Below, piece after piece: positions 1 through 31,527 of a stretch of DNA of 31,527 nucleotides (within the stretch, counting starts at the first letter, position 1; each line of letters opens with the position of its first letter). The notes beneath the pieces are model-generated. The model made no database searches. It had not been told where the DNA came from and worked only from the letters and a program-made list of their open reading frames with translations. Source of the DNA: Armatimonadota bacterium (GTDB lineage: Bacteria > Armatimonadota > Armatimonadia > Armatimonadales > Capsulimonadaceae); contig JANOOM010000638.1 in the NCBI GenBank assembly GCA_031421335.1, positions 1 to 31,527 of the forward strand, read 5' to 3'. The translations under genes were made by a program, and so were the position numbers.

Positions 1-18
1 GGCATTAGATTGTCCGTG

Positions 19-69
19 CCTCTAACCCTTCCCTAACAGGGAAGGGTCGGCGCTCGCGCCGGGGTTAGG
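19..69. repeat. Intergenic palindromic repeat (CCCTTCCC...GGGAAGGG type)
   Basis: ACCCTTCCCT (25-34)-AAC-AGGGAAGGGT (38-47) is a perfect hairpin. Outer CTAACCC and GGGTTAG also pair. It abuts the mazG stop codon. Confidence 0.6.
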
Positions 70-1197
70 TCACTCCTGCCCCTTTGCCGCCTGCCAGGCC
101 GCTTCCATCTCTTCCAAGCTCAGGTCGGACACGACGCGGCCCATATCAGAAGCGTGCTGCTCGATGCGGCGGAAGCGGGCGGCGAAGCGCAAGGTCATGC
201 GGCGCAGGGCGTCCTCGGGGTCTATCTTGAGGTGCCGGGCGACGTTGACCAGGGTGAACAGCAGGTCACCCAGTTCGTCAGCGGCGCGGGCCGTCTCGCC
301 CTGCGCGATCTCGGCGCGCAGTTCCCTAATTTCCTCCTCGACTTTGTCTAGAACCTCCCCTACCGTGGGCCACTCGAAGCCGACTTTGACGACGCGCTTG
401 GAGACCTCCAGAGCGCGCATCAGGGCGGGCAGGGCGGGCGGGATGCCGTCCAGGACGCCGACGCGGTCCTCGTAGCCCGGCTCGCCGCGCTTGATCTGCT
501 CCCAGTTTTTCAGCACCTCCTCTTCGCCGCTCACTGAGACGGTCCCGAAGACGTGCGGGTGGCGGCGAACGAGCTTTTCGACGATGGCGCGGGTCACGTC
601 CCCGGCGTCGAAGTCACCCACCTCTTGGGCAAGTTGGGCATGGAAGACGACCTGAAGCAGCAGGTCGCCCAGTTCCTCGGCGAGCTTCGTGGGGACGCCA
701 CTTTCGATGGCCTCAACGACTTCGTAGGCTTCCTCGATGACGTAGCGGCGCAGTGTCGAGGGCGTCTGGGCGAGGTCCCAGGGGCAGCCGCCTTCGGGGT
801 CGCGCAGGCGGGCCATGATGGCGACCAGGGCACCGAAGTCGGCGGGCGAGGGGGCGGGGGGCGGAGCGGGGCAGAAGACGCGCAGGGCCAGGCCCTCGCG
901 CCGGGCGGTTTCGGCGAGCAGGAGGCCGAGCGGGTGGGTCTGCGGATGGCCGGAGAGGACGCAGGCCGCGCCGCCCGCGCGGGCGGCGGCCAGCACGAGC
1001 ACAGCGGCCTCGGCATTGGGATGGCCGTCGGGGGCGGCGTCAAAGGTGACGCCGCCCGCGCTTCGGAGCCAGACAGCAGCGGGGTGGTCCCCCGCCCAGC
1101 TGAACCGGGGACCAGGGCCGGCGCGCAGGGCGTCCCAGGCCCCCAAACTCAGGCCGTCCTTGGTGTCACTCGGTCCCAGTCCGATCAGGGTCAGCAT
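70..1197 (-). CDS. mazG: MazG-family nucleoside triphosphate pyrophosphohydrolase with a short, degenerate YabN-like N-terminal region
   Basis: Motifs MARLRDPEGGCPWD, EEAYEVVEAIE, EELGDLLLQVVFHAQ and RRHPHVF, plus a second MazG repeat (EEIREL, ELGDLLF). The N-terminus LIGLGP resembles a tetrapyrrole-methylase start. Confidence 0.93.
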   Translation of the reverse strand: MLTLIGLGPSDTKDGLSLGAWDALRAGPGPRFSWAGDHPAAVWLRSAGGVTFDAAPDGHPNAEAAVLVLAAARAGGAACVLSGHPQTHPLGLLLAETARREGLALRVFCPAPPPAPSPADFGALVAIMARLRDPEGGCPWDLAQTPSTLRRYVIEEAYEVVEAIESGVPTKLAEELGDLLLQVVFHAQLAQEVGDFDAGDVTRAIVEKLVRRHPHVFGTVSVSGEEEVLKNWEQIKRGEPGYEDRVGVLDGIPPALPALMRALEVSKRVVKVGFEWPTVGEVLDKVEEEIRELRAEIAQGETARAADELGDLLFTLVNVARHLKIDPEDALRRMTLRFAARFRRIEQHASDMGRVVSDLSLEEMEAAWQAAKGQE

Positions 1198-1221
1198 CCG
1201 CGCTTGTTCCTTGCTTCTTCC

Positions 1222-2352
1222 CTACGGGTGGGCCGGCGCGAAGGGCGAGGCGCCCGCAGGCGGGGCGGCCGCAGGCGGGGCGGCCGGGGCCGGCTGGGTG
1301 AGCTGCGGGATGAGCGAAGCGTACTGCGTCTCGGGGATGCTGATCTTGACGTGGCTCTGGAAGTCGCGCAGGGACTGCTGGAGCGTCTGCTGGATCGAGG
1401 GATCGGCGGCGATCTTCTGCTGGAGCATCTGGGCGCGCAAATACTCCTTGACCTGGTCGAAAGCCAGGGTCTCCTTGGGCTTTTTCTCGACGACCTTGAC
1501 GATCCAGAAGGTGGGGCGGGCACCCGGCCCAGACCCCGGCACGGTGATGGGGGCGGTGACCTGGCCGGGCTTGGCATCCGCGATGGGCTTGATGACGGCG
1601 GCAAGCGCGGGCGGGATGGGGTCTAGAGGCACCCAGGTCGGGAAATCGCCGTCCGCCGTGGACTTGTCCAGCGACTTCGACACCTGGCTCTCGAAGGTCT
1701 GACCGCCGGTGATCGCTTTGGAGATGTCCTGCGCTTCGGCCAGACTGCCGACGGCGATCTTCTTGATGTGGACGCGGGCGGGGTTGGTGTAGGGCGGCTT
1801 GTCTTTGTTAGCGTTGTAGAAGGTCTGGACATCGGCGTCGGAGACGGTCTGGCCCTTGGTCGCGAGCTTGAGCTGCGTGAGCTGGGGCCGGAGCTGGAGC
1901 TGCTCGACCAGCTCGGCATTCAGGCCGGCGTCGGAGAGAGCCTGATCGAAAGGCTTGACCAGGCGAGCCTGCTGGAGCGCTTTGAAGGCATCGTACTGGG
2001 AACTGATCTCGGCGTCGGTGGGGGCCACGCCCTCGTCCTGGGCCAGTCCTTCCAGCATCAGGGATTGCAGCATCTGTCCGAGCACGGTCCGGCCCGCCTG
2101 CTGGGGTCCGTTGGAGAGCTGCTGTGCGTTCGGGACGTAGCTCTGGAGCTGGGCGTAGAACTGCGGCTGGCTGATGGATAGGGTGCTGCCCTTGGGCGTG
2201 GTGATGGTAGCGACGGCCCCGGTGCCGCCAGTTGGGCTGGTCATGGAGCCACTGCCGCCGCCGTCCGCTGCGTGGTTGCAGCCGGCAAGGGCGAGTGAGG
2301 AAAAGACGGCCAGGGAGGTGAGCCGCGCCGCGCCGCGTCGTGTCAGTTGCAT
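1222..2352 (-). CDS. PrsA/SurA-like peptidyl-prolyl isomerase (foldase) lipoprotein
   Basis: Signal peptide with lipobox LAGC, SurA-N-like helical region, parvulin-like segment (PARVHIKKI, AQDISKAITGGQTFE, KSLDKSTADGDF, KPGQVTAP). AAGGAG RBS upstream. Confidence 0.8.
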   Translation of the reverse strand: MQLTRRGAARLTSLAVFSSLALAGCNHAADGGGSGSMTSPTGGTGAVATITTPKGSTLSISQPQFYAQLQSYVPNAQQLSNGPQQAGRTVLGQMLQSLMLEGLAQDEGVAPTDAEISSQYDAFKALQQARLVKPFDQALSDAGLNAELVEQLQLRPQLTQLKLATKGQTVSDADVQTFYNANKDKPPYTNPARVHIKKIAVGSLAEAQDISKAITGGQTFESQVSKSLDKSTADGDFPTWVPLDPIPPALAAVIKPIADAKPGQVTAPITVPGSGPGARPTFWIVKVVEKKPKETLAFDQVKEYLRAQMLQQKIAADPSIQQTLQQSLRDFQSHVKISIPETQYASLIPQLTQPAPAAPPAAAPPAGASPFAPAHP

Positions 2353-2410
2353 GATGATTAAGAAACTCCTTTGAAGTAAAAACAGTCAGAAATATGGTCA
2401 AGAAACATGG

Positions 2411-2842
2411 CTAGAAAGCGCGCCGGGCGCGCAGACTGAGGATCAGGTCTACCTCACCCCGCCCCAGGCCGGTCCGGCGGGCGATCTCGGCGGGGTCGGT
2501 CACACCTTCGGCTACCAAGGCGGACAAGGCGGCGTGCGAGGCGGCCTCCGGCTCGGCGGATGCCGCCGGGGAGGAGACGGGGACGCTCGTAGGGGCGGGG
2601 TCCCCCCGCACTTCCCTTCTTTGCCGCTCCACGTCTTTTTGCCTTTCCACGGCTTCCAAGCGCCCGGCGAGGTCCGTCACCAGCGCTTCCAGCGTGACGC
2701 AGAGTTGTTCCAGTTCCCGCGTGTCGGCCGGCGTGGCGGGGGGCGGTAGAGGACGCGAACTCAGGTCGCGCCGGGCCAGCCACCACAGGGCGCCGGTGAA
2801 GACCAGGACAAGAAATTGGACGAGCAGCACTTCGATATTCAC
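2411..2842 (-). CDS. Hypothetical membrane-anchored protein: N-terminal TM helix, coiled coil, C-terminal HTH-like segment (DUF2802-like layout)
   Basis: Hydrophobic N-terminus, heptad segment, C-terminus AEIARRTGLGRGEVDLILSL. Confidence 0.65.
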   Translation of the reverse strand: MNIEVLLVQFLVLVFTGALWWLARRDLSSRPLPPPATPADTRELEQLCVTLEALVTDLAGRLEAVERQKDVERQRREVRGDPAPTSVPVSSPAASAEPEAASHAALSALVAEGVTDPAEIARRTGLGRGEVDLILSLRARRAF

Positions 2843-2870
2843 ACCTTCGGCATCAGGGAGCGCGAGTCAG

Positions 2871-3803
2871 TCACAGGGCCGCCTGGAGCATCTTGCCGGT
2901 AGAAAGTTGGCGGCCCACCAGCAGCGTGATCAGACGTGCCCCGCCGCGCCCGCGCAGGACGTCGGGCTTGAGCCACAAGCGCAGGCTCCGGCCCTCGTCG
3001 GCCACGACGATGCGGCTAACGGCCAGGATCGGGACGCCAGGGTAGACGCCCAGCAGCACAGCATCGCCCGGCGGCAGCGAGGCAGCCTCGGCCAGCCGCC
3101 GCCCTTGCGCGGCGAACGCTTGGACGAGCGGGACGCCGGGCGGCGGCTCCAGGCCGCGCCGTGTCAGGCTGATCCGGCCCATCATCGCGTCTCCACCCCG
3201 GTGGACGCGCGGGGCGGGGACGCGCGGCGGACGCAGCGCACGGCACGGCGGCAGCTCGATCCCCCACCCTGCGAGGGTGGGGCCGCCGGGGTCGGCCGCG
3301 AGCAGGGCAGCGCGGCGCACCTGGACCGGGTCGGCGGGCAGGGCCAGGAACGAGTCCGGCAGGCGCACGACGAAGGCGGGCAGCAACAGGTCCGCGCTCT
3401 CGGAGTGGCCCGTTTCGGCCTGGACGACCGGCATCCGGCGCGCAGCGGGCGGGGTGAAGGCGGCGCCGGCTTCCGCGAGACGGGCGACGGGCACCCCGAC
3501 CCCGCCGCTCGTCCCAGCTTGCGCCTCCGGGGCGGGGAGATGGCGGATCACACCGACCGGCTGCCAATCCCGCGCGCGACCGCCCGGCGCGACAGCAGGC
3601 GGCGCGTCGAACTGTTCGGCGCGGACAACGACCGGCGGCGTCATCTCGGAGCGGGCCAAGCCGCGCACGGCGGTATTGGCCGCGAGCCGCCCCAGCACGC
3701 GCCGCACGGCTTGCCAGGCGCGGCCGGAGCGCTCCCCACCTTGTTCCCCTGGCTGTCCTTCGGAGACTTCTATGGCGCCGGCCCCTTGTTCTCGTCGTCC
3801 CAC
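2871..3803 (-). CDS. Hypothetical Pro/Ala/Arg-rich protein
   Basis: 310-aa ORF collinear with its neighbours. The start is uncertain because it overlaps the upstream gene by 34 nt. Confidence 0.55.
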   Translation of the reverse strand: MGRREQGAGAIEVSEGQPGEQGGERSGRAWQAVRRVLGRLAANTAVRGLARSEMTPPVVVRAEQFDAPPAVAPGGRARDWQPVGVIRHLPAPEAQAGTSGGVGVPVARLAEAGAAFTPPAARRMPVVQAETGHSESADLLLPAFVVRLPDSFLALPADPVQVRRAALLAADPGGPTLAGWGIELPPCRALRPPRVPAPRVHRGGDAMMGRISLTRRGLEPPPGVPLVQAFAAQGRRLAEAASLPPGDAVLLGVYPGVPILAVSRIVVADEGRSLRLWLKPDVLRGRGGARLITLLVGRQLSTGKMLQAAL

Positions 3804-4348
3804 AACATCTTGATGGCGGCCTCGACACGGGCCAGCGGCTCGGTCGGGTCCATGGTCCGCCCGGCCTCGGTCAGCAGGCGGGTCGCTTCGGCCCGCAGGG
3901 CGGCGTCGCCCGGCGCGGGCAGGCGGATGCGGACGGGGGAGCCGCTGTCGGTGACTTGCAAAAAGTATTCAGCCTCGGAGATGTCCTGGACCGCGCCGAA
4001 CTCCTTCAAGGGCGGCACGCGCGCGCCGAGCAGCAGGATGGCGCGCTTGCCGGCCGCGCCGACCGTTTCCAGCAGGGCCGGCTCGGCGACGATGAACAGG
4101 TCCGGCTTCTGCTCCAGCCGCTCGATCAGGCTGCCGGCGATGACGTCACCATGGATGTATTTTTCCAGCACGTCGCCGTACAAGATGCGCTGCAAGCGGG
4201 TGGCGCGCACCGGCTCGGTGTAGCGAAACTCCAGGGGCAGCCCGTGGGCGTCGGTGACCATGACGCCGCCCATGAAGACGTCCTCGGCCACAGAAAAAGA
4301 CAGAACGTACCCGAGGCTCAGTTTCGCCGCCGCCATTGGCTTCCCCAT
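3770..4348 (-). CDS. Conserved-looking hypothetical protein
   Basis: Globular-looking sequence (FMGGVMVTDAHGLPLEFRYTEPV...LQRILYG) with typical high-GC codon usage. First gene behind a consensus promoter. Confidence 0.75.
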   Translation of the reverse strand: MGKPMAAAKLSLGYVLSFSVAEDVFMGGVMVTDAHGLPLEFRYTEPVRATRLQRILYGDVLEKYIHGDVIAGSLIERLEQKPDLFIVAEPALLETVGAAGKRAILLLGARVPPLKEFGAVQDISEAEYFLQVTDSGSPVRIRLPAPGDAALRAEATRLLTEAGRTMDPTEPLARVEAAIKMLWDDENKGPAP

Positions 4349-4384
4349 TCTCTACCGCGACGGCCTGCCGCCGTGTTCCCGCTT

Positions 4385-4413
4385 AGTGTAGCGCATTCGG
4401 GGCGAGGTGTCAA
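4385..4413 (-). promoter_or_regulatory. Sigma70-type promoter for the 4348-to-70 operon
   Basis: Minus strand reads TTGACA-N17-TACACT. Confidence 0.75.
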
Positions 4414-4448
4414 GCCTGGAAGCAACCTGGGGGCAAAGTGTGGGGCGT

Positions 4449-4478
4449 TTGACAGGGCGGCAGCGGGTGCAGTATGAT
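4449..4478 (+). promoter_or_regulatory. Divergent sigma70-type promoter
   Basis: TTGACA (4449-4454)-N18-TATGAT (4473-4478). Confidence 0.55.
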
Positions 4479-4505
4479 GGGGGATCAGTGTCATACGGCT
4501 GGCGA

Positions 4506-4957
4506 GGGCGAGTGGGGCGAGTGAATGAATTCACTCGCTACCGCCGGATCTGTCCGAGGGACAGCAGAGATAGGATAAGGCAGAGACGGCGAAGGAAGGG
4601 CGGGGACAAGCCCATTCGTTCCAACTAATTCAGGCTGGCAGTACCTCAAAGTACCAATTTCCAGACGCCTGAAAAAGCAGGCAAGCCTTTGATGGCAATC
4701 GTTGTGCAGCCTGTAAAAGCCATGAGCGTTAGAGAACATATCAACAATTCTCAAGAGCTATTTAGTTGGAACGATAGTTAGAACAAATGACACAAGGTTC
4801 GCCCCTACGCGGATGGCCCTCGGAACGTCGTTCGGAGCGTAGGGATAGGGCTTGTCCCTACCCTCCCTGCCAGTTCTCCCTCCCGCCTCGACTCTTCTGT
4901 CCCCTGGACAGGTCCAACGCGGAGCGAGTGATTTTAATCACTCGTCCAACCTCGTCC
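4506..4957. repeat. Large imperfect inverted repeat (REPIN-like) with nested elements
   Basis: Arm 4506-4614 aligns by eye with the reverse complement of 4847-4957. Palindromic cores are GCGAGTGAATGAATTCACTCGC (4517-4538) and CGAGTGATTTTAATCACTCG (4925-4944). A GTAG-type REP, GTAGGGATAGGGCTTGTCCCTACCCT, lies at 4839-4864. Confidence 0.7.
4616..4774. mobile_element. MITE-like element, 159 bp, with 13-bp terminal inverted repeats
   Basis: TCGTTCCAACTAA (4616-4628) and TTAGTTGGAACGA (4762-4774) are exact inverted repeats. The interior is AT-richer and has no transposase. No clear target-site duplication. Confidence 0.6.
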
Positions 4958-5009
4958 GGCACGGCCATGAGAGGGAACCCGGAGCAGCGCAGCAACATAC
5001 TCGCGGCAA

Positions 5010-5315
5010 CAGGAAAGGTTTTGAGGGCACTGATAGGGCTCTCTTCGACGAGTTTCAGCAGGCGGAAAAAGAACTCTCACGGGAGCAGGGTGCGTTCACC
5101 CTTTTCGGTCTGTTCGAGCGCCGGAACCTGATCGGCTCGTGGGACGTGGTCCGGTCCGCCCCCTGGCTCGGGACCGACTATGAGGCCAGCAACGCGGGCT
5201 GAAGCACATCCCGAGTATCATCCTCAGCGAGCAGGAGATCAACCGGGGCGTCATCATCACGGCGAGCCTTGAGGCGGCCCACGCGGTCGGGCCGGCGGCC
5301 CTTGCGGCGGCGTGA
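5010..5315 (+). pseudogene. Fragmented small hypothetical gene (frameshift and probable internal deletion)
   Basis: One frame reads DEFQQAEKELSREQGAFTLFGLFERRNLIGSWDVVRSAPWL to a stop at 5202. A second frame reads LKHIPSIILSEQEINRGVIITAS to a stop at 5315. No convincing start. The 5' boundary is approximate. Confidence 0.5.
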
Positions 5316-5563
5316 AAAGAAACAGATGTTCGGGAACAAAACGGGGGCCAGAGTCGTTTAATGAGTGTGAGCTACCGCCGGTCCTCAATGTCGAGGATCG
5401 GCGGCGGCCCTCAGTCCAGCGAAGCGGCCCCGGCGGGCGCAGACCAGCCCGCCGCATCACCGCCCGGCGACCAACGGCCCGTGCAGACGCGGGCCGGCGC
5501 GGGCGGATCGTCCGCTTCGCCTGCGAGTTTTTATCCCCCAAGGACAGGCGCGAGGAACGGCGG

Positions 5564-5592
5564 TTGACAAACCGTGCCCCCCGCGTCATAAT
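5564..5592 (+). promoter_or_regulatory. Sigma70-type promoter of the tRNA-like gene
   Basis: TTGACA (5564-5569)-N17-CATAAT (5587-5592). Confidence 0.8.
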
Positions 5593-5614
5593 ACCTTTGC
5601 CCCATTCAGAAAAA

Positions 5615-5697
5615 GCCGAAGTGGCGGAATGGCAGACGCGGAGGTCTCAAAACCCATTGGGGGCAACCTCGTGGGCGTTCGAGACCCCCCTTCGGCA
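5615..5697 (+). tRNA. tRNA-Leu(CAA)-like gene, atypical or possibly pseudo
   Basis: Perfect acceptor stem GCCGAAG/CTTCGGC, discriminator A, Leu-type D arm, anticodon loop CTCAAAA, long variable arm GGGG-GCAA-CCTC, TTCGA T-loop. The anticodon stem (GAGGT/CCCAT) has two mismatches and the T stem has one. No encoded CCA. Confidence 0.8.
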
Positions 5698-5724
5698 GAA
5701 GAACACAAGAGACGGACAAGAAGC

Positions 5725-5766
5725 AAGCCGCCGGACCTCAGAGAGAGGTCCGGCGGCTTTTTTGTT
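5725..5766 (+). terminator. Rho-independent terminator
   Basis: 15-bp perfect stem AAGCCGCCGGACCTC/GAGGTCCGGCGGCTT followed by a T-run. Confidence 0.9.
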
Positions 5767-5870
5767 CAGATGGGCGACGTTGTCGCGCTCGTCGAAGGCG
5801 TAGAAGGTGCTGGCGTTCGTGGCCGTCGTGGAGAGAGTAGGTCTGCGCCCCGGCGTCGCTCTGCTTCCAC
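5764..5870 (-). pseudogene. Probable remnant of an Rhs/YD-repeat core
   Basis: Minus strand reads GADLLS, then after a frameshift ATNASTFYAFDERDNVAHL. This resembles the 'G.L.SR...T.Y.FD..GNV..L' stretch near the end of Rhs cores. Confidence 0.45.
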
Positions 5871-5920
5871 GCCCGCAGACCGTCTCCCTCTGCCGCGACT
5901 ATCCAGCGCTGGAGCGGCGA

Positions 5921-6232
5921 TTACGGCTTTTGAGTAGGAGTCGGGGGCCATACTTGGGCATCGGGTGAATTAGCCAGGGGAGCTATCTTTTGAGGTTGAC
6001 GCTGCCGAGCAAAAAAGTACCAGGTTAGACAGCAGGCCACCCCGAAGCCTAAGCCGATTAATCCACCCCAACTTGCACCATGGATGTTCCATACCAAAAT
6101 ACCCACACCGTCACCTGCCCAGGCATTCGGGAGAAGGGCGGCAATCCCGATGTTCTCTCCCACTTGCCAGCCGGTAATCATTCCCAGAAGGGTGAGAAAG
6201 ACACATAGCACGAAGTAGGTTTGTTTCTTCAA
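5921..6232 (-). CDS. Small two-TM orphan membrane protein with a C-terminal VWPPTP motif
   Basis: TTG start with GAGGTG upstream, two hydrophobic segments, visibly lower GC than the flanks. Confidence 0.7.
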   Translation of the reverse strand: MKKQTYFVLCVFLTLLGMITGWQVGENIGIAALLPNAWAGDGVGILVWNIHGASWGGLIGLGFGVACCLTWYFFARQRQPQKIAPLANSPDAQVWPPTPTQKP

Positions 6233-6354
6233 CTTGCGTTCTTTTCACCTCGGGCTTACACCGAAAGGGCAGGACGTTCCCCTTACGGTTCCCCTTTCGC
6301 CCTCGTTCCGGGGCATGCGAAGAGAAAAGGAGAAAGGAGAGAAGGAAACAAAGA

Positions 6355-6378
6355 GGGCGCGATGAATCGCGCCCTTAC
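6355..6378 (-). repeat. REP-like palindrome (GTAA-GGGCGCGAT-TC-ATCGCGCCC)
   Basis: Perfect 9-bp-arm palindrome with a GTAA tetranucleotide, 5 nt downstream of the GH31 stop codon. Confidence 0.7.
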
Positions 6379-6383
6379 GGCCA

Positions 6384-9300
6384 TTACTTCACTCGAAATA
6401 CGGCGATCTCGGCCAGGCCGGCATTCTGCGTTCCCGCACTGACGCCGGTGACTTTGAAAGTCAGCGACGTGACCGTCTTGGCGGGGAAGCGCAGGATGAA
6501 CGGCGCGGAAGCGTCGTTGGGCAGGGCGCCGACGGGGAGGGCGATGCCATCGCTGAAGGTGACGGTGCCGGACGTGATCTGGTCGGTCGTGTTGGGTCGG
6601 TCGTAGAGCAGGATGTGGTCTATGGTCTGTGGGGTGGCCCAAGTGAGGGTCAGGGAGGCGCCGATCGTGCTGCCAGCCGACCACTCCTGGCTCTTGTCGC
6701 CGGGGTAGCCGCCGACGATGCCGTCCACGGCGCCCTCGGCGGAGTAGCCATCTTCGACGCCGCTGGCGGTGACTTTGGCCGTGCCGGCGACGTTGTCGGC
6801 GCCGGTCAGGTCGTCGGCGGGCGGCGGGGCGGCGGGCAGGCGGTAGGAGACGCCCTTGATCTTGAAGGAGATCTGGGCAGGCTTGAAAACGGTCCGGCCG
6901 CGCCAGACGTGCGGCGGGCCGGTGACTTCGAGCGGGGCGCCAGACAAGGGCAGGGCTGCTGTCCCCGTGCCGGCGACCTGGACCTGGTCGCTGTCGAGCA
7001 GCCCGCGCGGGGCGTAGAAGAGGTCGCGCACGGTGCCGCGGTAGAGGTACGGGGCCTGGCTCTTGCGGACCAGCCCGACGCCCATGACGGCGAGTGCGGC
7101 TTCCTGCTGGGCCGGCGTCGGTAGATCGTTGTTTTTGGGAGGCTCCGCGCCCAGAGCGCGGCGGTCGGAGGCGCGGGCGTGGAGGGCATCCCAGCCGCCT
7201 GGCTTGGCCTGGACGACGATGACAGCCGCCACGCCGAGGGGTCGGGCGGGGAGAGTAACGTGATTGGTGTAAGTCGCGGCGTCGTAGGCGGCGGCGATGG
7301 GGCGGCCGTTCAACGTCGCCGCCGTTGCCCGCGCCGTGTCCGGCAGCTCGATGACGAGCGCACGCCGAGCGGTCTGCCCGGCCCAGTGCCCGCGCGCCGC
7401 GCCGATGGTGATGGTCACGGCGCTGCCCCGGCGCGTGTAGGAAAGCGGCGTGGTGGCGGACGCGCCGCGCTCGTAGGCGGTCGTGATGCCGTCGTCTTCA
7501 TATAACGTGGAGCGCCCCGTCTGGCCATCCGCGCCGGGGTAGCAGCGGACCCGCAATGTCGTCAGTGGGGCTGTCCCCATGCGCGGCGTGTAGGGCTGCA
7601 TCGGGACGGGGACGCCGCCCCGGACGTACAGCGGGAACTCATTGATGTCGGCGGCGACAAGGGCGTCCGTGTTGCCTGCGTGGCGCTCGCCGGTGAAGAC
7701 GTCGTACCAGGCACCCGCAGGGAACCAGACCGTCTGGGCGGCGACGCGGCCCGGCCCAACCCCCGCCGTCACGATGGGGGCGGCTAATAGGTTGTCGCCC
7801 AGTAGGAACTCCTGAGCGTTGTGGTAGGCGTCTTCCTGGCGCGGATTATCGAAGTAAAGGGGCCGGTCGAGCGGGACGGTCTCACGGGCAGTCTGGGCGG
7901 CGCTGGTGTAGAGGTAGGGGAACAGCTCGGAGCGCAGGTGGAAGGAGGCGCGCATGGAGTTTTCGGCCCAGGCGGGGTAGTTCCAGGGGCGGCGGTCGGT
8001 CTGGGAGTCCCGCGTCGAGTGCGAGCGCAGGACGGGCGAAGTGGCGCCGAACTGGCACCAGCGGGCGTAGGACTCCTCGTTGCGCCCGCCCATGTGGCCG
8101 CCGATGTCGTGGGACCAGAAGAAGCAGCCGACATTGCCAGCCGTGGACGTGAACGGCACTTCAAACGCCAGCATGGGGAAGCCGGTGTCGGCGTCGCCGG
8201 AGAAGTGGATCGGGTGCCGGTGGTCGCCCCACCCTGCCCAGCGGGAAAAGGACAGGCCGCGCCGGCCGTCATGGGCGGTGTGGTCGTACAGCAGGGTGTT
8301 GAGCCAGAACAAATTGGAGAGGTCGGGAACCGAGCGCGTGTCGGGGTACTGCTGCCAGTCCAGCCACCAGAAGTCCACGCCGTCTTTCTCCAGCGGCGCG
8401 AAGACCGTGGAAAACAGGGCATCCATGTAGGTCTTGGAGCCGGCATCGAAGGGGATCGTCTGCTTCGTGGCCGGGTCCGCGCCCATGGCCTGGGTGAAGG
8501 CGGCGTACCGGTCCTCCTGGGGACCGACGCCGTCGGCGGGGTGCAGGTTCAGGGTGACGTGCAGGCCCTGCGCGTGGAGCCAGGGCAGCAGGGCCTCAGC
8601 GTCGGGGAGCAAGGTGCGGTTCCAGGACCAGCCGGTCCAGCCGTCCTTGTGCCAGTCCATATCCAGCACCATGTTATCCAGGGGGAAGTCGTGCTGACCG
8701 TACTCCTGGACGATCTTGTGGTAGTCGGCGGAGGAGAAGGGCCAGTAGCGCGAGTACCACGTCCCCAGCGCGTACTTCCGGGGCAGGGGGACGGGGCCGC
8801 CCACAGCCGTCAGCGATTGGAGGGCGGCCCGGTAATCGTCGCCGTAGCCGAACAAATACCAGTCGGTGCCGGCCGTCGGGGGCCGTGAGCGCACCCAGTC
8901 GGCTGCGAGCAGGGGCGAGCGCGAGTCGTCGAGCAGATACCAGCCGTCGCGCGACAAAACGCCCTGGCCCAGATCGAACGGGCCTTTGGCGCCGTCTAGG
9001 GTTCGGGCCGTGCCGCCGAGGTTGCCGGGGTTCGTCGCGCCGGGCGCCCAAACGGCGTGCTGGGCGCCCCGCCGAATTTCGGCCCGCAGGTTGGAGCCGG
9101 AGAACGATTGGCCGTTGGGCGTGTAGGTCAGCCGCAGTGCGCCCGTGTCAATGACCGTCGCACCGTTCGGAACCTGGGCCAGCTTGAAGCCGCCGAAGCG
9201 GGCGGCGCGGTTTACGGCGAACAGGGAAGGGTCGTCCACGAACGCGCCGCTGGGCGTGTACTCCATACGGACGCACTGAGCGGTGATGACCGTGAAGCGC

Positions 9301-9440
9301 GCCGATCCAACGACGACGGGGTTGGGAGCGGGCGCGGCATAGGCGGGCCGCAGGGCGCCGAGGAGCAGAAGGGCGAGCGCGGGCAGCAAGGCGCATCGGC
9401 GGCGTGTTAGGGCGGAGGGGCAGGGTTTCGGGTGAGTCAC
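6384..9440 (-). CDS. Secreted GH31 alpha-glycosidase with DUF5110-like and C-terminal discoidin/F5-8-like domains
   Basis: Signal peptide (RR...AYA-A). Motifs LGTWYSRYW, VLDMDWH, DFWWLDWQQ (nucleophile region), FSGD (acid/base), WSHDIGG and RSHS. The C-terminal beta-sandwich contains AVDG...EW...LTLTW...LYDRPN. Confidence 0.9.
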   Translation of the reverse strand: MTHPKPCPSALTRRRCALLPALALLLLGALRPAYAAPAPNPVVVGSARFTVITAQCVRMEYTPSGAFVDDPSLFAVNRAARFGGFKLAQVPNGATVIDTGALRLTYTPNGQSFSGSNLRAEIRRGAQHAVWAPGATNPGNLGGTARTLDGAKGPFDLGQGVLSRDGWYLLDDSRSPLLAADWVRSRPPTAGTDWYLFGYGDDYRAALQSLTAVGGPVPLPRKYALGTWYSRYWPFSSADYHKIVQEYGQHDFPLDNMVLDMDWHKDGWTGWSWNRTLLPDAEALLPWLHAQGLHVTLNLHPADGVGPQEDRYAAFTQAMGADPATKQTIPFDAGSKTYMDALFSTVFAPLEKDGVDFWWLDWQQYPDTRSVPDLSNLFWLNTLLYDHTAHDGRRGLSFSRWAGWGDHRHPIHFSGDADTGFPMLAFEVPFTSTAGNVGCFFWSHDIGGHMGGRNEESYARWCQFGATSPVLRSHSTRDSQTDRRPWNYPAWAENSMRASFHLRSELFPYLYTSAAQTARETVPLDRPLYFDNPRQEDAYHNAQEFLLGDNLLAAPIVTAGVGPGRVAAQTVWFPAGAWYDVFTGERHAGNTDALVAADINEFPLYVRGGVPVPMQPYTPRMGTAPLTTLRVRCYPGADGQTGRSTLYEDDGITTAYERGASATTPLSYTRRGSAVTITIGAARGHWAGQTARRALVIELPDTARATAATLNGRPIAAAYDAATYTNHVTLPARPLGVAAVIVVQAKPGGWDALHARASDRRALGAEPPKNNDLPTPAQQEAALAVMGVGLVRKSQAPYLYRGTVRDLFYAPRGLLDSDQVQVAGTGTAALPLSGAPLEVTGPPHVWRGRTVFKPAQISFKIKGVSYRLPAAPPPADDLTGADNVAGTAKVTASGVEDGYSAEGAVDGIVGGYPGDKSQEWSAGSTIGASLTLTWATPQTIDHILLYDRPNTTDQITSGTVTFSDGIALPVGALPNDASAPFILRFPAKTVTSLTFKVTGVSAGTQNAGLAEIAVFRVK

Positions 9441-9513
9441 GGGGGCCTCGGGACGGTGTCAAGTAGTGCTGGTGTCACTGTTCGCCACCGGACGAGGGTT
9501 TTCCTGCTGGGGC

Positions 9514-9568
9514 GGGCGAGTAAGACGAGTGAATGAATTCACTCGCTGCGCTCAGATTTGTCCAAGGG
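9514..9568. repeat. Dispersed copy of the ~55-bp repeat found at 4506-4560
   Basis: GGGCGAGT..CGAGTGAATGAATTCACTCGCT..AT.TGTCC.AGGG is shared with 4506-4560. Confidence 0.75.
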
Positions 9569-9614
9569 GCAAGGGAATGGGCAAGAGCCGGGGGGGAGGC
9601 AGCACACGCCTTCG

Positions 9615-10415
9615 TCACTTCTTGCGGGCGCTGGTCCGCGCCGGGCGGCGGCGGATGGCGAGCACGGCGACGTCGTCGTGGAACTCGCCCCGGCAGAAGG
9701 CGGAAACGCGGCGCAATAGGGTGGCGACCAGGCGGCCCAGTGCGAGTGGGGCAACGCGGGCGAACAGGGTCTTGAGGCGGTCTATCCCCAGCCACTCCAG
9801 CCGGGACTGCGGCGGGTGCGCGTCGGAAACGCCGTCGGTGTAGAGGAGGAGGGTACCGCCGGCCGGCACGTTCGCCTCGTACTGCTCGAAGCGGGCCATG
9901 GCGGGCGGGAAAGCGCCGACCGGCGGCCCGGTCCCGACCAGCTCCTCTACGGCCTCGGGGCCGCGCGTCCCCGCAGCGGCGATCAGGGCCGGCTCGTGGC
10001 CGCCACTGGCATAGGTCAGCCGTCCGGTCCCGGCTTCAAGCCTACCGACGAAGACGGTGCCGAAGCCCTCGAAATGGGGGTCCGGCTCGATCATAGCATT
10101 GACGGCGGACAGGGTCTCGGCGGGCGAAAGGCCAACCGTGATGCAGTCGGAGATCAAAGCGCGCATGTGCTCAGCCTGGAGTGCCTGCTCCGGCCCATGC
10201 CCCGCCACGTCGCCGATGACGATGGCGACATCGCCCGCTTCCCCTTCGAGCGCGAAGGCGCTGTAGAAATCGCCACCCAAGGGCGGTGTTGCGGGCTGAT
10301 CGGCGTGGGCGACGGTATATTCTCGGGAGAGTGTCTCCTGGTCCTGTCGCGGTGCGAGCATCTCTTCTGGTGCGGGCATCTCTTCTGGTGGTAGTTGCTC
10401 AATCATTTCAGTCAC
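9615..10415 (-). CDS. PP2C/SpoIIE-family (RsbU-like) protein phosphatase, no sensor domain
   Basis: Motifs GGDFY, IGDVAGHG, SGGHEP, LLYTDGV and DDVAVL. Confidence 0.9.
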   Translation of the reverse strand: MTEMIEQLPPEEMPAPEEMLAPRQDQETLSREYTVAHADQPATPPLGGDFYSAFALEGEAGDVAIVIGDVAGHGPEQALQAEHMRALISDCITVGLSPAETLSAVNAMIEPDPHFEGFGTVFVGRLEAGTGRLTYASGGHEPALIAAAGTRGPEAVEELVGTGPPVGAFPPAMARFEQYEANVPAGGTLLLYTDGVSDAHPPQSRLEWLGIDRLKTLFARVAPLALGRLVATLLRRVSAFCRGEFHDDVAVLAIRRRPARTSARKK

Positions 10416-10482
10416 AGTATAACACAGATTTGGGGGTTATGCTACGAGGCGAGGTGTTTTCAGCCAGCCTCCTGAAGATGAC

Positions 10483-10521
10483 CTCGTAAGCCTATCTCGT
10501 GAGCCTATCTCATAAGCCTAT
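10483..10521 (+). repeat. Three 13-bp tandem direct repeats in the divergent intergenic region
   Basis: CTCGTAAGCCTAT / CTCGTGAGCCTAT / CTCATAAGCCTAT. Confidence 0.85.
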
Positions 10522-10553
10522 AGAGAGTGTGCTAACACTCCGATAATTGTCAG

Positions 10554-13500
10554 GTGATGCTAAATACTCTACTTTCCCACCCCAGTTCATCCAAGGAATC
10601 TTCCGAGACGTCCCACCCACGCACTCTGGGATGGATGGGAACGACTGCGCTGGCAATGGGGGGCAGTAACCAAAGCCTGTTTATTATCGGTGCGCTGATT
10701 ATCGGTCAGGGCAATATCCATGGACAGGGCAGCGCCGCGATCCCTTTGCTGCTCTTAGGGCTGCTTTTGGGCTGGATGGCCGCGCCGGGCTGGATCGAAC
10801 TGGTCCTGATGTGGCCCAATCGCGTGGGAGGCATCGCGGCGACCTGTGCAGAGGCGTTTCGTCCTTACAGTCCCGTTCTCGCCAATCTTGCCGGGACATG
10901 CTATTGGTGGGGATGGATTCCGACCTGTGGGCTGACGGCACTGCTGTCCGCATCGGCCATTCATCAGTGGTACTTACCGCTTGTCCCAGTCCCCGCTCTC
11001 GCCTGTGGACTGGTCCTGCTATTCGCAGCCATCAACCTATGCGGCGTTCGATGGGTCACGCGGATGACGGTGCCTATTGCCGCCGGCTCGGCGGGCCTGG
11101 CCTTTTTGTCGGCGCTTGTTCCAGTGCTGACCGGCCATGTAGATTGGCATCAAGCAACGACGTTCCACCTGACCATTCCCTTCTCCGGGCTGTTCGGCAG
11201 CTTGACCAGCTTCATGGCGGGGCTTTACCTCGTCGGGTTTGCCGCGCCGGCTTTTGAGGCGGCTGCCTGCCATGTCGGGGAAACGATCGATCCGGTGAGG
11301 AATGTCCCACGCGCCATGTTCGCATCAGGCGCCATGGCAACGCTGTTCTTCGGCATTCTGCCTGTCATCTGGCTGGGAACACTCGGTTCCGAGGCTCTGG
11401 GCGGGGACCTCGCGCAGACTCTCGGGCCGACATTCGCGCCGCTCTTCGGGAGCGCTGCCAAGGCGGCTGCGATCTGGTTCATGATGCTGAATATGTTCCA
11501 CGGGACCATCCAGCCGCTCGCGGGAGCATCCCGAACGCTGGCGCAGTTGGCCGAAGATGGCTTGCTGCCACAGATCCTCGCCCGGCGTCTTCGCACGGAT
11601 GCGCCCTGGGTGGCGACGGCGCTGACAGCAGGCATGGCGATCGCTTTTCTGCTGGCGGGTGATCCGATCTGGCTGGTGGCAGCGGCGAACCTGACTTATC
11701 TTATCGGCATTTGTCTGCCTAACATTGCGGTTTGGCTGCTCCGGCGCGATGCGCCTGAGATACGCCGGCCCTGGCGCGCGCCGCGCGGGACAATCGAGCT
11801 GGGCGTGGCGGCTTCTCTGGTGTGGCTGGCGGCGACGATCCTCGGCTTTGAGCAGTTTGGGCTGCCGACCGTCTTGGCTGGACTGGCACTGGCATATTCC
11901 GGGTCCGTCTTCTATGCCGTCCGCTGCTGGCAGGACCGGCGCGGACGGAACATTCGGAAATATGCCTGGTCACTCCATACCAAATTAACGGGATCCATGC
12001 TCCTCGTGCTGACCCTAGACGGCGTCGGGTACTTTTTGGCGATCCGCAGCGTCCATACCGGACACCCGGAGTGGATCGCGGCCCTGGAAGACATCTTCGT
12101 CGCCGTCGCGCTGCTGACGATCTCGGTCGGGCTGATTTTGCCGGGGATGATCGGCCACGCGATGGAAGAAGTGGCCCAAGCCGCACGGCGGCTGGCAACG
12201 GGAACGCTCACCGACTTTTCGCGCGCCATGGCGGCGCTCGGGCGAGGCGATTTGGATGGGGCCTATGCACGGGTGGACATCACACCGGTTCGCGTACATT
12301 CACACGACGAAGTGGGAGAAATGGCGGACAGCTTCAATTTGATGCAGGGGGAGATCATCCAGGCCGCCCAGGGACTTTCGAACGCCCGCGAAGGCCTGCG
12401 GACTGCCAACACTGTTCTGGAAACACGGATGGTCGAGTTGCACGAAAGTCGAGAGCGTTTCGAGATCGCCGTTCAAGGCTCCCGCGATGGTTTATGGGAC
12501 TGGGACATACAACGCGGCACCGTCTATTTCTCGCCACGATGGAAAGCGATTCTCGGCTATGAAGACGATGAAATTGTCAACCAACCCGGCAACTGGATAA
12601 AGCACGTCTGTCCTGAAGACCGGCATCTGGTGCAAACAGCGGTGGATGACTATTTAAGCGGAATCCAGCCCAATTACGAGATAGAGTTCCGTATGCGGCA
12701 CAAAGACGGCGGAGTGCGCTGGGTGCTTGCGCGTGGTGTCGCCCTGCGCGACTCCGCAGGGCGGGCGTGCCGGATGGCAGGGTCACACACGGATATCACC
12801 GGGCGCAAGAGGGCGGAGCAGGAGCTTCTGGCGGCCAAATCCGCAGCAGAAGCGGCTTCGCAGGCTAAAAGCCTCTTCCTCGCCAACATGAGCCATGAGC
12901 TGCGAACCCCTATGAACGCGATCATCGGCTTCTCCGAGCTGCTGCAAGACCAGGTGTTCGGTGAGATGAATGCGCGTCAGACTAAGTATGTAGGCAACAT
13001 CTCGACCAGTGGCAAGCACTTGCTTCAGCTCATCAACGACATTCTGGACCTGTCCAAAGTGGAGTCAGGGCACATGGAACTGTTTGTACAGGCAGTGGAG
13101 GTATCCGAAGTCCTGCGGGGCGTCATTGCCGTCGCACAAGGGCTCGCTACTAAGAAACAGGTGGCGCTGACGCTGGCCGTCGAAGAGGAACTGCCGCCAC
13201 TGATGGCCGACCCGGCACGTCTCAAGCAGATTCTCTACAACCTGCTCTCAAACGCCGTCAAGTTCACCCCCCAAGGCGGGCAGGTGACAGTCGAAGCGCG
13301 CCTTGTCAATGGCTTGCTGGAAGTCTCCGTTTGTGATAGCGGGATCGGGCTGCGTCCCGAAGATCGGGAGCGTATCTTCGGTCAGTTCGAGCAAGTCGAC
13401 TCGACTTATACCCGTCTTCAGCAGGGTACAGGATTGGGGCTATCTTTGACCCGTCGGATGGTGGCGATGCACGGCGGAGAAATCTGGGTGGAAAGTGAGG

Positions 13501-13634
13501 GGCCGGGTTTGGGTTCGACCTTCCGGTTCACGCTGCCGCTCACGCTGCTGCTCACGCTGCCGCTCACGCTTCTAGAAGCATCATCAAACACGTTCCTGCC
13601 AGAAACACTCCCAGCACTGCGCTTGGCCGCGTAG
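10554..13634 (+). CDS. APC-superfamily amino-acid-permease domain fused to HAMP, PAS/PAC and histidine kinase domains
   Basis: About 450 aa with roughly 12 hydrophobic segments (TM1-like ALAMGGSN, GFAAPAFEAAAC, SRTLAQLAEDGLLP), then 2 more TMs. HAMP-like segment DEVGEMADSFNLM, PAS (GSRDGLWDWD...WIKHVCPEDR), H-box SHELRTPMN, N-box NLLSNAVKFT, G1 DSGIG, G2 GTGLGL. Confidence 0.88.
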   Translation: MMLNTLLSHPSSSKESSETSHPRTLGWMGTTALAMGGSNQSLFIIGALIIGQGNIHGQGSAAIPLLLLGLLLGWMAAPGWIELVLMWPNRVGGIAATCAEAFRPYSPVLANLAGTCYWWGWIPTCGLTALLSASAIHQWYLPLVPVPALACGLVLLFAAINLCGVRWVTRMTVPIAAGSAGLAFLSALVPVLTGHVDWHQATTFHLTIPFSGLFGSLTSFMAGLYLVGFAAPAFEAAACHVGETIDPVRNVPRAMFASGAMATLFFGILPVIWLGTLGSEALGGDLAQTLGPTFAPLFGSAAKAAAIWFMMLNMFHGTIQPLAGASRTLAQLAEDGLLPQILARRLRTDAPWVATALTAGMAIAFLLAGDPIWLVAAANLTYLIGICLPNIAVWLLRRDAPEIRRPWRAPRGTIELGVAASLVWLAATILGFEQFGLPTVLAGLALAYSGSVFYAVRCWQDRRGRNIRKYAWSLHTKLTGSMLLVLTLDGVGYFLAIRSVHTGHPEWIAALEDIFVAVALLTISVGLILPGMIGHAMEEVAQAARRLATGTLTDFSRAMAALGRGDLDGAYARVDITPVRVHSHDEVGEMADSFNLMQGEIIQAAQGLSNAREGLRTANTVLETRMVELHESRERFEIAVQGSRDGLWDWDIQRGTVYFSPRWKAILGYEDDEIVNQPGNWIKHVCPEDRHLVQTAVDDYLSGIQPNYEIEFRMRHKDGGVRWVLARGVALRDSAGRACRMAGSHTDITGRKRAEQELLAAKSAAEAASQAKSLFLANMSHELRTPMNAIIGFSELLQDQVFGEMNARQTKYVGNISTSGKHLLQLINDILDLSKVESGHMELFVQAVEVSEVLRGVIAVAQGLATKKQVALTLAVEEELPPLMADPARLKQILYNLLSNAVKFTPQGGQVTVEARLVNGLLEVSVCDSGIGLRPEDRERIFGQFEQVDSTYTRLQQGTGLGLSLTRRMVAMHGGEIWVESEGPGLGSTFRFTLPLTLLLTLPLTLLEASSNTFLPETLPALRLAA

Positions 13635-13640
13635 GAAGGT

Positions 13641-14036
13641 ATGACCCCGATGACAATGCACACGATCTTGATCGTTGAAGACAATCCATTTAACATGGAA
13701 CTAGCGACCGACGTTCTGGAACACGTCGGCTTTGCCGTCAGACAGGCCACGACAGGCGAGGCCGGAATTGCCGAAGCGCTCCGGCTACCGCCGGACCTTA
13801 TTCTGATGGATGTCGCTCTGCCCGGCATGGACGGTTTGACAGCGACATATCAACTCAAGCAAAACCCACAGACGCGCGCTATCCCAATCGTCTTCCTGAC
13901 GTCCCATGCCATGTACGGCGATAAGGACCGGGCGCTGGCGGCAGGTGGCGCACTTTATCTGACCAAGCCACTCAACACACGCACCCTCGCCGATACGCTC
14001 CGGGCAGTCCTGGCAGGTCAAGAGAGGAAGTCATGA
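13641..14036 (+). CDS. Single-domain response regulator (CheY/DivK-like)
   Basis: ILIVEDN, LILMDVALPGMDG (phosphoacceptor Asp), LTS, LTKP. Confidence 0.92.
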   Translation: MTPMTMHTILIVEDNPFNMELATDVLEHVGFAVRQATTGEAGIAEALRLPPDLILMDVALPGMDGLTATYQLKQNPQTRAIPIVFLTSHAMYGDKDRALAAGGALYLTKPLNTRTLADTLRAVLAGQERKS

Positions 14037-15163
14037 CTATCACCCAAAAGCGGATTCTGCTTGTTGACGATGAAGAATTCAACCGGGAACTGTTGGCTGC
14101 GCAGTTGGAATCGCTGGGGCATGTCTGGGAAGAAGCACAGAGCGGGGCGGAGGCCCTGGCGCTCCTGGACAAGCGCTTCGACCTCCTGCTGGTGGATGGG
14201 ATGATGCCGGAGATGGACGGGTTTGAACTGGTGTCACAGATCCGCGCCCAAGAGGACTACAAAGATGTGCCGATCATTATGGTCACTGCGCTCAACAGCC
14301 ATCAGGACCGGATGAAGGCGGTGGAAGCGGGTGCGAATGATTTCATCACCAAACCGGTTGACCGGCACGAGCTTCATGTGCGGACCGAATGCATGCTCAA
14401 GATGAAAGCAGCCCAAGACGCCGTCAAGAACCATCAGGCCGATTTGGAACGCATGATAGCAGCACGGACTTCCGACCTGCAAAATGCGATGAGCGAAGTC
14501 GTCCTGGGGCGCCAGCAGATCTACGAGGCGCAGCTTGACACGATCCATCGCCTGGCCCTGGCCGCCGAGCATCGTGACGAGCATACCGCCTCACATATTC
14601 ACCGCGTCAGCCACTACTGCGGCCTGTTAGCCTGGGCGCTGGACCTGCCGGCGGACGAAACGGAGCATATCCAGCAGGGCAGCATCATGCACGATGTCGG
14701 CAAGATAGGCATCCCCGACTCGATCCTGCTGAAAGAGGGACGGTTGGGCGATGCCGAACGCGGTGTCATGGAGCAGCACACGATCATCGGGGCGGACATT
14801 CTGTGCGGGTCTTCCTCGAAGCTGCTCCAGATGGGCGAGATCATCGCCCTGACGCACCATGAAAAGTGGGACGGCAGCGGTTACCCGCATGGGCTAAAGG
14901 GGGAAGCCATCCCCCTTCATGGCCGCATCTGCGCCGTCGCCGATGTCTTCGATGCCTTGACAAGCCGGCGTCCTTACAAGAAAGCCTACACGCGCAGTGA
15001 GTCGCGCGAGATTCTATGCCAGGGCTATGGGACCCACTTCGACCCCCGGATATTGGATCTCTTCTTGGCGAACTTCGAAGTCGTGGAGGTGATTCAGAAC
15101 CGATACGGTGACGGAGAGGGAGTCGAGGAAACAAGCGACTTGATGACAACCCTGCACTTGTAG
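14033..15163 (+). CDS. REC-HD-GYP response regulator (RpfG-like putative cyclic di-GMP phosphodiesterase)
   Basis: Receiver (LLVDD, LLVDGMMPEMDG, FITKP), then HDVGKIG, HHEKWDGSGYP and AVADVFDAL...RPYK. ATGA overlap with the upstream gene. Confidence 0.92.
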   Translation: MTITQKRILLVDDEEFNRELLAAQLESLGHVWEEAQSGAEALALLDKRFDLLLVDGMMPEMDGFELVSQIRAQEDYKDVPIIMVTALNSHQDRMKAVEAGANDFITKPVDRHELHVRTECMLKMKAAQDAVKNHQADLERMIAARTSDLQNAMSEVVLGRQQIYEAQLDTIHRLALAAEHRDEHTASHIHRVSHYCGLLAWALDLPADETEHIQQGSIMHDVGKIGIPDSILLKEGRLGDAERGVMEQHTIIGADILCGSSSKLLQMGEIIALTHHEKWDGSGYPHGLKGEAIPLHGRICAVADVFDALTSRRPYKKAYTRSESREILCQGYGTHFDPRILDLFLANFEVVEVIQNRYGDGEGVEETSDLMTTLHL

Positions 15164-15187
15164 AAGGGCAGCAGGAAGCTGCCTACC

Positions 15188-15376
15188 CTACTCCCCCCAC
15201 CGCCGAACGGCCGGCGAAAACCTGAGTGTAAAAGCCTTCCAACTGCGCCGTGATTGCCGCCCATCCATATTTACGTTATAACACAGGTCATTGACGACCC
15301 CATAGAGGACGGCCACCAGAGTCACTAGGCCGGTCCAGAGGAGCGCCGCTCCGAGGCGCACCGAGGCTGTCTTCAC
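15188..15376 (-). CDS. Small membrane protein, possibly 3'-disrupted
   Basis: The GTG start overlaps the GT2 stop (GTGA). One TM helix. The 3' half runs into lower-GC sequence. Confidence 0.45.
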   Translation of the reverse strand: MKTASVRLGAALLWTGLVTLVAVLYGVVNDLCYNVNMDGRQSRRSWKAFTLRFSPAVRRWGE

Positions 15377-16368
15377 GGGCAGGACTGGCTCAACACCAGC
15401 CGCCGCATCTCGGAGCGCGCGCCGATCTCCGACTGTGCCCCTTCAAGGTAGCGAAGATTGTAGATGACGCTAAGGGCGGCGAAAGCCGGCCCGGCCCGGC
15501 GGGCACGGTAGGCTACCGTGGCGGCGCCGAGCAGCAGGGCGCGCAGGGGCGCACTCAGAGGCGGGGCGGCTAGGGCGAGGTCGGCGAGGCGGCGGGTGAG
15601 GACGTTCCGGGCGTGGTAGCCGTGGCGAACGGTCTGCCAGGGGGTGTCGCCCCGGCGGGCGCGGACGACATCGAGCTGCCCGTAAGCGTGGGGCACGGCC
15701 AGCCAGGACGCGAAGCGGCGGTGGGGGCGATGAACACCCCGCGCCTGAGGGTCATGGACGAAGCGGACGCCGCACTGCCTTTCCAGGCGGACGGCAAGTT
15801 CGACGTCTTCCTGGCGCGGGAAATGCTCGTCGAAGCCGCCGACGGCTTGCAGGTGTTCGCGGCGCACGGAGGCGTTGCCGGAATAAAAGTGGTGTGGGCC
15901 ACAGCCCTCCCACTCACCGGTGCGCCAGGCAGTATATTGCTTTTCCAGCATGGCGTGTTCCCAGGCGATCCAGGGTGGCTCTTGCCACTGCAAAGCGGGG
16001 TCGGGCAGCATCGGGCCGATGACGACTTCTTTGTCTGCGCCGGCATGGTGGGCGGCGTGGCGTATCAGGAAGTCCGGGACGGGTTCCACATCGTCGTCCA
16101 GGAAGACGACGACGGTCCCGCGCGCCTCCCGGATGCCCCGGTTGCGGGCGCGGGCCGGGCCGCCGTTTTCCTGCGTGATGGGGCGCAGCGCGAACGAGGC
16201 GGTTTGGGCGTACTCGGCCAGCAGGGCGCTGGTGCCATCTGTGCTGCCGTCGGAAACGACGATGGCCTCGAAAGAGTCCGGGGAACACGACTGGCGGGCC
16301 AGGCCGTCCAAGGTGACCCGGAGGCTGTCCTTGCGGTTGAAGGTGGGGATGACGACGCTCAAGAACAT
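15373..16368 (-). CDS. Glycosyltransferase family 2
   Basis: [33 protein letters not shown] (DXD), FYSGNAS, EDVEL. Start placed at the ATG at 16368. Confidence 0.9.
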
Positions 16369-16913
16369 GGCTTGTCCAGCACCCGGATGAGTCGCGCGGG
16401 GACGCCACCGACCAGCGTGTAGGGCGCGACATCTTTGGTCACGACGGCGCCCGCGGCGACGACGGCCCCGCGCCCGATGGTGACGCCCTTCAGGACAGTG
16501 ACACGGGCGGCGAGCCAGACGTCGTCCTCGATCACGACGGGCCGCGCCTCCGGGGCGACGGTATGGTCGTGGGTGGAATGGAAGTCGGTGTCCATGATCA
16601 GGGTGAGGTTGCCGATGGCGCAGCGCGCCCCGATCTTCACCGAGCACTGCGCGGCGATGGAGGCCCCAGCATTGATGTAGGTGCGCTCGCCGATCTCGAG
16701 GACGCCCCCCGGCATGGCGGCAAGCTCGATGGGCAGGGGCAACCCGCGCAGGCGGACACGCTCGCCCAGCCGGATGGTGCCACCGTTGTCAACGAAGAGG
16801 CTGCCCTGGACCCGCACCCAGCGCCCGACCGAGGTGCAGCGGCGCGTCTTCCAACGGCTCGACAGCAGCAGCATGGCCAGGGCCGGCAGTGAGCGTAGTG
16901 AGTGTCTGCTCAC
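16359..16913 (-). CDS. Left-handed beta-helix (hexapeptide) O-acyltransferase
   Basis: [43 protein letters not shown]. The GTG start overlaps the upstream TGA. Confidence 0.88.
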
Positions 16914-17485
16914 GCGGCCTCCAGGCGCCGGATGAAGCGGGCGGGGACGCCGCCGACCAGCGTGTGGGGGGGCACGTCCCGAGTGACGACGGCCCCCGCC
17001 GCCACGACGGCACCCGCGCCGACCGTCACGCCTGGCAGCAGGGTGACGTTTGCGGCGATCCACGCCCCGTCCCCGACCGTGATTGGGGCGACTTCGAGGG
17101 TCCCCGCCCGGAAGTCGGGGGCGCCCATGGCGTGGTCAGTGGTCACGAAGACGCTGTGGTGGCCGACCGAGACGCCGTCCCCAAGGGTGACGGGCGCGGC
17201 AGCGTCCACGAACAGCGGGCTGTTAAGGAAGCAGCGGGCACCGATGCGGAGGTTCCGGCGCGGGTCCCCGCCCAGCCCGAACTGGATCGGGCCGGCGATC
17301 AGCGTGCCCCGGCCAACCGTGATTCCCGCCGCCCGGTACAGGCGCGTCCGCAAGCGGGCGCCCGCACCGGGCGGCCAGGCGGACGTCAGGCGGTCCACCG
17401 CCCAGAGGCCCAGCGGGAGCGGCCCGCGCTCTTCGCGCACGACTCGGGCCAGTCTGCTCATTCCTTCCGTTTTCTCGCGGCTCAT
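16910..17485 (-). CDS. Left-handed beta-helix O-acyltransferase (second copy)
   Basis: [42 protein letters not shown]. Confidence 0.88.
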
Positions 17486-18468
17486 GGGCGCTCCAGCCCC
17501 CCCGCCGGCCGATAAAAGCGGGTCTGCCGGTCCACAGGCGTGCCGAGGCTGCGCCACAGTCCGGCCACCAGCCCCTGCAAGTAGCACAGATCGTTGTTCG
17601 GCCTCCGGCGCAGCAGCGCCTTGGCCGCAGCCCGCAGCCCCGCGCGGGCGATCCGGGCCAGCAGGACGCGGGCCGCCCAGCCGTCGCCGCAGCGGGCGTG
17701 TTTGGCATAGAAGGCGGCGTCGCCCGCCCCATAACTCCGCAGGACCGCGTGCCAGCGGTCTTCTGTGCGGAACGCCCGGTGGACGAGGACCACTGACGGC
17801 TCGGCCACTGTGGTCAGGCCCAGCCGCTGGGCGCGGTAGGAGAAGTCGAAGTCTTCCCCGCCGGGGAAGATGCCGCCGACGCCGAGGGCGGTATCGTAGA
17901 CGCCCACACGGTCCCAGGCGCTCCGCCGGAAGGCCATGTTCGCGCCCATGCCGAAGACCTCCCCGCGCGTCAAGATGCGGCGGGCGTCGAAGTAGAGGCA
18001 GGGAACTGAGACGTCCCGGCCGAGGTGCTCCGGCAGCATGTGGACCTGGCCGAAGATCAGGCCGAACTCCAGATTGTCGGCAAACACGCGGGCGATCGCG
18101 GCGACCCAGCCCGGCGGCGCCTCGCAGTCGTCGTCGGTGAAAGCGATGATCTCGCCCTGGGCCAGACCGACCGCGAGGTTGCGGGCCGCGCTCAGGCCGC
18201 GCGTCTCAGTCGGGACGTAGCGCAGGGCAGGGCAGCGGCCCTGGAGGGCGAGGACGATCGCGGCCGTCTCGCGGCCGTCGCTCTGGTCCACCACAATGAC
18301 CTCGAAGTCGGGGTAATCGTTCGCCAGCACCGTCGGCAGGGCATGGACGAGGTCCTGCGGCCGGTTGCGGGTGCAGATGAGCACGGAGACCTTGGGGGGG
18401 ACGCCCTGCGGGGAGTCCTCCGGCGCACTCCGGGGCGTGTTCACGGGCGTGTCTGCGGGCTCGTTCAT
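17482..18468 (-). CDS. Glycosyltransferase family 2
   Basis: VSVLICTRNRP, VVDQS, GLSAARN, AFTDDD, GANMAFRR, GGEDFD. The ATG at 18468 overlaps the flippase stop. Confidence 0.9.
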   Translation of the reverse strand: MNEPADTPVNTPRSAPEDSPQGVPPKVSVLICTRNRPQDLVHALPTVLANDYPDFEVIVVDQSDGRETAAIVLALQGRCPALRYVPTETRGLSAARNLAVGLAQGEIIAFTDDDCEAPPGWVAAIARVFADNLEFGLIFGQVHMLPEHLGRDVSVPCLYFDARRILTRGEVFGMGANMAFRRSAWDRVGVYDTALGVGGIFPGGEDFDFSYRAQRLGLTTVAEPSVVLVHRAFRTEDRWHAVLRSYGAGDAAFYAKHARCGDGWAARVLLARIARAGLRAAAKALLRRRPNNDLCYLQGLVAGLWRSLGTPVDRQTRFYRPAGGLERP

Positions 18469-19937
18469 GAGACTCCCATCCGGCCCTTCACCATCTGCCG
18501 CACCATCTGGACGTCGGCAGGGTGCAGGCAGCGCAGCAGCCAGCATAGGGCGGCGTACACTAACAGGCCGGGGACCAGCAGCAGCAGGCCCGCCCGGTCG
18601 TGGACGAAGTAGAACAAGCCCACCAGGGGCAGGGCGGCGGCGGCGGCGCGCGCCAGGGTCATGAAGCTGCCGCCGCCGACGAAGCCGGGCGGCAGGGCGC
18701 GGATGTAGGCGGTGACCATGTACGCCTCGATCAGCACGTCGCCCAGGACCGCGCCAACGGCCCCATTGTGGAACGCGCGCTGGGTCAGGAAGATCAAAGT
18801 GCCGGTGACCGGCACGCAGATCAAGGCGGAAACGGCGGTGATACGGCTCAAGGCGGCCTGCCGGTCGCTGGCGATCAGGGCGGTCCCGGCGGCCTGGGAG
18901 ACGAACCACAGAATGATAGCCGCCCCGAGGATCATCAGGACGGGCGCGGCGGGGGCGAAGCCGGCCCCACTGCCGGTGACCAGGGCGATGATACGTCCGG
19001 GGGCCATGACCAGTACGGCGGCGAAGGGCACGGCGCAGATGACGACGAAGTTGAACATGCGCCGGGCGGCCGCCTCGAAGGCGGGCCGATCCTCGCGGAA
19101 GACGCGCGAGAGGGCGGGCAGCATGGCCCCGGTCAGGGCCATGGGGAGGAACAAGGTCGTCGCGCCGAGCCGCTTGGCCAGCCCGTACCAGCCGATGGCC
19201 TCGAAGCTGCTCAGTTTGGACATCAGGAGGGCATCGCAGTTGCCGTAAACGGCGACGAAGACGGCGGTCGTCAGGAACGGCAGGCCCTGCCGGGCGAGCG
19301 CGCTGACCGTGGCGCGGGACGGACGGCGCGCGGACTTCAAGTAAGGCCCGAAGGCGCTCAGATTGATGAGCAGGGCGACGGCCCCGCTGACGCCGCCGGC
19401 ACCGGCGATCATCCATAGAGGGGCGTGGGCGCGGATGAGGCAGACCACGAGAACGGCCAGAACGGCCTTGTCGGCGAGGGTGGCGGCGTTCTGGCGCGGG
19501 ATTTCCTGGAGGCCACGCAGGGCCGAGCCGAGGGCATCGGAGAGTATGGCGACGAGCATGGCGGCAAGCGAAACGGCGACGAGGAGGCGCACGGACGGGC
19601 CGTAGCCCATCGCGCGGGCGACGGCCCACCCGGCGACGATGGAGAGCAGCCCGATCGGCAGGCGCAGGGACAGGGCGGCCAGGGTCAGCTCGGCGGTGCG
19701 GTCCGGGTCGCGGGCGATGTCGCGCGTCAGGACCGTCGAGGTGCCAAGCCCCATGGCGATGGCGAACACGCCGGCGAAGGACCCGGCGAATGTCAGCAGG
19801 CCCAGGCCGTGCGCCCCGACATAGCGGGTCAAGTAGACGGTCAAGACGAAGGTCACGCCCCACGACAGGAGCTGCGAGCCGAGTGTCGCCAGAACGTTGC
19901 GGGCCACCAGACCCGAACGGGTCATCTTAGGATTCAT
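18465..19937 (-). CDS. Wzx-type polysaccharide flippase
   Basis: Many TM segments, RNVLATL, LGTSTVLTRDIAR, IGWYGLAKRL, AMLPALSR. The ATG at 19937 overlaps the upstream stop. Confidence 0.88.
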   Translation of the reverse strand: MNPKMTRSGLVARNVLATLGSQLLSWGVTFVLTVYLTRYVGAHGLGLLTFAGSFAGVFAIAMGLGTSTVLTRDIARDPDRTAELTLAALSLRLPIGLLSIVAGWAVARAMGYGPSVRLLVAVSLAAMLVAILSDALGSALRGLQEIPRQNAATLADKAVLAVLVVCLIRAHAPLWMIAGAGGVSGAVALLINLSAFGPYLKSARRPSRATVSALARQGLPFLTTAVFVAVYGNCDALLMSKLSSFEAIGWYGLAKRLGATTLFLPMALTGAMLPALSRVFREDRPAFEAAARRMFNFVVICAVPFAAVLVMAPGRIIALVTGSGAGFAPAAPVLMILGAAIILWFVSQAAGTALIASDRQAALSRITAVSALICVPVTGTLIFLTQRAFHNGAVGAVLGDVLIEAYMVTAYIRALPPGFVGGGSFMTLARAAAAALPLVGLFYFVHDRAGLLLLVPGLLVYAALCWLLRCLHPADVQMVRQMVKGRMGVS

Positions 19938-21565
19938 CGCGCCGCCTCCTTGCGGGTCATCGCCGGGGCGGGGGCCAGGGTGGGTAGGGCGGCGGCCATG
20001 CCAGCCCAAAGCCCCGCAAACAGCATGTCGCGGAAATTCGAAAACTGCAAGTCAAGCAGGCCGAAGATCTGGAGAGTGCCGATGATCAGCAGGGCGGTCA
20101 GAGCGACGGCCTTGACGTCGGGGGCGGCGGCCGGGTCGCGGACGGTGCGGGCGGCGCAGACGATGATGGCGGCGACCATCATCCAGAAGGCCAGGAATCC
20201 GAAGGAGCCGACGCGCATCCAGACCCACAAGACCTGGTTGTGGGTCATGATGTCCCACCACTCATAGTCTTTGCTGATGTCGGCGATGGGGACGGCGTGG
20301 AACATGTGCTTGCCGTAACCAAAGCCTTGCAGGGGTGCGGACCGGATGGTCGCCATCAGGTCGGCGTTTTCGGCATCCCGGTAGGCGTTGGAGGAGGCGT
20401 CGCGCGGGTCCGGCTGGAACTGGGACTTTATGGCGCGGGCGGGCTGGGCGAGCAGGTTGTCGCTGTTCTGGAAAGCGACGTAGTAGCCGGCGAAGAGGAC
20501 GAAGCCGGCCACCGACAGCGCGGAGATCAGGCGCCGCCGCGCGGGCAGGGCCTGGTAGGCGGCCAGAACGAGCAATGGGATGATGACGATGAAGGCCGCC
20601 GTGCCGGCCCGGCGGTTGCAGGCGAGGCTACCGAGCAGGACGAACGGCAAGAGGGCAATCATGGCCCAGCGCAGGCGGGTGTGCGCGCCGAAGACGGACA
20701 GGGCGAGCAGCAGGGCGGCGAAGCAGTCGAAGAAGAAGACCTCTTCGTGCGCGTCAATGCCCTGGTCGGGCAGCGGCAGCCCATGCAGGGTGACATAGCG
20801 CCGGAGGGTCAGCAGGACGCCTTTCAGCGCGGCGCAGGCGGCGACCGTCCACAGGATAGCCGAAAGCTGACGCCGGTCCCGGACCATGTTGACGGCCATC
20901 AAATAGGCCAGCCCGAAGTAGAACTGGGAGCGCACTTCCTGGAGCGAGACCTTGAAGTCGCCGCCGGTCAGCATGCCGTTGACCCAGCCCACCAGGACGA
21001 ACGCCATGTAGATCCCGATGGGCAGCAGCAGCGGGCCGCCGCGCAGGGAGGTGTTCTGAGTGTAAACGGCGCGCAGGCAAGAGCAGATGCCCGCCGTCAG
21101 GATGAAGATCTCGAAGAGGTTCAGCGGGACGCCCTTGAAGTCGGCATGGGCGTAGATCTGGAAGATGGTGTTGACGTTCCAGAAGAAGGGGATGCGGTCG
21201 GTCAAGGCGTCCGCGTACTGGCGCCCGTCCAGCCCCGAGACCGGCCCCGTCTCGAACAGGCACACGGCGACGAGGGTCCCGTAGAGCACGAAGCGCGGGA
21301 AGCGCCACAGCAGGACCGGGGTCAGGACGCCCGCCAGCAGCGCGACGGGCAGCAGGATGTTGTCCAGGCCGAAGGCGACGAAGGAGAAGGCGACCAGGCC
21401 AGCCAGCAGTCCGCCGCCGAGCAGGAACCAGCGCGCACGCGCCTGGGCCTGGCCGGCGTATTGCTCGGCCGTGGGCATGGCGCTGAAGACGTGCGCGTCC
21501 TCGGCCCCGTCAGGCGGGGCGTCGGGGGCGGTGAGTTTTTCGAGTTTTTGCAGCAGAGCGTTCAT
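19934..21565 (-). CDS. Wzy/O-antigen-ligase-like polytopic membrane protein
   Basis: Multi-TM protein with NRRAG, a periplasmic loop (SSNAYRDAEN...PLQGFGYG) and THNQVLWVWMRVG. Confidence 0.82.
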   Translation of the reverse strand: MNALLQKLEKLTAPDAPPDGAEDAHVFSAMPTAEQYAGQAQARARWFLLGGGLLAGLVAFSFVAFGLDNILLPVALLAGVLTPVLLWRFPRFVLYGTLVAVCLFETGPVSGLDGRQYADALTDRIPFFWNVNTIFQIYAHADFKGVPLNLFEIFILTAGICSCLRAVYTQNTSLRGGPLLLPIGIYMAFVLVGWVNGMLTGGDFKVSLQEVRSQFYFGLAYLMAVNMVRDRRQLSAILWTVAACAALKGVLLTLRRYVTLHGLPLPDQGIDAHEEVFFFDCFAALLLALSVFGAHTRLRWAMIALLPFVLLGSLACNRRAGTAAFIVIIPLLVLAAYQALPARRRLISALSVAGFVLFAGYYVAFQNSDNLLAQPARAIKSQFQPDPRDASSNAYRDAENADLMATIRSAPLQGFGYGKHMFHAVPIADISKDYEWWDIMTHNQVLWVWMRVGSFGFLAFWMMVAAIIVCAARTVRDPAAAPDVKAVALTALLIIGTLQIFGLLDLQFSNFRDMLFAGLWAGMAAALPTLAPAPAMTRKEAAR

Positions 21566-21583
21566 TTTTAAGAGCGTGAGAAC

Positions 21584-21718
21584 GGGCGGTTGAAACCGCG
21601 CCAACAAGGGCACAAAACCTGCCTCCGCAGGTTAAGAGCAGAAGTCTAAGACTCCAATCTGGAGTCTGAGTCCACGAAGGTGGACTTTGTGAGGTTATTG
21701 GCGCGGCTTCAACCGCCC
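21584..21718. repeat. 135-bp composite palindromic (REPIN/MITE-like) element
   Basis: 21-bp terminal inverted repeats matching 20/21 (GGGCGGTTGAAACCGCGCCAA). Internal hairpins lie at 21616-21633, 21649-21667 and 21669-21686. Confidence 0.85.
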
Positions 21719-23955
21719 GCTTTTAGCGGTACGCGCAGCAGGGTCACGGACTGTGGCGGCAGAGTCAGGACGGCCCGCAGCGGGGCCGGCGGGAAGACGA
21801 CGATCTGTTTAGGATTATCGGCGTCGCAGCGCCACATCTTCACCGTCCCGGCGGGCGCAATGCCGTGGATGACAAGCGGGGCCGTGATCGTGGCCTTGGA
21901 CATCTTGTTGACGAGCATCAGCGTCAGCTCGCCGGTGCGGCTGTCGGTGGCAGCGTAGGCGGACAGCCGGCCTTGGTCGGCGCTCGATGCCGTGCAGGCA
22001 ATGTCGCCGAAGCCGTTCCCGCGCCCGTCGGCATTGCGGTACAGCTTGAAGGCGAGGTAGCCCGGCGAGTCCTTGTCGGGGTAGGCCCAGTAGTCGGCCA
22101 GATAGAGATTTTCGCGCCCAAAGATGCCCAAAGCGTCGGCGATGGCTAGCCCGCCGTTCATATGGGAGTCGTTGCCGAAGTTCCATTCGGTCAGCCCGAG
22201 CCGTGTGCCGGGGTAGCCCGTGCCGATCCAGCCCTTGAGGCGCGGGATCAGATTTACCGGGGCGGCGATCCAAGACTCATCTTGGTAGGTGGGGTCCCAC
22301 AGACTGCGCGTGGAGCGCAGGCGCAGGGCCTGCGTCGCCTTATCGTTCTGGCCGCCGAAGACGCCGGCACCCTGGGGGTAATAGTGAACGTCCAGCACGT
22401 CCAAACTCCGCCGGCCCGCCTGAGCGTCGTGGGCATGTACCCGCTTGAGGAACCAGAGCAGAAACGGGTCGCCGCCGTGGTGGTTCTGGTCGGTGTGGGT
22501 GTGGAAGTTGTCGGTGCCCCGGTCGAGCGCGGAGTAATTGTACCCGGTCCAGCCCCAGGAGACGGGGCCGGTGACTAAGGCGGTCGGGTCCACGGCCTTG
22601 ACGGCGGGGGCGTATTCCAGGAAATTCCGCAGCACGTCGTCGTAGCCCATGCGGGCCGGGTGGACGTCGGTGTGGGTCGAGTCCCACAGATCCGGCTCGT
22701 TGTCCATGGCGAAAAACTGCACGCCGCCGTGCGCGCCGTCGCCGAAGGTCGTCTTCAGGTGGTGGACCCACTCGTCCTGGTACACGACGCCCCCGGCCAG
22801 TGTCGGGGTGTCGGTGAACGGTGCGCCCTTGCGGGCGGCCGACCGGACGCTGGTCCGGGCGCGGTTGGCGGCGGGGTCGTAGCCCGCGACCGCGCCGTCC
22901 ACGCCGTTCAGTCCCTCCCCGCCTCCGTTCGGGACGTTGGCGGAAGCGTTGGCATTGTCGGCGTCGCGGGCGACCCACCCGATGGTCGGCACGGTCAGCA
23001 GGGTGGCCGCCCCATGGGCGCGGTCGGCCCGGACGAAAGCGTCGGCGGCGGACGAGGGGCCGGGTGGCGGGGTCGCGTTTGTGGCACTCCGGTTGCGGTA
23101 GCCCCAGTCGTGGGCGGCGTTCTCGGCGTTGCCCTGCACCCAGTTGTAGCGCGTCTTGTCGTTGCCGCCCCAGCGGTTCAAGGGCAGGCGCAGGTCGGAG
23201 ACATAGTCCTCGGGGGCCATCGCCATGCCGTAGATGAACGGCGAGATCGGGTGCCGCCCAGCCCCGGCGTTGACCGTGACGGCGACCGTGGCAGCCGTCG
23301 GCGCGGACGGCAGGGAGGGGTCAGGCAGGAAAGAAACGTCGTCCACGGCCAGGGCGGGTTGGGCACTCTCTTCCGGCTGGAAGATGACCCCACTGACCGG
23401 CGGCCCACCGCGCGGAACGCCTAGGGCGGCCAGCGGGATGCGGAGGAGGCGCCAGCCGGGCCGGCCCGCCGGGTCGGGGTGCGAGTAGGGGGCGAGGGAC
23501 GTGTAAGGCAGGAACTTGCCGCCGCCGTCCACGAGGCAGACGCGCGGGGCCGTGTCGCCGGAGACGAACGCTTCCAGGACGCCGTATCCGCCCGTGTCAA
23601 AAGGGTCGTGGTGGAGGAACAAGCCCCGGTTGCCGCCGGGCTGGAGGAGGATGGCACTCCTGCCGGAATGGACCTGGCTCTGGTGGCTGAGGTCGCGCGT
23701 CCCCCAGGACCAGTCCTGCCAGCCGTCGCCGAGTGCGTCGCCGTAGACGACCATCGGATCGTCCGCCCGCTCGGCGGGCAGGGTGGCGGCCGAGGCCGGC
23801 TCGCCCTTAACGGCCCGGTAAAGGCTTCTGGCGAGGTGATGCAGGTGTCCGTGTCCGTCTTTCGCACGGCGGGCGACACTCGCCCCTAGCAGGGCGGCGG
23901 AAAGCGCGGCGGTTAAGACGAGCAGCACGATGGAGGGCTTGACGTGCAGTTTCAA
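21709..23955 (-). CDS. GH44-family endo-beta-glycanase with N-terminal signal/anchor and CBM-like domain
   Basis: RWGGNDKTRYNW, DNEPDLW (acid/base Glu), LDVHYYP, LTEWNFG (nucleophile Glu), ALGIFGR. A probable TTG start at 23955 precedes a hydrophobic segment. Confidence 0.82.
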   Translation of the reverse strand: MKLHVKPSIVLLVLTAALSAALLGASVARRAKDGHGHLHHLARSLYRAVKGEPASAATLPAERADDPMVVYGDALGDGWQDWSWGTRDLSHQSQVHSGRSAILLQPGGNRGLFLHHDPFDTGGYGVLEAFVSGDTAPRVCLVDGGGKFLPYTSLAPYSHPDPAGRPGWRLLRIPLAALGVPRGGPPVSGVIFQPEESAQPALAVDDVSFLPDPSLPSAPTAATVAVTVNAGAGRHPISPFIYGMAMAPEDYVSDLRLPLNRWGGNDKTRYNWVQGNAENAAHDWGYRNRSATNATPPPGPSSAADAFVRADRAHGAATLLTVPTIGWVARDADNANASANVPNGGGEGLNGVDGAVAGYDPAANRARTSVRSAARKGAPFTDTPTLAGGVVYQDEWVHHLKTTFGDGAHGGVQFFAMDNEPDLWDSTHTDVHPARMGYDDVLRNFLEYAPAVKAVDPTALVTGPVSWGWTGYNYSALDRGTDNFHTHTDQNHHGGDPFLLWFLKRVHAHDAQAGRRSLDVLDVHYYPQGAGVFGGQNDKATQALRLRSTRSLWDPTYQDESWIAAPVNLIPRLKGWIGTGYPGTRLGLTEWNFGNDSHMNGGLAIADALGIFGRENLYLADYWAYPDKDSPGYLAFKLYRNADGRGNGFGDIACTASSADQGRLSAYAATDSRTGELTLMLVNKMSKATITAPLVIHGIAPAGTVKMWRCDADNPKQIVVFPPAPLRAVLTLPPQSVTLLRVPLKAGG

Positions 23956-24031
23956 TTGGGGGTAGCCTTTGTGAAAGGGCCTTGCGCGCCGGACGGCGCG
24001 GGGCGTAGTGCAGGGATGATACCTCACCCCC

Positions 24032-24047
24032 TTGCATAAGTCATGCC
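24032..24047 (-). promoter_or_regulatory. Putative sigma54 (-24/-12) promoter of the polysaccharide operon
   Basis: Minus strand TGGCATGACTTATGCA has GG-N10-GC spacing and matches TGGCAC-N5-TTGC closely. It lies about 77 nt before the GH44 start. Confidence 0.6.
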
Positions 24048-24438
24048 AAAGCCCCGTGCCTGCTAGAACGCGACAGGAATGCCGACAGTCCCGCCCCCGC
24101 TGCCCCAGCGCCCACCGCCCCGGCGCCCCCTGGGCGGGCGTGTGCGGACGTGGACCTCGGAAGCGCTCTTGCCGTTCGCGCTGACGACGCGTGCCCGGAA
24201 GATGCGGCCCGCCTAGGGCGCCGCCCGGATAGTCTCCCACGCCACCTCCGCGCGCCGCCCCGGCGGCTGCGGAGCGCGGCATCTGGCGGACGATGGAAAA
24301 CACGGGAAGCGCCATAGCGAGGAGACAGACGAGGCCCAGTGCCCATTTCTTCCTCTTGTCGGTGCCTCCACGTTCTTGACGGCATCATGGCGGAGGACCA
24401 TGAAAAGCGCATGAAGACGGCGCTTCCTTTCTCGCGCC

Positions 24439-25644
24439 TCAATCGCGGTATTCGCGGCGGTCGTCCAGGCGGGGCAGACCCGCGCCATCCCCGCCGCCCG
24501 CATGGGCAGCGATCAGCTCCTCATAGACCGATATCATGCGCCCGCCGACGCGTTCGGGCGTGCGCGCCGACGCCCCGCGCTTGGCTTCTTCCGCCAGGCG
24601 GCGCCGGGCGTCAGGATCGGACAGCAGGGCGAGCGCCTGCGCGGCCATGGCCCGCGCGTCGTCAGCGACCAGGAATCCATCCACGCCGTCGCGGACCGAC
24701 TCGGGCGCCCCGCCCACGTTGACCACGACGCAGGGCAGACCGGCGGCCAGGGCTTCGCCGACAGCCAGTCCCTGCGTCTCGGTCTTGGAAGGGAACAAGA
24801 ACAGGTCGGAAGCCTGATAAAGCGGGTCCAGCTTGGTGCGGCCCAGGAACCCGGCGAAGCGGGTCCGCCGGTGGACGCCCAGGGCGCGGGCGCGCGCCTC
24901 CAATGTCCCCCGGCTCTTGCCGCTGCCGGCCAGGATCAGGTAAGTGTCGTTGGTCTTCTCGGTGACGAGGGCGAAGGCGCGTAGCAGCAGGTCCAGGTTC
25001 TTTTCAGGGGCCAGGCGGCCGACGTAAAGGAGGAGGTGGGCGTCGGGCGGCAGGCCGAACTCCTGCTTCGTCTCGGGCGGGCGCTGGAGCAGATAGGGCG
25101 GCGCGGGGATGGCCGTCGGGACGACGGAAACGGGCGTCTGCACCCCGTACCCTTCCAGCACGCGCTGGGTGAGCCTGGAGGGGGCCAGGATCCGGTCGCA
25201 GGTGTTGTAGAATCTGCGCATCCAGCGGACCAGGACCCAGCGGGTGACCCCGACCGTGGGCAGGGGCAGATAGTGGGCGTACTCCGTGTAGAGGGTGTGG
25301 TTGGTGGCGACGTGCGGCAGGCCCAGGGACCGGGCGACCCGGCGGGCGAGCAGGCCCAGGAAGAACGGCGAGTGGGAATGGACGATGTCGAGCTTCAGAG
25401 CCGGGATGGCGCGGGCGATGCGCGGCGAGAAGATGATTGGCAAAACATAGTCCGGCTCGACGACGGCATTGACGGAGGGGTAGCGGAAGACGCCGGGGCG
25501 CTCATCCCGGTAGCGCGGGAAGCGGGAAGTAAAAACGAATGCCTCGTGCCCGGCCTGCTCCAAGTGGGCGATGAGGGTCTGGACGGACGTGGAAACGCCG
25601 TTGATGAGGGGCGGATAGCTTTCGGTGAAGATGCCGACGCGCAT
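24439..25644 (-). CDS. Glycosyltransferase family 4, resembling diacylglycerol/lipid glycosyltransferases
   Basis: MRVGIFTESYPPLINGVSTSV, HSHSPF, THTLY-like NHTLY, GRLAPEKN, ETQGLAVGEALAAGLP. Confidence 0.9.
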   Translation of the reverse strand: MRVGIFTESYPPLINGVSTSVQTLIAHLEQAGHEAFVFTSRFPRYRDERPGVFRYPSVNAVVEPDYVLPIIFSPRIARAIPALKLDIVHSHSPFFLGLLARRVARSLGLPHVATNHTLYTEYAHYLPLPTVGVTRWVLVRWMRRFYNTCDRILAPSRLTQRVLEGYGVQTPVSVVPTAIPAPPYLLQRPPETKQEFGLPPDAHLLLYVGRLAPEKNLDLLLRAFALVTEKTNDTYLILAGSGKSRGTLEARARALGVHRRTRFAGFLGRTKLDPLYQASDLFLFPSKTETQGLAVGEALAAGLPCVVVNVGGAPESVRDGVDGFLVADDARAMAAQALALLSDPDARRRLAEEAKRGASARTPERVGGRMISVYEELIAAHAGGGDGAGLPRLDDRREYRD

Positions 25645-25653
25645 GGTGGTATC

Positions 25654-26130
25654 CTAGTCCTCTTCGGGTCCGTCCTCGGGCCCATCCTGGGGTCCATCCT
25701 GGGGTCCATCGCCCGCTTCCAGGGGCTTCTGCCGGTCCTCTTTGAAGGCCAGGACACTGGACAGCTTGAAGCGGCGCTGGTTGCCCGCCGAGCGCTCGTG
25801 CGGCAGGATGCCCCGGTTGGTGTAGCGGCGGACGGTGGTCGGGCAGACCTCCAGGATGCATGCGGTCTCTTCCAGGGTCAGGGTCGGGTCCATCAATCGG
25901 CGCAGCAGCTCCTCGCGCGTCTCCTCCTTGCGCGGCCCGCGCCCCGCCCGCGGCGGGGCGGCGGGGGACGCAGGCCCGTCGAGGAGGTCCAGGGGCAGGG
26001 CGCGCGCTAATTCGTAGCCGTTCTCGCGGCCATTCTCGTGGCCGTGCCGGGGTGCTGTGGACGGCCTTTTGGCGACCGCCTTGCCTAGCAGGTCCACATA
26101 CTTGTTCCAGTCCTGAACATTACGCAACAA
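25654..26130 (-). CDS. Excisionase/MerR-type helix-turn-helix DNA-binding protein
   Basis: LTLEETACILEVCPTTVRRYTNRGILPHERSAGNQRRF. Confidence 0.8.
   Translation of the reverse strand: MLRNVQDWNKYVDLLGKAVAKRPSTAPRHGHENGRENGYELARALPLDLLDGPASPAAPPRAGRGPRKEETREELLRRLMDPTLTLEETACILEVCPTTVRRYTNRGILPHERSAGNQRRFKLSSVLAFKEDRQKPLEAGDGPQDGPQDGPEDGPEED
25666..25710. repeat. 12-bp tandem repeat (about 4 copies) encoding DGPQ/DGPE
   Basis: GGGTCCGTCCTC GGGCCCATCCTG GGGTCCATCCTG GGGTCCATC. Confidence 0.8.
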
Positions 26131-26157
26131 CGCGGCCCTCCCGACAGCCCAAAGTAT

Positions 26158-27210
26158 TTAGATAATCAGCATGGCGTCGCCAAACGATAAAAAGCGGTAG
26201 CCCGAGTCCAGGGCCTCCTGGTAGGCGCGGCGAATGGCCCCCGTGCCGGCCAAGGCGCTGACGAGCAGCAGCAGCGTGGAGCGGGGCATGTGGAAGTTCG
26301 TGACCAGGGCATCCACGACCTGGAATTTATAGCCCGGCGTCACATACAAAGACGTCTCCCCGTTTATCGGGCCGACGCGGCGCGGGCCGATGGCGGCGCT
26401 TTCCAGGGTCCGGGCCGACGTCGTGCCGACCGCGATGATGCGACCCCGCGCGCCGTTGATGATGCCGGCGGCTTCGGCGCCGACTGTGACGCGCTCGGCG
26501 TGCATCTGGTGGGCCAGAACGTCGTCGGTCTCGATGGGCCGGAAGGTGCCCAGGCCGACGTGGAGGGTGACGCGGGCGACCGAAACGCCGCGCGACTCGA
26601 TCCGGGCGAGCAGGTCCGGCGTGAAGTGCAGACCCGCCGTGGGCGCGGCGGCGGACCCGCCCGAGTCGGCGTAGACGGTCTGGTAGCGCTCGCGCTTTTC
26701 GGGCGGCAGCGGTGTCCCGATATAAGGTGGCAGCGGGGCCGACGAAAGGGCGGCGATGGCGTCTTCGACGGCCACGCCGGACGGCGATTGGAACTGCAAG
26801 AGGCGCCCGCCGCGCTCGTCGGTCTTTTCGACCACTTCAGCGATCAAGCCGTCCCCGAACTCGACCGAGACACCCGGCAGCAGCTTTTTGCCCGGCCGGA
26901 CCAGCGCGCACCATTTGCCCTCGGCGACGCGGTGGGTCAGGAATGCCTCAATGCGCTCTTCGGGGTGGCCGGGCCGCGCGCCGAACAAGCGCTGTGCGGT
27001 GACGCGGGTATCGTTGAGCACAAGCACGTCGCCGCTCTGGAGATATTCGGGCAGGTCAAAAAAGTGGCGGTGCGTGAGCGACCCGTCAGCGCGGTCCAGG
27101 ATCAGCAGGCGTGAGGAGTCGCGCGGCTCCAGCGGCGTCTGCGCGATCCGTTCAGCGGGCAGGGAGTAATCAAAGTCGGACAGATGCAGGGATGGCGTGA
27201 GTTCTTCCAT
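26158..27210 (-). CDS. queA: S-adenosylmethionine:tRNA ribosyltransferase-isomerase
   Basis: SDFDYSLP, IAQTP, VLNDTRV, PLPPYI, RYQTVYA, AAPTAGLHF, LHVGLGTF, TNFHMPRSTL, YRFLSFGDAM. Confidence 0.97.
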   Translation of the reverse strand: MEELTPSLHLSDFDYSLPAERIAQTPLEPRDSSRLLILDRADGSLTHRHFFDLPEYLQSGDVLVLNDTRVTAQRLFGARPGHPEERIEAFLTHRVAEGKWCALVRPGKKLLPGVSVEFGDGLIAEVVEKTDERGGRLLQFQSPSGVAVEDAIAALSSAPLPPYIGTPLPPEKRERYQTVYADSGGSAAAPTAGLHFTPDLLARIESRGVSVARVTLHVGLGTFRPIETDDVLAHQMHAERVTVGAEAAGIINGARGRIIAVGTTSARTLESAAIGPRRVGPINGETSLYVTPGYKFQVVDALVTNFHMPRSTLLLLVSALAGTGAIRRAYQEALDSGYRFLSFGDAMLII

Positions 27211-27238
27211 AGGGCGCAGTGCGGGGGGCCGCAGTGCT

Positions 27239-27267
27239 ATTGTAGCGGAAGGAGGGGCGACTGTCAA
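27239..27267 (-). promoter_or_regulatory. Sigma70-type promoter of queA
   Basis: Minus strand TTGACA-N17-TACAAT. Confidence 0.8.
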
Positions 27268-27283
27268 GGGGCGCGGCGGGCAA

Positions 27284-27736
27284 TCAGTGGGCGACGAGGC
27301 GCTTGGAGAGGCGCGCGATCATGCCGGCCCCATTGTGGCGCAGCTCGACGTGGTCCATCAGGGCGCGCATGAGGTGGAGGCCGCGCCCGCCCAGGGCACC
27401 GGTGTCTTCCTGCTGGTGTTGGGCGGCGGGGTCGAAGCCGTGGCCCTGGTCGTGGATCTCGACGAAGAAAACGTCCCCGCCCAGTCCGCTGATGATCACG
27501 ATACGGCAGGAAGAGGACGGGGAGCCGTACAGGATGGCATTCGTGACGGCCTCGCCGACAGCGATCTCGACGTCGGCAAGGTCCAGCCCGCTCAGGCCCG
27601 CCCGAGTGGCGAGTTCGCGGACGCGTTCTCGCGCCTGCCCAGCATTTCGTGGATGGGCGGTAATTTCGAACTGTTCGTGGAAGTCGTTCAAGGAGAGTCT
27701 CGTTGCAAGCTTTCTGCGGCACTTTGTGGATGGCAC
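27284..27736 (-). CDS. RsbW/SpoIIAB-like anti-sigma factor (ATP-binding protein)
   Basis: AVGEAVTNAILYG, IHDQGHGFDP, GGRGLHLMRALMD. Start uncertain. Confidence 0.85.
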   Translation of the reverse strand: MPSTKCRRKLATRLSLNDFHEQFEITAHPRNAGQARERVRELATRAGLSGLDLADVEIAVGEAVTNAILYGSPSSSCRIVIISGLGGDVFFVEIHDQGHGFDPAAQHQQEDTGALGGRGLHLMRALMDHVELRHNGAGMIARLSKRLVAH

Positions 27737-27867
27737 GCACTAATCGTCGGACAGGCAAACTTTACCCGCAAAGGAGTCTCGCCAAACGCCGCGCGATAGG
27801 CTTCACAAGAAACCATGGCCGGTCTCAGGCACTTTTCCGGCCCCCTAGTGGTTATGGTATGACTACG

Positions 27868-27897
27868 TTGACAGAAACGCGTCCGCCAAAGTATAAT
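27868..27897 (+). promoter_or_regulatory. Sigma70-type promoter of the reductase gene
   Basis: TTGACA-N18-TATAAT. Confidence 0.8.
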
Positions 27898-27950
27898 AGA
27901 ACATTGGCAACCGAGTTACTAGGAAATCGGCGATTAGCAGGGAACTACAA

Positions 27951-29609
27951 ATGAGCGACGTCAAGATAACCAAAGAAGAGCGGCTGAAGAAGGAGAAGGC
28001 GGGCCTGGACGTGCTGGCCGACATCTACAAATACGCCGAGACCGGCTTCGGCAGCATTGATCCCGGCGACTTCATGCGCTTCAAATGGTACGGCGTGTAC
28101 CAGCAGCGCCCGAACGAAGGCCACTTCATGATGCGGATCAAGGTCCCCGGCGGGCGCATGACGAGCGAGCAGCTCCGCACCGTCGCCGACCTGACCAAGA
28201 CCTACGCGCGCGGCATCGGCGACATCACCACGCGCCAGACCATCCAGCTCCACTGGCTGACCATCCAGGACATGCCGGACATCTTCGCGCGGCTGGCCGC
28301 CGTCGGCGTGACCACGGCCGGAGCGTGCGGCGACATCACCCGCAACCTGACCTCCTCCCCGGCCGCAGGCTTCGACCCGCAGGAAATCGTGGACACCCGG
28401 CCCGCCGTGGACGCTATCCAGGACTTCTTTCATCTGAACCGCGACTTCGGCGACCTGCCGCGCAAGTTCAAGATCGCCGTGGAAGGCTCGCCGGTCCAGA
28501 GCACCCTGCCGCAGATCAACGACGCTTCCTTGATCGCGCACAGGAGGCTTTCTGACGGCGTGGCCGGATACCACTTCTTTGTCGGCGGGGGCCTGTCCCT
28601 CCAGCCCTTCTTCGGGCAGCAACTCGATATCTTCGTGCCGGCCACCGAACTCGGCAAGATCGTTGACGTCATGCGGGCCATCGCCGAATGCTACCGGGAC
28701 GCCGAGCAGCTCCGCGCCAAGCGCACGCGCGCCCGCTTGAAGTATTTGATGGCCGAGTGGGGGCCGGAGAAGTTCACCGTCGAGGTCCGTGCCAAGCTCG
28801 ACTGGACGCCCGACCCGGCCGCCCCCGGCTTCGAGTTCTCCGACGAGACCTACCGGGACCACATCGGCGTCCACGCCCAGTCGCAGCCGGGCTTGAACTG
28901 GATCGGCCTGTGCATCCTGTCCGGCCGGATCACCGACACGCAGATGCGCCGGGCCGCTGACATCGCCACCAAGTACGGCGGCGGCGAGGTCCGCACGACG
29001 AATGTCCAGAACCTGTTGATCCCGCACATCTCCACCGAAGATCTGCCCGCCGCCCAGGCTGAGCTGGCCGAAGCGGGCTTCGCCTGGGACGTCCCCAACA
29101 TCCGGCGCGGCGCGATGGCCTGCACGGGTATTGAGTTCTGCAACTTGGCGATCACCGAGACCAAGCTGCGGATCAAGGAGGTCATCGGGCATCTGGAGCA
29201 GGTGGTTCCGAACCCCTACGAACGCGGCCTGAAGATCAACATGAACGGCTGCCCGAACTCGTGCGCCCAGCACCACGTCGGCGACATCGGCCTCCAGGGC
29301 TGCCTGGCCCGGCTCGACGACGGCTCGCAGGTGGAAGCTTTCGACGTCCACCTCGGCGGCGACTTGGGGGCGCACCCCTCGTTCACCCGCGCCATCCACC
29401 GTAAGGTGCCCGCTGAAAAGGTGAAGTATGCCTTAGGCAACGTCATCCAGCGCTTCCAGGAGACCCGGCAGGGCGAAGAGCGATTCGCGCAGTGGGCGCA
29501 CCGCCACACCAACGAGGAGCTTGACGCCTTCCTGGGCGTCGAGACCATCGTCGGTGCCCCTGAGCTGCCAGCCTCGGCCCAGGGCGCGGGCGCGACGACG
29601 TGGCGCTGA
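27951..29609 (+). CDS. Ferredoxin-type siroheme/[4Fe-4S] sulfite or nitrite reductase (SirA/NirA family)
   Basis: FKWYGVYQQ, MMRIKVPGG, TTRQTIQLH, LPRKFKIA, ACTGIEFCNLA and GCPNSCAQH (four cluster/siroheme cysteines). Substrate cannot be resolved from sequence alone. Confidence 0.92.
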   Translation: MSDVKITKEERLKKEKAGLDVLADIYKYAETGFGSIDPGDFMRFKWYGVYQQRPNEGHFMMRIKVPGGRMTSEQLRTVADLTKTYARGIGDITTRQTIQLHWLTIQDMPDIFARLAAVGVTTAGACGDITRNLTSSPAAGFDPQEIVDTRPAVDAIQDFFHLNRDFGDLPRKFKIAVEGSPVQSTLPQINDASLIAHRRLSDGVAGYHFFVGGGLSLQPFFGQQLDIFVPATELGKIVDVMRAIAECYRDAEQLRAKRTRARLKYLMAEWGPEKFTVEVRAKLDWTPDPAAPGFEFSDETYRDHIGVHAQSQPGLNWIGLCILSGRITDTQMRRAADIATKYGGGEVRTTNVQNLLIPHISTEDLPAAQAELAEAGFAWDVPNIRRGAMACTGIEFCNLAITETKLRIKEVIGHLEQVVPNPYERGLKINMNGCPNSCAQHHVGDIGLQGCLARLDDGSQVEAFDVHLGGDLGAHPSFTRAIHRKVPAEKVKYALGNVIQRFQETRQGEERFAQWAHRHTNEELDAFLGVETIVGAPELPASAQGAGATTWR

Positions 29610-29621
29610 GAGAGGTCTGCG

Positions 29622-29651
29622 AAGGGCGAGCCGTGAGGCTCGCCCTTTTTT
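29622..29651 (+). terminator. Rho-independent terminator
   Basis: AAGGGCGAGCC-GTGA-GGCTCGCCCTT followed by a T-run. Confidence 0.88.
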
Positions 29652-29755
29652 GTTCGCTGGCTTTGGGTAGAATGCGCCGATGAGACTTGACAGGCTAACG
29701 GTGCGCGGCCATAAGTCTATCAAGGAGTTGAAGTGACGGCACGCGCCATGGCCGC

Positions 29756-29784
29756 TTGCTATTCCTGCGCGAGCGTGATATAAT
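29756..29784 (+). promoter_or_regulatory. Sigma70-type promoter (extended -10) of the sdh operon
   Basis: TTGCTA-N17-TATAAT with TG at the extended -10 position. GGAGG RBS at 29831-29835. Confidence 0.65.
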
Positions 29785-29845
29785 CTTCGCAATACAGTCC
29801 CCTGCCCTACCCGGCGGGGCGACCACGCGCGGAGGAAGAACACGC

Positions 29846-30637
29846 ATGGCCCTGAAAGAAGTGCAGGCACCGGCCGCCGAGCGACCCCCCCGCCCCCAGC
29901 CCTCCCCGCCGAAGATGACCCGGCGCGACGCCTGGTGGGTGCAGCCCCTCCTCACCGCCCTCGTGCTGGGCGGCTTCGCCGTTTACGCGACCTGGCGGGC
30001 CTTTGAGAACGCTTATTACCAGAGCGGCCCGTACTTATCGCCGTTCTACTCGCCCGCCATCGTCACCAAGTGGACGGTGCTGGGGAGACACTTCTCTCCC
30101 GCCCTGTTCATCCTGCCCTTCCCCCTATTTTTCCGGGCGACCTGCTATTACTACCGCAAGGCATACTACCGCGCCTTCTTCTGGGACCCGCCCGCGTGCG
30201 CCGTCGGTGAGATCGCCCCGCGAAAGAACTACACGGGCGAGCGCGCCTTCCCATTCGTCCTGCAAAACCTGCACCGCTACGCCTTCTACGGGGCGGTCGT
30301 CATCCTGGTCGTCCTGTGGTGGGACGCGCTGCTGGCCTTCGACTTCGGCGGGCGGTTCGGGGTGGGGCTAGGCTCGCTCGTGTTCCTGGCGAACATCGTG
30401 CTGCTGAGTTTGTACACGTTCTCGTGTCATTCGTGGCGGCATCTGTCGGGCGGCTGCTCCAACTGCTTCTCGTGCTCGGCAGGGGCGAAGGCAAAGCACA
30501 CGGTCTGGGAGCGGGTAACGCGGCTGAACGAGAACCACGCGCTGTGGGCGTGGCTGAGTTTGTTCAGCGTCGTCATCACCGACCAATATGTGCGTGGCCT
30601 GGCGACGGGCTTGATCCGGGACATGAGGTTCTTCTGA
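29846..30637 (+). CDS. Succinate dehydrogenase membrane anchor of the mycobacterial Sdh1 (Rv0249c-like) type
   Basis: RRDAWWVQP, YLSPFYSP, FRATCYYYRKAYYRAF, YTGERAFP..QNLHRY, YTFSCHSWRH, LNENHALWAW. Followed by an sdhA-like start. Confidence 0.85.
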   Translation: MALKEVQAPAAERPPRPQPSPPKMTRRDAWWVQPLLTALVLGGFAVYATWRAFENAYYQSGPYLSPFYSPAIVTKWTVLGRHFSPALFILPFPLFFRATCYYYRKAYYRAFFWDPPACAVGEIAPRKNYTGERAFPFVLQNLHRYAFYGAVVILVVLWWDALLAFDFGGRFGVGLGSLVFLANIVLLSLYTFSCHSWRHLSGGCSNCFSCSAGAKAKHTVWERVTRLNENHALWAWLSLFSVVITDQYVRGLATGLIRDMRFF

Positions 30638-30639
30638 AC

Positions 30640-30812
30640 GTAGGGGCAGCCTCCCGTGCCTGCCCTGGCTAAACGTAGGGGCAGCCCCCCGTGCCTGCCC
30701 GGACCTACAAAGCCCGGACCTACAAAGCGGCACGGCCCACAGGAAAAAAGGGATAGGAGAAACAGGAAAAAGGAGACAGAGAGGAAGGGCGGCCACGGGG
30801 GGCCGCCCCTAC
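30640..30812. repeat. GTAG-family REP cluster upstream of the RAYT
   Basis: GTAGGGGCAGCC(T/C)CCCGTGCCTGCCC at 30640-30665 and 30675-30700, with an inverted copy at 30787-30812. A 15-bp tandem duplication lies at 30698-30727. Confidence 0.9.
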
Positions 30813-30836
30813 AGGGACGGCTAGGGAAGGGCAACA

Positions 30837-31343
30837 GTGTACGATCCAAACATTCATCATCGGCGCTCGATCCGGCTGCCCAGTTATGATTACACGCAGG
30901 CGGGGGCTTATTTCGTCACAGTATGCGTTCAAGAACGCGCCTGTCTTCTCGGGCGCATCGCGGATGGCCAAATGCAGGAAAGTACCGCAGGTCAGATGGT
31001 TCGGACGGCCTGGGAACAGATACCAATCCAGTATCCTGGAGTGGACATCGATCAATTCGTCATCATGCCTAACCATGTTCATGGCATCCTTGTACTTACA
31101 GAATCGGCCCATGGGAGTGTCTCTTTGTCGCTGCCGGATGTAGTGCAACGCTGGAAATCCTGGACAACGGCTCAGTATAGGCACGGCGTTCATGAGCAGA
31201 CATGGCCGCCCTTCGCAGCGCGGCTCTGGCAGCGCAACTATTACGAACACATCATCCGCGACGAAGGCGAGTGGCGAACCGTGCAGGACTACATCATAAA
31301 CAATCCTGCCCTGTGGCAAACCGACGAGGAACACATCCCGTAG
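30837..31343 (+). mobile_element. REP-associated tyrosine transposase (RAYT, Y1 HUH family)
   Basis: RRSIRLPSYDY, YFVTVC, MPNHVHGIL (HUH), WQRNYYEHIIR (catalytic Tyr region). Flanked by REPs on both sides. Confidence 0.92.
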
Positions 31344-31467
31344 GGGCAGGCCCCCGTGCCTGCCCTCAATCGAGCACGGGCGGAACCAGAGAACTAGGAA
31401 CCGAAGAACGAGGAACCGGAGAACGAGGAACCGGAGAACGAGGGCAGCCACGGGGGGCTGCCCCTAC
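31340..31467. repeat. Inverted REP pair (REPIN) enclosing four 15-bp tandem repeats
   Basis: GTAGGGGCAGGCCCCCGTGCCTGCCC (31340-31365) and GGGCAGCCACGGGGGGCTGCCCCTAC (31442-31467). GGAACCGGAGAACGA-like units x4 at 31382-31441. Confidence 0.9.
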
Positions 31468-31481
31468 GGACATAAAAAACT

Positions 31482-31527
31482 ATGGACGCATACGAGACAT
31501 ACGAATCCGACGTTCTGATCGTCGGGG
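31482..31527 (+). CDS. sdhA: 5' end of succinate dehydrogenase/fumarate reductase flavoprotein subunit (runs off the window)
   Basis: MDAYETYESDVLIVG is the start of an FAD-binding Rossmann motif, and it follows the Sdh1-type anchor. Confidence 0.7.
   Translation, partial: MDAYETYESDVLIVG

Follow-up and report, generated by a model that had tools for sequence, protein, structure and literature searches.

To our knowledge, the bacterial receptors with a transporter fold that are understood amount to a handful, namely CbrA/CrbS, Ks-Amt5, and Sd-Amt1. CbrA and CrbS (MxtR) of Pseudomonas and Vibrio are SLC5-STAC-PAS histidine kinases, and have been described as bacterial 'transceptors' (PMC13022988, PMC5715377). 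The ligand of CbrA is histidine, the transport of which is known (PMC13022988). Ks-Amt5 is an Amt-histidine kinase (PMC5764959), while in Sd-Amt1, an Amt-HAMP-GGDEF diguanylate cyclase, the transporter fold is coupled through HAMP (PMC11152129).

The window analysed here is a stretch of 31,527 nt of Armatimonadota DNA (contig JANOOM010000638.1), the source organism of which is a glacier bacterium. A first-pass annotation, made from the sequence, noted in it a gene joining an amino-acid-permease-like domain to a histidine kinase. It was set beside the SLC5-STAC kinases CbrA and CrbS in that annotation, but the Amt receptors Ks-Amt5 and Sd-Amt1 were omitted.

One reading frame from permease to kinase

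The fusion of permease and kinase lies in a single uninterrupted reading frame at 10554–13634 on the + strand, as first described. Translation probably begins at the ATG at 10557, a codon that is aligned with the start in an 86% identical relative. The gene and its parts are:

10554–13634, + strand: whole gene, encoding a sensor kinase of 1026 aa with an APC-fold module, two TM helices, HAMP, PAS, HisKA, and HATPase_c
10611–11948, + strand: APC/LeuT-fold core of 12 TM helices, aa 20–465 (Pfam AA_permease_2, AF2, Foldseek, VIA)
11973–12185, + strand: two extra helices, TM13–TM14, aa 474–544 (hydropathy, models, alignment)
12195–12356, + strand: HAMP domain with a long connector, aa 548–601 (Pfam, model helices 505–563 and 586–639)
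12357–12470, + strand: predicted signalling helix extending AS2 of HAMP, aa 602–639 (model)
12489–12794, + strand: PAS domain, aa 646–747, with PAS_3 at 657–744 (Pfam, model)
12864–13070, + strand: HisKA/DHp, aa 771–839, with phospho-acceptor H781, codon 12894–12896 (Pfam, motif positions)
13209–13544, + strand: HATPase_c, aa 886–997, with N, G1, F, and G2 boxes (Pfam, motif positions)
13548–13631, + strand: disordered C-terminal tail with LPLTLL repeats (sequence, model), a deletion starting just upstream at 13528

The window is part of a fragmented MAG of 826 contigs, which would leave room for the fusion to be an artefact, with a separate permease and kinase joined by a chimeric contig, a sequencing error, or gene calling. 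A stop codon or frameshift separating the two was looked for and none is present in the contigs of four independent runs, from three studies, that bridge the permease/HAMP junction (at approximately nt 12189). Two of these four runs are metatranscriptomic, and metagenome contigs cross the junction as well. The sole indel in the junction-spanning contigs is an in-frame deletion of 24 nt at 13528, within the C-terminal tail, in one metatranscriptome contig. The gene is likewise uninterrupted, at 86% identity, on a closed chromosome of 6.18 Mb, and hundreds of genomes have the same gene. An artefact is already refuted by these independent contigs, the closed chromosome, and the related genomes, and can be given practically no weight.

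The domain order reported by Pfam is exactly that claimed for the protein. AA_permease_2 (PF13520) matches aa 25–429 (E 4.9e-31, 108.5 bits against a cut-off of 27), spanning 405 of the 427 profile positions, and is followed by HAMP (aa 548–601, 30.8 bits against a cut-off of 25), PAS_3 (aa 657–744, E 6.7e-26), HisKA (aa 771–839, E 8e-22, 77 bits), and HATPase_c (aa 886–997, E 4e-30, 105 bits). Neither an SSF nor a STAC domain is reported by Pfam in the kinase protein, and the arrangement typical of CbrA/CrbS, an SLC5/SSS carrier and then STAC, is absent. The kinase half had been called intact, and all of its motifs are there, SHELRTP with H781 in the H-box and LLSNAVKFT, DSGIGL, FGQF, and GTGLGL in the N, G1, F, and G2 boxes. 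By its domains and motifs it is a class I (HisKA) sensor histidine kinase.

That the N-terminal region adopts a complete APC/LeuT fold is confirmed at the level of structure modelling. The AlphaFold2 model of residues 1–545 has a pLDDT of 91.3 and a pTM of 0.90, and in it TM1 is broken at 38/41 and TM6 at 227/231, as in the LeuT fold with its core of 5+5 inverted repeats. The comparison with AdiC and ApcT that had been suggested, including the unwound segments of TM1 and TM6, gives a match in which both helices are broken. The Foldseek TM-score by target is 0.72–0.81, and VIA gives Z of 35–39 to y+LAT1, LAT1, Asc1, AdiC, and ApcT, with alignments that take in all 12 core helices and extend over 400–425 residues. 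A single-sequence phmmer search of the PDB finds no match; it is by the family profile only that the SLC7 chains are reached (E 5e-26 to 1e-7 for SLC7/APC chains).

After the 12 core helices, hydropathy and the models place the two extra TM helices that had been noted, one at 474–499 and the other from 505 to approximately 538, with conserved residues K477, G492, Y493, D513, F515, G526, and P530. The periplasmic loop between TM13 and TM14 is only about 5 residues and there is no periplasmic domain. In the model, TM14 and AS1 of HAMP make one unbroken helix (505–563), so that HAMP would follow immediately on the membrane, with no break before AS1, as in HAMP-coupled receptors. The description of the HAMP linker as 'elongated' is fair because its connector, at approximately 22 residues, exceeds the usual length. 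The protein is, with reasonable confidence, a membrane receptor histidine kinase in which the input is the complete 12-helix APC (LeuT-fold) domain and not a periplasmic sensor domain.

Spread and conservation of the module

It had been supposed that similar fusions might already be annotated in databases, and indeed the family is annotated there and is not rare. It is very large, with at least 1,900 proteins and at least 470 loci across approximately ten phyla, and has a very wide distribution among the bacteria of soil, freshwater, and ice. Cultured bacteria with an orthologue include Mesorhizobium sp. M2E.F.Ca.ET.219.01.1.1 and Verrucomicrobia bacterium IMCC26134. The search for related loci used the closer alignment set, A2, as the query; A1 is the wider set. 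The outputs to which the module is attached include histidine kinases, hybrid kinases, GGDEF-EAL, and PAS-GGDEF-HD-GYP, and in one case a closely related module, at 78% identity, is joined directly to GGDEF and HD-GYP. No characterised APC-kinase fusion was found in the full-text literature, which agrees with the earlier statement that no such example is known.

Averaged over pairs of sequences, identity is 0.71 in the APC core, 0.65 in TM13–14, 0.58 in HAMP, 0.41 in CA, and 0.32 in PAS; no other part of the protein is as conserved as the APC module. In sensor kinases the usual pattern is for the kinase to be more conserved than the sensor. Here the sensor is the more conserved, which would therefore indicate one common signal molecule.

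It might be argued that the APC domain does not sense a solute at all, and that it is an anchor or dimerisation scaffold, or reports on a property of the membrane (proton-motive force, pH, or lipid state), leaving the PAS domain as the chemical sensor. PAS_3 does sit between HAMP and the kinase, and homology gives no ligand for the APC domain, the Swiss-Prot structural neighbours of which span many substrates at 15–20% identity. That the conservation of the APC core is far above that of PAS (0.71 against 0.32) speaks against this, as does the finding that many members have no PAS domain, yet keep APC, TM13–14, and HAMP. Invariant residues, as placed by the alignments, also appear to cluster in the site elements of TM1, TM3, and TM6, and not on the surface. 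Such a role is improbable. With the APC domain as the receptor, PAS could be a second, cytoplasmic input.

Among the best 150 of 1.84 billion representatives, the full-length matches are all inside long signalling proteins, and there is no free-standing close relative of the module. Two candidates for such a relative were rejected. P0128 (574 aa) is a fragment, its cluster also having a 905 aa member and a 'partial' record. P0179 (526 aa), on a long-read contig, is a frameshift-broken fusion, since short ORFs and a GGDEF/EAL ORF follow it. Because all close relatives are signalling proteins, the favoured reading is of a receptor dedicated to sensing, which, like the Amt-like receptors, would have little net transport or none. 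It is a plausible, if tentative, proposal that APC, TM13–14, and HAMP together are an ancient dedicated module, no longer a free transporter, that perceives the same small molecule in all of the approximately ten phyla; this could be an organic cation or amine, bound through N-Q-S and YWWGW.

The putative ligand site and proposed output

Three conserved segments of the core are candidates for the ligand site:

10659–10676, + strand: unwound TM1 segment GGSNQS, aa 36–41 (helix break in the model; invariant in A2; alignment to xCT and y+LAT2)
10902–10916, + strand: aromatic TM3 motif YWWGW, aa 117–121 (invariant in A2; alignment)
11235–11258, + strand: unwound TM6 segment GFAAPAFE, aa 228–235, including E235 (helix break at 227/231; invariant columns)

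Alignment to xCT and y+LAT2, together with what we take to be the binding-site positions of APC carriers, would place these motifs in a pocket lined by TM1, TM3, and TM6. YWWGW adjoins the position aligned with the TM3 Arg (LIIRPA) of xCT, and Y117 is nearly invariant in A1. After the TM6 segment comes the loop signature of APC proteins, DPVRNVPRA (aa 246–254). In the columns of A1 and A2, the motifs of the putative site are invariant across outputs and phyla.

The Gly-x-Gly of TM1 in those APC members that carry amino acids is a clamp that binds the alpha-carboxylate. The Gly-(Ser/Ala/Thr)-Gly form seen in alpha-amino-acid carriers of the SLC7/LAT and AdiC type is not present here, where Asn39-Gln40-(gap)-Ser41 aligns opposite the G-A-G of xCT and its equivalent in y+LAT2, one residue being missing. 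Because the clamp is replaced by Asn-Gln-Ser, a standard amino acid as the ligand appears doubtful, and the same applies to the amino-acid sensing that had been suggested for this protein.

Other clues to the ligand were followed. The best-scoring NCBIfam model for the module is the TMAO permease (NF053774), which scores 128 bits (cut-off 690) and aligns to residues 151–459 only, with TM4–TM12 matched and TM1–TM3 unmatched. An unrelated free-standing APC permease from the same genome, used as a control, scores 212 bits on this model; because this is higher, the match marks a broad APC branch and not TMAO. No substrate class can be drawn from the Swiss-Prot structure neighbours because the distance is the same to FrlA, LAT2, BcaP, LysP, polyamine carriers, and xCT. 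Nor is a metabolic clue conserved in the neighbourhoods, by ORF clustering of 82 loci and a Pfam tally of 64 downstream genes; the genes immediately downstream of the homologues are receivers in 11 of the 64 and further kinases in 6.

The same site elements bear on whether this is a transceptor in the strict sense, as CbrA is: its APC domain would actively import the substrate, and the transport cycle or flux would be what the kinase senses, such that uptake and signalling are coupled. A complete 12-TM core with both unwound helices would allow this, a conserved Glu in TM6 and the DPxRNVPRA signature in the loop are typical of working APC carriers, and the SLC5 domain of CbrA does transport histidine (PMC13022988). 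Yet in a family of working carriers it would be unusual for the best 150 representatives to lack a free-standing close relative, as they do here; attachment to many outputs is more like that of a plug-in sensor, and the TM1 G-x-G clamp is missing. Ks-Amt5, moreover, has all of the transporter motifs, yet its translocation is inefficient (PMC8534201, PMC11152129). Coupled uptake is therefore considered unlikely, although a protein that keeps the APC loop signature in its canonical form, and has TM1 and TM6 both unwound, may be capable of real transport.

Two genes follow that of the kinase:

13641–14036, + strand: single-domain response regulator, 131 aa, with D57 and K109, beginning 6 nt after the kinase stop
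14033–15163, + strand: receiver-HD-GYP protein of the c-di-GMP phosphodiesterase type, 376 aa, overlapping the previous gene by 4 nt

The second of these has D55, HD at 222–223, and HHEKWDGSGYP at 275–285, and with Pfam scores of 116 bits for HD_5 and 105 bits for Response_reg is predicted to be an HD-GYP phosphodiesterase. The operon of kinase, receiver, and receiver-HD-GYP is conserved in the 86% relative. All three genes are spanned by a 3.6 kb metatranscriptome contig, the RNA-library origin of which is not strict proof of transcription. A promoter and terminator scan found nothing above shuffles.

The GC content of the cassette is 0.58–0.62, against 0.69–0.71 in the flanks, with the same dip at the same position in the 86% relative. 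A recent horizontal insertion of this low-GC cassette is rejected, since the module tree mostly follows phyla. A 10 bp repeat that flanks the cassette is absent from the 86% relative. A Wzx/Wzy polysaccharide locus adjoins the operon, convergent and on the other strand; the link is one of adjacency only.

With the protein read as a receptor, a small solute would bind a central site made of the unwound TM1 and TM6 segments plus YWWGW of TM3. A standard alpha-amino acid is an improbable candidate for this solute, which could be an organic cation or a small amine. Its binding would shift the equilibrium between the outward, occluded, and inward states of the fold, and this shift would pass through the conserved TM13–14 to HAMP, TM14 and AS1 acting as a single continuous helix. 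From HAMP the signal would travel down the signalling helix and then through PAS, reaching the core of DHp and CA and altering the autophosphorylation of H781. The phosphoryl group may then go to the presumably co-transcribed receiver (D57) and the receiver-HD-GYP phosphodiesterase (D55), altering c-di-GMP turnover, with the neighbouring Wzx/Wzy locus as a possible target.

Significance and comparison with known systems

The receptor family is apparently unstudied, widespread, and unusually conserved. Were its ligand identified, two-component and c-di-GMP signalling would gain a new input, and there would be a tractable system for studying how the rocking-bundle motion of a carrier becomes a HAMP signal. 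In this genome the proposed three-gene route would lead from an external solute to c-di-GMP breakdown, beside a polysaccharide locus, and would bear on how biofilms live on ice.

The best matches, by sequence profile and by structure alike, are xCT, y+LAT1/2, LAT1, Asc1, BasC, GkApcT, AdiC, and ApcT, with Z of 33–39 in alignments of all 12 helices, although the SLC7/LAT and bacterial APC carriers share only 12–20% identity with the module. Unlike these carriers, the module has N-Q-S for the TM1 G-x-G and YWWGW in TM3, and the kinase protein adds two TM helices and a signalling C-terminus. The TMAO permease of Methylocella silvestris, the best NCBIfam model, is far below its cut-off. The B subunits of GerAB-family spore germinant receptors (TC 2.A.3.9) and yeast Ssy1/Gap1 are APC-fold receptors without a fused kinase. 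As may be the case here, their APC fold perceives a nutrient instead of, or besides, importing it, but they have no covalent two-component or c-di-GMP output, belong to other APC subfamilies, and have ordinary amino acids as ligands. Gap1 is cited in PMC11109136.

CbrA/CrbS share with this protein a complete N-terminal LeuT-fold carrier and PAS, DHp, and CA in one polypeptide. The carrier differs, being a solute:sodium symporter (SLC5) of 13 TM helices in CbrA/CrbS and an APC/AA_permease domain of 12 + 2 here, as does the coupling, which is by a cytoplasmic STAC four-helix bundle in the former and by two extra TM helices and HAMP in the latter.

In the Amt receptors, too, what was a transporter fold now serves as the input domain of a histidine kinase or c-di-GMP enzyme, in a modular family with several outputs, and Sd-Amt1 shares the coupling through HAMP. 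Transporter motifs are kept in the Amt receptors though translocation is poor, and motifs are retained here as well. The Amt fold, of 11 TM helices and trimeric, is unrelated to the APC/LeuT fold, its ligand is NH4+, and it does not have the two additional TM helices that stand here between the carrier fold and HAMP. If the module is indeed a dedicated one, it would be for the APC fold what the ammonium receptors are for Amt, with a new ligand-receptor pair. The APC-kinase family brings to the transporter-fold receptors a third carrier fold and, in its two extra helices and HAMP, a different coupling device.

The kinase gene and the fold of its input module

The forward-strand ORF at 10554-13634 is a single unbroken frame of 1026 codons in the window. 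A GTG at 10554 directly precedes an ATG at 10557, which is probably the true start, since it aligns with the start of the gene in the 86%-identical relative (locus L001); a gene call from Met28 is too short, as the N-terminal HPRTLGW is kept in all homologues. The Pfam domains are:

aa 25-429, AA_permease_2 (E 4.9e-31)
aa 548-601, HAMP (30.8 bits against a cut-off of 25)
aa 657-744, PAS_3 (E 6.7e-26)
aa 771-839, HisKA
aa 886-997, HATPase_c

By hydropathy, the permease part has about 12 hydrophobic helices, with two further helices (TM13 and TM14) at 478-500 and 510-538. The kinase motifs are all present (H-box SHELRTP with H781, N-box LLSNAVKFT, G1 DSGIGL, F-box FGQF, G2 GTGLGL), so that the kinase is predicted to be catalytically complete. 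Its C-terminal tail (aa 999-1026) carries LPLTLL repeats and is predicted to be disordered. The first-pass annotation, which had read the ORF as an APC-type permease joined to two extra helices, HAMP, PAS and an intact histidine kinase, described it accurately.

The sequence of the three-gene cassette, made up of the kinase gene and two receiver genes 3' of it, recurs in numerous metagenomes of glaciers, ice and sediment (nine studies) and in two metatranscriptomic libraries. When aligned to 10300-15400, contigs from four of these runs bridge the boundary between permease and HAMP (about nt 12189):

10956-12874, contig X19
11105-14737, contig X20 (metatranscriptome)
11649-13557, contig X6
12093-13557, contig X12

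No stop or frameshift separates permease from kinase in the ORF, and these four contigs cross the junction. They differ from the window by substitutions, the sole indel being the in-frame loss of 24 nt at 13528 within the repeats of the X20 tail. All three genes are bridged by one metatranscriptome contig, and a closed 6.18-Mb Capsulimonadaceae chromosome carries the same kinase gene with the same neighbours. The kinase gene is real and intact, and is probably expressed, the RNA-library contigs suggesting transcription of the cassette. This Capsulimonadaceae host recurs in glacier, ice and sediment metagenomes (region 10300-15400; nine studies, 2017-2025) and seems to be widespread in the cryosphere.

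Residues 1-545, the APC-fold core with TM13-TM14, were modelled with AlphaFold2 from 56 family members (mean pLDDT 91.3, pTM 0.90). TM1 is interrupted at 38/41 and TM6 at 227/231 in this model; broken TM1 and TM6 helices are the hallmark of the LeuT/APC fold. The Foldseek matches in the PDB are LAT1, y+LAT1, AdiC, BasC, Asc1, GkApcT and ApcT, with target-normalised TM-scores of 0.72-0.81, and on structural re-alignment 400-425 residues superpose with Z of 35-39, from about model residue 19 to 468, so that all twelve helices are included. The LeuT/APC fold claimed for the N-terminal region is therefore borne out, AdiC and ApcT included. A search of PDB sequences with the single kinase sequence gave no match; a family profile against PDB chains matched xCT (E 5e-26), y+LAT, LAT1 (about 1e-15), GkApcT (1e-13) and AdiC (1e-7). 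The protein is a member of both the APC superfamily and the class I HisKA kinases.

Distribution and history of the sensor family

A word-indexed search of long proteins found at least 1,957 significant matches, counted among 8,000 candidates. The best 120 of these comprise 115 histidine kinases, most of them hybrids with a receiver and many with an HPt as well, and 5 c-di-GMP enzymes, with GGDEF-EAL (P0023, P0034, P0042, P0101) or PAS-GGDEF-HD-GYP (P0047) output. With the module alone as query, phmmer against 1.84 billion representatives returned 236 clusters at E<=1e-30. Among the matches listed, those spanning the whole module (about 15-545) all lie within proteins of 785-1539 aa, the remainder being fragments, and no free-standing carrier close to the module was found. 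Two candidates for such a carrier were rejected: the cluster of P0128 includes a member of 905 aa as well as a record marked "partial", and P0179, a seemingly "stand-alone" module of 526 aa on a long-read contig (L084 3001-7274), has ORFs of 59 aa and 86 aa and then GGDEF/EAL ORFs behind it, so that it looks like a fusion gene split by frameshifts or assembly errors.

In GTDB, taking one genome per species, the module is encoded in no fewer than 470 stretches, which belong to Armatimonadota, Pseudomonadota, Verrucomicrobiota, Chloroflexota (Ktedonobacterales), Acidobacteriota, Myxococcota, Planctomycetota, Cyanobacteriota (Gloeobacterales), Dormibacterota and Actinomycetota. The earlier caution that similar fusions may already be annotated was justified to the extent that databases label such proteins "amino acid permease", "ATP-binding protein" or "PAS domain S-box protein".

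A maximum likelihood tree of 81 modules groups mostly by phylum (13 label changes, where 9 is the minimum and shuffled labels average 37.6), with the window's module in a Capsulimonadaceae/Armatimonadota clade adjoining Chloroflexota. Two copies are at odds with their labels. An 88%-identical copy on a 4.5-kb contig binned as "Rhodospirillales" (JAYTHH010000244.1, locus L002) is nested in the Capsulimonadaceae clade, and that of a MAG labelled "uncultured Klebsiella sp." (CAZKRY010000007.1, locus L021) sits in a gammaproteobacterial clade; the probable cause in both cases is mis-binning or mislabelling, not gene transfer.

The module is present in 5 of 23 other species genomes of the source genus, in none of 16 genomes of the sister family and in 4 of 200 other genomes sampled across the phylum, so that the kinase is an accessory gene, its spread wide but patchy. 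The GC content of the cassette is 0.58-0.62, against 0.69-0.71 in the flanks, in both the window genome and the 86% relative. Low GC in both genomes, together with the patchy distribution, suggests that the cassette was acquired long ago rather than recently. An exact 10-bp direct repeat, TATAACACAG, at 10418-10427 and 15277-15286 brackets the cassette where the GC content falls. The relative shares the GC dip but not the repeat, which may be due to chance or be lineage-specific.

Putative local circuit and candidate ligands

The genes flanking the kinase gene are:

9615-10415, reverse strand, SpoIIE/PP2C-type phosphatase gene, upstream of and divergent from the kinase gene (counterpart in the relative, L001 7073-7849)
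13641-14036, forward strand, 131-aa single-domain receiver (D57, K109), starting six nt after the kinase stop
14033-15163, forward strand, 376-aa receiver-HD-GYP protein (D55, HD 222-223, HHEKWDGSGYP 275-285), overlapping the receiver gene by 4 nt

The trio sits between the divergent phosphatase gene and a polysaccharide locus rich in glycosyltransferases; this placement is shared by the 86% relative, in which a XisH/XisI pair (L001 6221-6885, GC 0.54-0.61), absent in the window, lies between a GH31 gene and the SpoIIE gene. A functional link between the phosphatase gene and the kinase operon is possible. Phosphate would pass from the kinase to both downstream receivers, and the trio may control the polysaccharide locus. 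In P0047 a module 78% identical to that in the window is fused directly to PAS-GGDEF-HD-GYP, its HD-GYP being 41% identical to that of the cassette. This fusion supports a putative functional connection of the sensor branch in the window with c-di-GMP turnover.

In the profile alignment, N39-Q40-(one-residue gap)-S41 lies opposite the TM1 "G-(A/S)-G" of xCT/y+LAT2, the alpha-carboxylate clamp of SLC7/AdiC structures. Because this clamp is replaced, canonical alpha-amino-acid binding looks unlikely, which weakens the amino-acid half of the original proposal that the protein may sense amino acids or amines. The TM3 Arg of xCT ("LIIRPA"), the residue that binds the distal carboxylate of the substrate, lies opposite C116, just before Y117-W118-W119-G120-W121; a ligand that makes cation-pi contacts, for example an organic cation or a methylated amine, would fit such an aromatic cluster.

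The top NCBIfam model of the module is the Methylocella TMAO permease, at 128 bits against a cut-off of 690 and over TM4-12 only. The only other APC permease in the source genome matched with the module as query, a free-standing protein of 508 aa and 26% identity (contig C215:12022-13248; L083 1447-2973), also has this as its best model, at 212 bits and under the cut-off. Since this unrelated permease scores higher, the match marks a broad APC branch; TMAO specificity was rejected, and the kinase protein is not a TMAO permease equivalog. Structural neighbours in Swiss-Prot are fructoselysine, branched-chain, lysine, polyamine, cystine and Ser/Thr carriers (15-20% identity in every case), and no metabolic gene common to the neighbourhoods of 64 homologues was found.

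Proposed signal path and comparison with known transporter-fold sensors

In a comparison of 34 full-length homologues, the best-conserved part of the protein is its input.

Mean pairwise identity by region
APC core, 0.71
TM13-14, 0.65
HAMP, 0.58
Signalling helix, 0.50
PAS, 0.32
DHp, 0.50
CA, 0.41

Invariant residues, concentrated in four regions
TM1: A34, G36, G37, S38, N39, Q40, S41, F43
TM3: G114, Y117, W118, W119, G120, W121, P123, T124
TM6: M221, G223 to E235, H240, E243
TM13-14: K477, G492, Y493, D513, F515, G526, P530

Sensor domains are usually the most variable part of such proteins. That the input is here conserved above the kinase is the reverse, and argues that the APC domain, the two extra helices and HAMP function together as one strongly constrained unit.

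The full-length model (pLDDT 78) has the following order:

505-563, TM14 and HAMP AS1 as one helix, followed by a HAMP connector of ~22 residues
586-639, HAMP AS2 running into a 54-residue signalling helix
646-747, PAS
749-798 and 807-837, DHp helices, then the CA domain

By hydropathy and in the model, the periplasmic loop between TM13 and TM14 has about five residues, leaving the APC domain as the sole extracytoplasmic sensor candidate. In classical HAMP receptors TM2 relays the signal to HAMP. In the simplest mechanism here, ligand occupancy would shift the conformational equilibrium of the carrier fold, and TM13-14 would relay that shift to HAMP.

The first-pass annotation knew of no characterised example, and full-text literature searches likewise found none of an APC-permease-kinase or APC-permease-GGDEF protein. 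Its interpretation was reasonable but incomplete. Carrier-fold sensors are an established idea, and databases contain many proteins of this architecture. In recent papers CbrA is still termed a "rare" transceptor, and the APC family goes unmentioned in one review of prokaryotic transceptors. The APC-fold sensor family is a clear and tractable knowledge gap with an unusual conservation pattern.

CbrA is a carrier-kinase that does transport (PMC13022988), and the APC domain might likewise transport its ligand, although this seems rather improbable. Since all close relatives are signalling proteins, the evidence leans towards a dedicated receptor rather than a carrier. As such a receptor it would have precedents in Sd-Amt1, where a transporter fold drives a HAMP-linked output, and Ks-Amt5, where one drives a kinase; both bind ammonium and barely translocate it (PMC11152129, PMC8534201). 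With neither an SLC5 nor a STAC domain, the protein lies outside the CbrA/CrbS family.

Follow-up and report, generated by a model that had tools for sequence, protein, structure and literature searches.

The locus described here encodes a sensor histidine kinase, a single-domain receiver and a response regulator with an HD-GYP output domain (REC-HD-GYP). With moderate confidence, we interpret these as a branched two-component system whose output would be c-di-GMP hydrolysis and not transcription, the lone receiver tuning the kinase. The three co-oriented genes occupy positions 10554-15163 of the plus strand of the window, i.e. the whole analyzed stretch of 31,527 nucleotides. Their ORFs were confirmed, and they form a tight, operon-like unit. 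Features of the locus and its surroundings are summarized in Table 1.

Table 1. Features of the kinase/receiver/REC-HD-GYP locus and neighbouring DNA.
Feature	Position	Strand	Basis or details
Upstream intergenic region	10416..10553	+	Common to the kinase gene and the divergent PP2C/SpoIIE gene
Sensor histidine kinase, 1026 aa	10554..13634	+	APC-permease fold, two extra TM helices, HAMP, PAS_3, HisKA, HATPase_c
APC permease-fold sensor module, residues 25-429	10626..11840	+	Pfam PF13520; profile versus structures
Two additional TM helices (~482-532), then HAMP (548-601)	11997..12356	+	Crude hydropathy scan; Pfam HAMP
Cytoplasmic PAS_3, residues 657-744	12522..12785	+	Pfam, 90.8 bits
Kinase core, HisKA and HATPase_c	12864..13544	+	Pfam; motifs read
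Single-domain receiver, 131 aa	13641..14036	+	Response_reg 9-120 (Pfam); E13/D14, D57 (13809-13811), T87, K109
RpfG-type response regulator, 376 aa	14033..15163	+	REC 8-117; HD-GYP ~170-345
Convergent Wzx/Wzy-type glycan cluster	15373..25644	-	GT2, two hexapeptide acyltransferases, GT2, Wzx, Wzy_C-like, GH44, GT4
Wzx	18465-20009	-	PF01943, 72.6 bits, cut-off 28.2
Wzy_C-like protein	19934-21613	-	30.2 bits, just below the 31.7 cut-off

The stop codon of the kinase gene (TAG, 13632-13634) is separated by 6 nt from the start codon of the receiver gene (ATG, 13641), which in turn overlaps the REC-HD-GYP gene through an ATGA (14033-14036). Read directly from the sequence, these junctions bear out the gap, the overlap and the tight operon of the preliminary description. 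Since the Shine-Dalgarno-like motif GGAAGG lies just 1-2 nt upstream of ATG 13641, Met4 (13650) may be the actual start of the receiver. The intergenic region upstream of the kinase gene contains three tandem copies of a 13-nt repeat, CTCRTRAGCCTAT (10483-10521), a possible candidate site for a regulator; a promoter scan of this region gave no match to the sigma-70 consensus. Terminator-like sites were as frequent as in the shuffled background (4 versus 4.0 expected) and all were placed inside genes, while a hairpin 3′ of the HD-GYP stop codon has no T-run and a fold z-score of -0.85. No riboswitch, of the c-di-GMP type or any other, was identified in the window with Rfam. Pfam detected no DNA-binding domain in any of the three proteins, as expected from the earlier claim that the trio lacks a transcription-factor output.

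The host bacterium lives on glacier ice and sediment. The locus is present in ice metatranscriptome libraries, where one contig crosses both gene junctions; these libraries may contain DNA, and a contig of this kind is no proof that the genes are transcribed as one unit.

The kinase core comprises HisKA (residues 771-839, 77.4 bits) and HATPase_c (886-997, 104.8 bits) domains. An H-box, SHELRTP, with the predicted phosphorylation site His781 (12894-12896), and the N, G1 and G2 boxes (NAVKF, DSGIG and GTGLGL, respectively) are all present, which identifies the protein as a HisKA-type sensor histidine kinase. It ends about 30 residues past HATPase_c and carries no fused receiver or HPt domain; it is thus not a hybrid kinase of an RpfC-type phosphorelay, as the receiver is a separate gene and HPt is absent from the locus. 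Assignment of the core to DivJ was rejected (204.9 bits versus an NCBIfam cut-off of 1000).

The N-terminal part of the kinase matches AA_permease_2 (PF13520) over residues 25-429 with 108.5 bits (cut-off 27). The fold extends to approximately residue 455, corresponding to roughly 12 TM helices, and a crude hydropathy scan of the protein is consistent with 12+2 helices; the module therefore has the permease fold of the APC (amino-acid/polyamine/organocation) superfamily. In a profile search it matched SLC7, GkApcT and BasC structures (xCT, y+LAT, LAT1, GkApcT, BasC and ApcT; E 4e-13 to 2e-5), whereas the same part used as a single-sequence query retrieved no PDB match. The nearest named family, TMAO permease (NF053774), was rejected (128.7 bits versus a cut-off of 690, residues 150-459 only). 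Judged by sequence, this sensor family is large and very conserved: in at least ten phyla the module keeps 67-88% identity, with a mean column identity of 72% across phyla. Signalling domains accompany the module in nearly all of its full-length relatives, few of which stand alone, and this favours the role of a receptor over that of a transporter. The "nutrient" input named in the preliminary description is suggested only by the permease fold. The literature searched contained no biochemistry or other experimental work on this family, and searches for papers on APC-fused kinases or on APC combined with HD-GYP gave nothing relevant.

Seven loci, spread over at least five genomes, carry the trio, which indicates that the arrangement is not due to chance. 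It is present in G018, L031, G022, L121, G028 and a Methylotenera MAG. A simpler pair, composed of the kinase and a REC-GGDEF-HD-GYP protein, was found at three loci (G036, G033/L109 and L120). Altogether, the kinase gene adjoins a gene for a REC-(GGDEF-)HD-GYP protein at 10 loci, three genomes (G002, G007 and G035) encode single-protein APC-GGDEF-HD-GYP fusions, and 35 of the 82 family members have a c-di-GMP enzyme (GGDEF, EAL or HD-GYP) as output. On these grounds, the predicted link between the kinase and HD-GYP is well supported. The host genome has a c-di-GMP network, with matches to 19 GGDEF, 16 HD_5, 2 EAL and 3 PilZ domains.

The lone receiver consists of one REC domain with a full phospho-acceptor pocket, as in stand-alone receivers of the DivK type. 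PleD REC ranked first among its PDB matches and DivK (1m5t, E 4.5e-21) second, DivK being the best stand-alone one, so the name "DivK-like" given to it earlier is fair at the level of sequence. The closest NCBIfam matches are the receiver domains of BarA, TorS, RcsC and ArcB. The protein shares 56% identity with the fused receiver of P0014 versus 34% with that of the REC-HD-GYP protein encoded next to it, and it clusters with kinase-fused receivers in the tree (support 92/92). Given this identity and grouping, it is best regarded as the detached equivalent of a receiver that, in relatives, forms part of the kinase protein. As the three loci with the pair have no lone receiver, it is dispensable for the core kinase/HD-GYP link; it may act as a sink, exert feedback or take part in a relay.

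In hybrid kinases, the fused receiver usually hands its phosphoryl group to an HPt domain. The host genome encodes one stand-alone HPt protein (123 aa), the product of an orphan gene beside lepA on another contig (C271), and for these two reasons direct phosphotransfer from the kinase to the HD-GYP regulator is not assured. The phosphoryl group might instead pass from the kinase to the lone receiver (D1), then to the unlinked HPt and finally to REC-HD-GYP (D2), i.e. the logic of RpfC-to-RpfG split among genes. Besides the orphan HPt gene, the resemblance of the lone receiver to those fused to hybrid kinases of the same family, its NCBIfam matches and the HK-REC-HPt organization of some family members are in keeping with such a multi-step relay. 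However, HPt was found at none of the 10 trio or pair loci examined, a minimum count, as our home-made domain models detect HPt poorly, and the three REC-GGDEF-HD-GYP loci without an intermediate receiver imply direct transfer there. We therefore consider the relay unlikely and retain the branched system.

The trio was also claimed to converge on a Wzx/Wzy-type exopolysaccharide cluster and to control it. The convergence was confirmed: a 210-bp spacer separates the minus-strand cluster from the trio. The cluster ORFs scanned yielded no priming phosphoglycosyl transferase, chain-length regulator or export protein, and neither PilZ nor GGDEF turned up in the window; PilZ matches are located on other contigs. 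Exopolysaccharides are commonly controlled by c-di-GMP, and aggregates matter on glacier ice and sediment, so that a biofilm/dispersal switch acting through c-di-GMP on the adjacent operon is conceivable. The proximity of the two units, the preservation of the arrangement in G018 and the presence of GT4 and GT2 genes 2-5 kb downstream of the trio in G028 are consistent with it. The control that had been proposed is not supported, however. The convergent orientation means that the units are not co-transcribed, the cluster encodes no PilZ or GGDEF protein, and the window has no c-di-GMP riboswitch. Only the nearest relative, G018, retains this neighbourhood, and there synteny is expected because that genome is so close; four of the five other contexts (the G022, L121, L120 and Methylotenera loci) contain no polysaccharide genes. 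We thus regard specific control of this operon as improbable and its adjacency to the trio as most likely incidental, and would not build on the claim of such control unless fresh evidence appears.

The base composition of the trio (GC3 of 0.65-0.75 versus 0.80-0.90 in neighbouring genes) fits later insertion, a further point against control of the cluster. In a comparison with nine other genomes of the genus, GH31-anchored synteny was broken outside G018 and thus bears on insertion in neither direction. The trio was probably acquired, as its composition is atypical and its distribution patchy. With copies at 10418 and 15277, a 10-bp direct repeat, TATAACACAG, flanks the low-GC cassette; it is unlikely by chance (282 of 20,000 shufflings), but it was rejected as an insertion scar, since it is absent in G018.

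A protein target other than the kinase was considered for the lone receiver, to which it would bind directly when phosphorylated as a second output branch. Some receivers of one domain are known to have protein targets (PMC12802240, PMC5964349). EpsW activates the priming glycosyltransferase in Myxococcus, and the EpsW model (NF041866) was weakly matched. The match, with 55.6 bits, is nevertheless far from the cut-off of 200 and was rejected, no priming phosphoglycosyl transferase was found in the neighbouring cluster, and in G036 kinase and receiver form one protein, in favour of a role close to the kinase. Such a branch seems very unlikely, and a receiver acting on the kinase itself is preferred.

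In the REC-HD-GYP regulator, Pfam recognized Response_reg (residues 8-117, 104.8 bits) and HD_5 (178-340, 116.3 bits). The receiver pocket is formed by D12/D13, D55 (14195-14197), T85 and K107, and with HD-GYP entries set aside its top PDB match is PleD REC. The output domain has the motifs H220-D221, H249, H275-H276-E277, G283-Y284-P285 and D304; its metal-binding residues and its HD, HHE and GYP motifs, like the receiver pocket, are those of the RpfG family, whose published members are phosphorylation-dependent c-di-GMP phosphodiesterases (preprint 10.1101/2021.11.05.467447). A match to the NosR-family c-di-GMP phosphodiesterase (NF053512) was rejected (172.1 bits versus a cut-off of 400). 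Over about 200 residues the domain aligns with PmGH (4mcw, E 3.9e-53) and keeps seven of its eight metal ligands. Because the position of E185 is occupied by His184, the metal centre may be binuclear, although His184 could itself ligate a third metal. It is highly improbable that the enzyme hydrolyses another cyclic dinucleotide (e.g. 3′3′-cGAMP) or is a non-catalytic binder, as might be suggested by the missing acidic residue and a match to the cGAMP-specific V-cGAP3 (5z7c, E 3.6e-34), given that PmGH is closer, PA4781 is comparable (E 3.1e-36), the catalytic motifs are all kept and the sensor's relatives carry GGDEF and EAL fusions, both of these domains being specific for c-di-GMP. The c-di-GMP hydrolysis predicted in the preliminary description agrees with these motifs and with the gene order and fusions of relatives.

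Gene structure, intact motifs, the conserved kinase/HD-GYP pairing, the domain fusions and the relationship of the lone receiver to fused ones are observations; the scheme that follows is our inference as regards the ligand, the sense of regulation, the routes of phosphotransfer and the product of the enzyme. A small solute would bind to, or pass through, the APC-fold module, and the signal would travel via the two extra TM helices, HAMP and PAS to HisKA/HATPase, leading to autophosphorylation on His781. Transfer of the phosphoryl group to Asp55 of REC-HD-GYP would then switch the phosphodiesterase on and lower c-di-GMP, the product probably being pGpG because His184 replaces the third-metal glutamate. 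The lone receiver (Asp57) would most likely act on the kinase, either as a competing phospho-acceptor or through DivK-style feedback, and in this way tune the flux to HD-GYP.

To our knowledge, no input signal has been established for the majority of c-di-GMP enzymes. In the present case, a transporter-shaped sensor whose pocket is exceptionally conserved is tied to c-di-GMP turnover by gene order, fusions and a predicted enzymatic output. As the family spans many phyla, identification of the ligand would account for an input that recurs in the lifestyle switching of bacteria. The split arrangement offers soluble, separately expressible partners suited to phosphotransfer tests. Speculatively, the module might be a dedicated receptor for one widely relevant solute and the trio its "exploded" version, tuning aggregates or polysaccharide in glacier ice; we hold this to be doubtful, but if true, sensor, feedback receiver and phosphodiesterase would be open to study as separate proteins.

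Transporter folds are known as receptors in Ks-Amt5, an Amt-histidine kinase (PMC5764959), Sd-Amt1, an Amt-HAMP-GGDEF protein (PMC11152129), and CbrA, an SLC5-STAC-PAS-kinase (as cited in PMC11109136). Like these, the kinase described here has a complete transporter fold as the input of a kinase or c-di-GMP enzyme, and, as in Sd-Amt1, HAMP would couple the membrane module to the output. The fold belongs, however, to the APC/SLC7-like superfamily and not to Amt or SLC5, and would add an APC type to the very few prokaryotic transporter-fold receptors studied. PmGH of Persephonella marina (PDB 4mcw; PMC4159591), a c-di-GMP phosphodiesterase with a trinuclear iron centre including E185, shares the HD, H, HHE, GYP and D motifs with our HD-GYP domain, but has a GAF input in place of REC and a glutamate where His184 is found.

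The system as a whole appears analogous to RpfC/RpfG, which senses DSF in Xanthomonas (PMC3749722): both have a membrane sensor kinase, an extra receiver between kinase and regulator, and a REC-HD-GYP output that degrades c-di-GMP and does not bind DNA. RpfC is nevertheless a single hybrid HisKA-HATPase-REC-HPt protein with a multi-TM DSF sensor, whereas here the receiver gene is separate, the locus has none for HPt, and the input part consists of an APC-permease fold with HAMP and PAS C-terminal to it. The trio would also resemble DivJ/PleC-DivK-PleD of Caulobacter in that one kinase serves both a receiver of a single domain and a c-di-GMP enzyme with a receiver of its own. It differs from that system in the absence of a cell-cycle context and in a predicted output that is a phosphodiesterase (HD-GYP) and not a cyclase.

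The kinase, lone receiver and REC-HD-GYP genes, judged by sequence, form a genuine two-component cassette that is conserved. Its input module has an unusual APC fold, and its predicted output is an RpfG-type c-di-GMP phosphodiesterase. The preliminary description had recognized a three-gene unit with a 6-nt gap and an ATGA overlap, and this observation is confirmed, since the ORFs, junctions, domains and motifs are all in place. Both junctions were read directly from the sequence, in which the kinase stop codon is followed by six bases and then the ATG of the lone receiver. A crude hydropathy scan of the kinase is compatible with about twelve permease helices and two additional ones before the HAMP domain. 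The kinase has its H-box, with His781, and its N, G1 and G2 boxes. The pocket residues of both receivers are in place as well: D57, T87 and K109 in the lone one, and D55, T85 and K107 in the third protein, which also has the HD, HHE and GYP motifs. One ice metatranscriptome contig lacks 24 nt within the LPLTLL repeat of the kinase C-terminal tail and so has one fewer 8-residue copy of this short leucine/proline/threonine repeat. Past the ATPase domain, the tail is variable in natural populations.

Features of the cassette and its surroundings (nucleotide positions refer to the window, domain positions to residues)
Feature	Position	Strand	Basis or content
tRNA-Leu(CAA)	5615-5697		called by ARAGORN and by Rfam (32.4 bits against a cut-off of 29)
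18-nt unit, two tandem copies	10351-10386		inside 5′ end of divergent PP2C/SpoIIE gene
10-bp direct repeat TATAACACAG	10418-10427 and 15277-15286		exact copies
13-nt repeat CTCRTRAGCCTAT, three tandem copies	10483-10521		33-71 nt upstream of kinase start
APC-fold sensor kinase	10554-13634	+	ORF call; Pfam: AA_permease_2 25-429, HAMP 548-601, PAS_3 657-744, HisKA 771-839, HATPase_c 886-997
24-nt loss in kinase tail	13528		one ice metatranscriptome contig
Kinase stop codon (TAG)	13632-13634	+	read from sequence
Lone receiver	13641-14036	+	ORF call; Pfam: one Response_reg, nothing else
ATGA overlap	14033-14036	+	read from sequence
REC-HD-GYP regulator	14033-15163	+	ORF call; Pfam: Response_reg, HD_5/HD
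Glycan cluster	15373-25644	-	GT2, two hexapeptide acyltransferases, GT2, Wzx, Wzy_C-like, GH44, GT4
Wzx flippase	18465-20009	-	PF01943

Relatives' loci were searched by tblastn and with home-built domain models. Conservation of the trio, named as a check in the preliminary description, was found at several loci: the same gene order occurs in a same-genus Capsulimonadaceae (Armatimonadota) MAG (G018, OZ244065.1; 86, 79 and 81% identity to the three window proteins), on a 4.5-kb contig (L031), in genome G022, on a metagenome contig (L121), in a genome of another genus (G028) and in a Methylotenera MAG. At three further loci (G036, G033/L109 and L120) the kinase directly adjoins a REC-GGDEF-HD-GYP gene, and in three genomes (G002, G007 and G035) sensor, GGDEF and HD-GYP are fused in one protein, an architecture verified on P0047, a sensor-family protein. 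A tally of 82 sensor genes, drawn from the window and the 80 top-ranking genome loci, gave 35 that are joined to GGDEF, EAL or HD-GYP enzymes by fusion or adjacency, 31 that encode hybrid kinases without a neighbouring partner and seven with REC-HK-REC downstream. Gene order and domain fusion across relatives therefore lend independent support to c-di-GMP turnover as the predicted output of the sensor.

Several of these loci show peculiarities. Contig C35 of G036 carries two tandem APC-kinase paralogues, each with a fused receiver (P0014 and P0020), followed by one REC-GGDEF-HD-GYP gene. The orthologous kinase of G022 (L026, G022:C1:2084416-2087371) is read in two frames that overlap (residues 4-751 and 741-1001), suggestive of a frameshift or a misassembly. 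Contig L031 (JAYTHH010000244.1), whose trio shares 83-86% protein identity with the window locus, is binned as Rhodospirillales and was probably mis-binned.

In a PDB search the HD-GYP regulator matched PmGH (4mcw), a solved c-di-GMP phosphodiesterase, with an E value of 3.9e-53; PA4781 and V-cGAP3 were matched as well. The alignment retains seven of the eight residues that bind metal in PmGH. The position of E185, the third-metal ligand of PmGH, is occupied by His184, and by H, E or Y in orthologues; absence of an acidic residue here marks the binuclear class, which tends to stop at pGpG (10.1101/2021.11.05.467447). REC-HD-GYP proteins have been named the 'RpfG family' by Galperin and Chou, and several members are phosphorylation-dependent phosphodiesterases (10.1101/2021.11.05.467447). 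The window's own genome (G000) yielded about 19 GGDEF, 16 HD_5, 2 EAL and 3 PilZ matches, so a c-di-GMP network is present, and its degradation side is predicted to consist mainly of HD-GYP enzymes. Many HD-GYP domains of this genome lie in the same ORF as GGDEF.

The lone receiver shares 56% identity with the receiver fused to a G036 kinase (P0014) and only 34% with the REC domain of the adjacent HD-GYP protein. A tree built from 65 receivers places the lone ones from seven trio loci together with fused receivers of this sensor family's hybrid kinases (support 92/92), and those of HD-GYP partners in a separate group. Because of this closeness to fused receivers in both identity and tree, the protein is best described as a detached hybrid-kinase receiver. 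The designation 'DivK-like' holds at the level of sequence: DivK is its top stand-alone PDB match, PleD REC being first overall. It could act as a competing acceptor (sink) or exert DivK-like feedback on the kinase. A role as the first step of a phosphorelay is also possible, given an orphan 123-aa HPt gene in the same genome; however, a scan with a weak HPt model detected no HPt at any of the trio or duo (kinase and REC-GGDEF-HD-GYP) loci, and the separate receiver is missing at the three duos. The neighbours of the orphan HPt gene (contig C271, L029:1179-1550) include lepA and a gene for an FKBP isomerase, with no two-component gene nearby.

The G+C content of the window is about 67%. The trio has a GC of 0.59 and a GC3 of 0.65-0.75, compared with 0.67 and 0.80-0.90 for its neighbours, and the G018 trio locus shows the same dip. 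Among 23 further genomes from the same genus, only five carry such a sensor, at differing loci and with differing outputs. This composition and patchy presence fit an acquired cassette that would have landed beside the glycan cluster. An exact direct repeat (TATAACACAG) lies on both sides of the low-GC segment; a common 10-mer arose in 282 of 20000 shuffles, and the repeat is missing from the syntenic G018 locus. Just 3′ of the G018 HD-GYP gene (L020:13486-13599) there is a 38-residue fragment with 74% identity to the upstream SpoIIE-type phosphatase, which may be a rearrangement remnant at the cassette border.

Upstream of the kinase, the three CTCRTRAGCCTAT repeats could be a candidate regulator-binding site; G018 carries a short tandem repeat of different sequence in the same place. 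The divergent PP2C/SpoIIE gene contains a tandem 18-nt unit and therefore encodes a repeated short peptide. In the Capsulimonas genome G033 (L022:9519-10130), a gene of the SpoIIE/PP2C type, 33% identical to that of the window, is likewise upstream of and divergent from an APC-kinase; the shared layout may be a coincidence.

The glycan cluster is convergent with the trio, from which a 210-bp spacer separates it. Its Wzy_C-like protein scores just under the cut-off and no priming transferase was found among the ORFs scanned; on its predicted gene content, 'Wzx/Wzy cluster' seems a fair label. The preliminary description had proposed that the trio controls this operon. The glycan neighbourhood is kept only in G018, a relative close enough for inherited synteny; neighbours are unrelated at the G022, L121, L120 and Methylotenera loci, and G028 has glycosyltransferases 2-5 kb from its trio. 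No PilZ or GGDEF domain was found in the cluster and no riboswitch in the window. Given these results and the foreign composition of the trio, the link is unsupported, though not disproved.

DNA nearly identical to the window was detected in glacier, ice and sediment metagenomes, and 82-84% of sampled locus words were present in two ice metatranscriptome libraries. One 3.6-kb contig covers both trio gene junctions, although contigs of this kind are no proof of transcription, nor of the genes sharing one transcript. Word depth was uneven in these libraries (kinase 31-59, glycan genes 95-148 and GH31 198-364, in library X19) and nearly flat in a DNA run, which is consistent with low-level transcription.

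The first 560 residues of the kinase share 59-88% identity with relatives in Armatimonadota, Chloroflexota, Verrucomicrobiota, Pseudomonadota, Acidobacteriota, Planctomycetota, Cyanobacteriota, Actinomycetota, Myxococcota and Dormibacterota. The sensor module is present in 518 species genomes. Only 1041 of 1.84 billion representative proteins matched it at E ≤ 0.001, and nearly all full-length matches exceed 785 aa, i.e. are fused to signalling domains. A literature search found no paper on this family, and prokaryotic transceptors were still treated as nearly unknown in 2024 (PMC11109136). TMAO permease, the nearest named family, scored far below the cut-off and was rejected as an identity. 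The 'nutrient' input proposed earlier is inferred from the permease-type fold; a profile of the module matches SLC7-type and bacterial APC structures (E 4e-13 and weaker).
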